Assembly (NCBI GenBank): GCA_964016885.1 | Contig: OZ024743.1 | Location: 78,058,001 to 78,122,000, forward strand | Direction: 5' to 3' | Origin: Eledone cirrhosa | Taxonomy: Eukaryota | DNA: 64,000 nt | Shown here: positions 1 to 64,000 of the stretch, one piece after another | Layout of the letters: the number at the start of each line of letters is the position of its first letter | How positions within the stretch are numbered: the stretch's first letter is position 1 | Notes under the pieces: generated by a model | What the model was told of the DNA's origin: nothing | Database searches by the model: none | What the model saw: only the letters and a program-made list of their open reading frames with translations | Made by a program: the position numbers and the translations under genes

Positions 1-2717
1 TGCTCGCATCAGTAGGAAAGTCTTATCCAATGTCTTGCTGAATCATCTAATAAAATGGATCTACCCTGTTGTCATCCCTGAGACCCAGTGTGGATTCAGA
101 GCTGGCCGGGGTACTATGGACATGATTTTCTCAGCCCAAAAGCTTATAGTGAAATGTGTTGAGCAACAAGTGTCACTATACCAAGTATTTGCAGACCCTA
201 CCAAAGCCTTCGATACTGTTAATGGTAGTGCATTGTGGGTTATATTAGGGAAACTTGTATTCCTCCATGAATTTGTTGAAATATTAAAAAAAATCCATAA
301 AAATATGAAAGCAAAAGTGAACTTCAAAGGGACACTGTCAGAGCCAATATCAGTGGAAAATGGTGTGAAGCAAGACGACATACTTGCATCCACTCTGTTC
401 TCCATCTACTTTGCCGGGGTGCTGACATATGCATTCCAAGCCTTCTAAATCGGTGTATACTTGTGTATTAGAACTTCTGGCAAAGTTTTTAATCTAAGAC
501 TGTTTAACACCAAGTCCAAAACATCATCAGGCTTCTCTCGTTTTGGAGTAGGTAAACCCATATCTAAACGGAGAGAGGGCGGTGTTGGCTTTGCCATTAG
601 AACACCCCTGCTTGATCGTATAGAATGTCCTATTGGTGTAACCGATCGCATTATGAAGCTTTGTATTCCTCTGAGACATGACTGTTATGTAACACTTTTA
701 TCTGTTTATGCACCAAACCTATAGTCCAGTGAGATGGTCATTGATTCTTTCTATGAGTCTCTTCGTGCTGCCATTGCATGCACACCTGCTGATGATAAAT
801 TATTACTTCTCGGTGATTTTAATGCTCGTGTGGGTAGTGATCACGAAAGATGGGGCGCCCTCGATCCATTTGGTATTGGTAAAATGGACACCAGCGACCT
901 GAGGTTGCTTGAACTCTGCTCAGAACTCAACTTAACCGTCTGCAACACTCTTTTCCGCCAGAAGGTCAAATATAAATATACCTTATATCATCCAAATCCA
1001 AGCATGGACACATGATTGATTTCATCATCACTCTTAAACGAGATGGAAGTGATGTATGTACAGTGCGTGTGTTGCGTAGTGCAGAATGCGGCTACAAATT
1101 AGTGCGAGGAAAGTTCGAGATGAGTATTCACAAAAGAATTCGTATTAGTGGAGTGAAAATACCGAAACGCATTGATGTCACCAAATTGAGACAAGCAGAT
1201 GTACATGCAACCCTAACTGAAAGATCTGATGGTCTTTTGAAGGCACCTGGGAAAACTTTAGAGATAAAGTTTACTCAGTGGGAGCTGAGGTACTTGGCTT
1301 CAGAACCAAGAAACACCAGGACTGGTTCGATGACAACAATCTTAATATCAATCAGCTACTGAAAGTCAAGCACATTCTCTATGAAAAGCTCCTGAATCAG
1401 AATCCCGTAGCACAACCAGCTGTCAGGAAAGCCTACATAGATCACAAGGCATCACTGCAACGCGAACTGCGCAGGATGCAAAATGAATATTGGAGTAATA
1501 ACTCTTCGGAAATCCAATAGGCTTTTAACACCAAAGATTCGAAGTCAATTTACTCATTGATACGCCAAGACGTCGGCCCACCAACATCCTCAGTAACTCC
1601 TCTGAGTTCTAAAGACGATGCCAATATCTTCATCAAAGAGCCATAAAAAATCCTTCATCGTTGGGAGGAACATTTTACTGACCTGTTTGACCAACCATCA
1701 GCAGTCAATTTTGGAGTAATAGAGGGCCTTCCTCAATGTGAAACAGTCCACCGTATGGATCGACTTTCCTCTGCTGATGAGATAAAGCTTGCAGTCAAGC
1801 AGGTTAACTCTGGCAAGGCACCAAGTCCAGATGGTATCTCATTCGAACTGCTGAAAGTCGGTAGTGATAATGTAACAGAAGCAATAAACAACTTCATCAC
1901 TGATTGCTGGAATGGGACCCCAGTTCCGCAAGACTGGATAAACAGTATTTTGTTATCATTATTGGCAGTATTGGTAGAGGGTCGGACGCCATGCTTTGAA
2001 GTATAGAGTTACGGCCCTTGCCATTCTGAGTTCAAATCCCGCCAAGGTTAACTTTGCCTTTCATCCTTACGGGGTCGATAAAATAAAGTACCAGTAATGT
2101 ACTGGGAAATTGTGCCAGTACTGGCCTTGTGCCAAAAGTAGAAACAATTATATAAAGGACGGTGAATTGGCAGTATCGTTAGAAGGTTGGACGCCATGCT
2201 TTCCAGCATAGTTACGTCTCTTTACGGTCTGAGTTCAAATCCCTTCGAAGTTAACTTTGCCTTTCATGCTACCGGGGTCGATAAAATAAAGTACCAGTAA
2301 TGCACTCTGTAATTGCCGGCCTTGTGCCAAAAGTAGAAATAATTATACAAAGGCAAAGGGGAAAAATTGATATGTGGAAACCGTGGCATCACTTTGTTGG
2401 AAGCTTTTGGCAAGGTTCTTGCAAGACTTTTGTTCAACAGTCTGGAGGAGGATATCTGTCCTATAACTATCCCAGAATCACAGAGTGGTTTTAGTGGAGG
2501 AAGAGGAGCAGTTGACATGATTTTCTTTGTAAGACAAATACAAGAAAAATGCATTGAGCAGTGTGTCCTATATCAAGTGTTTGTCGACCTAACAAAGGCT
2601 CTCGACACAGTTAACGGAGAGGTACTCTGGAGAATACTTGGAAAAGTAGGATGCCCACCCAATTTTGTGTGTATGCTAAAGCAGCTGCACAGAAATATGA
2701 AAATAATAAATAAATAG
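1..2717 (+). mobile_element. Decayed RTE-clade (BovB-like) LINE fragments: RT piece (1-~530) followed by APE-to-RT piece (~540-2717), interrupted by two SINEs
   Basis: ORF fragments contain PETQCGFRAGRGTMDMIF / FADPTKAFDTV (RT), GVGFAIR, SVYAP and LLGDFNARVG (APE), and KAPSPDGI. The frame breaks off at ~1960 and resumes at ~2345 (YKGKG..CGNRGITLL). Many stops and frameshifts. Confidence 0.85.
1962..2345 (+). mobile_element. Two tandem tRNA-derived SINEs (Nin/Deu-domain-like)
   Basis: Each ~185-bp unit has a B-box GAGTTCAAATCCC, the central motif GCCTTTCATCC..GGGGTCGATAAAATAAAGTACCAG and an AATTAT tail. The same family recurs about 10 times in the window. Confidence 0.85.
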
Positions 2718-3232
2718 GTGGACAAGCAAAACCAGGGGTTGTTCCCAGCGGAAAAGACCCAGAGATTTGTATACGCACGTGAACATGTTAATAGTTTCTC
2801 ATAGAACCATGTAGCTAAAGATGAGTCTATACATTTTCTGGTGTTGTTATTGTCACTGTTGCTGTTGTTGGCTTCCTCTTGTTAATGGTAGTGGTGGAGA
2901 TTGCTGATATGATGATGGTGTATACACATATATGCTGTTGTTGCTGGTGTTGTTGTTATTGTCACTGTTGCTGTCGTTGCCTTCCGCTTAATAATTGTTA
3001 CTGCTGCCTATTTCGCCTGTCAAGCTGGCTGCTGAATCAACTTCTGAGAGTGAAGCTCCAATGCCTTCTTTATCACACTAACTTACTGCATTTTGTTTTA
3101 TTCTATTTTTTATTGTCATTTTGATTTATTCCTGTTTTATATTTTCTGAAGCGTAAATAGCATTTTTATACTTAACTTCTCATTCCTGAATTCTACCGCG
3201 TGGTGGATAGTCACTTCCACAAACAATTATAA

Positions 3233-3343
3233 GCTTTCTGATGAAGTGTGATAAATACTTAAGTATTGCATATGATTGAACAATATATATTGTAGTCAGC
3301 ATATGTAGACAATATAAATAGACACGGAAACATATGTTAAAGC
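3233..3343 (+). ncRNA. Type I minimal hammerhead ribozyme with long stem-II insert
   Basis: Stem I GCTTT(3233-37)/AAAGC(3339-43); core CTGATGA 3238-44; stem II GTGT/ACAC; GAAA 3327-30; palindromic stem III CATATG; cleavage triplet GUU. Confidence 0.7.
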
Positions 3344-3501
3344 AAATAAATTCCTAATCTCCTTTCTCGCCGAAGTTTATAATTTTCTTGGTGCATTACT
3401 TGCTTATAAAATAAAAAAGAATAAGTCAAATATTTAAAATTTGGCTTCGTTTATTAAAGATGTACTGCTATATATAGTAAAACAACCAACATATATTCAA
3501 A

Positions 3502-3639
<138 letters not shown>

Positions 3640-3764
3640 GAAGATTATATATGAGGCACTTTGATGTGTCTTTCAAATTAGTCCACAGGCATTTTAATTC
3701 AAATATTGTCCACCCAAAGCACCAACAACAACAACCACAGAACCAACAACAGCAACAAAAGCAA

Positions 3765-3913
3765 CCACTGGTCAAGTAGTATGTATGTTTATCATAGTTG
3801 TCTCTTGACAGGACAATGGTGGGAACTCCCAATAATAGGTAGTTTTAGAGGCGAGAACGCTCAGATTCGGTTTCGAATCTTCGCCAGGTAAAACATAGGA
3901 GTATTCGGTTACA
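3765..3913 (-). mobile_element. Partial solo LTR (same family as 20806-21561 and 32026-32773)
   Basis: Shares CTCAGATTCGGTTTCGAATCTTC..GTAAAACATAGGAGTATT and ends in GTTACA. Confidence 0.7.
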
Positions 3914-3991
3914 CATATATAGACAGACAGATAGATAGATAGATAAAGAGACAGGCAGACGGACGAACAGGTTGGTAAAGAAACAAAGATA

Positions 3992-6243
3992 ACTTTCTTT
4001 TTATTTGCCACCAGGGCATCAAAGAGTGGGACAAGTACAATGGGAGGAGTTTACATAAAAAGGCGTCCTCAATAAGGAGGAGGCAATAACAAAATATAAA
4101 AATAAAATAAAATATAACAAAAATAAATTTAATACCAAAATCCTCAATAGGGAGGAGGCGCCTTGGGGGGTCGCATACACCCCCGAAAAAAGTGTGCAAC
4201 CCTTCTCCTCAGGAGCACAGAGAGAGGGTGCTCCCTTGATCTTTCATCTTTCTCATCTACAGTCTAATGTAGAGTGAAGGCCCATTCACACGGGCCATTC
4301 TCGCCACTTTCACCCATATTTCATAGAAACGGCTGATCCTTCTTACGAAATGATATCGGAAGAAACGGATCAGTTATTGGCCAGAGAGAAAGGTGTCTGA
4401 CCTCAGTCCTTTCAGACGCGTCCACCATACAACCTCTTTCGCCATGGTTATTACGCACGGAAACACCGCCTCTCCTTCGTTTTTGAAGAGAGGGGGCGGC
4501 TTGATCGTTACAATAGACTTGGTGGTCAACCGGATCGGTCCCACCCTTGACAGCAGTTGTTCGACATAGCCCCACAGATCGGCAATGCCCGAGCAGTGTA
4601 CCAATGCGTGTGCAACGGTTTCCTCGTCGCACACGCATCTGGGACAGATATTTTTCGAGGGGTCCCTACCCGGGCGCCCGTGTCTGTAGAGCCTTTCTCG
4701 AACGGGCAGATCCCCTCGGTAGCACTGTCAGGCCAGGGATCTCTGGAAGTTATGTCCTACCGAACAGGTTGGCCACTTCGTTTTCCTCCATGCCTAGGGC
4801 TTCTCCGAGGGCGTCGTCGCACCTGCTAACCACCAGCCCTCTATAGAATGACGAGGTGGATTCTCCACTGACAGCCGGGTCCGCTTGCCAGAGAGCCGTG
4901 AGCGCCTGGGCACACTCGGTGTGCCAGGTGCCCAGTTTTCTCGGTCTTTGCTTGACCCAGGATTGCAGCTCGGTTAGCGAGACGAGTCTGGGAAAGGCTC
5001 GCCTCACAAACGGAGCCCACACCGGTTGACCGGTGAGGAATACCTGAAGGTGCCGTAGCCTTAATGCGTGTTTACGCATCATCAGCCACGGCATCCCCAG
5101 CCCTCCTTTCGAAGAGTGTTGACAGCAGATGGATCTCTTCACCATAGGAGCCCGCTTCTTCCAAAGGAATTGGAAGAGTGCGCGCTCCATTTTGGCGAGC
5201 GTTTCCCTTGGGCAAGGCACGACGGTCAGGCGGTAGTAGATGGCGGACGCTATATAAGTGTTCGCCACCTCCACCCTACCTTTAGGGACAGTTTGCACTC
5301 GGCCCACTTCTGGGTTAGTGCAAACACCCTGTTCGTTACCTCACACCAGTTCTTCTCCACCTGGAGGTCTGGTCCGAACCAGACTCCGAGCAACTTCACC
5401 GACGCCATCGGAGGGCATCGATTTTCCCCTCGACGTGCCGAGTTGCAGACCGATCGACTTGTTCAGGTTCAGCTTAGCCCCTGTAAACCTTTTGTACTCC
5501 TCCAGTAAGGTGCCGATCGCCCCAATTTCCGAGGCCGTCGACACCATTACTGTTACGTTATCGGCGTAGGCCGACACCGCTTTCAGCAATCCCGGTTCCA
5601 ACGGGATGCCCTGCAACAACTCCAACTTCCGCAGCAGTGGCTCTAGAGTCACTACATACAGAAGGGAGGAGAGAGGGCACCCTTGTCGTATGGACTGCGC
5701 GATTTCGAATGGCTCCGAGAGGTAGCCGTTCACCTTGACCTTAGAGCAGATGCGGCTGCTGTGCATGGCAGTGATCCAGGCCCTGAAAACGGCTCCGAAG
5801 TCTGCCGCTGCTAGCACCGCATCCAGGTAACCATGGTCGACCCTATCGAACGCCTTAGATTGATCCAAGTTGATCAGGGCCCCACCAAAGCCGGGTTAGT
5901 TCCCAACCATCTCTATGATGTATCGCATGAGGTGGAGGTTGTCGTAGATGGACCTGGACGGGATAGCCGATGTCTGCGCATCTCCCACCAGGTTGCTCAC
6001 GACAAGCGCCTTTGCTAGCACCTTGGCCAAAATCTGTAACTCTGTATTTAGCAGAGTTATGGGCCTGAAATTATTTATATCGTCCCCCTTGTTCTCGTCC
6101 TTCCTCACTAGCGTGACTACGCCCTTGGTCTCAGCACAGGGAATTCTCCCGTTCTGTTGCCAGTTGCAGTAGACCGCCTCGAGGAGATCGGGGAACAAGT
6201 CCGGCATAGCTAGATATAGTTCGTATGGAAGACCATCGAGACC
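3992..6243 (-). mobile_element. 5'-truncated, decayed Tx1/L1-clade LINE (RT + C-terminal CCHC)
   Basis: Fragments GLDGLPYELY, FRPITLLN, DQSKAFDRVDH, QGCPLS, AYADNV, GGLGMP and C..C.EETVAHALVHC are homologous to ORF 36418-39837. Candidate TSD CAAAGATA at 3984-91 and 6244-51. Confidence 0.9.
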
Positions 6244-6639
6244 CAAAGATAGGTAGACAATTAGGTTGGTAGACAGATAAATAGATATGTAGCAGACAGA
6301 CAGATAGATATATACATAGATATATACATAGTAAATAAATATATACATAGATAAATAGATAGGTATATATATAAATAGATCATTAGCTAGATAGACAGAT
6401 ACATAGATACATACATACAAATATACATATATAGATGGATATATATACATATATATATATATAGGAAAAGCGTCAGAACCCCGACGGCAGTGTTCAAGCC
6501 GTTTCGACAGCTATTTCGAAACGACTTGTACTCTGCCGTCGGGGTTCTGACTATTTTCTTATTACCCACTCTACTACCCAAAGTATCGAGTACTCTGGGC
6601 CGTTATGGTCCACCTGGTTCTTTACCACACTTCCTTCGT

Positions 6640-6672
<33 letters not shown>

Positions 6673-6886
6673 GTTCAGAGATTAGTAGATAGATAGATAC
6701 ATACATACATTCACTGATAGCTGCATAGATGCAGTCATAGTTATATAGTTAGCAGGGTAAATATGTAGATGCATACATAGATCGGTGGACAGTTATGTAG
6801 ATAGACTTATAAACAGATTGATCGTTTTATTTGTTGTTATTCTTCGAAGATGATACATATCCCTGCATAAATTCATATATATGTAT

Positions 6887-8147
6887 CAAAATAATGGAAA
6901 CACCTTAAAATTTCAAACAAATTTATTTTAACATGGGGTAGGACCGCCTTTGGCAGTAATTACAGCTTGAATTCTACAAGGTAAGGACTCGTACAAAGTT
7001 TGAATTACTGCCAAAGGAATTTTTGTCCATTCTTCAGCTAAAACAGTTTCCAGTTCTTGTAGTGATGATGGTGGAGGATATCGACTCCTTACTTGTTTTT
7101 CTAAAATGCACCATAAATGTTCAATAATATTGAGATCTGGGGACTGTGGTGGCCAGATAAGATGTTCAACTTCACTAGAATGTTCCTCGTGCTATTCAGT
7201 AACAACTTTAGCTGTGTGAATTGGTGCATTATCATCCTGAAAGATTGCGTTTCCCTCTGGAAACAGTTCCGCAACCATAGGATGAATTTGATCAGATAAA
7301 ATGCTTAAATAATCTTGACTATTAATTCTGCCATGAAGGGAAACCATTGGGCTGGCGGATTTCCAAGATATAGCCCCCCAGATCATCACAGACCCTCCTC
7401 CATGTTTAACAGTTGGAAGAAGGCAGTCTGGGTCAAATGCTTCTTTTGGCTGTCTCCACACGTATACTCGGCCGGTGGTCGGAAATAAGGTAAAGGATGA
7501 CTCGTCCGAGAAAATAACATTCTTCCACTGCTCTAGGGACCAATTCTGTAGGTTTTTACTCCACTCTAAACGCTTTGCAACGTTTGTTTTTGAAAGTAGT
7601 GGTTTTCTGATTGCAGCCCTCCCATGAAATCCGGCTTTGTGCAGCTCCCGACGAACAGTTTTTGTTGGAACTGGGTTCTCGAGGTGGTCATTAAGCTCTG
7701 CAGTAATTTTGGGAGCTGTACTTTTGTGATCCTTTCTAACAATTCGCGTAAGAGTCCGACGGTCCCTATCTGAAAGTTTTGGTTTTCTTCCGGAGTTTTG
7801 TTTCGACAAAGAGGTTTTTCCCTCTTTCTCAAAAGCTGTCATTACTTTCGAGACAGTACTTCTTGATACACCAAACATTTCTGCTGTTTTCGTTACGCTA
7901 GCACCTGCCATACGAGCACCAACAATTTGACCTCTTTGAAAGTCCGATAGATCTGTCATTTTAATGAATTTTAATTACCTTTCTCTGTATGATATCTGAA
8001 AAGAAACAGCAATTTTAACAAAACATATTAAGCAACACTAATAATAAATCAAAAAACATAAAAATAAACAAGCTTTTGACGGTTTTATACATATTTCTAA
8101 TTTATGATGTTATGATGCTAGGTGTTTCCATTATTTTGTCCAACATG
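6887..8147 (-). mobile_element. Tc1 (DD34E) DNA transposon
   Basis: TIRs CAAAATAATGGAAACACCT (6887-6905) and AGGTGTTTCCATTATTTTG (8120-38), with TA flanks. Confidence 0.93.
6928..7959 (-). pseudogene. Tc1 transposase with one premature stop at 7192-94
   Basis: HTH N-terminus, GRKPKLS, FSDES and FQDDNAPIH. After the stop the frame continues WPPQSPDLNIIEHLW..AKGGPT to TAA at 6928. Confidence 0.92.
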
Positions 8148-8163
8148 TATATTATATATATAT

Positions 8164-8207
<44 letters not shown>

Positions 8208-8292
8208 AAAGTTTTATTTAAAATTGTTGGGTTACAACGAGTAAATATTTTATAACTGATATAAAAGCACTCAACAGTTTTTGGAGTAGGTT

Positions 8293-8646
8293 TACGATAT
8301 TAAACAAATGGAAACTATATTTATAAAACCATATTTATTTCGTTATATATATTTCTGGGATATCATATTAAAAATATGGTATGCCTTCCTCAGACAAAAT
8401 ACAATATATAAGCTGTTTTATAAATAAATTTGACATACCTTAGAATAATGCAACTTCCATTTAAAAAGTTGATTTTTTAAATGGAAGTTGCATTATTCTA
8501 AGGTATGTCAAATTTATTTATAAAACAGCTTATATATTGTATTTTGTCTGAGGAAGGCATACCATATTTTTAATATGATATCCCAGAAATATATATAACG
8601 AAATAAATATGGTTTTATAAATATAGTTTCCATTTGTTTAATATCG

Positions 8647-8648
<2 letters not shown>
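8293..8648. repeat. Perfect palindrome, 175-bp arms with a 6-nt spacer, in a (TA)n-flanked element
   Basis: 8293-8467 is the reverse complement of 8474-8648; the spacer is GTTGAT. Confidence 0.95.
8541..8604 (+). ncRNA. Type I minimal hammerhead ribozyme (mirror copy on - strand at 8337-8400)
   Basis: Stem I ATTTTGT/ACGAAAT; core CTGAGGA 8548-54; imperfect stem II GGCATACCATATT../..AATATGATATCCC; GAAA 8586-89; palindromic TATATA; triplet AUA. Confidence 0.65.
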
Positions 8649-8677
<29 letters not shown>

Positions 8678-8828
8678 CTGTATTATATATACTTATATAT
8701 TATATGTATATATATATTATATATTATATATTATATATTATATGTATATATATATTATATATTATATATATATTATCTTATATTATATATATATATATAT
8801 ATATTATATATATTATATATATATTATA

Positions 8829-10387
8829 CTACCAGTGGCACGTGGCGTTGCACGGGATAATGTATTTTGGAACGCGGGCCGCCAACAGACCTAATCGTGG
8901 AAAAACTGCATGACTCGACAATATGTAAAGAAAATAAACCGAATACTCTGATGGCCGGATAATCTTTAACATTTTCCTCAATGAAGCAGGAAAAATGCAG
9001 GTTTTCATCTAATAGGGCATCAGAAAATGAATTTTTTTTATGTGCATAATATGCCTTGAAATTTCAGGAAAATCGGCTAGACGTAACGTCTAAAAAAAAA
9101 CCTAAAAAGCTGAAAAAAATGATGTTTTTTACCTAATGCGGTCCCTAGGCCATAAAAAAGTTGGATTTTCTTTGCTCACGGTATGAAGAATAGACTGACT
9201 AATACATAGTTACAATTTCAAGGAAATCGGTCTGACGTAACTCCTCAAAATACCCATAAAAAGCTGAAAAAACGCAGTTTTTCACCTAATGCGGGCCTTA
9301 GGGGATCAACAAGTTGAATTTTTTATCTGCATAACACTCCCTGAAACATAACGCGAGCCGCCAACAGACGTTATCGTGGAAAAACTGCATGCCTGGACAA
9401 TATGTAAAGAAAATAAACCGAATACTCTGATCCAATTAGTATTAGGTATGCTTCTCCTTCCACGTGATGAAAATCGGCTTGGTGCTTTTGTACTTTAATA
9501 AAGTGGCATGAGTCAGCAGGACAGATGTCACCACTTATGTCACCACTTATGTCAGAGGGAAGTCTGAAATGCTTGAGCAAGGCATGACGTGCAAGCGGAC
9601 AGCATGTGGAGCCTTCTCTTAGGAGTCCACCGCACCTTAGTAAGTAAACGCAACTGGACAAACGTTTACCAAACTGTGGGTCTAATTTAACAAATTTAAA
9701 GAGGAATGGTGCAATAAAATGGGCCCCGAGGCGTGTGCGCGTTCACTGGCAGCCCTAAACTAAAGGGTTGCCATCAGCTATTTCAAGGGCCCTTAAAAGG
9801 GCCGTGTAAGCCGTTCACTGACACCCCAGTAAGGAGGGGTAACCATCAACAATTTCAAGTGGTGGCCCTAAATAGGGTCATGTGAGAATTCACTTGTAGC
9901 CCATAATAGTGACTTTGACTGCGTTCTCTGACATTTGGAGGATGTTACGCTTGCTTCCACTGGTAGCCTTTAGAATGAATCAGAATGCGTTCGCGGTCCG
10001 TTTAACAGCCATACATTGACGCGCTGAGTGCGATGCAGACAGCCAGACATACAGACATATATTATAAGGGCGCGTTCTGGACGAAGAGAGAATTGTGGGA
10101 AGCGACGTAATGCAGACAGCCAGACATACAGAGAGATATTATAAGGGCGCGACGTTATATGTATGTATCTATCTAAAAAGAGAAAGACTAAGAATTACAG
10201 TGAGAGATCGCTAAATCGCCCAATGCGGTCTCTAGGGAAATGAAAATATGAAATATTTTTGCTCAGAACACTCCCTGAACCATAAGTATTACATGTGTAA
10301 AGCTTGAAAACAGTCGGTTGGGTGCTTCTCGAGTTTTAAAGATTCAAACACTCACACACAGACATCCTCAGTTTTATATATATAGAT
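8829..10387 (-). mobile_element. Non-autonomous Helitron
   Basis: On the - strand it starts TCTATATATATAAAACTGAGGATGT and ends in a GC-rich CCCGTGCAACGCCACG hairpin followed by GTAG. The termini resemble those of the Helitron at 19929-25175. Internal direct duplications are present (~8872/~9352 and ~10033/~10110). Confidence 0.7.
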
Positions 10388-10400
10388 AATATATATAAAT

Positions 10401-13400
10401 ATCATCATCATCATCATCATTTTACGTCCGCTTTTCCCTGCTTGCAAGGGTGGGACGGATCCTATTCAGCGCAGCATCTCTCCCTTTGTAACGGTCCTTC
10501 GTCATCTCCTCCGTGAGCTTCAGCGATCTGAGGTCTGCTCTCATCAACTCCGCTCATGTTTTTTGTGGTCTTCCTCAACTGCGTCTTCCTTCTACTGGGA
10601 TTTCTTGGCACTTCTTTACCCAGCGGTCAACCTCCATGCACATCACATGTCCATACCATCGCATCTCCTCTCTCGCACATTACAACTTATCCCTCTTAAA
10701 TACAGTTTCTCTCTCAACACATCCATGCTTGGTCGTTCACGTACATTGACATTGCACATCCAACGGAGAGTGCTTGCTTTATTTCTCTACAGCCGTCGCA
10801 TATCCTCTGCAGTTGCTACCCATGTCGCACTACCATGCAGCATCCCGCACCTCACACAGGCATCATATAACCCGCCTTTCGTACGCAGGGAGAAACCCTT
10901 CTTCGTCAGCAGAGGAAGCAGCTCCCTAAACTTCTTCCAACCCGTCCTTATTCTATGGCCTCGGAACATCCCCCTCCCATGCTAATCTGATCACCTAGGT
11001 ACCGGAAGCTATCAACCACTTCTATAGAACCACCTGCATTTGAAAAATGTGTCTATCAATGCGACTTCTACTGTCAACTTTCCCTGTACATCTACTGCAT
11101 ACGTATTTCTCCTTACCTGTTAGTTTGCCTGCTATCCCACTACATCTCTTGTGTACCCAAGATCTGCATTGTGTACATTTTATAGAATTTATGCCAGTTC
11201 CTTTTCTACATATCGAACATGGCCATTTCCATGATGGAATCAGAGTTTTGTCTTCTTTTCTACTTATCCACACTTTTGTCTTAGCTAGGTTCACTCTCAG
11301 TCCTCTTAATTCCAACTGCTGTTTCCATAGCCAGAATTTATTCTCTAGCTCCTCTACTGATTCTGCTATAAGAACCAGATCGTCAGCATAGAGAAGTTCC
11401 CATGGGCAGCCAGTCTTAAACTCCTCTGTTATGGCTGGAGGACTATAATGAACAAGAGCGGGCTGAGGACCGAACCCTGATGTACTCCTACTTGTATCTG
11501 GAATTCCTCACTAAACTCCATTCCTACCCTCACTCTACTGACAGCGCCTCTGTTCAAAGCTTGCACTGTCCTCACAAGCCATTCCTCAACACCTAGTTTC
11601 CTTAGGGACCACCAGATGACAGATTGGGTACCCTATCAAAGGCCTTCTCTAGGTCAACAAAGGCTAAGTATAGTGGCTTATTCTTCTCTAAGAACCTCTT
11701 AGTTGTCTCACTAAGAAGAGGGTATCTGTTGTACTTTTCCGAGGCACAAAACCAAACTGCATCTCATCTAGTTTGAACCGTTCTCTAATTAGTTGCGCTA
11801 ATATCCTTTCTGCCACTTTCATAACCTGATCCATTAGTTGTATGCCCCTATAATTGTTACCCTCCAGAGCATCCTCCTTTGGTAGCAATTTATGAGAATA
11901 CTGCTGCACCAGTCTTTGGGTATGACACCACCATATATAGCTTGATTGATGATGTGTGCAACCAGTTTATGCCTACGTCCCCTGATGCCTTCAACATCTC
12001 AGTAACTATCCTCGACGGTCCAGCGGCCTTACCATTTTTCATTTCCTTAATTGCCCCTTGGACCCTATATTCGTCAATTTCAATAGCTGGTCCCTCTGTC
12101 GTATCTACCGGGGTTAATTTCTCTCTATCCCATTCGTTCTCCACATTCATCAGTCTTTCATAATGACATTTCCAGGCCTCCTTTTTCTGATCATTCGTGA
12201 CACTAAGTACACCGGCATCATTCCGGACACATTTATCTCCAACATCTTGATTTGCACTGACACACTGTCTTGCAATGCGGAACACCGCACGTCTCTGATC
12301 TTCCCGTTGCAGAACATTGGCAAACCTCCTACTCTCACCCTCCCTGCGTGCTAAGTACACCTGACGTCTAGCTTCTCTCTTAGTGGCTGAGTATCCTTCT
12401 TTACTCCCACCCTTTTCCCAAACCTTCCATGCCAGTCTTTTGTCTCTAATGGTCCTATCTACCGTGCTGTTCCACCACCAGGTCACTCTCTGTCTGGTTG
12501 AAGCTCATCCTCAACTACAAGTCTCTTCAGGAGCCTGAAGTTAGTTGTCACGTAAGAAATTCCAGTTATCATCTATGTCATACGACTCTAAATCGTCTTC
12601 TTTTTCGCCATACACATCTTGAAGGGCTTTCCTAAATTTATATTTTAGTGAAAGGTCTTTTAGCTTCCATACCTTTCTTTTCTACACCTTCCTGTATGTC
12701 TCATTTTGTCTCTTGCATACTGAGATGTCACTAACGACTAACCTATGCTGTGGGGTACATTCTTCTCCGGGGTATACTTTGGTATTTGACACCATCTGTC
12801 TGTCTCGCTGCCCAACTAGCAAGAAGTCAATCTGGCTTATGTGCTCGCCTGATTTGTAGGTTATTAGGTGGTTGGAAGGTTTCTGGAAGTTAGTGATGCA
12901 AATAGTTAGTGCACTTGCATCACAAAATTCAAGAAGCCTCACTTCTTCTTCATTTCTTGAGCCGTAACCGTGCCCATCATGTACCGCAGTGTATCCATCC
13001 TGGAGCTGTCCAACATGACCATTGAAGTCCCCTGCTAGCATAACGATGTCTCCTTCCTCTGTCATTGCAACTGTTTGTAGAAGTTGCTCGTAAAAGCAGT
13101 CTCTCTCTTCTTTACCTAGGCCTGCTTGGGGAGCATAGGCAGAGATGATTGTCAGTAGTTTCTTGCCTACAACTAATCTAAGCTTAATTATTCTATTACT
13201 AACTCTAACTACTTCTATTGTCTTATCGATCCATCTCTCAGCCAGTAAAATGCCTACCCCACCTAACCCATCATCATTACCCACCCAGAAAAGCTTATAA
13301 CTAAGATGTTTGCCTGTGATTAGTCTCGCAGAGGCACATCTCCATCTCACCTCTTGCATGCAGGACTCATCCACATGTTTCTCTCCAGCATCTCCACTAT

Positions 13401-13455
13401 CTTACCAGATCTACCTGTTAGAGTGCCAACATCAAGTGTGGCAACTCTGAGATGC
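10401..13455 (-). mobile_element. Near full-length decayed RTE-clade LINE with (GAT)n tail
   Basis: APE (MQEVRW, GGVGIL, SAYAPQ, GDFNGHVG, SQIDF), RT (NYRGI, QFGFVP, GVHQGSVLSP, LLYADDL) and a PHD-like CSIC..CTQC..HKRC..C..C motif; ATC repeats at 10401-20. Confidence 0.92.
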
Positions 13456-13585
13456 GAAGTCTTCATATTCTTGTTCTATATAATTACAGAATATGATATC
13501 ACATGACATGCATACAAGCATGGTAATAGAAAATTTCTATTCTATCTTCAGCAGAAACTTCCAGATTCGGGTAAATGGAGAAAAC

Positions 13586-13680
<95 letters not shown>

Positions 13681-13728
13681 TTATATATATAAATGAAAAA
13701 CATAAAATAAAAAAAAATATCACTTTCA

Positions 13729-13772
<44 letters not shown>

Positions 13773-13893
13773 TTTTTTTTACAAAATGAAAAATAACCGA
13801 GGTGTCCTACACGAGTGAAAGTATAAGGAAAAAAGATGAAATCGAAAATGCAACTGGAGACTTTTAATAAAACAATGTATATTTATTTGGTTC

Positions 13894-13929
13894 CTTTACT
13901 GGTTTCGCAGTTCTTCTGCTTTTCAAAAG
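13894..13929 (-). ncRNA. Minimal hammerhead ribozyme, U3-A8 variant
   Basis: The - strand reads CUU UUGAAAA GCAG-AAGAA-CUGC GAAA CCAG UA AAG. A second copy at 54493-54528 has the palindromic CCGG stem III. Confidence 0.65.
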
Positions 13930-14382
13930 TACAGTTGAGATGGAAGGTCTGTGGTTTTTCTCACATCTGGTTCGTCTTTGAATGTTACTTGTGTTTTATA
14001 TGGAAAAAGGTGGCTCGAAATGCCAGGTTTTTAGAGAAGTAATTTGGTTGGTTGGTGAATAAGTATAATAAATTTCGCGCCAGTTCACGTTACAAAGTTC
14101 TTCAAACAAAGTGGGGTCTCAGGTTGTTTTTTCATATATGAGTGAAGTTTGGTTGGTTTATGCAGTCACGTGAATAAGCACATCAGCTTTCGCGCGAGTT
14201 TGTGTTTGAATTTCTTTTTACTTAAAAAAAAGTGGCTCACGAAGGCATTTTTTTATAAATATAATTTGATTGGTTAATAAATGAAATTATGACTGTCACG
14301 TGAACAAGTACATTAAATTTCGGGTCCGTATTTTGTAATTTTTTTATAGCCATTTAGAGAATTTTGTGCCAAGCAAAAGATA

Positions 14383-14561
14383 ATTGTTTCTACTATTGGC
14401 ACAAGGCCAGCAATTATCCCAGTACATTACTGGTACCTTATTTTATCGACCCCGTAAGGAGGAAAGGCTAAGTTAACCTAGGTGGGATTTGGACTCAGAA
14501 TGGCAAGGGCCGTAACTCTATGCGTCAAGGCATGGCGTCCGACCCTCTACCGATATTGCCA
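14383..14561 (-). mobile_element. Nin/Deu-domain-like SINE
   Basis: Reverse complement of the SINE at 1962-2150. Confidence 0.88.
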
Positions 14562-15051
14562 ATTTTATAAATTAAGTTAGGTCTTAGGAGTTCTTGGTTA
14601 ACGTAGGAGGTATTGTTTCGTTTTTAGAACGACCTTTGACGTTGAGGTGCGCTTGTCAAACTGATGTGTATGTGGTGTGTTGTTCTATATATAGGGATTT
14701 AACATGTCTGTGGTGTGGTGGGTTTTTTTTTTTTTCCCCTTTTAATAAGTGTATGGGTGTAGGTGTGTTGAAAAAGTGTTAATAGCAGTAATGAGTTGAG
14801 ATGGTGAGTAGGGTTGGGTGGGGAGAAATGTAGCAAGTGCGGCCTGCCCCGGCCATTCTCGAAAAATTCCTTTATTCAGGGGATTCCTTTGTGTTGAGAA
14901 TGGTCACAAGCAAATCGCACCTGCCAAGTTTGTAGACAATTATTTTTTTCTGAAGAATTTTTCTACGTCCATCCCAAAATTAGTCCTTTGTTCAACACAC
15001 ACATATGTGCGCATATATGTACATACACACACGGGCATATGTAGGAATATA

Positions 15052-15430
15052 TAGGCACACACCATCAATCACACACCCATGTACATATACATCCACATAC
15101 ATACACAAAAACATATAAAGACACATATAAAAACACATATACGCATACGTACACACACGAATATGTACTCATACCTCCACATGGGTATATATATATAAAT
15201 ATACATACATACATATACATACATATACACACATAAAAATACATAACTAAATATACATATATACCCATACACGCACACATACACACACACACACACGTGT
15301 ACACACACACATACATATGTCCGTATATATACCTCCGTTCACACATACATGCATACACACACACACACACATACACACATACATATATATACATATATAT
15401 ATAGAGAGAGAGAGGCATACACACACACAC

Positions 15431-15493
<63 letters not shown>

Positions 15494-15688
15494 CATATAT
15501 ACATACATATATGTACACATAAACACATACAGACACATACACACATATACATACATATACACATATACATATATCTATATATATATATACACACATATAT
15601 ATATATATATATATATACATACATACACATACACATACAAGTACATACATACACACATACATATATACACATACATATACATACATAC

Positions 15689-15735
<47 letters not shown>

Positions 15736-15989
15736 TATACATACACACACATACATACACACATATATATATATATATATATGTGTGTGTACACACAAGC
15801 ACATAAAGACACATATATACATACATATATATATATACATATATATACATACATCTACATACATACATACATATACACATACAGAAACATACACATATGT
15901 ACACACATATATACATATATGCACATACATACACACACACATATATATAGATACATACATATACATACACACACATATAAACATATATC

Positions 15990-16021
<32 letters not shown>

Positions 16022-16084
16022 CACAAACATACACATACATACATATATATATATATATACATATATATATACACACATACACAC

Positions 16085-16115
<31 letters not shown>

Positions 16116-16265
16116 TACAAACATACACACATTCATACATATATATACACACACACACACATACACACACCCACATTCATATATACCCACACGTACATAC
16201 ATCCATACATACCTACACACATACATGTGTGTGTCTCACCGTTCACTCAGATATTCATGTGTACA
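15052..16265. repeat. Compound (CA)n/(TA)n/(CATA)n microsatellite, ~1.2 kb
   Basis: Directly visible; it produces spurious low-complexity ORFs. Confidence 0.97.
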
Positions 16266-16302
16266 CATAAGAAGAGGGGGGGGGGCGTAGTGAAATGTAA
16301 TT

Positions 16303-18275
16303 TTACCTCCGAGTAAGTTTTTTCTTGTTCAGTAGTGGTTTAAATTTTTCAATGAAGAATTCTTCGTTATATCTGCGGAAATGTTCGTTATCCGACCATA
16401 TCTTGAAGAAAGGGAAGATTGTGAATTTTCCCTTCCCGCATGATGCAAAGTGTGCGCTACATGTGGTATTTCTGACTGTGGGGTCTTTAATTTGTTGTTT
16501 ATGTACCCGGACTCTATCATGTAATCCCGTTCCGGTTTCCCCAATGTTCCTCTTTACACTGTGGACATGTTGCGCAATATATTAGGTTTTTCGTTTTGCA
16601 GTTCATGTTTGCATTGACCTTGAAATTATCATGGTTTTTGAAGGACAACTGTTTGCCCTCTTCGATGAGTTCACAGGTTCCACATCTAGGGTTCCCGCAT
16701 TTCGTCACTTGCATTGATTCCATGTTGGTCGTAAATTTTGCCTTGGTAATTAGTTTTTTAAGGTTGGGTGCTTGGCGTCTGCTATAAATTATCTGTGTGT
16801 TTTTTAAGAGTGCATTCATTTTGGTAGATTGCTGTAGAATCGGGAGATACTGCTTAGCAGTTTTCACAATGTTGATGTTCCCTGGGTTGTGAGTGATGAC
16901 AAAAGAGATAGCAGGGTTTTCTTTTTTATGTTGTGGGTTTGGTTTTCTCAGTGTTGTTATTGGGATGTTCTTAGCCTTGGAGATGGCTGCGTTGATGAGT
17001 TTCATCGGGTATTCTTGTTTTTTAAGGAATTTTTTCAGGTCACATAATCTTTTTTCTTGTATACATAGTGTTGCTATAGTGCAGATGCGCCTTGCCATGT
17101 TGAAGGGAATGTTCCTTTTCGTATGTGAGGGTTGTGCTGACCGGAAATTTAAGTATCGGTGTGTGTCAGTGGGTTTGCAAAATAGGTCCGTTATGATATT
17201 TTCCCCTTCTTTAATGATGAGGATATCTAGAAAGGGCAGTTCCTTTTCATTACATTCCATAGTGAATTGTATAGCTTCATGAAGCCTGTTTAAGATCGAA
17301 TAAAATGTTTGTAGGTCTGTTTGGCTTCTGTTCCAGAAGATGAAGCAGTCATCTAGGTAACGTTTCCAGTTTTTATTAATGTAGAAGGCGAAGTCGTGAC
17401 TGAATGTTATCTGTAGTTGGGAATATAATTTTGCCTCTAAGTGACCCATAACGAGCGTTGCATATGTAGGGGCCACTTTGGTACCCATGGCTGTTCCTTT
17501 TATTTGTAGATAAAGTTCGTTGTCAAAGAGGAAGTGGTTGTTTTCCAATACTAATTTAAGTCCTTCCAAGATGAATTCTTTGGGGAATCTTTCTGAAATG
17601 TGACTTGAGTGTTTTGTAATCCAGAAGTCCACAGCTTCAATCCCTAGGTCGTGTGGGATGTTAGTGTACAGGCTTATTACATCAAAACTGACTAGGATTG
17701 TATCCTGGTGTACTTTTGGGGGGATATAGTTAAGGAATTCCATATCATCTCTGATGTAGCTTGGAACTTTTTTACATAGGAGTTTGAGTATGATGTCTAA
17801 TAGGTTGCTAAGACGTTGTGTGCTTGAGGCTGGGCCAGCAATAATGGGGCGTAATTTTAAGTCTGTCGGTTTGGGAGCTTCGATGTATGATGTATTTTTC
17901 CCTTTTATGTTGTTTTTGGATTTCTATGGATTTGTGAATTTTTGGTAATCCATAGAAATTGCTGGTTTTCATTTCGAAGTTGGTTAGGTAATCTACTTCT
18001 TTTGGTGTTAGGTTGTTTTGGTACTTTGTTGTTAGTTTGCCTATTTGGTTCCTCGATTTCCTTTCTTCGTTTTTAGTGATTTTCCTGTAGAAGTTTTCGT
18101 CATTCAAGTGTGCTAGAACCATATCTTTGTAGTGGTTTGTGTCCATGATGACGATTGCTCCACCTTTGTCCGCTTCTTTTATTATTATTGAGGAATCCCT
18201 TTCTAGCTTGTTCAATGCTAGTAGTTGGTCTGTAGGATGTTGCGTTTGTGTTTCGTCTCGGCCGTATTTGTACAT
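16303..18275 (-). pseudogene. Penelope-like RT + GIY-YIG endonuclease, frameshifted
   Basis: IIKEADKGGAIV, FYGLPKIHK, SFDVISLYTNIP, GTAMGT, RYLDDCF, LPFLD, linker CGNPRCGTC, NLIYCATCPQC..IGETG..R..H, and KFKPLLN near the end. Confidence 0.93.
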
Positions 18276-18941
18276 GCTGATCGGCGAAGGCAGGTTATGT
18301 ATTCCTCCAGGTATTTATCTCTATATTCCTACATATGCCCGTGTGTGTATGTACGTATATGCGCACATATGTGTGTGTTGAACAAAGGACTAATTTTGGG
18401 ATGGACGTAGAAAAATTCTTCAGAAAAAAATAATTGTCTACAAACTTGGCAGGTGCGATTTGCCTGTGACCATTCTCAACACAAAGGAATCCCCTGAATA
18501 AAGGAATTTTTCGAGAATGACCGGGGCAGGCCGCACTTGCTACATTTCTCCCCACCCAACCCTACTCACCATCTCAACTCATTACTGCTATTAACACTTT
18601 TTCAACACACCTACACCCATACACTTATTAAAAGGGGGAGAAAAAACCCCACCACACCACAGACATGTTAAATCCCTATATATAGAACAACACACCACAT
18701 ACACATCAGTTTGACAAGCGCACCTCAGCGTGAAAGGTCGTTCTAAAAACGAAACAATACCTCCTACTTTAACCAAGAACTCCTAAGACCTAACTTAATT
18801 TATAAAATAATTTTTTTTTTAAGAAAAAAAAAAAATCTTTTTTCTAATCGGGAAAAAAATTATTTTTGCATTTTGTGAAGAAAATAAATTTGTTGAAACA
18901 ACAAGTGAAGCCATTTTTTCTTCCCCCTGTCTTAATATATA

Positions 18942-18978
<37 letters not shown>

Positions 18979-19145
18979 AAATTAGAATTGGCGCTCTAAA
19001 ATACCGATATATATATGAATGTATATATAGTGTATTTCGCAATACACTGTATGCTTAATTAAAAGCATTTCGAAGACCTTACGCTATTGTTTTAGAGTAG
19101 TGACAGTCTCACTTACTTTAGATTTTTAGCAAACAAGGGAGATAA

Positions 19146-19189
19146 AGCTGACAGAGCTCTGTTTCGTACTGATTGGTACTTATCAAAGC
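19146..19189 (-). ncRNA. Hammerhead ribozyme, inverted copy
   Basis: Reverse complement of the motif at 19365-19409. Confidence 0.8.
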
Positions 19190-19364
19190 GAAGTATTCCA
19201 CGTATTTGCTGAAAATCATATATATATCGCTATTTCAGAGCGCCAATTCTAATTTTCAATTTCTGCTTGACCGGCAATAGCTCTGTATAATCAGTTCCTG
19301 ATTATTACTAGAAATTCTATAAGAATCAAACATTCATGATTTTTAGCAAACAGGTGGAGTACTT

Positions 19365-19409
19365 GGCTTTGATAAGTACCAATCAGTACGAAACAGAGCT
19401 CTGTCAGCT
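19365..19409 (+). ncRNA. Type I minimal hammerhead ribozyme, U3-A8 core
   Basis: GGCT TTGATAA GTAC-CAATCA-GTAC GAAA CAGAGCTCTG TC AGCT; the GUC triplet predicts a cut after 19405. Confidence 0.85.
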
Positions 19410-19685
19410 TTATCTCCCTTGTTTCCTGAAAATCTAAAGTAAGTAGGACTGTCACTACTCTAAAACAATAGCGTAAGGTCTTAGAAATGCTTTTAATTAA
19501 GCATACAGTGTATTGCAATATACACTATATATACATTCATATATATATCGCTATTTCAGAGCGCCAATTCTAATATTCAATTTCTGCTTGACCGGCAACC
19601 GCTCTGTATAATTAGTTCCTGATTATTACTAGAAATTCTATAAGAATCAAACATTCATGGTTTTCAGCAAACAGGTGGAGTACTT

Positions 19686-19730
19686 GGCTTTGATAAGTAC
19701 CAATCAGTACGAAACAGAGCTCTGTCAGCT
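19686..19730 (+). ncRNA. Type I minimal hammerhead ribozyme, U3-A8 core (second unit)
   Basis: Identical motif 321 nt downstream; predicted cut after 19726. Confidence 0.85.
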
Positions 19731-19862
19731 TTATCTCCTTTGTTTGCTGAAAATCTAAAGTAAGTGAGACTGTCACTACTCTAAAACAATAGCGTAAGGT
19801 CTTCGAAATGCTTTTACTTAAGCATACAGTGTATTGCAAAATACACTATATATAGATTCATA

Positions 19863-19929
<67 letters not shown>

Positions 19930-20805
19930 TAACAGATTTACCCGGCGTTGCCCGGGTTTTGAAATTATACTAAGAATATACAGCTAGGAAGTAAAAGAAG
20001 AAAATTATTTGTCCCCAACCTGTCAAAATAAGCAGAAGTCTTCAATAATTAATGCAAACGAATATTTAGTGCAATCTTCGTACACATAAAACTATGCTGA
20101 TAATGAAGGAAAACACTGTAAGCGGATGTAGTTATACAAATGATTAAAGACAATACACGTTGCAAATCTGTAAAAAACAGGCAGTTTTGCTAAAGTACAA
20201 AAAGTTGTAATGAAAACAGAGTTGTATACAAAAAAAAAATAAACAATGAGAGTAGAATAAGAGAAAATGTATTCTTTGAGAGTATCCTTTGCTGTGAATG
20301 GTTAAATTTTGAACTTATAATCCAAAATATCCTGCATGACATATTCATTGGTATGTTTTGTAATGAGTAAGGTGAAGTCAAGGCAGAGCTGTAATAAGTG
20401 TTTTTGTTAGCACTTTAGGAGAGACGATATTCTTTGTTTTTCTTTTCGGAACAAACGCAAAGAGATTATCTCTACTGCCAACTCGTGAGGAGGCAACGTA
20501 GAATTGTCCGTGCGAAAAGCAAGGTTCATCCAAGTGAATTCCAGCGACGGACAGAGTTTGACCTTGCGACTTGTTTATGGACATCACAAAGGCAACAGGA
20601 AGGGGAAATTGGGTTCGGCGAATGGAGAAGGGAATATCCACGCCTGATGTAGTCATGCGAATTTTTGTTATCATCTCATCCTCGCCTTTTCCACATCCAG
20701 ATAGAATGGTAGCATCAATACTAAGTGGAGACAGTTTTTTAACCACAAGGTGTGTACCATTGCATAGTTTTGGAGGAGTTATATTTCTCAGCAAAATAAC
20801 TGGCT

Positions 20806-21561
20806 TGTAGCGAATAATCCAGTTGTAACGGATAAGTGAATCGATGGAATTGTTGGTATGATGGTTTCAATGCAAAGAATAATACCAGGATTGTGTTGTT
20901 ACAAATTTTATTTTATTATAACAATATTCAATTTAAATATTGAATGATAAAATCTATAACATGAAATATTCGTACAATAAGTAGGTGGCTCTTCGAGCCA
21001 CGTAAATAGAAGTATCACAGAATACGATTATAATATAATTGTAATGTATCTGAAAGATACAATCTGACAAATAGAAATGGTGCGTGTGAAATGAAATCAG
21101 TGTGAACTTACTATGTGTGCATGTGTGCGTATTAGTATACTTTCTTGTTTTAGCAGTAGTAGTAATCACTCAGCCCGGCGTGTAGGGCGTTTGAGAAAAT
21201 AGTGGACAGACATTTTTCGTGAAGGGAGATTTGACAGAGTAGGTGAAATGTACGTTTTTGTGTGTGGTATCACTTTTTTCTGCCGGGGCGTAAACAACTC
21301 TTGTATTTATAAGGGTTGAAGTTAGAAGGATAGATATATCCTCTGACCTTCGGTTAGAATCTCCCAAGGGGTTGGTCTGCCGGGCGTAAACAACTTAGAA
21401 GGATGGATATATCTGACCTCTTTTTTGCCATGCGTAAACAACATCTGACCTGTGTTTAGCATCTCCCAAAGGGTTGGTCTGCCGAGCGTAAACAACTAAC
21501 CACGGCTTGTCCCAGAGGCTGGAAAGCTCAGATTCGGTTTTGAATCTTCGCCGCCGTTATA
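20806..21561 (-). mobile_element. Solo LTR inserted in the Helitron helicase ORF
   Basis: TGT...TTATA ends. It splits the helicase between LKEETP and VILLRN and has an imperfect 4-bp TSD GGCT/GGCG. Homologous to 32026-32773. Confidence 0.75.
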
Positions 21562-24479
21562 GGCGTTTCCTCTTTCAGAACCAATGTATTAGGAGGTAAA
21601 CCGGGAGGATTTAAAGAATTTAGAAATTCAACTGGATAATTGACCGCATCCTGTGGATCACATACAGTATCAATAGATTTATATATCCGTGGACATCCAG
21701 GAAGAAGCTGAAGAAGCTGATCGTTAATACAGCTAACCCTATATTTTGGGGTGCAAGAATGGCTCTTTCGCATAGCCAATCAAGATTCGTATAGTTATCA
21801 CGCAAGTTCGGGAATACACTCGCCTTGAGATCATCGACAGTTTCAACCACATTGCAGATGTGATCAATTGCTATGTGTCCATCTGTATCCGGAGGTATGT
21901 TACCATCTTCTATTGTAAGAATGTCTCCATAAAATGTTGATGACAGAGGGTCCCCATGCGATCTTGCACGCATGTTGGTAGTTAGTCTTAATGATATCAC
22001 TTGTCGCTACAATGGTGAAGACTTAAGACATGCATTTACCGCATCTGCTCTTGTTCCTTTCGGTATTATAGGAAGAGTCTGTCTGAAGTCTCCTGATAGC
22101 AGAAGGATGACACCCCCCATAACATCACTGCAATCCCGTATGTCTTACAAAGACCTGTCTAGTGCCTCAAGAGGACCTTTGTGCGCCATTGTGCACTCAT
22201 TCCAAACAATAAGGTGACACCTTCGCAGCAGATGAGCCCTTTCGGAGTCTTTGGTGATATGACAAGTAAGAGTTTCCAATTTTGCCAAATCAAGGGGCAA
22301 TTTAAAAACTGAATGTGCCGTCCTTCCACCAGGGAGCAAAGTTGCTGCGATTCCAGAGGACGCAACTGCTATTGCTATGTCCTTATTCTGTCTAACCTTT
22401 GGAAGAAGAAGTTTAGTAACGAAAGTTTTTCCTGTCCCTCCTGGAGCATCGAGGAAAACTATGCCACCTCTTCTTTGAAATATCGATGCAGTAATGGTGG
22501 TATAAGCCAGTCGCTGATCAGCTAGAAGTTTTGGCTCATTATCTGTGACGTAGAGGCCGAGATCATGGATGTCATAAGAAGTCTCCTGTATGATATCTGT
22601 GGGAAGTTTGTTTGAGTCCGTGCGATGAGTTTTTGGTAAACCGTAGTCACGTAAAACCTTTCCTTCAATCAGAGCTAACTTTTCCTCAATATCAATGAGA
22701 GCTCTGTTGTATAATTCATTACTAAAGCCGAACTCTATTTCTGGAAGCAGCAATTGTGCTTGGGGTCTGTAGTCGTCTGTTAGTTCATCCCCATATTTCA
22801 TCCACAAGGATAGAGGATCAGATAAGATGCACGAGTGCAAAAGTACCGCAAATAAATTTCTTAGGCTGGCAGGTGAATGTGAAAGAGTAACTTCCGCCAT
22901 CGTTGCATCCCACTGCGAACCATCTCCCAGCAATCCACGCCTCAAACATGCCTTTGTGTTTGTTGGAAGAACTTGTCCGTCGAACGTTCGGAGATCATCA
23001 AAGCAGGTAGGTCCCCTGATACGAAGATGGAAGCACTCGTGTTGGTTTGGGGGCACTGTATAAACTCTGCCCAAGCACTCGTTGAACTTGATGCCCGGAT
23101 AACCTTTTACACTGTCCTGTTTTTCTTCGCTTCCATGTATTTTTGTCCCAGGTATAGTAAGATGGGACTTGTAGATATAGTAAGGTTTTAGCAAATGGAT
23201 CTTCTTGACATAGTTTAAAGAAAGCGGTAAGAGTAGTATCCTTTGGTTCTTGTGCTAACTGAGCAGCTGATGCATTCGTAAAATATACTCTCTGACCGTT
23301 CTCCAGGTGCACTTGGAGTTTTTGAACAGCAGGATGCCGTTGATGTATAAAAAATCCGAAAATCCGCCAGAACGCTTCATTTCTAATATATCTTCCAGCT
23401 TGGTACTGGGCCACTTCATCTCGGCTGTTTTCCCGAAGTAATCCAAACGTAGCAGCATCAGAGCCTTTATTAATGTACTTACAAATGTATTTTATAGATT
23501 TAATCGAATTACAGTATTCTACATTGATGTCTGCATCAAAAATATATAGAAGGAGAGGATTATATTGAACAACCCATCTGTTGTCAACCTCATGTTTGCT
23601 AACCCTTGCTGTGAATCCACCATCTTCGGGTCTTCTCCGGCGATATATGGGTATCCGTCATGACCAGTCTGAGTATCCTTAAGGAACTGTCGGGGAAATT
23701 TCTTTGAGCACCTAGACTTGTCCTTAACACACGGTAGGTTGTTGTGAAATCCATGTCCACATGGGCCATGCACCATGTGCGCTTTAACTTTTTGGTAAAG
23801 GTCCCTGTCGATTGCCGGATGCGGAAACTCAGCAGAAATGACATTGTCAATTTCATCTGATCTAAGTTTTGTCTTTAACCAGATCAGAATGTGGGGATGT
23901 GGCAAGCCTCGTTTTTGCCACTCAATTGTAAGCATGTCACATTGTACTGGGCCAAAGATTTCACCTGTTTTGATAAATTCTATGAGCTTAATTAACTTAA
24001 GATGGAAAACTCTGGCAATAAGATCCTGCCTGGTTGAGGCTTTTTGACCTGGAAAGAGTTCTTTCTGAATCTTTTCCCATTTGGGGTTTGAAGTGAAACT
24101 AATAAACAAATCTGGTTTACCGAAAAGGCGCACAATAGTTAAAGCATTTTGAATTTTTTCGAAAAAGAACCGAGGACTTCCTGTGAAAGATGAAGGCAGG
24201 ATGCACAACAGTCCAATACTATCAGACACCCTGTTCAGTATGTTCCTTCATTGTCAATAAAGTTTGATGTGTACGAATACAGCACTTAATATTATTGCTA
24301 TCGATTTTTTATTGCTCAACGTGGGTCGATTTGAAAAATGTTTGTGATGTGACCATTTTAGATGTGTATACAATACACAATTACTTGTCCTAACTGGCTT
24401 CCATAATTTTTTCATCTCCTCACTCCTCTACTTTTTCTCTTCCCCTTCAACGTAACTTCCTACCTCTTTCCGCCACTCT

Positions 24480-25100
24480 TACTGACTCCGTCTCTTTCTT
24501 TCTGTTATTTTCTCTCTCTCTTTTTCTTTTTTTTATATCTTATTTTCCTCATCTCTCTCTGTTTGTGTCAATTCTCCTCTCTTTCTCTTTCTCCCTCTCT
24601 CTCTGTCTCTTTTTCCCTCTCTTTATATTTCATCTGCCCCCCCCCCTCTATTAATTATGGCTTTCCGCTCTCACTCTTTTGTATCACTCCTCTCTTTCTT
24701 TCTCTCTTTGTATCATATCTCCCTCTCTGTCTCTTTTTAAACGATATCTCTTCTCTCTCTCACGTTCTCGAGCTCTCGCGCTCTCTCACTCTTTCTCTCT
24801 TTGTATCATATCTCCCCCTTTCTCTCACTCTGTACCATATCTCATCTCACTCCCTCTCTATCTCTCTTTGTACCATATCTCCTCTGTCTCCCGCTGTCTC
24901 TCTGTACCATATTTCCCCTCTCTCACTCTCTTTATACCATATCTCCTCTCTCCCTCTCTCCCTGTACCATATCTCCTCTCTCTCTCTCTCTCTTTCTCTG
25001 TAACATATCTGCTCTCTCTCCGTCTGTACTATATCTCCCCCTCTCCCTCTCTACCATATATCTCTCTTTCTCGCTCGCTCGCTCTCTCACTCTCTGTGTT
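24480..25100. repeat. CT-rich minisatellite (CTGTACCATATCTC core) inside the Helitron
   Basis: About 10 degenerate copies of TGTA(C/T)CATATCTC separated by (CT)n. Confidence 0.85.
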
Positions 25101-25368
25101 TCCTCTACCACTGATTCTGACCCCCGTGGTCTTTCATACTCTGTACACACACATCCTCGCTTTTATATATATAGATAATTTTGCTACCGATGTTTTATTG
25201 TTCAACGTGGGTCGAGCTGAAAATATTTTGTGATGTGACCATCTTAGCGACAGGTGCAACGTGCACAGAAAATTTGGTCAAATTCAGTTAGGAATTGTAA
25301 AAACCTTAGGTGTCCAAAGTTGTCCACAGACACACACACATCCTCACTTATATATATATATATATAGA

Positions 25369-26079
25369 CTAGCTGATTTACCCGGCGTTGCCGAGGTTTT
25401 TAATTATGCTAAGAATATACAGCTAGGAAGTAAAAGAAGAACATTATTTGACCCCAACCTGTCAAAATAAGCAGAAGTCTTCAATAATTAATGCAAAAGA
25501 ATATTTAGTGCAATCTATGCTGATAATGAAGGAACATTTTGTTTTAACTGATTTCTTCATTGTAATAATAGTTTTTTTAAAATAAATTCACAATATCCTG
25601 GAATCATAGATAATGCCTGCCTCAAATGTGGGCGAAATTACTTTAAAAATGTAAAAGTTGTAGGTCCCAACGGTTTGAATGGAAAGTCCCATAAGGATTG
25701 ATTTTAGATTGATTTCTCCCTTACAGCATACACTTTAGAAAAAATAATCTTCTTGTACTACCTCGACGGCATATGCAATGCCTGCCTCACATTTGGTAAA
25801 AAAAGCACGAAAAATGTAAAAGTAATTGCAACTTTTAATTTGCATGGAAACTCCCATAAGGATTTTGTCTTGATTATTATCTCCCTTACATCGTGCACTT
25901 TAGAAAAAATAATTTTGCTATCGATTTTTATTGCTCAACGTGGGTCGATTTGAAAAGATTTTGTGATGTGACCATCTTAGCGACAGGTGCAACGTGCACA
26001 GAAAATTTGGTCAAATTCGGTTGGGAATTGTAAAAGCCTTGGGTGTCCAAATCTGTCCACAGACACACACACATCCTCG

Positions 26080-26090
<11 letters not shown>
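25369..26090 (-). mobile_element. Non-autonomous deletion derivative of the same Helitron, in tandem
   Basis: 25369-25515 matches the 3' end at 19929-20078 and ends in CTAG on the - strand. The 5'-end motif CACACATCCTCGCTTTTATATA lies at ~26066-90, and an extra 5'-end copy lies at 25176-25350. Confidence 0.85.
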
Positions 26091-26155
<65 letters not shown>

Positions 26156-26160
<5 letters not shown>

Positions 26161-29100
26161 GCCCCTCTGTTCTGTCCCTGTTCAATTTTTCATTATATAA
26201 AACACACGCTCACACGGCTTCCATCCTTGGAACTTAACTTAACAACCGGCTCAACCCCGATTTAATCCGCCGTGACCTTTCTCCGAACTTTACACACCTT
26301 CCCACACTTTGTCTTTCCTTCCACGCATTACCTCTGTTTGATTTTGTTACCGTACCCTTTTTTTCCGTATAAGATCCTTTGCCTGTGTTCTTACAATTGT
26401 ATTTCTATGATTTTTTGTTCACGATCGCCTGTGTTACTACCTTTATGATTTTTTGTCTTTAATTTTCCGGTGTTTACTCACCCCTCCCTACGTTTTTCTG
26501 TTTCTTTTTCCCTTCCCCGTCTCTGCCTATCCTTCGCACTCACCCCTTCGTTCACTCCACTCCGCTTCACACCCCTGCCCTCTCATCCCTCCCCCTGCTT
26601 TCACCCAACGCCCATCATGCCCAACCTGAGATCCTTTCTCCACCAACTCCACAATCGCTTCAAACTTTTCCTCTACACTTCCACCCCTCCCCGCTGCTTC
26701 CCCCTCCATGCAACGTATCCTCACCCGATCCTCACGCCTTCTGATGCGCAACTCCATCCGCGCCTCCCGTTCCACCCTCCGCCTACTTGACCACCAACTG
26801 ACCCCCACCCTCCTCCGCCTTTACTCCACCTGCCACCCCCTCCTCGCCCAAGCCATCCTCTCCTTCATCCACAACCTCAACCACAACCTCTTCTCGTTCC
26901 TCAGCTCCACCAAAGCCCGCAAGCTACACTCACTCTCCCCCCCCCCCCATCCACCACCACCCGCCCATCCCCATACGCCCACCACTCTCCACCTCTCCCC
27001 CGACCCACCAATCTCCATATCCCTACCCAATCTCCACCCTCTACCTCACCCCTCACCACACCCTCCCTTCCCTCCCCAAACACCCAAACCCCACCCCTTG
27101 TTGTCACCATACCCCCTGACCTCCCCCTCTCCGCACCTGAGCGCTCACTCCTTAGTAGAGGCCTTCGCTTCATACCCCACACTCCGCTCAGCGACGAGTT
27201 CCGCACCCGAACGGAAGTCGAACGATTCGTGCGACGCACTAAGCTACAGGCACATTTCAGCCGAACGCCACCGGCTCCGGACGCCCCAGACCCGTTTCTC
27301 GCCCTGGGCCGACGACCATCGTCTTGGACGCCGGCCCCAGGGCAATTTAGCACCCTGGACGCCTTCGTCGATGCCAGCCGTAGCGCAGTAAATCGTTTCG
27401 ACTTCCGCCACCGTTCCAAACGGCACAATATCTCACGGGGCGAACTCCTCGCTCTCCGCTCCCTCCGTAGCCGAGATGACATCGTCATCCAACCGGCGGA
27501 CAAGGGAGGCGCCGTGGTGGTGTGGAGCGCTGACCTCTACACGGCTGAAGCCCTCGGACAGCTCCGTAACCCCCTCTTTTACCGCCCTCTACCCTCCGAT
27601 CCCACCCCCCTCTACCAACAACAAGTCTCCTCCACCATCAAAGACCTTATCGCCTCCTCCCTCCTCCCCCCACCGCTTCCCACCTCATCGCCCGCACCCC
27701 CACCATCTACTTCCTCCCCAAACTCCACAAACCCGACAACCCCGGCCGCCCCATCGTCTCCGCTTGCAACTGCCCCACCGAACTCATCTCCGCCTTTCTC
27801 GACTCCCTCCTCGCCCCCCTTGTCACCACCCTCTCCTCCCACATCTCCGACACCAACCACGCCCTGCGCCTTTTCGACTCCTTCACCTACCTACCCGGCC
27901 CTCAGCCATTCCTCTTCACCCTAGACATCAAGTCCCTCTATACCGTCATCCCCCACGCCGACGACCTTCGCGCCCTCAAACACTACCTCCACCTTCGCCC
28001 CTCCCCCATTCCCTCCACCCCCACCCTCCTTCGCCTCGCCGAGCTGGTCCTCACCCTAAATTGTTTCTCCTTCTCGGGTGAGTTTTACCAACAGGTCACG
28101 GGGGTAGCCATGGGCACAAGAATGGGCCCGAACTATGCCAACCTTTTTGTTGGCCATGTTGAGGCCCAAATCTTTGCTCAGTACACCGGCCCCACGCCCG
28201 AACTGTACGGTCGTTACATTGACGACTGTATCGGAGCCACCACCCTCACCCGAGAACAACTCGACTCCTTTCTCTCCTTCTTCTGCTCCTTCCACCCCTC
28301 CCTCCACTTCACCACTTCTATCTCCACCACCCACGTCCACTTCTTAGACATCTCCGTCGCCTTCGACCCCTCCCACCACTCCCTCGTCACCTCCGCATTC
28401 TTCAAACCCACCGACTCCCACTCTTACCTCGACTTCACCTCTTCCCACCCCACCCACACTAAACTCTCCATTCCCTACTCCCAACTTCTCAGGATACGCC
28501 GCCTCTGTAGCCGTGATGCTGACTTCGAGTCCCAGGCCCTTTCCCTAGTCAGCCATTTCATCCGCAGAGGTTACCCCCTCTCTCGTCTACACCGCTCTCA
28601 CCCGCGCCCGTGCTATCCCCCGCTCCACCACCCTCACCCCACGCCACCGCACACCCACCCACCGTCTCCCCTTCCCCATCACCTACCACCCCTCCACCTT
28701 ACCCCTCCACCGCACCATCTGCCGCCTCTTCCGACGCCTCCAGTCCGACCCCTCCATCTCCCACATCTTCCCAACCCACCACTCCCCTCCTTTAAACGCG
28801 CACGCAATCTCCGCACCCTCCTCGTCCACAGCTCCCTACCCCACAACCCACGCTCCGGTTCCCCCCCGGTTCCTTCCCCTGTTCTAGGCCCCGCTGCAAC
28901 ACCTGTCCCCACATCACCAACACCACCACCTTCCAGGGTCCCAACGGCCACTCTCTCTCGGTCCGGCATGCCTTCCGCTGCACCTCCTCCAACCTAGTCT
29001 ACGGACTTCGTTGCACGGAGTGCAGCGCGACTTATGTCGGACAGACGGGACGTCGCCTGGCGGACCGAGTCACTGAGCACCTCCGGGATATTCGTCTCGG

Positions 29101-30710
29101 GGGCAGTTCCTCCATCGCCCGCCACTTTGGTGGCCCTGGACACTCCGCACGCCATCTCACAGTCTGTGGCCTACTCCAGTGCTACGGAACACCCGCCCAT
29201 CGCCTTACGGTCGAACAACGCACTATCTTCATCTTACAGACCCACACTCCCCCCCAGCCTGAACTCCCCACCCTTATTCCTTTAGCGTTCGACCGCCCCC
29301 CTCCCCCCACACTTATCCCCCACTAACACCACTAACACACCCCTCCTTTTCACCGCCCACCCCACACTAACAATACTAACACCTCTACTCCACCCCTCAT
29401 CTGACCACCCTTCCCCAACTAACATACTAACATCCCTTGCCTCCCCTCTTCTCCTCCCCCCTCCTTATCACACGCACCCACTTACACCACCCACCCCACA
29501 CGCAACTAACATCACTAACACCCCCAACCCCACGCACACGTACCCACACACCCTCGTACACCCCCAACTCTACACACCCTACCACTACTAACCCCCACTC
29601 ACACCTGCATTCCACCCCTCCCCACCTCCCGTATACTAACACCCACTAACACCTCTTCACCAAACTACACACACACCAGTACACCACACTCCCTCCATAG
29701 AACCACACACACCCTTCTCTCCCCGCTCCACACTCACTCATCCCACTAACACCCCTACTAATACACACACACACACACACACACACCCTCCTCACTCCAA
29801 CTCTCACACCTACCCATCCTCGCCTCCCTACCATTCCACCGACTGCTGCTATGCCCTTCCCACCACCTCTCAGCACCAACTGACCACAGCACTCCCACTG
29901 CTGACCACTTCCTGTTGCGCGCGCACCCCACATCTCTCCTCTTCCGACCACCGCTTCTTGGATTAACCACACGCGAAATTGACTTCTAACCAAATCTCCA
30001 AACATCCGTGGAACTTACCAACTTTTCAACCATCCTCTTACACCATCACCTATATAACTCACCCACACACACACCCCCAAAAAATTTTTTTATCCACACG
30101 CCACCCACACCCACAACACGCTTAAACCACACACACGTGCTTCCCACCACATATTTACACCCTCAGCCTCCTGATTCCTCTCCCCCCCCCCATCCACACA
30201 CGCACAGACACTCCGACCCACAAAAACACCCCCCACACACACCTTCCTGAACATGCAACCCCGTTCTTCCCCCAACCCTCACTTTCACATACACACACAC
30301 ACACACGCACACATAACCACACACACCACCTTCAGCCCTCCCCGCTCGGACACCCCGTCTCCCTCTCCCCACTCCACCCGCCACCACCCCTACTCACCCC
30401 ACACCCTTCCACCACCTGTTTACCCCCCTTTTAATTTTAGTTTATTTTGATCATGCCTTTATTTTTAAATTTTCTCATTCCTTGTATTTTGATCATGCTT
30501 TATTTTTATTTATTATATTTTTTGTCTTTATTTGTTAATTTTTCATTCGCACCGTTTCCTTTCGCTTTATGTCTCTCCACCACTCCCCTACAAACCTTTT
30601 GAACTCTGTTCCCACACACTTCTCACCTACCCCCCACTCTCCTGAGCGTGAATTTAATAAACATTTATTGTACTGCCTCTCTGTTCTGTCCCTGTTCAAT
30701 TTTTCATTAT
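26156..30710 (+). mobile_element. Near full-length C-rich Penelope-like element (Neptune-type) inserted in (TA)n
   Basis: IQPADKGGAVV, YFLPKLHK, GRPIVS, LDIKSLYT, GVAMGT, RYIDDC, HFLD, linker CSRPRCNTC, and GIY-YIG NLVYGLRC..YVGQTGRRL..R..EH. A ~42-bp terminal direct repeat GTACTGCC.CTCTGTTCTGTCCCTGTTCAATTTTTCATTAT occurs at 26156 and 30670. Several frameshifts. Confidence 0.93.
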
Positions 30711-30720
30711 ATATATATAT

Positions 30721-30770
<50 letters not shown>

Positions 30771-30879
30771 CATAATATATATATACCCCAATCCACTACC
30801 CCTACCCTATCCTCCCACTAACACCAACGTCTCTCTGTAAAGTTGGTATCACAACATCCAATCCAAATAAATGAGATAA

Positions 30880-31150
30880 TGAGATCGAGATCGTGTAGGT
30901 GTCATGACAAAAAAACACACAGTGACGCTGTAATGTGGCCGTGTAGGTAACACGGTAAAAAGTTCCCAGTCCACACTGTAAATGTGGTTGGTGTTAGAAA
31001 GGGCATCCAGCCGTAGAAAACCTGCCAGATAGTCCTATATGAGCGAGACACAGCCACCTGACCAACCTTGCCTCAAGTGGGACAACTCCCGTCTAACCCA
31101 TGCTAGCATGGAAGATGGACGTTAAACGAAAATGAGGATGATGATGCTAA
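30880..31150 (+). mobile_element. SINE/RTE-type 3' tail fragment
   Basis: AAGGGCATCCAGCCGTAGAAA..CCGTCTAACCCATGCTAGCATGGAA..GGACGTTAAACG followed by (GAT)n; recurs at ~51605, ~58430 and ~62330. Confidence 0.75.
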
Positions 31151-31617
31151 TGATATATATATCATATATATATATATATATATATAATATGATTTTGGTG
31201 TTTCTATGTGGTTGCTTGGTCTGCATTATATAGTTGTCAGAAGTTGCTGGAATCTTCGTTGCTTTCCCATAATAGAATCGATGAAATACCTTTTCTCCAT
31301 TTCCCTGAATCTGGAAGTTTCTGCTGAAGATAGAATAGAAATTTTCTATTACCACAGCTTGTATACATGTTATGTCATATCATATTCTGTATCTATAAAT
31401 ATATCATATAAGAGTTAATCGCTGTTTTGTCAGTGTGAAGTATTCAACGAAGGACATAACATTCTCTATTCCACAGCTTGTATGTATATCATGTTAATAT
31501 TATATTCTGTATTTATAAATATACCAGAAAAATATATAGTAGCAAGAGTTAATTGCTGTTTTTCCTCTCTAAAGTATTCTAATAGGTGAAAAGATTTTTA
31601 AAAAAACTGTATTAAAC

Positions 31618-31669
31618 ATGACTGAAATTGAAGTATATCAACGAAGAACAGGGAATCAATTAAATACAG
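31618..31669 (+). CDS. Candidate first coding exon of the SLC22-like gene (MTEIEVYQRRTGNQLNT+G)
   Basis: AAACATG context, open frame to a CAG|GTAATT donor in phase 1, matching the phase-1 acceptor at 33749. There is a possible upstream acceptor TAG| at 31585. No homology support. Confidence 0.45.
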
Positions 31670-32025
31670 GTAATTAATTTAATTTCTGTTTATACCTGTC
31701 ATTTGATTAACATATCTTAAGATTTTACAAACTAATTATTGTAATAATAATTTACTTCTACAAATGTTGGTATATTAACCTAAGAAATGTATTAATTTAC
31801 TGTATTTTACCGGAGTTTAAAATATAAATCTAATTAATTAAACTTTCAAATAATTACACTACTTGAATCTGCTGTCTTGATTCTACAGGCATGTACCTTA
31901 TATTGGTGAATTCGTAGAGTCATTAAAGCATTAGATAGAATGTTTTGCAGTATGTGTTTCCAGCTCACTATGCACTGAGTTCAAATCTTCCCTAGGTCAA
32001 CTTTGTCTTTCATTCTTTTGAGATC

Positions 32026-32773
32026 TGTAACGGATAGGTTGTATTCTTTGTATGGTAGTTTTGATGAAAAGAAAAATGCCATGATTGAGTTGTTAACAAT
32101 GTTTATTTTACAATAACAATATTCGATTTTCACATCGCATCGAGCAATATTATTTATAACATAAACCGTCGCTACTTTAAATTGGTAGCTCTACGAGCTA
32201 CGTGAATGCATGTATCAGAGAATACGATATAGTATATAAGTTGTGTTGTGTCTTGCAGATACCATATTACAGGAAGAAATGGATGAGAGTATAATGTTAA
32301 AATATGAACTTACTATGTGTGTGTGTGTGTGTGTGCCTATTCTTAGTATACGTTATTGTCTTAGTAGTAGTGGTCAATCTGTCAGGCAGGCATGGCTGGC
32401 TGTCTGGCTGTTTGGGTGGCCGAGGAGGTAAACCAGTAAGGGCCAGGAGAAAGATAGAGTGAAAGCTCTACTGATGCTACATCGCTTATCTTGTTGATTG
32501 CCGCTTCGTGTCTGAACTTTGGGTTCCCTAACTCCTTGTATTTATAATAAGTGCTAAAGTTACAAGGATGGATATATGAGGTTGATTTATGGTCGGCCCT
32601 GTGGTTAGTGTCTCCCAAGAGGTTGAAGTCACAGGTCAAATAGAATGTATATTTATCATCGTTGCCTTGAAAGACAATGGTGAGAACTTCCAACGATAGA
32701 TTGTCCCAGAGGCGTGAAATCTCAGATTCGGTTTCGAATCTTCACCAGTAAAACATAGGAGTATTTCGTTATA
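32026..32773 (-). mobile_element. Solo LTR (Gypsy-type 4-bp TSD) inserted in a SINE
   Basis: TGTAAC...GTTATA ends with TSD GATC at 32022-25 and 32774-77. The flanks rejoin into a Nin-like SINE. Confidence 0.8.
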
Positions 32774-32825
32774 GATCGATATCAAAAGTACCAGTCTAGT
32801 ACTAGAGTTTATTCTCTCCCCCACC

Positions 32826-32856
<31 letters not shown>

Positions 32857-33129
32857 TCTGTGTTCAGACCTGAACACGTCACTATTCCCCCACCCCACCC
32901 CCCTACGACTTCATCAGGATTTGCCAGTCCATACATACGACACATCTTTCTTGTGTCTGTTACTACTGTTGTTGATTTCATACTCGTCTGCCTTTTCTGT
33001 GTCTGCTACTAATGGTACCAAATTAAGAAACAGTCATATTGCTGTTGTTATTGCTGTTGTGTTGTCGTCAATATAACAGGAACCTTTGACTATACACTGC
33101 AGAAATTTTAAGCGAAAGAGAAAGTCGAT

Positions 33130-33295
33130 TAAACTGACTCCAGTGTATGACTGGTACTTTATTTTATCAACCCCGTAAGGACGAAAGGCAAAGCTAACCT
33201 CAGCAGGATTTGAACTTAGAACAGAAAGGAACGTAACTATTATATACCGCAAAGCATATTGTCTGACACTCTACCGATACTGCCAATCCACGGCC
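33130..33295 (-). mobile_element. Nin/Deu-domain-like SINE
   Basis: CTGGTACTTTATTTTATCAACCCCGTAAGG..AAAGGCAAAG..GGATTTGAAC. Confidence 0.8.
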
Positions 33296-33748
33296 CTTAT
33301 TTACTATGCAATAATGAGATTTGTATGTATGTGTGTGTGTGTGTTGATGTGGATGTTGGTGGGTTGGAGGGGGAGGGGGTGATCATATCTGGATGTTTGA
33401 AAAAATAAATTTCTAAAATAAGTACCAGACTTGAAAAAATAAGTACTGAGGTCTATATTATCAACTAAATCTTCTCAAGCCAGTGCCCCAGCATGACTGC
33501 AGTCTAATGAAAGAACCCAGCAAAAGAATAAATATTTACCACATCTTCCAAACATACTGTTAGTAGATAGCGTTCCCTTTCTTCTGCCTCTCACTGTTAC
33601 TCATTTCCATCCAATAAACACTCTTTTCTCCTTTTTTTGCCTTTCCCTTCAACGACATAACATACATATGCCAGCAGATTTAATATGATAGATTATAGAT
33701 ACTATTCTAGATTATATGACTTTTAACATTTGTTATTTCTAATTTCAG

Positions 33749-34119
33749 AAATATCAACTACTAATATCAAACTACTACCGGAAAAATGTTTTCTTTATGG
33801 TCCTTATCAACGCCAGTTGTTCATTTTATTACTGTCCCTGTACTTTTGCATAGTATTGCCATCAATGAGTTTGATATTTATCAGTGCCAACGTCCCTTTC
33901 TTATGCTACCCTCCAGGCTTTAATGCTTCTGCAATTCCTCCAAATCTTACAGAGAATCAATATTTACACATGTTTCAACCTGGCCCCAATCAATGTTTTG
34001 TGTATAACAACAGTATCACTGAGATATATTATTCAATGTCACCCAGTAATTTATCTACACTACCCTGTTCCTATGGACGGAAGTTTATGACAGACAATTT
34101 TTCTTCAACCGTAAGTGAG
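33749..34119 (+). CDS. SLC22-family transporter exon: TM1 and large Cys/N-glycosylated extracellular loop
   Basis: TTTCAG| acceptor; G.YQ motif, TM1, FLC..QC..PC..STVSE; donor GAG|GTGAGT in phase 0 joins FDLVC of the next exon. Confidence 0.85.
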
Positions 34120-34182
34120 GTGAGTTGGTAATCTATTAAATCTAGTGAAATGAGAGGTAAGGTCACATCATTATTATTAACT

Positions 34183-34700
34183 AGTATCGGTAGAGGGTCG
34201 GACGCCATGCTTTGCAGCAAAGAATTACGGCCCTTTATGATCTGAGTTCAAATCCCGCCAGGGTTAACTTTGCCTTTCATCCTTACGGGGTCGATAAAAT
34301 AAAGTACCAGTAATGCACTGGGATAATTGCTGGCCTTGTGCCAAAAGTAGAAATAATTATTATTAACAATGGCGATGGATTGGCAGTATCGGTAGAGGGT
34401 CGGACGCCATGCTTTGACTCGTAGAGTTACGGCCCTTGCCATTCTGAGTTCAAATCCCGCCGAGGTTAACTTTGCCTTTCATCCTTACGGGGTCGATAAA
34501 ATAAAGTACCAGTAATACACTGGGTTATTGCTGGATTTGTGCCAAAAGTACAAACAATTATTATTAACTAGTAAGAGCAGCAGTATTGGTAGAGCGTCTG
34601 ATACCCTGCTTTGTGGCATAGAGTTACGGCCCTTTATGCTTTGAGTTCAAATCCCACCAATATTAACCTTACCTTTCATCCTTACAGGGTCGATAAAAAG
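34183..34700 (+). mobile_element. Three head-to-tail Nin/Deu-domain-like SINEs
   Basis: Repeated unit separated by TTATTATTAAC; the third copy is 3'-truncated. Confidence 0.88.
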
Positions 34701-35343
34701 ATCAAGCTTTGTATCAGTGTCTGTTTGCTGGTTTCCTGTCTTTGTTACGCTATATTAATGTGGAAGGAGAAAGAAATGGTGGTGTTGAGGCAAGGAAAAG
34801 AAGGAAGAAAGTATTATAAGAAGTTGATTAGCTACGTAGATATGTGAGAGATTAACAGCGTACGGGGGTGAGGGAAATATTAAGTAGTTAGCCAGCAAGC
34901 GAGACATGTAATATGGGGAGCACAATTATATACAGGGAGAGCTGGGACAAAGAAGATGTAGCATAATCAAGGGTATCATTAACTGCTTAATGAACACAAC
35001 CACAAGGATATGGACGCCCACTGTCATCGCCTCCATCTCTCTCGCCCTCCACATCTCTCTGTATGGTGAGCAAATGTGGTCCCATGTGCTGGCCTCCCAA
35101 CAGCCCTGGCGGACAGAATGGAGAAGGTGTTTCCCCGGAGGATGGTAAGGCAGATGTGCTAGAAGAGCCATTCCAATTGGCGAGGCTCACACCTGTGCAC
35201 TGGCATCAATTTAATTGATTTCACCTGCCACCAAATTTTTGACCTTGTGCCAATAGTAGAAATCTTTATTATTAACTAGTCTGTAACCAATTCTTTTATG
35301 GAGTAAGTAATATTTGATTTCTATAATAAATTGTAACAAAGCT

Positions 35344-35845
35344 ATCATCATCATCATTTTATGTTTGCTTTCACATGGTTGCATGAGCTGGGCAAGTCTT
35401 TTTCAGCTCGGTATACTCCATCATTTTCATTGGGACCTTCAGTGATTTGAGATCAGCTTTCACTACCTCCATCCAAGTCTCCCTTGATTTCCTTCTGCTG
35501 CAGCTTATCTCCACTTGGATTTCTTGGCACTTCATCACCCAACAATCATCATCCACATGCATCACATGTTGATACCAGAGCAAACTTCTGTCTTGCACAG
35601 TACATCTGATTCCTTTCATATTCAATTTCTCTCTCAGCTCATCTATGTTTTGTCATTCACATGCATTAACATTAGACATCAACTGAAGCATTCTTGCTTC
35701 ATTTCTCTCCAGTCTTCATATAACCTCCGCACTCATTATGTATATCTCACTACCATGCAGCATTGCACATCACACACAGGCATCAAACAACCAGACTTTC
35801 GTTTGTAGTGAGGGACCTTTTGTTGTCAATAGAGGTAGAAGCCCT
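35344..35845 (-). mobile_element. RTE LINE 3' fragment
   Basis: GIRCTVQDRSLLWYQHVM, plus an (ATC)n tail at 35344. Confidence 0.75.
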
Positions 35846-35937
35846 CATCACTGTATTTCTAAAGTATTTTTTATGGCAAAATGATAAAATAAGCAAAATT
35901 GGAAATATTATTCATAACTTTGTTTAATTTCTTACAG

Positions 35938-36041
35938 TTTGATTTAGTGTGTGAGAGGAAATGGTTAAGATCCACTTTACAGTCAGTGTATTTTGTTGGT
36001 TACCTTATTGGATCACTGGTATTTGGTGATTTAGCTGACAG
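35938..36041 (+). CDS. SLC22-family exon (FDLVC..TM2..GDLADR), 104 nt
   Basis: TTACAG| and AG|GTAAG; translates FDLVCERKWLRSTLQSVYFVGYLIGSLVFGDLAD(R), the start of MFS motif A. Missing from the ORF track. Confidence 0.95.
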
Positions 36042-36104
36042 GTAAGATATATTTTTATTCAACTAAATCTTTTTCTTAAACAGAAAGAAAATAATATATA
36101 CAAC

Positions 36105-36143
<39 letters not shown>

Positions 36144-36417
36144 TATAATAATAATGATTTCTTTATTAACCACAAGGGTTTACATAAAGTAGACATTAAG
36201 GACAGTGCAGGACAATGCAGGACGGTACAAATGGGCATTTCTGCGTGTAAAAAAACAAAAACAGAGGATGTAACAAAAATAACAATGAAAATAACAATGA
36301 AAAATTCCCCAATAGGGGGGAGACTTCGGAGGGACATTTGTGGAGAAAGCCCAGTAAAAAGCCACAATGACCCTGACCACCAAGGCAAGTGCCCTCTCCC
36401 AGTTTTCCACCTTTAGT

Positions 36418-39400
36418 TTACAGATATATACTCAGAGTCGGCCCATTCACTCGGGCCATTCTTGCTTCTCTCACCCATCTTTCAACAAAATGCTGGGAAG
36501 AGAGCACTTCCTTCTCTACTCTGATTTTCCTTTTCAAATGAAATTTGAAAAAGTCAATCAGAGCATCACCGAAGAGGTAAGTGCTCGTCTTCAGCCCTTT
36601 CAAACGTGTCCACCATACTATCTCTTTCGCCATGGCCACCAGACAGATAAAAACTGCCTGCCCTTCCCGGCTAAAGGAGGAGGGCGGGGCAATCCTCACG
36701 ATAGACTCAGATGATAGCTGGATCCGTCCTAAACGCGACAGCAGGTGTTCGACATAAACCCACAAGTCAGCAATTTTCGGACACTGGACGAGTGCGTGCA
36801 GGACGCTTTCGTCGCCCTGCGCGCATCTCGGACATGCCCGGCTGACGGCACCTCCATGCCTGTAGAGTTTATCCCGAACTGGCAAGGCTCCTCGGTAGCA
36901 CTGCCAGGCCAGAGATTTCTGGAAGTTGTCCATAGGCCCTGGCCCGAAAGTTCTTCCGAAGAGATTGGCTAGTTGATTTTCGTCGACGCCTAGAGTTTCC
37001 CCAAGTACGTCGTCGCTCTTCCCCTCCACTAATCCTCTATAGAACGCCGAGGTGGAGTTTCCACCGATCACATTGCCCGATTGGTCGAGGGCTGTGAGCG
37101 CCTGAAGACATTCCAGTCTCCAGGCGCTCCCTCTCGGTCTTCGCTTGACCCAGGACTGCAGCTCCGTCAAGGAAACGAGCTGGGGAAAAACGCGTCTAGC
37201 AAACGGCGACCACACCTGATCACCGTCGAGGAAGAGGTGGAGATGTCGTAGCCTGAGCGCGTGCCTGCGCATCATCAGCCACGGCATGCCCAGCCCTCCA
37301 CGTAGCGGGTGTTGACAACAGATGGACCGCCTGACCATCGGAGCACGTCCCTTCCACAAAAAGCGAAAGAGCAAACGCTCCAGCGCAGTCAGGCGAGGCT
37401 TAGGACAAGGTACGACGGTTAGGCGGTAGCAGATGACAGACGCGATGTACGCGTTAGCCACCTCCGCTCGACCTTTCAGGGATAGCTTCCTCTCCGCCCA
37501 TTTCTGGGTGAGAGAAGCCACCCTGCTCGTCACCTCGTCCCAGTTTTTGTCCGTCTGGAGGTCCGGACCGAACCAGACCCCTAGCAATTTAACCGGTCCG
37601 TCCGTCCAGCGCCCGACGACGCTGTTGGACGGCATGGACCTGCCTCTCCAGGTGCCGAGCTGCAGGCCCACTGACTTTTCCTGGTTGATCATTGCTCCTG
37701 TCACCGCTTCGTATTCTCTTAGTGTAGTGCCGATCGCCTCGATGTGTTTGGCGTTCGACACCACTACGGTGACATCGTCCGCATATGCTGACACGGATCT
37801 TCCGCATCCTAGTTCGCGCGGGACTCCCCTCAACGTCTCCAGTTTGTGCAGTAATGGCTCGAGAGTCAATACGTACAAGAGGGACGAGAGGGGACATCCT
37901 TGGCGGACCGAGCGCATGATGTTGAACGGTTCCGACAGGTGACCGTTCACTCTCACCACAGAGCAGATGTCGCTGTGCATGGCAGCGATCCAGCCTCTGA
38001 AGACGGGCCCAAAGCCAGCCGCCCTCAGGACTGCCGCTAGGTAACGATGGTCGACCCTATCGAAAGCTTTCGACTGATCTAAATTGATCAAGGACCCACC
38101 CGTGCCAGGTTCCCTAGCTACCCTCTCTACGATGTATCGCATGAGGTGGAGGTTGTCGTGGATGGATCTGTTGGGAATGGCGCATGTCTGCGCCTCTCCC
38201 ACCAGACCACCAACGACAAGCGCCAACCTCTTTGCTAGCACCTTGGCCAAAATCTTAAACTCTGTGTTTAGCAGAGTTATGGGCCGGAAATTGTCTATGT
38301 TATCCCCCTTGTTCGGATCCTTTCTCAGCAGTGCCACCGCTCCTCGGCTAACAGAACTGGGAATTCTCCCGTTCTGTTGCCAGTTGCAGTAGACGTCCGC
38401 CAAGAGGCCTCCGAACAAGTCTGGCATCTGTACGTAAAGTTCATAGGGCAGACCATCCAAACCAGGCGATTTACCCCTTGTGCAGCCAGTCATTGCCTCC
38501 CGTACTTCAGCGGCTGTTATCGGCTTTTCGCAACACTTCGCCTCAGTGGCCGAGAGCCGCGGCAGTCCGTCGAGGTAGACACTAAAGTCCATCCCTCTAC
38601 CCGGCCCCCCGCTGCCCCCGAACAGCTGAGCGAAGTGTCGCTGAAAAGCTTCACACATTTGCCCGGGATCGAGTAGCATGCGCCCGTCGTGGTCCACCAA
38701 AGACCGGATCGTGGCTTTGTTGCCACGACGCGCCTCCGCCACTCGGGCCCATTGAACGGCTTTCGTCCCCTCGTGTCTGAGAGCACGCACCCTAGCTCTG
38801 ACAACGCAGCCTTCGTGCTTTGCATTGAAGAATTGGTCAAGGGCCAATTTCGCCGCAAGCACGTCGGTCGCAATGCCTTTGCTAAGCGCCTCGTCTAATT
38901 TTCTAACTAGTTCTCCCTCTGCTCTATTTTTCTCTATTGCTAAAGCCTTACTAAACCTAATCGATTCTATTCTAATCGCTCTTTTCAGAGCAAACCACCA
39001 CTTGTTGTTGACGATGGCCCCCGTCAACGCCCGCTTAACTAGTTCGCTAATCCGGTCTCTGTAGGCCTTGCGCGCTGGTAAGGACGCGTTTAGCTTCCAG
39101 TAGCCGGGTCCTCGTCTATGAAGCCTATCTAAGTCAAGCACACAGGTCACGAATTTGTGGTCCGTGTAGCTGACTATCTTGAATTGTGGACAGCCTATGC
39201 TAGACCTATCTATTTCCCTACAAAATACTCTATCTAGATATGATCTGGATGACCCTATGCGGTTTGTCCAAGTCCACATTGGCACATTCGGGAAATCCAA
39301 TCGGTACCTGTCAGACAGTTCAAAACGCCTGAGCAGGTTGGTGAGGCTCTTGCACCCTCCACCCCTATCCGCTAATCCCACACAGTCCCAGCGTGCATCT

Positions 39401-39837
39401 AAGATCCCGTTCCAGTCGCCCACTAACACTAAAGAGCGGGACGTTCCAAGAAAGGTCTCCAGACGCCGGAAGAAATCAGGCCGCCCTGCTCCTGTCGGGG
39501 CATAGACGGCCACTAGCCTGAAAGCTTGCCCGTCTCCGCTGGTCACGTCCAGCACCACCAGCTTACCCTCTGGGTCCAGGAAGATGGCCCGTATGGCGAG
39601 ATCCAAACCTCTCCGAAAAAGCACAGCAACTCCTCCACCCGATCCAGGACGGCTGGGAGATGCGTACACATCGTAGCCGCCGAAGATCGGTGCGAAGGCC
39701 CGTGCTTCGGAGATTCTGGTCTCGCTGATGGCCACTACATCTATGTTTAGTGACCTGAGGTCGTTGAGCAGGTGACCCTGCTTCCATGACGACCCCAAGC
39801 CACGCGCATTTATGCTGCCTATTCTGAGTGAGGTCAT
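36418..39837 (-). CDS. Tx1 ORF2: APE endonuclease, reverse transcriptase and CCHC finger, 1139 aa, intact
   Basis: SINARGL, ISETR, VYAP, GDWN, SYLDR, TDHK (APE); KSPGLDGL, FRPITLLN, DQSKAFDRV, QGCPLS, YADD (RT); CPRC..ESVLHALVQC. Confidence 0.97.
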   Translation of the reverse strand: MTSLRIGSINARGLGSSWKQGHLLNDLRSLNIDVVAISETRISEARAFAPIFGGYDVYASPSRPGSGGGVAVLFRRGLDLAIRAIFLDPEGKLVVLDVTSGDGQAFRLVAVYAPTGAGRPDFFRRLETFLGTSRSLVLVGDWNGILDARWDCVGLADRGGGCKSLTNLLRRFELSDRYRLDFPNVPMWTWTNRIGSSRSYLDRVFCREIDRSSIGCPQFKIVSYTDHKFVTCVLDLDRLHRRGPGYWKLNASLPARKAYRDRISELVKRALTGAIVNNKWWFALKRAIRIESIRFSKALAIEKNRAEGELVRKLDEALSKGIATDVLAAKLALDQFFNAKHEGCVVRARVRALRHEGTKAVQWARVAEARRGNKATIRSLVDHDGRMLLDPGQMCEAFQRHFAQLFGGSGGPGRGMDFSVYLDGLPRLSATEAKCCEKPITAAEVREAMTGCTRGKSPGLDGLPYELYVQMPDLFGGLLADVYCNWQQNGRIPSSVSRGAVALLRKDPNKGDNIDNFRPITLLNTEFKILAKVLAKRLALVVGGLVGEAQTCAIPNRSIHDNLHLMRYIVERVAREPGTGGSLINLDQSKAFDRVDHRYLAAVLRAAGFGPVFRGWIAAMHSDICSVVRVNGHLSEPFNIMRSVRQGCPLSSLLYVLTLEPLLHKLETLRGVPRELGCGRSVSAYADDVTVVVSNAKHIEAIGTTLREYEAVTGAMINQEKSVGLQLGTWRGRSMPSNSVVGRWTDGPVKLLGVWFGPDLQTDKNWDEVTSRVASLTQKWAERKLSLKGRAEVANAYIASVICYRLTVVPCPKPRLTALERLLFRFLWKGRAPMVRRSICCQHPLRGGLGMPWLMMRRHALRLRHLHLFLDGDQVWSPFARRVFPQLVSLTELQSWVKRRPRGSAWRLECLQALTALDQSGNVIGGNSTSAFYRGLVEGKSDDVLGETLGVDENQLANLFGRTFGPGPMDNFQKSLAWQCYRGALPVRDKLYRHGGAVSRACPRCAQGDESVLHALVQCPKIADLWVYVEHLLSRLGRIQLSSESIVRIAPPSSFSREGQAVFICLVAMAKEIVWWTRLKGLKTSTYLFGDALIDFFKFHLKRKIRVEKEVLSSQHFVERWVREARMARVNGPTLSIYL

Positions 39838-39871
39838 GTTTAAATAGAGTGGAAAAGATGGGAAAGACCAC

Positions 39872-41963
39872 TTACCGTACTTTTGGTAGAGGAGGGATGG
39901 TTTTTACATCCCTTTTCACTTGATCGTCTGGTGAAGGGACCGTTGAATCGTCCCTTCGGCTGGTCGTCGGCTCTTCTAAGAGAATGTCTGAATATACTCT
40001 TCGATTGATGGTTCCTCCTAGGTCCCTGAAATCACCAACTGCGTTGGGGAATTTCGTTTTAATGTTTGTGTATTGTTTCTGTGCTATTTTTAGCAGTCTT
40101 ATGTTAGTTGGCGTTTTGATTGGTGCTGGTATTATGTAGTCCTGTTGTGAAATGTCTGTGTTCAATTATGTAAGTCATTAGTTTCTTGTTGTGTGTGTTT
40201 ATTGCCGTGCATTTGTTTTTCTGGGGGTGGGGTGTGGTTCTGCTATTTTCTTGTCGTTGTTGCTGGGTGTGTGTGTTTTGTTGTTGTGTTTGCGATGTTG
40301 GTGCTTGTGGTGGTGGTGTTGAAGGTGTTGTTGGCGGTGGGGTTGTCGCCGGTGGTGATGGTGGTGCTGGTGTGGGTGGTGATGGTGTTGGTGGTGTTGC
40401 TGCTGTGGGTCTCTTTGCAGTAGACTTTACCCTTTTCTCATTTCTTTCCTCCCTTTTCAAAGGCGACGATGCGCTGCTTCTGCGTTTGTGCCTTCTTGCG
40501 ACCTTTTGCCATCCCTCTCCCACCTCACACTCCATGTCTGATTCTGTAAGGTCGGGGAGGGGTACCAGCTCCACTCTTTCACTTGTTGTTGTTGGTGATG
40601 TTTGCACTGGAGTCTCTGTTGCAGCTGCATTTGGTATTGCTGTTGTTGTTGTTAATATTTCCACTGCTGCTGCTGTCTTTGATTTCCGTGGAGTGGGTAT
40701 GGGTGCCACGGACCTATCGTTCCTGGTTGCCGCTTGTCCTGTTGCTGGTAGCCGTGGAGCCGGATTCAGAAGGAGGGGGGTTTTCTCCTTTCTCAGGGTC
40801 TTCTCGTTGCAGAAGGCCCTGAGGTGAGTCTTCGATCCACAGCGAAAGCATTTCGGGCGTTTGCCCTCAACACTTATGGGCAGTTGAGTGCCGTTATCGA
40901 AGTCTATCACATCCGGGATAGCTTCGATGCACTCCTGGTTGGTTTGGATTAGCATCTCAATGGAGGAGCCGACCCAATCTTCTCTTACTTTTTTCTGTAC
41001 TTGCAGTACAGTTGTTTTGTCCTCGATTCCGACGAGGACAGACGCGGCCAGCCAAGAAGGGGTCATTCCGGGGGGGACGTGGGTCAGTTTGACCCTCACA
41101 ATTTTTTGCCCGCAGTAGGAGGGCACCAACACCATTTCCTCGCTCCTTAGGGTCACTACTGATTGGGCCTTTGCCTCCTGGGGTGTGGCAAAAAGTACGT
41201 CTACGGTGGCGTATTTTTTGCCTCGGGTGATGTGCGTTTTCCTCTGCCACACAGACCCCAAGGCTTTTTGTATTTGGGCCTCTGTGGCTCTTTCCACCCT
41301 ACGGGATTTTGTACTTACTGTACGGTACGTGACCGTACAGTGCTCTTGGGTTTCGAAAAAATTTTTCGCTGCCTTGCAGATTGCTCGGTGTCCGTTCTTT
41401 GTCACCATCTTCTTCGCTTCCTCTAATTCCTCATTTGTTATGAGGATTGTTTCCAAGTTTTTCGCAATACCTGCAAATGAGATTGGTTTTTCTCTGCTGT
41501 TGTTGTTGTCGTCAGAGCTGCTGGTACTTTTGTTGCTGCAGGTACTACGACTACTGCCTCCGCCGCTGTTGCTGTGGTTGTTGTTGGTGTTGCTGCTGCT
41601 AATGCTGTTGTTGTTTATGCTGCTGGTGATGCTGTTGCGGCTGCTACTGTTGTTTTCATTGTCACTGTTGCTGTTGTTATTACGGCTGCTACTGCTATTA
41701 TTCCTGACGTCAGACGAATGAACTGGGTTTTCGTATTTCCCGCACACCTGTTTCGTCGCTGTCGTCGTCGTCGTGGAGAAACCTTGCACGCTTTGCACGA
41801 GACTTTTCTTTTCTTTCGTCGCTTGCGAAAGAGAAGGGAGGGAGAGAGACACATTTAAAGAAGGGAGGGAGAGAGACAATCTTCTCTCTGCTGTAGTGAT
41901 GATTGAGGAAGAAGAAGACGGAATGAGTGGGAGTGACGTATGAAATTTCTTTTTGGTAGCCAT
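39872..41963 (-). CDS. Tx1 ORF1 (gag-like, CCHC knuckle), one frameshift near 40160
   Basis: CFRCGSKTHLRAFC knuckle. ORF 39872-40165 aligns with the C-terminus of copy-2 ORF1 (KFP..GDFR..R.Y.DIL.EE), so it is the shifted continuation. Confidence 0.88.
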
Positions 41964-42200
41964 GTTTTTTTGTTTAAAATGAAATTTTGGGTACAAAACC
42001 CCAATAACTGGTTATTTAACCCCGAAGGGCCAAATAACGGACAGAAAGACCCCTCTCACGAGGAGGAGGGTGTCTTTATCAACAATTTGGTTCAAGTTTT
42101 AAACAATTTACAATTGTTTTAACGGTTAAAAATTACTATACCTTACAGAGCCGAGCCTCCGTCAACCATGGCATTCAATAATAATAATAATAATAATAAT

Positions 42201-42765
42201 ACAAAAGAATTGGTGGGAGCATCAACCACCTCCCATACTTGAAAAAGATCACATCTCAATCTTGTGGAACTTTAGCATCCAAACAGACCGAAAAATAGAT
42301 GCAAACAGACCTGATATAATATTGAAGGACTTTCAAAAGAGGGTATGCCTGCTAATTGATATGTCTGTTCCAATAGACAAGAATGTATCTATAAAAACAT
42401 TTGAAAAATTGAGCAAGTATAAGGACCTGGAGATAGAAATTGGAAAAATGTGGAAATTGAGAACTAAAACAATACCAGTGGTTGTAGGCGCTCTGGGAAT
42501 GATACCTAAGGGGTCTAATGACTACTTATCGCAAATCCCAGGAAACCCGCGTATAGGAGAAATACAAAAGATAGTACTAATGGGAACTGCCCATATACTA
42601 AGGAAGATTCTGTCAATATAAGTACATCACAAGTCTAAACACTAAAGATGCATGTGTGAATATGTATGTTCTTTCTTGAACATGGCGGACCTTGTTGTCT
42701 CTTGAGGTCACTGGTTGTGACTTGGTGATAACTCGTATGAACATAAAGCAAGATAAATGCAACTG
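42201..42765 (+). mobile_element. 3' fragment of a Dong/R4-clade LINE (restriction-like endonuclease)
   Basis: WWEHQP..ILWNFSIQTDRKIDANRPDIIL..LIDMSVP..EKLSKYKDLEIEI.KMW..IPVVVGALG (PD..D RLE), with (TAA)n on both sides. Confidence 0.88.
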
Positions 42766-42784
42766 TAATAATAATAATAATAAT

Positions 42785-45700
42785 GCTTTCTTTATTAACC
42801 CCAAGGGTTTACACAAAGTAGACATTAAGAACAGTACAGGACAATACAGGACGGTACAAAAGGGCATTTCTGCGTGTAAAAACACAAAAAAACAGAGGAT
42901 GTAATAATAGAACAATGAAAAAATTCCCCAATAGGGGGCAGACTTCCGAGGGATATTCGTGGAGAAAGCCCATTAAAAAGCCACAGTGATCCTGACCACC
43001 AGGGCAAGTGCCCTCTCCCAGTTTTCCACCTTTAATTTACAGACACATACTCAGAGTAGGACCGTTCGCTCGGGCCATTCTTGCCTCTCTCACCCATCTT
43101 TCAACAAAAAGCTGGGAAGAGAGCACTTCCCTCTCTACCCTGATTTTCCTTTTCAAATTAAATTTGAAAAAGTTAATCAGGGCATCACCGAAGAGGTAAG
43201 TGCTCGTCTTCAGCCCTTTCAAACGTGTCCACCATACTATCTCTTTCGCCATGGCCACCAGACAGATAAAAACTGCCTGCCCTTCTCGGCTAAAGGAAGA
43301 GGGCGGGGCAATCCTCACGATGGACTCAGCTGATAGCTGGATCCGTTCTACACGCGACGGCAGGTGTTCGACATAAACCCACAAGTCAGCAATGCTCGGA
43401 CACTGGACGAGTGCGTGCAGGACGTTTTCGTCGCCCTGCACGCATCTCGGACATGCCCGGCTGACTCCATGCCTGTAGAGTTTATCCCGAACTGGCAAAG
43501 CTCCTCGGTAGCACTGCCAGCCCAGGGATTTCTGGAAGTTGTCCATAGGCCCCGGCCCGAAAGTTATTCTGAAGAGATTGGCTAGTTGATTTTCGTCGAC
43601 GCCTAGAGTTTCCCCAAGTACGTCATCGCTCTTCCCCCCCACTAATCCTCTATAGAACGTCAGGGTGGAGTTTCCACCGATCACATTGCCCGATTGGTCG
43701 AGGGCTGTGAGCGCCTGAAGACATTCCAGTCTCGAAGCGCTCCCTCTCGGTCTTCGCTTGACCCAGGACTGCAGCTCCGTCAAAGAGACGAGCTGGGGAA
43801 AGACATGTGTAGCAAACGGCGACCACACCTGATCACCGTCGAGGAAGAGGTGGAGATGTCGTAGCCTGAGCGCGTGTCTGCGCATCATCAGCCACGACAT
43901 GCCCAGCCCTCCACGTAGCGGGTGTTGATAGCAGATGGACTGCCTGACCATCGGAGCGCGTCCCTTCCACAAAAAGCGAAAGAGCAAACGCTCCAGTGCT
44001 GTCAGGCGGGGCTTAGAACAAGGTCGACGGTCAGGCGGTAGTATATGACGGGCGCGATGTACGCGTTAGCCACCTCCGCTCGACCTTTCAGGGATAGCTT
44101 CCTCTCAGCCCATTTCTGTGTGAGAGAAGCCACCCTGCTCGTCACCTCGTCCCAGTTTTTGTCCGTCTGGAGATCCAGACCGAATCAGACCCCTAGCAAT
44201 TTAACCGGTCCGTCCGTCCAGCGCCCGACGACGCTGTTGGACGGCATGGACCTGCCTCTCCAGGTGCCGAGCTGCAGGCCCACTGACTTTTCCTGCTTGA
44301 TCATTGCTCCTGTCACCGCTTCGTATTCTCTTAGTGTAATGCCGATCGCCTCGATGTGTTTGGCGTTCGACACCACTACGGTGACATCGTCCGCATATGC
44401 TGACACGGATCTTCCGCATCCTAGTTCGCGCGGGACTCCCTCAACATCTCCAGTTTGTGCAGTAATGGCTCGAGAGTCAATACGTACAAGTGGGACGAGA
44501 GGGGACATCCTTGGCGGACCGAGCGCATGATGTTGAACGGTTCCGAAAGGTGACCGTTCACTCTCACCACAGAGCAGATGTTGCTGTGCATGGCAGCGAT
44601 CCAGCCTCTGAAGACGGGCCCAAAGCCAGCCGCCCTCAGGACTGCCGCCAGGTAACGATGGTCGACCCTATCGAAAGCTTTCGACTGATATAAATTGATC
44701 ATGGACCCACCCGTGCCAGGTTCTCTAGCTACCCTCTCTACGATGTATCGCATGAGGTGGAGGTTGTCGTGGATGGATCTGTCGGGAATGGCGCATGTCT
44801 GCGCCTCTCCCACCAGACCACCAACGACAAGCGCAAACCTCTTTGCTAGCACCTTGGCCAAAATTTTGAACTCTGTGTTTAGCAGAGTTATGGGCCTAAA
44901 ATTATCTGTTATCCCCCTTGTTCGGATCCTTTCTCAGCAGCGCCACAGCTCCTCGGATCACAGAGCTGTGAATTCTCCCGTTCTGTTGCCAGTTGTAGTA
45001 GACGTCCGCCAAGAGGCCTCCGAAACAGGTCTGGCATCTGTACGTAAAGTTCATAGAGCAGACCATCCAAATCAGGCGATTTACCCATTGTGCAGCCAGT
45101 CATTGCCTCCCGGACTTCAGCGGCTGTTATCGGCTTTTCGCAACATTCCGCCTTAGTGACCGAGAGCCGCGGCAGTCCATCGAGGGAGACACTAAAGTCC
45201 ATCCCTCGATCCGGCCCGCCGCTGCCCCCGAACAGCTGTGCGAATTGTCGCTGAAAACCTTCACACATTTGCCCGGGATCGAGTAGCATGCGCCCGTCAT
45301 GGTCCACCAAAGGCCGGATCGTGGCTTTGTTGCCACGACGCGCCTCCGCCACCCGGGCCCATTGAACGGCTTTCGTCCCCTCGTGTCTGAGAGCACGCAC
45401 CCTAGCTCTGACAACGCAGCCTTCGTGCTTTGCATTGAAGAATTGGTCAAGGGCCAATTTCGCCGCAAGTACGTCGGTCGCGATGCCTTTGCTAAGCGTC
45501 TCGTCTAATTTTCGAACTAGTTCTCCCTCTGCTCTATTTTTCTCTATTGCTAAAGCCTTACTAAACCTTATGGACTCTATTCTAATCGCTCTTTTCAGAA
45601 CAAACCACCACTTGTTGTTGACGATAGCCCCGTCAACGCCCGCTTAAATAGTTCGCTAATCCGGTCTCTGTAGGCCTTGCGCGCTGGTAAGGACGCGTTT

Positions 45701-48293
45701 AGCTTCCAGTAGCCGGGTCCTCGTCTATGAAGCCTATCTAAGTCAAGCACACAGATCACGAATTTGTGGTCCGTGTAGCTGACTATCTTGAATTGTGGAC
45801 AGCCTATGCTAGACCTATCTATTTCCCTACAATATACTCTATGTAGATATGATCTGGATGACCCTGTGCGATTTGTCGATGGCCCGTATGGCGAGAAAGA
45901 TGGCCCATATGGCGAGATCCAAACCTCTCCGAAAAAGCACAGCAACTCCTCCCCTCGATCCAGGATGGCTGGGAGATGCGAACACATCGTAGCCACCGAA
46001 GATCGGTGCGAAGGCCCGTGCTTCGGAGATTCTGGTCTCGCTGATGGCCACTACATCTATGTTTAGTGACCTGAGGTCGTTGAGCAGGTGGCCCTGCTTC
46101 CATGACGACCCCAAGCCACGCGCATTTATGCTGCCTATTCTGAGTGAGGTCATGTTGAAATGGAGTGGAAAAGATGGGAAAGACCACTTACTTTACTTCT
46201 CGTAGAGGAAGGATGGTTTGTCCATCCTTTTCACTGCTTGTGGCCTCCTCCGGAAGGATGTCCTTATAAATCCTGCTGGAGAATGCTTGTCGGAAATCTC
46301 CGATGTCTTTGGGGAATTTTTGTTTTAGTGTGGTGTACGTTTTCTGTGTGATGCGAGTGATTTGTATGTGTGGAGGTGGTGTGAACTTTTGGGTTGTTGT
46401 GTAGTCTTCTTCTGTGACGCTGGTGTTGTGTTGGATGTAGTGTAATAATTGGTTGTTGTTCAAATTTAATGCTGTGTAGTGTGTATCGTTTTGGTTGTTT
46501 TGTTTTGTTTGCGTTTGTTGTGGGTTTGTTTCTGTTTCGCTTTTTGGTGACTTTTGTGGTGTTGGTGATGGTGGTGTTGTGGTTAATGATGGTGATGGTG
46601 TTGGTGTTTGATGTGATGGGGTTGGTGATACTGGTGTGGATGGTGGCATATCTGTCCTAACTTTTTTGTTTGATAGTTTATTTGTTTCCCTCTGTATTTT
46701 GTTTTTGGAGGGCGAAGGAAGAGGATTTTTTCTTTTTTGGTTTCTTTTTCTTTTTTTCTTTTTTCCTGATACCGTTTCCCACTCCTCGTCGTCACAATCT
46801 GTCTCCAGTTGCGATAGGTCGGGGAGTGGAAAATCCTCCACAGGCGTTGGTTTTGGTTGTGGTGCGGTGGATAGTGTAGGCGCTGGTGCTAGTTCTGGCC
46901 CGTTGGGTGGTGGTGGTGTTGGTTTTGCTACTGTTGCTGGGGTTGTTGCTGTTACAGTTGCTTCTGTTGTTGCTGCTACAGTTGTTGCTGCCATTTCTGC
47001 TGCTGGTGGTGTTGATGGTTGAGTCACTGGGGTGGGTAATAGAGGTGGCCTCAACCTTTTAGCCTGAGGGCAGAAAGCCCTTAGGTGGGTTCCTTCACCA
47101 CAAACGACACAACTAGGCCTTCTGTCCTCGACGATTACGGTGAGGTGGCTGCCGTCAGTGAGGTCTATTACCTCTGAGATCACCTCAATGCATTTTTGGT
47201 CCGCTTGGATCAGGAGCTCCATCCCAGATCCGGACCAGTTCTCCTGCTTTTCTTTCGCTATTTCGATTATCTTGGTGTTGTCTTTGATGCCGGCGAGGGC
47301 GGCAGCCATTAGCCAGGGAATTTCGATGGCCGGTGGAACGTGGGTCACCCTGATCTTCACGAGTCTTTGGCCACAATAGCTTGGGACGAGTGTGAAGTCG
47401 TCACTTCTTAATGGGGCCATAGAGTGTTCTCTGGCCTCCTGTGGTGTTTCAAAGAATATGTCCACGGTTCCATATTTCTTCCCACGTCTGATGTGGGTTT
47501 TTTTTGCCCACACATGTCCCAAAGCTTTTTGGATTTGGGACTCGGATGCCCGTTCCACTCGGCGCGATTTTATGTTAATCGTACGATAAGACACGGTGCA
47601 TAGGCGCCGATGCTCCATTTTATTAGGGGGGGGGACTGACCCTGTACCCATCTTTCTTTACCATTCTTTTGGCTTCTTCTAATTCCGCCTGAGTTACCTG
47701 GAATGCTTCGCACCTTTTTGCTACTCTGGCAAAAGACAGGCTGGTTTTCTTAATTTCATTGTTGCTGTTGTTGTTATCGTTATTTTTGTTATTGTTAATT
47801 TTAGTTTCAGTTGTGGTGGTGGTGGCGTCAGTGGTGTTCGGTGTGGAAGAGTTCATTTTGGGTGGATTCATTTCGATATCACGAGATAATTTACTTTTTT
47901 CTTTTGTTTCTGTTGTTGCTGTGGTGGTGGTGGGAGTGGCGGCTTCAACACCTGCAGTCATTGGTAATGGCGGAAAATGAATGTCTGCCTGAGACAAATT
48001 TAAAATATTGCTACTGCTTATATTTTTAGTGTTGGCAAACGTAGTAATATTTACAATGGTGGTGTCGGTGTGAGGTGTTAGTTTGTGAGGAAGGTGTGAC
48101 ACTGAGTCGTCTATGATTTTTTCAAAGAAAAATATTTTGTTTGATAATTATAAAAGTTTAAATTTTGGGCTCAAGGCCCCAATCTTTTTGAGTGTCCTTT
48201 TCAGATAACAATGTATGTGCACTTATATACAGTTAACAATAAAATTTTCCATAAATGACAATTTTAAACAACTGAAAATAACAAACCTTTGCC
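42785..48293 (-). mobile_element. Near full-length Tx1 LINE (copy 2), ORF2 disrupted
   Basis: ORF2 and 3'UTR are near-identical to copy 1, with frameshifts and a 312-bp deletion; (AAT)n at 42766-84 and 48294-326. Confidence 0.95.
46188..48102 (-). pseudogene. Tx1 copy-2 ORF1, frameshift at the G-run ~47626-34
   Basis: SFARVAK..ELEEAKRMVKKDG, then CTVSYRT..CVVCGEGTHLRAFC; homologous to copy-1 ORF1. Confidence 0.85.
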
Positions 48294-48326
48294 AATAATA
48301 ATAATAATAATAATAATAGTAATAAT

Positions 48327-51190
48327 TTCATTTATTAGCCACAAGGGCCGCCATGTAGAGGACAATACAAAGACAGGAACAGTGGGGGTTTAAAATAAGG
48401 TTGAGTAAAAGTACACAATGGCAAGACTAATTTAACAATGAAGATATGAAAAATATAAAATATAAAATAAACTATGCATAAATATAACAAAATAAATTCC
48501 CTGATAGGAGGTGGACGACCCTGGGGTGACTCAGGTACCCCACCAATCCTGAACCACCCTGCGCTTCTAGGGCAGCCCTCTCCTCAAGTTAGCTAGCCTA
48601 TAGGCGCATGGTCAGAGTAGGCCCATTCACATGGGCCATTCTTGCCACATTCATCTACCTTTTAGCAAATGTACTGGGGGGGGGGGCAGCACTTCTTTCT
48701 CCGCCCTCACCTTCCTTTCCAGATGAAACTTGAAGAAGTTGATGAGGGATTGGCCGAAGAGAAAAGTGTCTGTCTTCAGTCCTTTTAATCTGGTCCACCA
48801 TATAACCTCTTTCGCAACGGCCACCAGACAGAGGAAAATTTCCTGCTCTTCCTGACCTAAGGAAGGCGGCGGGTCGATCTTCACTATGGACTCGGCCGAT
48901 AGCCGGATTCTTACTACACGCGACAGTAGCTGTTCGACATAACTACACAAGTCAGTAATGCACGGACTTTGGACAAGTGCGTACAGAACGGTTTCGTCGT
49001 TCTGTGCGCATCTTGGGCAGGTCCGTCTGACAGAACTTCCGTGCCTATAGAGTTTATCCCGAACCGGCAGTGCTCCTCGGTAGAACTGCCAAGCGAGGAA
49101 TTTCTGGAAATTGTCCATCGTCCCCGGCTCGAAAGTCCTCCGGTACAGACTGGTCAGTTCGACTTCGTCGAGGACCTAAGCTTCTCCGAGTGCGTCATCG
49201 CACTTGCCCACCACTAATCCTTTATAGAACTCGAGAGTGGAAGTTTCACTGATCGCATTGTCCGCTTGATCGAGGGCAGTGAGTGCCTGGCAACATCCCA
49301 GGTGCCAGTCACCCTGTCTCGGTCTCTTCTTGACCCAGGACTGCAGCTCAGTCAAAGAAACGAGCTGCGGAAAGGTCCATTTGATAAACGGCGACCACAC
49401 CTGTTCACCGTTTAGGCAGAATATCTGGAGATGTCGTAGCCTCAACGCATGTCTGCGTATCATTAGCCATGGCATGCCCAGCCCTCCGCGTAGAGGGTGC
49501 TGGCAGCAGATGGACCGCCTCACCAACGGAACTTGTCCCCTCCACAAGAATTTGAAGAGGAGCCGTTCCAACTTGACAAGGTGCGGACGGGGCGAAGCAC
49601 GACGGTCAGGCGGTAGTAGATGACGGACGCGATGTACGCAATCGCCACCTCCCCGTGACCTTTCAGTGATAGCTTCCTCCCAGCCCATTTTTGGGTGAGA
49701 CTGGCTACTCTGCTCGTTACCTCGTCCCAATTCTTTTCCACCTGGAGGTTGGTCCGAACCAAACCCCGAGCAACTTTACCGGTCCGTCTGTCCAGCGCCC
49801 CACGACGCTGTTGGACGGCATAGGCTTGCCTCTCCAGGTTCCGAGCTGCAAGCAAACCGACTTTTCCGGGCTAAGTTTGGCTCCTGTCAACCTTTCATAT
49901 TCTTTCAATAAGGTACCGACCACCTCGATTTCTGAGGTGTTCGACACCATCACTGTGATGTCGTCCGCATAAGCCGATGCCGCCTTTCCACGTCCCGGTT
50001 CGAGCGGGATGCCCTGCAACAGCTCCAGCTTCCGCAGTAAAGGCTCGAGAGTCAATATGTACAGAAGGAAAGAGAGAGGGCACCTTTGACGGACCGATCG
50101 GGAGAGCCGAAATGGTTCCGATAGGTGGCCATTAACCTTGACCACCGACCGTGTGTCGCTGTGCATTGCAGCGATCCAGCTTCTGAAGACAGGGCTGAAG
50201 CCAGCCGCTTTGAGGACAAACTCCAGATACTGGTGGTCGACCCTATCGAATGCTTTCGATTGATCTAAATTGATCAGTGCCCCACCGAAGCCAGGTTTAC
50301 ACCCTACCCTCTCTATGATTTATCGCATGAGGTGAAGATTGTCGTGTGTGGACCTTGATGGGATTGCGCAAGTTTGCGCCTCCCCAACCAAATCTTCAAC
50401 GACAAGCGCCAATCTCTTTGCTAACACCTTCGTCAAAATCTTAAACTCTGTGTTGAGCAGAGTTATAGGCCTGAAGTTGTCTAATGTATCCCTCTTGTTC
50501 TCTTCTTTCCTTATCAGCGTCACCACTGCCCTGCTCACAGAACTGGGAATACTCCCATTCTGCTGCCAGTTGCAGTAGAGGGCTTCGAGGAGATCGGAGA
50601 ACAAGTCTTGCATATTTACGTAAAGCCCGTAGGGCAGGCCATCCAAACCGGATGAGTTGCGGCTCATTCAGCCGACAAGGGCGTCCTGAATCTCGGCCTT
50701 TTCTATTTTTCTCTAACGCTAGTTCTTTGCTGAACTCTATCGAAGTTACTCTAATCTCTCTTTTGAGAGCCCCCCACCATCTGTTGTTGATGATCCCCCC
50801 TGTCAACTTTTGCTTAACTAAATTGTTGACTCGGTCCCTGTAAGCCTTACGTGCCGGAAATGACATGTTCAGCTTCCAGTAATCCGGTCCCAACCTACGC
50901 GTTTTATCTAGGTCGACCATACAGATCACAAATTTGTGATCTGATTAGGCGACCGTTTTAAAAAGTGGGCAGCCTACACTATTTCTATCTATTTTCCTAA
51001 TGAAGATCCTGTCTATATACAATCTAGATGACACCATGCGGTTGGTTCATGTCCATACTGGCGCATTGGGGAAATCTAGTCGATACCTGTCAGACAGTTG
51101 GAACTGGCTGATTAGGTGCTTGAGGCTTTTGCACCCCCCGCTCCTATCAGCTACTCCCACACAATCCCAGCGTGCGTCTAAGATGCCGTT
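48327..51190 (-). mobile_element. 5'-truncated Tx1 LINE (copy 3, different subfamily) with an internal deletion near 50680
   Basis: RT and CCHC fragments (AYADDI, CPRCAQNDETV); bounded by AAT repeats at 48294-326 and 51191-203. Confidence 0.92.
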
Positions 51191-51600
51191 AATAATAATA
51201 ATTGTTTCTACTTTTGGCACAAGGCCAACAATTATCCCAGTGTATTACTGGTACTTTATTTTATCAACCCCGTAAGGATGAAAGGCAAAGTTAACCTCGG
51301 AGGGATTTGAACTCAGTCCATAAAGGGCCGTAACTCTTTGCGGCAAAGCATGGCGTCCGACCTTCTACCGATACTGCCAATCAACCACCCATACAACTAC
51401 ATAATAATAATAATAATAATTGTTTCTACTTTTTGGCATAAGGCCAGCAATTACCCAGTACATTACTGGTACTTTATTTTATCGACCCCGTAAGGATGAA
51501 AGGCAAAGTTGACCTCAGCGGGATTTGAACTCAGAATGGAAAGGGCCGTAACTGTATGCATCAAAGCTTGACGTCCGACCCTCTACCGATACTGCCAATC
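51191..51600 (-). mobile_element. Two tandem Nin/Deu-domain-like SINEs
   Basis: Reverse complements of the 34.2-kb SINEs, each with an (ATT)n tail. Confidence 0.88.
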
Positions 51601-51604
51601 ACTG

Positions 51605-54130
51605 TTTTACGTCCATTCTTCCACGTTAGCATGGGTTAGATGGGTTGTCCTGTTGTGGGCAATGCCAGGTCAGGTGACTATGTCTTGCTCATACAGAACT
51701 GATTTGGGCTTGATTTCTACAGCTGGATGCCCTTCCTAACATCAACCTCATTTACAGTGGGTTCTGGGTGCTTTTTAACATGGCACCTACACAACCACTT
51801 TACAGTGTGGGCTGAGTGATTTTTTGTCATGACACCTGGGGCCATATTGTCTATAAGCTTCAGCTTCAGCTTGTACCCATGAGAAGAAGGGTCTTCTGTA
51901 TTACTGCATAACGCCAGCGGTCTCAGTCTGTGTCATTGCCTTTGAGAGGTGCAATTGGGCAAGATCAGCTTTTATCACCTCATCCCAGGTCTACTTTGGT
52001 CTCCCTACTCCAAGACATCCATCGACTTTTAGTGCTCTGCACCTTTTTATGCAGCTGTCATCCTTCATACGCATCACATATCCATACCAACATAATCTCC
52101 TCTCCTGCACACAACATTTGATTCCTCTGATGCCTAGTCTCTCTCTTAATTCATTTATGCTTTGCCATTCGCGTATATTACACATTCGCATATATTACAC
52201 ATCCATCGGAGCATGCAATCTTCATTTCTTTCTAATCTACACAAGTCTTGTGCACAACACCCAGGTCTCACTACCATGCGACATTGCTTTCATATGCACG
52301 AATCATACAGTCTGCTTTTCATTTTGAGGGAAAACCCTTTTGCAGCTTGCAGTGGTAGTAACTCCCTGAACTTGCTCCATCCCGTTCTTAATCGGGCTAC
52401 TGTACTTTCAGAACACCCACCTTCACTGCTAATTCGCTCACTTAGGTAGCAGAAGCTGTCTACTGTTTCTACCAAGCCCTCTCAGAATTTGGTAGTGCTT
52501 GTTTCTTGTGATCATTTACTGCTTACTGTCCCAGTGCAGCTGTTACATGTAAAGCGTATATTCTTAGCTAAACTTCCTTACATTCCACTACACATCTTGT
52601 GTACCCATTGTTTACATATGGGGCAAAGGATGAAATTTCTACCTACACCTTTCCTACATACTCAGCAATGCCATTTCCCTGAGGGGATCTGGGTTCTGTT
52701 TTCTCTTCTACTTACTAGGACCTTAGTCTTTGTCAGGTTGACTTTGTGACCCCGTCTTTCTAGGCCCTGCTTCCATGTTTGGAATTTCTTCTCTAGTTCC
52801 ACTATAGATTCAGCGATAAGTGTAAGATCATCCATGTACAGACATTCCCATGGGCATCCGGTCTTAAACTCCTCTTTTATAGCCTGCAATATGATAATAA
52901 ACAGGAGAGGGCTAAGATCAGAGCCCTGGTGGACACCAACCTGTATGATAAATTCCTCGCTATAGTCATTGTTAACCCTAACTTTGCTGACTGCTCCCCT
53001 ATACATGGCTTGTACACCATTCACAAGCCATTCATCTACTCCTAGTTTTCTAAAAGCCTACTAGATTATAGCACTGGGCACTCTGTCGAAGGCTTTTTCC
53101 AGATCGACAAATACCAGCTAGAGCGACTTACCTTTAGCTAGGTACTTTTCCTGTAACTGCTTCACAAGGAAGAGTGCATCAGTGGTGCTTTTTCCTGGCA
53201 CAAACTTAAACTGCATCTGATCTAGATTTACCCTGTCCCCAATCAGCTGTGCTATAACTCTTTCTGTTATTTTCATGACCTGGTCCATCAGCTTTATACC
53301 TCTATAGTTTCCTCTATTTAGTGCATCTCCTTTACCCTTGTAGCAGTTGACAATGTTGCTGTTGTGCCAATCATTTGTAATGATGCTTTCTAGTATTAGT
53401 TAACAATATGTATAGTTATGGTGTGACCTGCCGACCCAGATGCTTTCAGCATCTCGGCAGCTATACTCGATGGACCAGTTGCTTTCCCAGTCATCATATC
53501 CTTAATTGCCTTACTTACTACACTGCTGCTGACTTGTATTGCTTGGGCCTCTATGGGGTCCACTTGGAGTAGCGTCCCTTTCTCCCATGAATTCTCCTCA
53601 TTTAGTAAACTTTCATAATGGCTCTTCCACACAGCTTTCTTCTCGACACTTGTGAGAAAAAGCTCACCTTTATCACCCTGGACATACTTCTCACCAATGA
53701 CATCACAATTTTCTCTAACACACTGCCTCACAATCTTGAACAGTTTGTTAAGGCAGTAGTATGCATTAAGGACACATAAAACCTATCCTTATGCTCGTCT
53801 GGCAACCCAGATTGGGGTACGTAAGCTGATATAAATGTAGCAATTGTTTTATTCAAGACTAGTCTGAATTTAATGATTCTTGCGTTTACCCAGTTCACTG
53901 AGATTATCTTATCCACGCATTTGTCAGCAAATAAGAAACCTACACCACCCAACTCATTGTCATTTCCCACCCAGAAAAATTTGTAGCACTGATTTTTGCC
54001 TACAAGGACTCTAGCAGACTCTCCTCTCCCTCTAGTCTCTTGCACACAACATACACCAATTTCCATTTGCTCTAACTTCTCTATGATTTCTCTTGCTCTT
54101 CCTTTCATTGTGCTCACGTTGATGGTGCCA
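51605..54130 (-). mobile_element. Decayed RTE-clade LINE with internal deletion
   Basis: CCVQETR, GGVGFL, SAYVPQ (APE); GVHQGSDLSPLLF, YMDDL (RT); the 3' tail is shared with the SINE-like repeats. Confidence 0.88.
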
Positions 54131-54454
54131 AATCAGAGTTTTGGGCATTTGTCATCACTGGTGGGGAGGGTGTATTTTTGTGGGGTAATGTGTATGATTT
54201 CTGTCTCTGAATTAAAGCTTTTGCATGGAAGCTTGGTAACTCGTGGATTCATATTTATTTATTTCGGGTTGTTCCATCATCTTCAGCTCATCCATAGATA
54301 ATTATAAACAATAATTTCTTCAGGGCAAGGATAGAAAAGACGGTAGTAGTAATGGCAGAATTGTTGGCGTAGGTAATGGGTGAGGATATGTTGTATATCA
54401 TCATCATCATCATCTTCGTTTAACGTCCATTTTACACGCTAGCATGGGTTAGAC

Positions 54455-54484
<30 letters not shown>

Positions 54485-54485
<1 letters not shown>

Positions 54486-54785
54486 TTGGTTCCTTTACCG
54501 GTTTTGCAGTTCTTCTGCTTTTCAAAAGTAGAGTTGAGATGGAGGGTCTGTGGTTTTGCTCACATCTGATTGGTCTTTGAATGTTACTTGTTTTATATGG
54601 AAAAAAGTGGCTCGAAACGCCAGGTTTTTAGAGAAGTAATTTGATTGGTTGATCAATAAGTATAATAAATTTCAAAATAAGACTCCAGTTGCATTTTGGA
54701 TTTCATCTTTTTTTCTTTATACTTTCACTCGTGTAGGACATCTCGGTTATTTTCCATTTTGTAAAAAAAACCTCACTTTCTAATA
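54485..54785 (-). mobile_element. Rearranged pseudo-LTR copy of the 13.8-kb Penelope element, with G12A-mutated hammerhead (54493-54528)
   Basis: 54485-54673 matches 13885-14075 directly; 54683-54770 is the reverse complement of 13772-13859. Confidence 0.8.
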
Positions 54786-54801
54786 ATATATATATATATA
54801 T

Positions 54802-55066
54802 ATAAAAAAACGAAAAATCAGTGATGCATCTGGACTCAGTTTATTGCGTGTTACAATTGTTTCGCCGGCAGGTAGCCCGAGACATGATCACTGTATGGAT
54901 CTGGCTGAAATTTGCTCCGAATGAACTACCCGTGTCCGAAGGAACCTGCAGCCGTAGAATCAGACAGATCCATACAGTGATCATGTCTTGCGCTACCTGC
55001 CGGCGAAACAATTGTAACACGCAATAAACTGAGTCCAGGTGCATCACTGATTTTTCGTTTTTTATA
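54802..55066. repeat. Inverted repeat with ~107-bp arms and a ~51-bp spacer
   Basis: 54802-54908 versus 54960-55066, with few mismatches. Confidence 0.92.
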
Positions 55067-55329
55067 CTATGCACACTCTACTCTGTATGAATATTGAGTG
55101 CTAATTTTGGCATACCGCCTATGGAAGCACCATAGCTACCATTATACACAAGTATATATATATATATATAGTATAATAATAAATTTGAAGACTAAAATCC
55201 AAAGAGGACTCGATAAGGATAAATATATATCAAATATATAAGAACCGTAGAGCAAATATTTATTAAAATAACAGATCCGTTAAGAGTGAAAGCAACGATT
55301 TTTGCTTAAACTTTAATCTGTTATTTTAA

Positions 55330-55445
55330 TAAATATACATATATATATATATATGTGTATGTATGAATATATATATATATGTATGTATGTATATATATAT
55401 GTATGAATATATATATATATGTATGTATGTATATATATATATGTA

Positions 55446-55534
<89 letters not shown>

Positions 55535-55592
55535 ATATATATATATATGCATGTATATATATATATATATATAGATATATATATATATATAT
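55330..55592. repeat. (TA)n/(TATG)n microsatellite
   Basis: Directly visible. Confidence 0.95.
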
Positions 55593-55595
55593 TTA

Positions 55596-55926
55596 TGGAG
55601 GCACATGGCTTAGTGTTTAGAGCCTTGCAATCGAACGGTTGTGAGTTCAATTCTCAGACCGGGTGATGTGTTGTTTCCTTGAGCAAGACACTTTATTTCA
55701 CATTGCTCCAGTTTACTCAGCTGTAGAGATGAGATGATAGCGACTGGGGTCCATATCATTCCACTGCAAAGTGGTCGTGGAGGTGCCATGGTAAAAAAGC
55801 ACCCAGTACTCACTGTAAATGACGTTGGTGTTAGGAAGGGCATCCAGCTGTAGAAATCAAGCCAGAATCAGTTCCCGTCCCACCCTTGCAAGCAGGGAAA
55901 AACCGGACGTATGATGAAATGATGAT
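55596..55926 (+). mobile_element. tRNA-head SINE with V-domain-like core and RTE-derived 3' tail
   Basis: A-box TGGCTTAGTG, B-box GAGTTCAATTC, core TCCTTGAGCAAGACACTT, and tail CCGTCCCACCCTTGCAAGCAGGGAAAA..GGACGTA followed by (TGA)n. Confidence 0.8.
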
Positions 55927-56069
55927 ATATATATTTATTAAAATAACAGATTAAAGTTTAAGCAAAGAATCGCTGCTTTCACCCTTAATGGGATCTTACA
56001 GCAAAGCATATACAAACTGAAAGAGAAACTAGGTATAAGAGGAATTACATTGTGCAGGAGAGGAGATTA

Positions 56070-57849
56070 CACTGTGTAACAAAAACATTTTCTTTCTCTC
56101 TTCCTGGCTTGTAATCACTTTTTTTGTGTTGCTTAGGTCCCAAATAAATTTTAAAAAAAGTGCTATTAAACAGTGAAAAGTTTGGGTTTGTAAAAATTCT
56201 AAGCTATTCACTAGAATAATTTGTATGCTGGATTTTACGTTGTATGTAAGTTTAATTTGCTTATGTTAAATGATTTTTTAAATATATGTTTCAGGTTAAA
56301 TTAAAATGATAACATAAAGAGAAATACCTAAAAGTGCAATAAAGTATAAAATTGTTAAAAAGTGGATTAAAGAGATTTATTGATACTGGGGTACCAGAAA
56401 AAGTTCCTCACTTCCCAAACCAAAAAGAAGTCAATGACTTGGTCAGGGATACGGGTCTGACCAAGTCAAATGCAGTGCTATTCGTTTCCAGGATGAAGCA
56501 GTGGAACTTGGTCAAGGAGGAACTGCAGGTGACAAGTCAGAGAAGTCGACACGAACCTTTCTCAGGCTTTTACACTCTTAGGGATGGCCTCTGCTTCTGC
56601 CATGATGTGCCTGGACTGTTTGACATTATTGGGGTGCCGTTTGTGCCCAAGGAGTAGCGGCTATTTATAGACAGCTCCACCAAAAGTTTGAAGGCTGTCC
56701 TCCTCCACAATGGAACAAGTTCCCGACACTGCCCCTAGCTCATTCAGTCTGCCTAAAGGAAGATTACTACAGTGTGAAAGTCCTCTTAGAAGCTCTGCAA
56801 TACAACCAGTACAATTGGGAAATCATTGGAGACTTCAAGATGGTGGCTTTCCTGCTTGGACTCCAAGGAGGCTTTATCAAATTCCAATGCTTTCTCTTCC
56901 TTTGGGACAGCAGAGCCACCCCTGACCACTACAAAAGAAAGAACTGGAAGCAGCGAACAGAATTTGTAGTTGGGACTCGAAACGTCATGTGGGAGCCACT
57001 GGTTGATCCCAGGATTGTGCTCATGCCGCCACAGCACATTAAGTTGGGGTTGATGAAGCAGTTTGTGAAAGCTCTCAACCAAGAATCAGCCGCTTTTAAG
57101 TACCTTCTTTAGTTCTTCCCCAAGTTATCTGAGGTCAAAATCAAAGGTGGAATTTTGTTGGACCTCAGATAAAGAAGGTGTTTGAGTCTACCGAGTTCTC
57201 CAAAAAAGCTCAATAGGATTGAGAGAACAGCATGGAACTGTATCAAGGCAGTTGTTAAGGGCTTCCTGGGCAACTACAGAGCTGAAAACTACCAGCAACT
57301 GGTGCAGGATCTGATAAAGGCTTTTGGCGCCATGGGATGCAGGATGTCGCTTAAACTCCATATGCTGGACGCTCACCTGGAAAAATTCAAGGACAATATG
57401 GGCGCCTACTCAGAAGAACAAGGCGAACGATTCCACTAAGATGTGAAAGAGATAGAGCAGAGGTACCAGGGCCGCTACAATGAAAAAATGATGGGGGCCT
57501 ATATCTGGGTCTAGTGCGGGAATGTGACCTGGACTACACCTCAAATCCAGGAAATCCAGTCATTTCCAACGTGTATCAGTTGCTTTATAAGTGTTATTTG
57601 TTTTTACTTGTTTGCTTTTGATAAGCTTGTGTAATAAAATAAATATATACTCTGTTGATTTAATTATATGAACTGATAAATTTTAAAAAATGTGTTTTTT
57701 CTGTAAAAATATGAACATTTTGAAATATCAAACTTCTGACCACAAACCCAAACTTCTGATTAAATAATAGTGTTTTTTTATAATAATGGGATATAACAAA
57801 CCATGAAATGACACTTAGAACCAGGGAACAAAAAATATGTTACACAGTG
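56070..57849 (+). mobile_element. Chapaev3-like (CMC superfamily) DNA transposon with decayed transposase (~56380-57570)
   Basis: TIRs CACTGTGTAACA / TGTTACACAGTG and 3-bp TSD TTA (56067-69, 57850-52). Transposase motifs RLFIDSS..SLKAVLLHNG, GDFKMV, LWDSRA, HIKLGLMKQFVKAL and SEEQGERFH. It is inserted into an RTE 3' fragment. Confidence 0.85.
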
Positions 57850-58214
57850 TTATGTTAGTATGGACATGTGATGTGTATGAAGAATGACAGCTGAATAAAA
57901 AGGTGCCGGGCACTCTAAGTTGATGAAAGGTATGGAATAGGAAGACCCAGGAAGATTTGGGATAAGGTGATAAAAACTGACCTTGCACAACTGCACCTCC
58001 CAAATTCAATGACATAGGACCGAGATCTCTGGCATTATGCAGTAATAAGCACAGCCTAAGCATACATCTAGTATGCATCACCTTCACCTCCATCCCCCCT
58101 TCCATACACCTCCCACATCATAACACCCCACCCATGTCCTAACAATCTGCCTCCTCACACATGCCCCTATACCCATCTCCCCAGTCCCCACACATCTCCC
58201 CTACCAAAGTCCCC

Positions 58215-58580
58215 AACACACACTGTAAAGTGGTTGTGATGGTGACACAACAAAAAGTGCCCAGCCCACACTTTAAAGTGTTCATGTAGATATCATAACA
58301 AAATGCATCCAACCCATACTGTAAAGTGGTCTTGTAGGTGTCTTGAAAAAAGCACCCAACCCCCATTATAAAGTGGTCGTGTAGATGCCACAACAAAAAA
58401 CATCCAGTTCACACTGTAAATGTGGTTGGCATTAGGAAGGGCATCCAGCTGTAGAAACCAAGCCAAAATCAGTTCTGTCTGAGGAAGACATGGTCATGTG
58501 ACCTGGCCTATACCACATGACAACTCGTCTAACACATGCTAGCGTGGAAAAAATATGTTGAGGGTGAAGATGGTGATGGT
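58215..58580 (+). repeat. ~47-bp tandem units (CACTGTAAAGTGG core) followed by a SINE/RTE tail
   Basis: About five degenerate units, then AGGAAGGGCATCCAGCTGTAGAAAC. Confidence 0.7.
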
Positions 58581-58845
58581 AATATATATATATACGTATC
58601 ATCATCATCATCATCATCATCACCATTTAATTTTATTCTATTCAGCTACAGAAGCAGTGACCCTCATTTTTACCACAACATCTAGGATGTGGGAAGGAGC
58701 AAAAGAGTCACTGACTGTGGCATCCCAAATGAGATATCTACCTCTATATCATTAAACCCTTCTAAAATGAAAAATTTATATTTAATGAGGTTTCCATTCT
58801 CTATTGAATATATGTGATTAAGATTACATTCTGTTTTCCCTACAG

Positions 58846-59000
58846 ATTTGGTCGCAAACCCATATTTCTCCTGACAAGTTCATGTGTAGCTATTTTTGGA
58901 ACTGGTAAAATCTTCATACCATCATTAACTATTTTTATGGTTCTTCATTGTATTCAAGCTGCTGCAATTGTTGGTATTGTGTTGACCCTGTATTCACTGA
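58846..59000 (+). CDS. SLC22-family exon (FGRKP, TM3-TM4), 155 nt
   Basis: CCCTACAG| and A|GTAAGT. Phase 2 completes D-R-FGRKP (MFS motif A) with the exon ending at 36041. Confidence 0.95.
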
Positions 59001-59160
59001 GTAAGTTATTCTCCAAACTGTTTTTTCTCAAAGAAATCTTTTTCGTTTCTGTCACTGCCCACTCTCCACTTAATTTCACATTCTATTTTCCTACTATCTC
59101 AAGCATAAAACTAATATATTTCTTCATTACATACACACACACACACATATATATATATAT

Positions 59161-60122
59161 ATCATCATCATCATTTTACGTCCGCTTTTCCCTGCTTGCA
59201 AGGGTGGGATGAGTCCTATTCAGCACAGCATCTCTCCACTTGTCACGGTCCTTCGTCATCTCCACCGTGAGCTTCAGCAATCTGAGGTCTGCTCTCACCA
59301 CCTTCGCCCATGTTTTTCGTGGTCTTCCTCTACTGCGTCTTCCTTCTACTGGGATTTCTTAGCACATCTTTACCCAGCGGTCATCCTCCATGCGCATCAC
59401 GTCCATACCATCTCGGTCTTCTCTCCTACACACTACAATTTATACCTTGCAGACACAGTTTCTCTCTCAACATATCCATGCTCGGCCGTTCATTGACATT
59501 GCACATCCAACGGAGCATGCTTGCCTCATTTCTCTCCAGCCATCACATATCCTCCGCAGTTGATGCCCGTGTCTCACTACCATGCAGCATCGTGCACCTC
59601 ACACAGGCATCATATAACCGGCCTTTCGTATGCAGGGGAAACCCTTCTTCATCAGCAGAGGAAGCAGCTCCCTAAACTTCTTCCAACCCGTTCTTATTCT
59701 AGATACTATGGCCTTGGAACACCCCCCTCCCATGCCAATCTGATCACCTAGGTACCGAAAGCTATCAACCACTTCTATAGCATCCACCTGCATTTGAAAA
59801 ATGTGTCTATCAATGTGACTTCTACTGTCAAATTTCCCTGTACATCTACTGCATACGTATTTCACCCTACCTGCTAGTTTGCCTGCTATCCCACTACATC
59901 TCTTGTGTACCCAAGATCTGCATTGTGTCCATTTTATAGAATTTATGCCAGTTTCTTTTCTGCATATCGAACATAGCCATTTCCTTGACGGAATCAGAGT
60001 TTTGTCCTCTTTTCTAATCATCAACACTTTTGTCTTAGCTAGGTTCACTCTCAGTCCTCTTGCTTCCAACTGCTGTTTCCATAGCCAGAATTTACTCTTC
60101 AGCTCCTCTACTGATTCTGCAG
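59161..60122 (-). mobile_element. 5'-truncated RTE LINE, same family as 10401-13455
   Basis: Near-identical 3' end ((ATC)n TTTTACGTCCGCTTTTCCCTGCTTGCAAGGG) and near-identical PHD-like region. Confidence 0.92.
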
Positions 60123-60139
60123 TGTTAAACTCATATATG

Positions 60140-60171
<32 letters not shown>

Positions 60172-60172
60172 C

Positions 60173-60212
<40 letters not shown>

Positions 60213-60719
60213 GGTAAAAAGCGGATTATCACAGATAAGCGGTACAGTAGGATTTATTTCTAGCATTTACATATGTTTCATCACCTTGTTGTCATCTTGA
60301 AATCGCTATCCTCTATCATCAATCGTGAAAAATTGAATTCAAATACAGAAGAATATATTACAATATTACTGGAGAATTTTCGAAACAGAGTTGCGGATTT
60401 CCATCAAATCGACCTTATAAGTATATACACACCCAAGGGAGATAACGGTAATATATTATTGTGTGTAATTATTCAAAAACTATATGAACTTATTCAACAA
60501 CAAGTATATTAAACTTTAGCATTCATATTACTCTATATTTACTATTGTATTTTCACAAAAAAAGGCTTTACCTCACATAATACTGACTCCATGAGATTTT
60601 GATATTAGTTATTTTGAGAACAATAACTTGACATCAGTATGATCGGCCAGTTACAGTTGGTTTGAACAGAAAGAGGTGAGAGAATTCTGACCTGATATGG
60701 CCAGTTTAAATGCTAATGG

Positions 60720-61025
60720 GTTAAGGCCATTTCTTCTGCTAAAGTAGGGGTTTAGCCTTGCAGGCCCCATGACAAGCTTCTCCATTTTTTCCTTATTGAC
60801 TGCACTCCCTCTCACTAATCCTCTGCTCTTCTTTTCTTCCTCTATTGTCTTTAGCCATATCTTTCCTGGTCTTCCCCTTCCCCAGTTTCCTATCACATCC
60901 ATTTCTATCACTTCTCCCACCCAGTCACTTTCATCCTTCCTCAATACATGCACCATCCATCTCATTCCATTTCTCTCTCCATAAAATTCATCACTGGCTC
61001 TATTCCCATCATACTCTACAATCCA
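60720..61025 (-). mobile_element. Old RTE-type LINE 3' fragment
   Basis: RW..HVLRK..W..GRGRP.K.W motif. Confidence 0.6.
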
Positions 61026-61094
61026 TTGTTTGTCTTCTTCTTCTCTTCACAAATATAAATTATATTGATAATCTTTTTTTATTTTATTTTACAG

Positions 61095-61263
61095 TTTTAG
61101 AATTTTCTTCTTCCAGTATCCGTACACCTGTGAACTTTGTTTTTATGACTGTGTTTACAATTGCATCAATGGTTTTAGTAGCTATTGCTTATGCCATACC
61201 TGACTGGCATTATCTTGAGCTGACTGTATGCATTTTACCAATAATCAATCTATTTTTCTGGAA
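61095..61263 (+). CDS. SLC22-family exon (E..R, TM5-TM6), 169 nt
   Basis: TTTTACAG| in phase 1; LEFSSSSIRT..AYAIPDWHYL; AA|GTAAGT in phase 2. Confidence 0.93.
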
Positions 61264-62779
61264 GTAAGTTAAGTATATTTTATGTAACTATTTTATTTCA
61301 TATTTCTTTTTTTAATTCTTTCACTGGTTTCTGTCATTAGACTTTGGTCATACTGGAGCACCATTTTGAACTTTTTTAATCCGTTATATTGATTTCAGTA
61401 ATTACATTTTCATGCTTGATGCTTATTCTAGATATACATTTATATACGTCTAACCCATGCTAGCGTGGAAAGTGGACATTAAACGAGGATGATGATGATG
61501 ATGATACATATATATATTTAGAAGCAGTAGCACTAAGAGAGCGTTGTGCATAATAGAGATGTATATAATAATATATATAATATGTTTGTGTACAATATAT
61601 ACCTGAAAAACTCATAATCAAAGAAAAAAAAATTTTTCATAATGAAAAAATATTTTTCACTTTTGTTTTGTGAACAATATGTCAAAAATACCTGAGTAGC
61701 CAGTGAGAATGCCAGACAGCTGTTTCAAATTCCATTAATCTTTTATTAGTGACATTCACTCAACTAGGTCTGAGATGAAAATAGACTAGAGCCTTTATAG
61801 ATTTTGCGTATTGAACATTTGCTGGTGATGCTCATTGCATATAGCAGATAAAAAACATCAGCTGTACATAAATATATTGTATATTCTGCACAGTGTTATC
61901 TTAGTGCTACTGTCAATTAAATATAACCTGCCAAGTTAGCACTATAAGCAAATGAGCATTTCCAGTTGATGTTTTCTATTTGCAACATGCTGTGATGTTG
62001 AAGACCCGTCCATAAGCAAACAGTACAATATGACCTGACCCATCCATGAGTTCCCCCATTCCACTAGCACTCCCCAGCAGCTATCCCCACCACTGCTGCA
62101 GCCATCCTCCATCCAGTACCACTCCTTAGCTATTACCCCTGAAAAACTCTTAGATACTCTCACTAATGCACCCACTAATGCACCTACTAGCATTGCCCAC
62201 AACAGGACAACCCGTCTAACCCATGCTAGCATGGAAAATCGACATAAACATCCAGCCGACAATGTAAAGTGATCATGTAAAAGACAGCAAAAAAGACCCA
62301 GCACATGTTGTAAATGTGGTTGGCACTAGGAAGGACATCCAGCCATAAAAAAAACAGCCAGAAACAGTCCTAAATGAGCGAGATACAGTCACCCAACCCA
62401 ACTTGCCCCTAAATGGGGCAAACCCGTCTAACCCATGCTAGCGTATAAGATGATGATAATGGTGATATATATATATAACCAACAGAGAAAAATAAAAATG
62501 TTTTACCATAATACATGGAACATCTCAATGAATGAGACACGTAAAAATGTCTAGATCAGAAAAGCATATAATCAGTTTCACTTACGCCAAAGATGCAAGT
62601 GAAATTCTCTTGTATTAGTTAGTTTGGTCTGCATTTTCACCTTTTGGAGATTTTGACATAAGTTAAACAATGTTTATATATATAGTATTTAAATTAACTA
62701 TGGGTTTCTCCACAGTTGGTGTCTACCACATTTCAATTGCAAAGCCAACTCCTAAACCACACAGTCATATCGGTACCTA

Positions 62780-63127
62780 CCGTATTTCCCGGCGCCGAAG
62801 ACACTTCGTCCTCGAGGATACACTCTAATTTTGGCAACCAAAAATTTTATTTTTAAATAATTGTTTCTAGTTTTGTCACAAGGCCAGCAATTATCCCAGT
62901 GCCTTACTGGTACTTTATTTTATCGACCCCGTAAGGATGAAAGGCAAAGTTAACCTCAGCGGGATTTGAACTCAGATTGTAAACTCTATGCTGCAAAGTA
63001 TGGCGTCCGACCCTCTACCGATACTGCCAATCCACAATAATAAACAACCTTCGGCCTCCAAGACGCAAGGTAGATTTTTAGACCTATTTTAGGAAAAAAG
63101 GAGCATCTTCAATGCTGGGAAATATGG
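62780..63127. mobile_element. pogo/Tigger-like MITE with a nested SINE (~62857-63040, - strand)
   Basis: TA-CCGTATTTCCCGGC ... GCTGGGAAATATGG-TA. Confidence 0.75.
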
Positions 63128-63197
63128 TAATTTATTTTACATTCTTCAAACACTAAAACTCAACATCCTTTCTTTATTTTTTATATTAATATTCCAG

Positions 63198-63467
63198 GTG
63201 TATTCCTGAGTCTCCAAGGTGGCTTATTGGAAGAAAACATTTCAGAGAAGCACAACTAATTTTAAAGAAAATTATGAAGAAAAATAAAATAGATCATGAA
63301 GAAGTTTTTGATATTTTTACAAATAATGAGGAGATTTCATTGGAAAACAGTTTTCAACAAAATATAGATGAGAAAAAAATATCAAAAAAAGAGCGAAACT
63401 ACAGCTTTATTGATCTGTTTAGAACATTCCGGCTTGCAATGATCACACTTAATATTTGTTTTAGTTG
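63198..63467 (+). CDS. SLC22-family exon (PESPRWL, central loop, start of TM7), 270 nt; gene continues beyond the window
   Basis: TTCCAG|; IPESPRWL..EA..I; SFIDLFRT..W; TG|GTAAGT. Confidence 0.95.
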
Positions 63468-64000
63468 GTAAGTATGTCTTTGTTATATTCTTCAATGTCT
63501 CATAACATATGGCTGTCGATAGAATAAAGTACCAGTAATGCATTGAGTAATTGCTGGCCTTGTGCCAAAAGTAGAAACAATTATTATATTACTGTAATGC
63601 ATTAAGTTATACATATTATAGAGCCCTTTAGAGGGGTGGGGGGACACAATATTAATTTATTATACATATCATGAGGCCTGTTTGGTGGGAGTGCAATGTT
63701 TAGGTGTATTATTGTATTACTGTAATGTATTAAGTTATACATTACATGGGGCCCTTTTAAGGGGCAACATTTAGCTGTGTAGTGACCTACATTCCGCGGG
63801 CTCATATACATTCTCCATGCGTTATTTGGCTCAGCCCAGCCAATGACCGCCAGTGGAGGAGAATGTATCTCTACGCGCCCTGAGGGAAAAATTCCCGCGT
63901 CAGCTCAAAAAAATCTCTCTCTTGCAGCTTGACTATGGTAAGGTAAAGATCACTTATTCTCTAGCTCTGTAAGCACAAACAACATGTAACGGTGAGATTT

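Follow-up and report, generated by a model that had tools for sequence, protein, structure and literature searches.

Several APE-type elements of the Tx1 clade are known to insert into microsatellites: Kibi into (TC)n, Koshi into (TTC)n and crocodilian families into (TTCC)n or (TTTC)n, as described in the covered parts of two papers (PMC4494074, PMC3812793), the second of which calls microsatellite recognition by APE-type elements not well understood. Dong, of the R4 clade, is reported as specific for TAA repeats in parts of PMC3812793 and PMC4640811. A crocodilian SINE, SINEU, has been tied to the Tx1 family Tx1-Mar by a common target (PMC4494074, in part), and human L1 nicks at TTTT/AA and ends in a poly(A) tail (PMC1950540, in part). 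Active L1-Tx1 and Dong families feature in recent annotations of octopus repeats, with no target analysis given in the parts covered. Our literature search returned no ATT- or ATCT-specific Tx1 family, either in the covered parts of PMC13282606, PMC8967140, PMC4758252 and PMC3747384 or in those of PMC4494074; a precedent could exist in Repbase, in Kojima and Fujiwara 2004, in the Tx1L paper or in Fig. 3 and the supplements of PMC4494074.

The family described here, from the octopus Eledone cirrhosa, resembles Kibi, Koshi and the crocodilian Tx1 families in consisting of APE-type non-LTR elements that lie within a simple repeat. It differs from them in its A/T-rich targets, (ATT)n and, in a sister family, (ATCT)n, whereas the Kibi/Koshi lineage uses pyrimidine repeats ((TC)n, (TTC)n or related). 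Its mollusc host, its thousands of young copies, the evidence for a 5′ repeat leader and the presence of a SINE partner also set it apart. Tx1 families specific to TC, TTC, TTCC and TTTC are already known; within the literature covered, ATT and ATCT appear to be new targets.

The stack of elements in the window

The window, that is, the whole stretch of DNA analysed, is 64,000 nucleotides of contig OZ024743.1; genome-wide counts were made in the 3.0-Gb host assembly. The features of the window are as follows.

3996..6249, minus strand: copy 4, truncated member of the (ATCT)n sister family
36105..36155, no strand: (AAT)17 tract, 3′ junction of copy 1
36156..42176, minus strand: copy 1, full-length 6,021-bp APE-type LINE of subfamily 1, 99.8% identical to its nearest relatives
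36168..36180, minus strand: 3′ UTR hairpin of copy 1, 4-bp stem and CTTGT loop, directly 5′ of AATAAA
36418..39837, minus strand: ORF2 of copy 1, open, with endonuclease, reverse transcriptase and zf-RVT/CCHC
40104..41963, minus strand: ORF1 of copy 1, one CCHC knuckle, frame lost near the end
42177..42200, no strand: (AAT)8, 5′ junction of copy 1 (probably leader plus target) and of the Dong fragment
42201..42765, plus strand: putative Dong/R4-like element, 5′-truncated, restriction-like endonuclease end, 100% identical to a relative
42766..42784, no strand: (TAA)6, common to the 3′ ends of Dong and copy 2, which lie tail to tail
42785..48293, minus strand: copy 2, subfamily 2, with frameshifts, the endonuclease partly deleted and the first ~36 nt of its own subfamily absent
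48294..48326, no strand: imperfect (AAT)11, 3′ tract of copy 3 and 5′ junction of copy 2
48327..51190, minus strand: copy 3, older ATT subfamily, truncated within the endonuclease, 77% identical to copy 1
51191..51202, no strand: (AAT)4, tail of the SINE at the 5′ junction of copy 3
51203..51601, minus strand: two tandem SINE copies with an A/B-box-like head and a GGC-CTTGT-GCC 3′ hairpin
51401-51420: (AAT)6 between the two tandem SINE copies

The order, polarity and coordinates of this stack (Tx1 copies 1-3, Dong/R4, SINE and (AAT)n spacers), first given in an earlier note, hold on recheck, and the ORF2 of copy 1 is intact as claimed there, being open with endonuclease (EN), reverse transcriptase (RT) and zf-RVT domains. 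The three Tx1-like copies do share the minus polarity, but they represent three subfamilies; tandem duplication as the origin of the window stack was rejected on this ground. Copy 1 starts with GAATGCC after (ATT)8 and ends in AATAAAGAAATC, followed by the ATT tract. Identity to the nearest relative, among the relatives fetched, rises from the SINE (92.7%) through copy 3 (94.5%), copy 2 (95.3%) and copy 1 (99.8%) to Dong (100%), which fits serial insertion into the 3′ tract of the preceding element, with Dong and copy 1 in either order. Since every 5′ tract within the window is also the tail of a neighbour, the window alone is no proof of targeting, and it is the genome-wide counts that provide it. 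The fragment at 42201-42765 appears to be Dong/R4-like by resemblance of its motifs, not by a tree. The tandem SINE copies gave no ARAGORN or Rfam match. Fragments of unrelated RT-encoding elements (29-40% amino-acid identity to ORF2) also lie at 52725-53333 and 11432-11566.

The LINE family, its age and its affinities

The family combines ORF1 and an ORF2 with N-terminal APE, RT and C-terminal CCHC with target-site duplications and 5′ truncation, as is characteristic of APE-type LINEs of the L1 group. Its ORF1 contains a CCHC knuckle, a feature of the Tx1 clade. In phmmer, ORF2 scores 321-350 bits against four proteins with automatic YTX2/TX1 names and 181-182 bits against human L1 ORF2p, so the family likely belongs to the Tx1 clade, as judged against these named proteins and not against reference Tx1, Kibi or Koshi sequences. 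The closest named protein match is from Argonauta hians (74%). ESM Atlas returned only unnamed RVT_1/Exo_endo_phos clusters, and a look-up of clusters yielded no clade names. The octopod clade has as its sister a large group of 1,150-aa relatives (P0006-P0076) that are 38-50% identical.

The ORF1 of copy 1 goes out of frame after 618 of 713 codons, the reference being the 713-codon ORF1 of other copies. Copy 2 has an ORF2 94.6% identical to that of copy 1, together with another 5′ UTR and a different ORF1 (55% at the amino-acid level). Subfamilies 1 and 2 have ORF2 and 3′ UTR in common and differ in 5′ UTR and ORF1 (42785-48293; L100-L159), a pattern that resembles promoter replacement in L1.

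The family is young and counts thousands of copies. The exact 26-mer at the start of subfamily 1 occurs 1,604 times in the genome and the exact 24-mer of the 3′ end 7,811 times, and the best 40 genomic matches to the last 541 bp are each 100% identical. Thirty-nine of the best matches were fetched and 31 scored full-length; among these 31, the mean pairwise difference in ORF2 is 0.45% and both ORFs are open in 22. Short tandem repeats of the element 3′ end (395-bp and about 130-bp units) at L150 and L378 are possibly template jumps, and an identical SINE-to-LINE breakpoint at two loci (L132, L148) is possibly an amplified chimeric element. Older ATT-subfamily copies at L244, L245, L249, L184, L167 and L174 occupy one ATT stretch of the same repeated host sequence.

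AATAAA sits just 5′ of the ATT tract and is preceded in all subfamilies by a hairpin with a 4-bp stem and a 5-nt loop. Its two outer pairs show compensating changes, counted in related sequences and not as independent events. Poly(A) tails are near-absent, with an A-run at 1 of 255 distinct 3′ ends. Human L1 is similar in having a short motif at the nick, similar duplication sizes and an EN hairpin of equal length, whereas the present family has an ATT and not an A tail, a conserved 3′ hairpin and about half of its sampled copies full-length.

ATT repeats at the junctions

Perfect, in-phase (ATT)4 stands directly upstream of 1,550 of the 1,604 exact full-length 5′ ends genome-wide (96.6%), against a background of 0.004% of 225,200 flank positions. 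The earlier note's observation that ATT repeats lie at 5′ junctions, and are not only 3′ tails, is thus confirmed. It had also named a majority of 5′ junctions outside ATT as the result that would speak against its reading; the majority lies inside, both in these full-length copies and in a positional sample (69 of 92 scored copies). This sample consists of the first 100 3′ ends on contig 1, chosen without regard to flanks, and has ATT at the 5′ junction in 52/52 full-length and 17/40 truncated copies (background 1.7%). The script alone scored 71 of the 100, with ATT in 31/31 full-length and 14/40 truncated copies. By hand, L139 was reassigned to full-length, L119 and L149 were rescored as ATT, and L104, L107, L147 and L153 were removed as chimeras with other subfamilies; 18 copies with a listed exact start, six further copies and L039 were added, and four copies (three local duplicates and one other) were left unscored. 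In PMC4494074 a family counts as repeat-specific when more than 20% of flanks are of one repeat type, a level far exceeded here by the 5′ junctions of full-length (96.6%) and truncated (42%) copies.

Twenty-three of the 40 truncated copies have no ATT directly at the 5′ junction, or 21 if duplications starting in ATT are allowed, which raises those with ATT to 19. These ATT-less copies speak against strict targeting. About 11 of 32 full-ended copies carry internal deletions, which makes later deletion a plausible, though unproven, origin of the ATT-less truncated junctions. (TTC)n adjoins two of the 40 (L093, L095). These two and L253 are truncated, with (TTC)n at the 5′ junction and ATT at the 3′ one, possibly from insertion at the border of a compound repeat with target loss.

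Truncated copies and the ATT-tailed SINE show target duplications of 8-20 nt that mostly begin with ATTAT, which argues that the repeat is a real target and not only a tail. In five truncated copies with interrupted tracts (L016, L018, L086, L117, L242), unique bases form part of the 11-19-nt duplications, which begin in ATT or GTT. At L018, L242 and L372, GTT of the target directly follows the element end, so no addition of a tail is needed. A short ATTAT motif appears to be the minimal target. We are highly confident that targeting of ATT repeats is real. The claim that the family targets (ATT)n is supported; it needs qualifying for the 23 ATT-less truncated copies and for the part of the 5′ ATT that is likely RNA-derived. 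A C before the ATT run (18/39 vs 25/103) was considered as a tag from an upstream copy, and this was rejected since SINE targets show the C too.

An RNA origin for part of the 5′ tract is suggested by its form. Full-length junctions are in phase although duplication lengths vary, and ATT is purer on the 5′ side (96.6%) than on the 3′ side (2,609/3,336, 78%), in overlapping but non-identical copy sets of which the 3′ pattern also captures older and truncated copies. Sixteen full-length copies have an interrupted 3′ tract; scored by eye, the interruption is absent from the 5′ side in 11, recurs there together with (ATT)6-8 in five and abuts the first base in none. L371 and L372 each carry an identical, unique 18-nt duplication plus (ATT)8; they differ at 85 of 5,970 sites and are therefore likely separate insertions. 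The 5′ ATT run is mostly 6-8 units long (61 counted, two loci twice). Full-length copies thus likely carry an RNA-derived (ATT)6-8 leader, and the RNA would start inside the upstream ATT tract.

Stacking is general in the genome: 43 of 78 distinct LINE 3′ ends adjoin another element, namely a Dong 3′ end (24), a family copy (11) or a SINE (8), and 35 adjoin other DNA. TAA adjoins Dong copies at all 20 of 20 3′ ends and, of the 7 5′ junctions that could be resolved within 1.5 kb, at 5. Dong is like the LINE family in its microsatellite, two Dong-like families occupying the tracts of the LINE family, and differs from it in having a single ORF and the opposite strand. Dong elements also encode a restriction-like endonuclease. 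One of the two Dong/R4-like families is very young (100% identical copies), and both often lie tail to tail with Tx1-like elements (L320-L339; L071, L080, L091). Adjacent array copies are identical over 1.3 kb in 4 of 7 cases, whereas none of 66 unlinked pairs is; duplication at the DNA level therefore accounts for some arrays, and some same-subfamily arrays likely grew by unequal exchange. The proposal that each insertion regenerates the target and builds arrays fits the ATT on both sides and the general stacking, and does not account for every array.

The SINE ends in GGC-CTTGT-GCC plus ATT, with the same loop as the ATT family. The loop matches in 133 of 146 ends, in a search whose pattern itself required a similar hairpin. 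Thirty positional copies were fetched, of which 28 were scorable, and 18 of the 28 have duplications of at least 8 nt (control 24/756). These are 8-20 nt long, with one of 37 in a pure tract; 17 of the 18 start with ATT, positions 2-4 are TTA in all 18, and the preceding base is C or T in 16. With both a common 3′ end and a common target signature, the SINE was likely mobilised by the ATT LINE family. Long ATT tracts make up only 2 of the 18 SINE sites; if the SINE uses the LINE machinery, that machinery alone would therefore not confer strict specificity for microsatellites. This suggests that a short Y/ATTAT site may be all the machinery requires, with the LINE's own RNA, which ends in repeats, making the choice more exact. 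As with Tx1-Mar and SINEU, a SINE is linked to a Tx1 element through the target, and tandem insertions occur around a duplicated target; SINEU has poly(A), and SINEU-1 has no LINE of the same 3′ terminus, whereas the present SINE has the 3′ hairpin loop and ATT end in common with its LINE. SINEs with this loop and ATTAT-starting duplications lie at 51203-51601 and 34183-34698 of the window and at L290-L319, and a second SINE type, in the flanks of L062, L168 and L290, ends still closer to the LINE end.

The sister family and the proposed mechanism of targeting

Copy 4 is a member of a family in which (ATCT)n, and sometimes (AT)n, follows the 3′ end; (AT)n was seen at 4 of 66 3′ ends of the most divergent bin. 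There are 388 exact occurrences of the family's start in the genome. Among the first 30 of these starts, at least two ATCT units lie within 25 nt upstream in 28 (background 0.24%) and within 4 nt in 17, and ATT lies upstream in none. The ATT and ATCT families are 66-76% identical in RT and about 60% in the EN domain, where about 40% of residues differ, two of them in the EN hairpin, and they differ in the last encoded bases as well. Automated 5′-end calls of families 3 and 4 over-extended into neighbours and were used only for picking references, the junctions being set by eye.

The RT tree was built from 26 rows with a midpoint root; L1, Kibi, Koshi, Keno and Dewa are not among them, and the Dong row, which remained unaligned, was left out. 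Read as unrooted, it places the octopod clade apart from vertebrate TX1-named proteins. All octopod elements form one clade (100/99), in which the ATCT family groups with ATT subfamily 3 (98/96). The nesting of the ATCT family among ATT subfamilies points to a target switch, from ATT to ATCT, inside the octopod clade.

ATT at both junctions, fixed orientation and stacks that become younger in one direction are observed. They fit an outline that we consider probable, in which a young two-ORF LINE inserts strand-specifically in ATT by target-primed reverse transcription and later elements reuse the tract. The ORF2 protein would bind the 3′ hairpin and nick the AAT strand at AAT/R; the nicked strand would pair with AUU repeats that the RNA has gained by read-through into its own flank, and reverse transcription would begin at the fixed element end. 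A second nick would follow 10-20 nt downstream. With an RNA start about 6-8 repeats upstream, the cDNA would end in (AAT)6-8 and could join the target in phase, with ATT then present on both sides and the same tract open to later elements. Selectivity would likely combine a modest endonuclease preference with RNA-DNA pairing, which may account for a large share of the targeting; the SINE likely borrows the LINE machinery, and Dong uses the same tracts from the other strand. Repeat targeting of this kind offers a cause for the stacking of LINE, Dong and SINE at single microsatellites in a 3-Gb genome.

It is possible, at somewhat below even chances, that the endonuclease does all of the targeting: the APE domain would read (AAT)n, the junction ATT would be target duplication throughout, and the switch to ATCT would come from protein changes. 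In vitro, nicking by Tx1L-EN is almost confined to its own site (PMC1950540, in part); about 40% of residues differ between the endonucleases of the ATT and ATCT families, as given above; and the GTT-starting duplications at L018, L242 and L372 show an element end that is fixed despite a mismatch at the first base. This reading leaves unexplained the in-phase ATT/GAATG junction in 96.6% of copies while duplications vary from 8 to 20 nt, and also the combination of a unique duplication with (ATT)8 at L371 and L372. The EN hairpin, which probes the minor groove (PMC1950540, in part), also speaks against it: the loop aligns without gaps to human L1-EN, is shorter than the grafted Tx1L loop, and has just the two residue differences between the families.

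A slightly less probable proposal places the choice in the RNA. The EN would only prefer an AT/R step, found in AAT, AGAT and AT repeats, RNA ends copied from the flank would choose the site, and a copy landing in a new repeat would found a new specificity. In its favour, the cut strand reads AT/R at the inferred nicks of both families, and the ATCT family, itself nested within the ATT families, has copies in (AT)n too. Read-through RNA that pairs with the target lifts R2Ol insertion from 12% to 96-98% (PMC6530143, in part). R2Ol and other users of co-transcribed target would be alike in that target-matching RNA ends guide priming, and R2Ol differs in its rDNA target and its class of endonuclease. 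Against it stand other differences between the families, which affect 40% of EN residues and the final bases encoded. Among 114 young 3′ ends of the ATT family, not one fell into the (AT)n or ATCT class, an outcome compatible with both models. Our tentative suggestion along these lines is that LINEs may inherit their target from their flanks, with RNA ends that are microsatellite copies, an EN that is a near-generic AT/R nickase and a switch by each new landing. If so, the insertion site of APE-type retrotransposons could be reprogrammed through the RNA ends, and the LINEs would be likely drivers of the abundant octopus SINE. Two close families on different repeats, with many intact young copies and a SINE reporter, would allow a swap experiment that separates endonuclease from RNA pairing.

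It is very improbable that there is no targeting, with ATT being the element's own tail and leader, insertion occurring anywhere and stacks arising by duplication or by survival in repeat-rich DNA: 5′ ATT is missing from about half of the truncated copies and likely derives in part from RNA, and some arrays are duplicates, but truncated copies, which have no leader, still show 5′ ATT far above background, no full-length copy has a unique duplication wholly outside ATT runs (0 of 31 scored, others checked by eye), 24 of 78 3′ ends adjoin a Dong tail, and the window stack, with its three subfamilies, is not a duplication.

A third specificity, for (AAT)n on the sense strand, was considered from a single copy, L329, with no long relative above 78%, and is not claimed. 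At L329:250-700 lies a divergent member whose downstream (AAT)n, read on the sense strand, has the reverse orientation; no close relative of it was found. Stacking on one another also occurs among several ATCT subfamilies (L190-L239, L260-L289).

Follow-up and report, generated by a model that had tools for sequence, protein, structure and literature searches.

Lineage A, an amplified lineage of Tx1-like retrotransposons in Eledone cirrhosa, is a chimera of two other families, a conclusion to which we assign a probability of about 97%. Its 5' untranslated region (5'UTR) and ORF1 derive from family X, the older parent, and its last 15 ORF1 codons, ORF2 and 3'UTR derive from family B. We analyzed a window of 64,000 nucleotides (assembly GCA_964016885.1, contig OZ024743.1, positions 78,058,001 to 78,122,000, forward strand) that holds three of these elements (Table 1). 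The lineage of copy 1 is identified as the chimera, the family of copy 2 as the 3' parent, and family X as the 5' parent. Copies 1 and 2 had been described as adjacent, which is not directly so, as an unrelated plus-strand fragment of 564 bp intervenes. ORF2 of copy 1 is intact (1139 amino acids). ORF2 of copy 2 is broken by frameshifts and a deletion of ~310 bp, and its ORF1 is frameshifted near 47640. The family of copy 3 has 4679 candidates genome-wide.

Table 1. Features of the locus, as positions in the 64,000-nucleotide window; a slash within a sequence marks the seam or the site matching it
Feature	Position	Strand	Basis
Copy 1, young chimeric lineage A, full-length, 6.0 kb	36156..42176	-	98.0-99.7% end-to-end identity to 10/10 fetched A copies
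Copy 1, X-derived 5' module: 5'UTR (41964-42176) and ORF1 up to ...GACGATCAAG	39919..42176	-	
Copy 1, ORF1 as present, 619 aa, shortened by a private 2-bp deletion near 40162	40104..41963	-	
Copy 1, seam: last X-derived base G (39919) and hypervariable base T (39918)	39918..39919	-	Seam strings, alignment, ladder tree
Copy 1, B-derived final ORF1 codons, a second copy of the C-terminal peptide; X already supplies one	39875..39917	-	
Copy 1, GTAAGT motif, containing ORF1 stop TAA (39872-39874)	39870..39875	-	Alignments
Copy 1, ORF2, B-derived: APE endonuclease, reverse transcriptase, zinc-binding tail	36418..39837	-	Pfam and ORF2 tree
Copy 1, 3'UTR: AATAAA (36162-36167), (ATT)17 tail (36105-36155)	36105..36417	-	
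(ATT)8 target microsatellite, directly adjoining copy 1 on its 5' side	42177..42201	-	
Unrelated LINE-like element fragment, 564 bp, between copies 1 and 2	42202..42765	+	Open frame 42130-42621; sequence
(TAA)6, shared tail of the plus-strand fragment and copy 2	42766-42784		
Copy 2, old member of family B (3' parent)	42766..48293	-	Other B copies 93-96% identical in ORF1
Copy 2, B-type ORF1, open for 489 aa, with 34 nt between its end and the ORF2 ATG	46188..47657	-	
B site matching the seam: ...CAAGCAG/TGAAAAGG, 45 nt before the B stop	46233..46236	-	
Copy 3, third family (C), 5'-truncated, outgroup here	48600..51190	-	ORF2 protein 69-80% identical to copy 1

The Tx1 group of L1-clade non-LTR retrotransposons includes the microsatellite-specific elements Kibi and Koshi. 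The elements studied here are like this group in having two ORFs, an ORF2 with an APE endonuclease, a reverse transcriptase and a zinc-binding tail, and a target of one repeat type, here (ATT)n. ORF2 matched the Pfam families Exo_endo_phos (E = 3e-14), RVT_1 (6e-29) and zf-RVT (1e-7) above their cutoffs and is colinear with human L1 ORF2p over residues 5 to 855 (E = 1e-52). The Xenopus Tx1 ORF2 (YTX2_XENLA) scored 330 bits with 29% identity over 83% of the query, and L1 ORF2p scored 182 bits in a separate search. None of the 120 matches listed for ORF2 was a protein named L1 ORF2, and the nearest named protein among them came from the octopod Argonauta hians (69% identity). For ORF1, we found no Pfam family above the cutoff and no solved relative by sequence, and residues 170 to 400 of the A-type protein had no database homologue. 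By inspection, both ORF1 types have the CCHC spacing C-x2-C-x4-H-x4-C, and the CCHC strings quoted in the original prediction are found in them.

The near identity claimed for ORF2 and the 3'UTR of copies 1 and 2 holds. By blastn, 36137-39268 of copy 1 aligned with 42766-45877 of copy 2 at 94.6% identity (3135 columns), and 39578-39920 aligned with 45894-46235 at 94.8% (343 columns); about 310 bp between the two blocks is absent from copy 2. Upstream of 39920 in copy 1 and 46235 in copy 2, blastn found just two short matches (74% over 74 nt and 82% over 44 nt), and the low-complexity parts and 5'UTRs had no DNA match, as had been stated. The ORF1 cores are indeed about half identical at the protein level (103/190 residues); the ORF1 proteins of the two copies have 130/290 identical residues (45%, E = 5e-79). 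When 11 A-type and 11 B-type copies were compared in 150-column windows, A-B identity was 0.52-0.69 upstream of the break, 0.91 in the first window past it, and 0.92-0.98 from the second window on. The sharp drop had been placed just upstream of an inter-ORF spacer: the drop itself is confirmed at 39920/46235, but the spacer of copy 1 (39838-40103, 266 nt) is not a family feature and was produced by the private deletion. The two bases missing from copy 1 near 40162 are present in 5/5 other A copies, and contigs of public runs X5 and X6 have a TG insertion at 40156 relative to copy 1. In 7/10 other full-length copies, the family A ORF1 is 697-698 amino acids long, and 34-35 nt separate its stop from the ORF2 ATG. 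This places the break within ORF1, 45 nt upstream of the family's true stop.

The chimeric structure is a trait of a whole family. The seam string occurs 2,296 times genome-wide, with 0 control matches, and was identical in 30/30 A loci spread over four large contigs. All 30 are colinear with copy 1 over the 5'UTR, ORF1, and the start of ORF2 (98.7-99.8%), and 28/30 B loci align to copy 1 solely from window position 39920 onward, the remaining 2 having deletions across the junction. Contigs from two other public runs also span the seam. The concern raised at the outset that the chimera might be unique or misassembled is answered by these loci, matches, and bridging contigs. They likewise refute a local event, either gene conversion between neighboring copies or misassembly. 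Such an event would suit two copies lying 0.6 kb apart in the same orientation, but it has next to no probability, since copy 2 is no closer to copy 1 (94.6%) than are B copies elsewhere (92-97%). Within ORF2, A-B identity (0.94-0.98) equals or exceeds B-B identity (0.94-0.97), and 64 diagnostic differences separate A from B over 3785 shared columns. Lineage A went on to amplify: the best 40 ORF1-A matches are ~100% identical, and both ORFs are open in 7/10 full-length A copies.

Synonymous divergence shows that the two parts of lineage A have different histories. Between A and B, dS in ORF2 is 0.067-0.117, and the ORF1 core is saturated (pS 0.775), with a dS of 1.14 past the core. At the majority level, young A differs from B in ORF2 by 10 synonymous and 0 nonsynonymous changes in 465 codons. 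Young A differs from X in ORF1 by a pS of 0.12 and a pN of 0.03 at this level, against a pS of 0.35 between A and X in ORF2. We built separate ORF1 and ORF2 trees, as had been proposed, and they were incongruent, with 100/100 on the conflicting clades. In the ORF1 tree, A groups with X (L156 and L149), with B outside; in the ORF2 tree, A is nested within the B radiation and X is placed with other families. AU tests rejected the swapped topologies (p = 0.0003 and 0.0005), with groups named after the trees had been inspected. The cross-over profile agrees with X as the 5' parent and B as the 3' parent. Over the ten windows preceding the ORF2 ATG, with 106-150 columns compared in each, A and X differ at the majority level in 4-19 columns per window (4-11 if only the eight windows lying well upstream of the seam are counted), and A and B differ in 34-69. 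Moreover, nucleotides 1-200 of the A 5'UTR have 0.97 identity to X copy L156.

Unequal rates without any exchange, with ORF1 and the 5'UTR just evolving far faster than ORF2 in one lineage, would also separate the two halves. Rates do differ, as ORF1-core branches are ~3-4 times as long as ORF2 branches across the trees, and within the A lineage the 5' half changed by ~0.029 per site versus ~0.006-0.008 in the 3' half. Nevertheless, this explanation is very improbable and we consider it refuted: synonymous sites are saturated in ORF1 against an ORF2 dS of 0.07-0.12, identity changes as a step at one base rather than as a gradient, A and X are close in ORF1 and distant in ORF2 at synonymous sites, both trees and the cross-over profile disagree with it, and the AU tests reject a common tree. 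The exchange of ORF1 and promoter between lineages near the ORF1 stop, the core of the original prediction, is thus supported at the family level by dS, seam counts, and trees.

The A lineage is monophyletic in both its 5' and 3' halves; in the 5' half a distance of 0.0066 separates its root from the X node, and in the 3' half 0.005 separates it from the B node. The tree orders the A-lineage copies as a ladder from older to younger. These results show one origin of lineage A, followed by ladder-like evolution to a young family with intact ORFs. From their sequences, X copies are older than B copies; X-X identity is 0.90-0.96 in most windows and B-B identity is 0.92-0.98, and terminal branch lengths overlap (X, 0.017-0.044; B, 0.018-0.033). 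A second conflict between the ORF1 and ORF2 trees exists besides the A case.

We gathered seam strings from 30 A, 24 B, and 29 X loci. With a slash marking the seam, A reads ...GACGATCAAG/TGAAAAGGGATG in 30/30 loci, X reads ...GACGATCAAG/GTAAGTGA in 29/30 loci, and most of 12 B strings listed, out of 24 found, read ...AAGCAG/TGAAAAGGATGG. Taken together, the strings show that the X part ends exactly where an exon would end at a consensus 5' splice site, CAAG/GTAAGT, and that the B part begins after an AG, just past CAG and 45 nt before the B stop; A retains ...CAAG and then continues with B sequence. The X junction string, CAAG/GTAAGTGA, occurs 490 times at ≤1 mismatch, some occurrences coming from related families, and the control gave 0. 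The joint is nonhomologous, the parents sharing 2 bases only (AG) there. Older A-lineage copies read GATGGAGAAACCATCCTTCCTCTACGAAAAG at 39875..39917, which equals B save for 1-2 bases and one extra G. This extra G (GGG versus GG), 8 nt past the first base, is present in all A-lineage copies and absent from the B seam strings listed. The first base after the seam is A in the most basal copies (L200 and L201) and in several later steps of the ladder, versus T in B. This base (39918) is hypervariable: copy 1 has T, and the older copies of lineage A have A, C, or G. Six families (A, B, C, X, G152, and G147) retain the GTAAGT motif and read it in two different frames, the ORF1 stop of A and B being the TAA within it and the X frame reading GGT AAG TGA, which indicates constraint on the nucleotides themselves.

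An (ATT)n repeat lies immediately upstream of 30/30 A loci, which marks insertion as sequence specific, and (ATT)n also makes the tails of copies 1 and 2. The elements use one another's (ATT)n tails as insertion sites, and the 3' end of another element precedes 16/30 A loci and at least 9/28 B loci. Insertion into (ATT)n thereby builds head-to-tail arrays, and in 3/28 B loci an X 3' end lies directly upstream in the same orientation, forming an X-to-B tandem. Tandem co-insertion at a shared target is plausible as an aid to the exchange, as the original prediction had suggested.

The origin of the joint that we favor, at somewhat less than even odds, is that it was made on RNA at the splice-donor-like motif conserved where the X ORF1 ends. 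An X copy would have been positioned head to tail upstream of a B copy, the arrangement now seen in the X-to-B tandems. A read-through transcript would have been spliced from CAAG/GTAAGT at the X ORF1 end to a cryptic CAG/ in the B ORF1 tail, dropping the X ORF2 and most of the 5' half of B. The hybrid RNA would then have been retrotransposed by the B-type ORF2 protein via B's own 3' end, leaving an older promoter and ORF1 joined to a younger ORF2 and 3' end. The context of the putative B acceptor is purine rich, with 9 pyrimidines among the 21 bases before CAG. No run recorded as RNA contained the element, and the contigs of the public runs examined, which are of unspecified type, showed no joint at the donor. 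Searches for spliced retrocopies that use the A or B donor gave 0 matches in one case and 6 in another, all 6 being small local deletions. The coincidence of the seam with the donor could be chance. We estimate, without calculation, that a joint would be viable only within roughly 60 nt around the end of ORF1.

A possible, less probable route is that reverse transcriptase left the B RNA 45 nt before the ORF1 end, added an untemplated base, and switched to the X RNA; in a variant of this route, the enzyme may have resumed at the 3' end of an X RNA that had been cut at the donor. The joint is nonhomologous with only AG shared, the next base matches neither parent in basal copies, and this candidate extra base would be a better fit to a template jump than to splicing. 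For mosaic L1 elements of the mouse, strand switching is one of three mechanisms under discussion, and it presupposes expression of both families (PMC3600994); the mechanisms listed for L1 chimeras likewise include template switching (PMC13174262). The overlapping terminal branches of X and B are in keeping with this route. A switch alone does not explain why X ends exactly at /GTAAGT, since an internal switch could fall anywhere in the viable zone. The same coincidence is left unexplained by an origin at the DNA level, which we regard as unlikely: a 5'-truncated B inserted at or behind X would have become joined to the X ORF1 end with loss of the X ORF2, or genomic copies would have undergone illegitimate recombination, and the hybrid locus under the X promoter would then have founded the lineage. 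The many A and B loci behind another element's 3' end favor such an origin, as does the recruitment of older 5' ends by young 3' ends in mouse L1 (PMC3600994), X being the older parent here; an RNA/DNA heteroduplex at the insertion site has been proposed for mouse L1 as well (PMC3600994). However, two intact ORFs are rarely expected from recombining dead copies, an argument quoted in the same paper. A search for a founder-like locus, with (ATT)n followed by GTAAGTGATCC... within 15 nt, gave 1 match, an ordinary 5'-truncated X copy, which is weak evidence given that an exact match was required.

Taken one step further, the splicing model that we favor suggests a broader reading, which we hold to be doubtful: an amplifying LINE lineage may have been born by the spliceosome from two families standing head to tail because elements insert into each other's (ATT)n tails, and GTAAGT may make promoter-and-ORF1 front halves exchangeable cassettes. 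If so, this process would also have produced the second tree conflict and the resemblance of the young A 5'UTR to that of X.

To our knowledge, module exchange between LINE families has so far come mainly from rodent and primate L1. Lineage A means that such exchange also yields successful families among the Tx1-like elements of an invertebrate. As its parents have ORF1 proteins only about half identical, ORF1 and promoter in this group are not tightly coadapted to ORF2 and the 3' end. A single genome still records the two parents, the exact seam, and the intermediate steps of the ladder, which makes this an unusually good case for studying hybrid formation, and a seam on a conserved splice-donor-like motif offers a concrete hypothesis that can be tested on RNA. 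For annotation, ORF2 alone is insufficient to classify families of this group.

Lineage A is a clean new example of an inter-family LINE hybrid, the principle of which is already known from mouse LINE-1. The mouse families L1MdTf and L1MdGf are recombinant (Sookdeo et al. 2013, PMC3600994) and, like lineage A, are successful families for which one family supplied the promoter and ORF1 and a second family the ORF2 and 3' end, with a tree conflict across the breakpoint and an older 5' end on a younger 3' end; that paper discusses the identical set of three candidate mechanisms. The mouse breakpoints described there lie within ORF2 at homologous positions, whereas lineage A has an unequal joint, to which each parent contributed its own set of the last 15 ORF1 codons. 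Lineage A also differs from the mouse hybrids in that its parents are only ~45-54% identical in ORF1 protein, its 5' part ends at a splice-donor-like motif, and it is a Tx1-like element with a microsatellite target in an invertebrate genome. Human L1 chimeric insertions carry 5' exons of host mRNAs, and cis- or trans-splicing before retrotransposition and a role in promoter renewal have been proposed for them (PMC13174262). As in lineage A, a foreign 5' part ending at a splice donor is fused to a coding-competent LINE. The human cases reported there are single insertions with a host exon, while lineage A took over 5'UTR and ORF1 in full from a different LINE family and reached >2,000 copies. 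Human-mouse L1 constructs show that diverged ORF1 and ORF2 modules can work together (PMC3091869); those are laboratory constructs, and the swap in lineage A was natural and then amplified. In Octopus vulgaris, 13 recently active L1-Tx1 families have been described (PMC13282606), and the main text of that paper mentions no (ATT)n target or mosaic active family and contains "recombin" and "chimer" 0 times; lineage A is a mosaic, (ATT)n-targeted family that went on to amplify.

Three neighboring LINE copies, probably of the Tx1 group, lie on the minus strand of the window, each with (ATT)n at both ends, as a tail and immediately preceding the copy. By blastn, copies 1 and 2 were 94.6% identical from the tail up to positions 39920 and 46235, respectively, and upstream of these points there was essentially no DNA match between them. 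These values bear out the original prediction of near-identical ORF2 and 3' untranslated regions (UTRs) with a sharp drop upstream, and its estimate that the ORF1 cores are about half identical in protein was close to the 45% over 290 aa measured for the ORF1 proteins. The 266-nt spacer that it placed between the ORFs of copy 1 proved to be an artifact, because 2 bases missing from copy 1 near 40162 are present in five of five other copies of lineage A, the young lineage to which copy 1 belongs. This private deletion was also apparent against contigs of two public runs, and in 7 of 10 other full-length A copies, ORF1 is 697 to 698 aa long and stops 34 to 35 nt before the ORF2 ATG.

Coordinates of the elements and of the GTAAGT motifs in the window
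Feature	Position	Strand	Description
Copy 1	36156-42176	minus	lineage A
Copy 1 ORF2	36418-39837	minus	intact, 1139 aa
Copy 1 ORF1	40104-41963	minus	619 aa
GTAAGT at ORF1 end, copy 1	39870-39875
LINE-like fragment	42202-42765	plus	564 bp, unrelated, between copies 1 and 2
Copy 2	42766-48293	minus	family B; ORF2 disrupted by frameshifts and a ~310-bp deletion
Copy 2 ORF1	46188-47657	minus	489 aa open; another frameshift farther upstream
GTAAGT at ORF1 end, copy 2	46186-46191
Copy 3	~48600-51190	minus	family C; 5'-truncated, more distant from copies 1 and 2

The ORF2 of copy 1 encodes an APE endonuclease and a reverse transcriptase and ends in a zinc-binding tail. Among the matches listed, Xenopus Tx1 ORF2 was its top named relative (29% identity; E = 7e-93) and a protein of the octopod Argonauta hians was the closest named one (69% identity); ORF2 also aligned colinearly with human L1 ORF2p (E = 1e-52). 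Residues 170 to 400 of the A-type ORF1 had no database homologue at an E value of 0.001 within the length band searched, a result with no bearing on novelty. The LINE-like fragment between copies 1 and 2 has a 163-aa open frame, its own (TAA)6 tail, and the same microsatellite flanking both sides, and the element also occurs beside Tx1 copies at other fetched genomic loci (L001, L002, and L152). At 51190 to 51601, a 218-bp unit is present 1.9 times and adjoins (TAA)n. The sequence of this unit also follows immediately after the (ATT)n tail in Tx1 copies L147, L150, L155, and L156 and looks like a short nonautonomous element with a shared target. The minus-strand intervals 4260 to 6249 and 52662 to 54132 contain a further Tx1-like ORF2 fragment with 57 to 64% protein identity to copy 1 ORF2, together with open frames of another element, one whose reverse transcriptase is distant (29% identity across 215 aa). 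The stretch from 24001 to 32000 is C-rich on the plus strand (GC content of 0.55 to 0.59; GC skew of -0.54 to -0.60 at 26 to 30 kb), and a tandem-repeat search of this GC-skewed stretch found none at a score of 200.

We compared the two ORF1 types across the 3.0-Gb genome, taking the best-scoring or first-listed matches as the sampled copies. Type A, the ORF1 of copy 1, had 1,724 candidate matches, the best 40 of which were scored and were ~100% identical, and type B, that of copy 2, had 2,551 candidates with 93 to 96% identity. Copy 1 was colinear with 30 of 30 A loci across the 5' UTR, ORF1, and the start of ORF2. The match to copy 1 began only at 39920 in 28 of 30 B loci, the junction being deleted in the other two. 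All 10 fetched A copies were full length (98.0 to 99.7% identity to copy 1), and the ORFs were broken in every B copy. In sliding windows, A-B identity was 0.52 to 0.69 upstream of the break and 0.92 to 0.98 downstream, where it equaled or exceeded B-B identity, with only 64 diagnostic A/B differences among 3785 shared columns. The break between A and B is thus a family-level feature and not a local one. Nei-Gojobori comparison of one intact A copy with six B copies gave an ORF2 dS of 0.067 to 0.117, against a saturated pS of 0.775 in the ORF1 core (dN, 0.345) and a dS of 1.14 past the core; this disparity in synonymous change rules out fast ORF1 evolution as the cause.

We searched for the parents of lineage A with a degenerate pattern for the conserved ORF1 peptide LVPSYCGQ that excluded the codon of A and of B, a sieve that covers only part of ORF1 diversity. 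It gave 90 matches (control, 0), A-like and B-like variants among them. Full copies were fetched for the pattern matches and for family C, which served as the outgroup in trees of 25 rows. The ORF1-core tree joined A, older A-lineage copies, and an older family, X (L156 and L149), at 100/100, with B outside. The ORF2 tree nested the A lineage inside a star-like B radiation (100/100) and joined X to other families (100/100). In AU tests, with groups named after the trees had been seen, each data set rejected the other's topology (P = 0.0003 and 0.0005). At the majority level (17 X, 6 A, and 4 B copies), A differed from X upstream of the joint at 4 to 19 positions per 106 to 150 columns compared (4 to 11 in eight windows well upstream) and from B at 34 to 69 per window; downstream, it differed from X at 12 to 26 and from B at 0 to 4 per window. 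Because the trees conflict and the counts flip across this seam, we conclude from the sequences that lineage A is a chimera with a 5' module from X and a 3' module from B, in line with the ORF1/promoter exchange near the ORF1 stop that had been proposed originally.

A second ORF1/ORF2 conflict involved L141, L143, L147, L149, L152, L155, and L156: in ORF2, X and the L152 group were sisters, but in ORF1, X fell outside L152 plus L147 (AU tests, P = 0.006 and 2e-104, the groups again having been chosen with the trees in view). Modules may have been exchanged repeatedly.

The seam lies at ~39918-39919 in copy 1 (marked below by a slash). The sequence of X is ...GACGATCAAG/GTAAGTGATCC (29 of 30 loci), that of B is ...AAGCAG/TGAAAAGGATGGAGAAACC...GTAAGGTAAGTGG, and that of A is ...GACGATCAAG/TGAAAAGGGATG...GGTAAGTGG (30 of 30 loci). 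The X junction string occurred 490 times at ≤1 mismatch, some occurrences coming from related families. The chimera is neither unique to copy 1 nor a misassembly: besides the colinear loci, the A seam string occurred 2,296 times in the genome (control, 0), and among contigs of unknown type from four public runs, those of two bridge the seam. Lineage A follows X ORF1 as far as the exon-side boundary of GTAAGT in X, a splice-donor-like motif at the ORF1 end, and continues with B's last 45 nt of ORF1 before entering the GTAAGT, spacer, ORF2, and 3' end of B itself; the ORF1 C-terminal peptide is doubled. This order excludes a homologous crossover within the shared GTAAGT, since in A the 45 nt from B come before the motif and after X's complete ORF1 end. 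A blurred breakpoint, considered for eight A/B differences at 39877 to 39916, was also rejected: older A-lineage copies closely resemble B across these 45 nt, so the extra differences arose later.

Trees of 1.4 kb on each side of the seam showed a single origin of the A lineage, with L200 and L201 basal in both and a ladder up to the young family; its root lay 0.0066 from the X node (5' side) and 0.005 from the B node (3' side). The base just past the seam is hypervariable: basal copies have A, C and G come next, and the young family has T. One extra G is shared by every A-lineage copy. The hypervariable base (39918 in copy 1; also compared in L142, L150, and L197 to L206) varies by A-lineage subfamily and is the second position of a GNG codon for Glu, Ala, Gly, or Val. 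A small tree places four or more changes at this unusually variable site.

GTAAGT stands at the ORF1 end not only of copies 1 and 2 but also of L062 to L090 and L141 to L196, in all six families examined and in two reading frames: the stop codon of A and B is the TAA within the motif, and the X frame is GGT AAG TGA. Because it is kept across two frames, its conservation suggests a signal that acts at the nucleotide level, for example a predicted 5' splice site. Another element's 3' end precedes 16 of 30 A loci, forming head-to-tail arrays, and 3 of 28 B loci have an X 3' end immediately before them. A-lineage seam matches also occur in one-strand series spaced ~6.05 to 6.9 kb apart (G000 C1:55427431-55453372 and similar); such series are full-length copies arrayed head to tail, the pattern that insertion of new copies into old (ATT)n tails would give.

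The conserved motif and the arrays suggest that splicing may have made the joint. An X copy would have stood head to tail upstream of a B copy, a transcript would have read through from X into B, and splicing from CAAG/GTAAGT to CAG/T would have produced the observed joint. However, the acceptor context is weak, the first base after the seam is unmatched in basal copies, the A lineage has its extra G, and a search for spliced retrocopies found none with filters that overlook about half of possible joints. In that search, the donor-exon string followed by non-GT gave 0 matches in the genome for the A donor and 6 for the B donor, all small deletions within the motif; with A or C placed after the X exon end, there were 10 matches, 9 of them variants from older copies of the A lineage and 1 an X copy bearing a point change. 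Among the public runs listed, none recorded as RNA contained the element, and contigs of unknown type from four runs contained no joint at the donor. A template jump by the reverse transcriptase is a serious rival to splicing as the source of the joint, as is an insertion-linked DNA event, against which an exact-pattern search for a founder locus weighs weakly, its one match being an ordinary 5'-truncated X copy.

At the majority level, young A differed from X in ORF1 with a pS of 0.12 and a pN of 0.03 (ratio, 0.26) and from B in the first 465 ORF2 codons by 10 synonymous and 0 nonsynonymous changes. Because the ORF1 ratio is low and the ORF2 changes are all synonymous, these counts indicate that purifying selection is maintained on both modules. 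Since the swap, the ORF1 derived from X shows ~4 times as much synonymous change as the ORF2 derived from B (pS of 0.03 to B), and tree branch lengths in the A lineage give the same ratio; it may be that ORF2 RNA is constrained, that ORF2 was later refreshed from B, or that the X sample is older. Over its first 200 nt (41977 to 42176 in copy 1), the young A 5' UTR had an identity of 0.97 to X copy L156 but only 0.88 to 0.93 to the older A-lineage copies L150 and L142, which share 5' UTR variants absent from young A. A second, later exchange may have occurred in the 5' UTR of young A.

An octopus repeat annotation reports 13 recently active L1-Tx1 families, and its main text is silent on recombination and chimeras (PMC13282606). 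In humans, L1 insertions carrying host exons that terminate precisely at splice donors have been ascribed to cis- or trans-splicing (PMC13174262). The mouse families L1MdTf and L1MdGf are described as recombinants of F-type and A-type families, in mosaics where a young 3' end has taken up an older 5' end; they resemble the A lineage, and the same three candidate mechanisms are discussed for them (PMC3600994).
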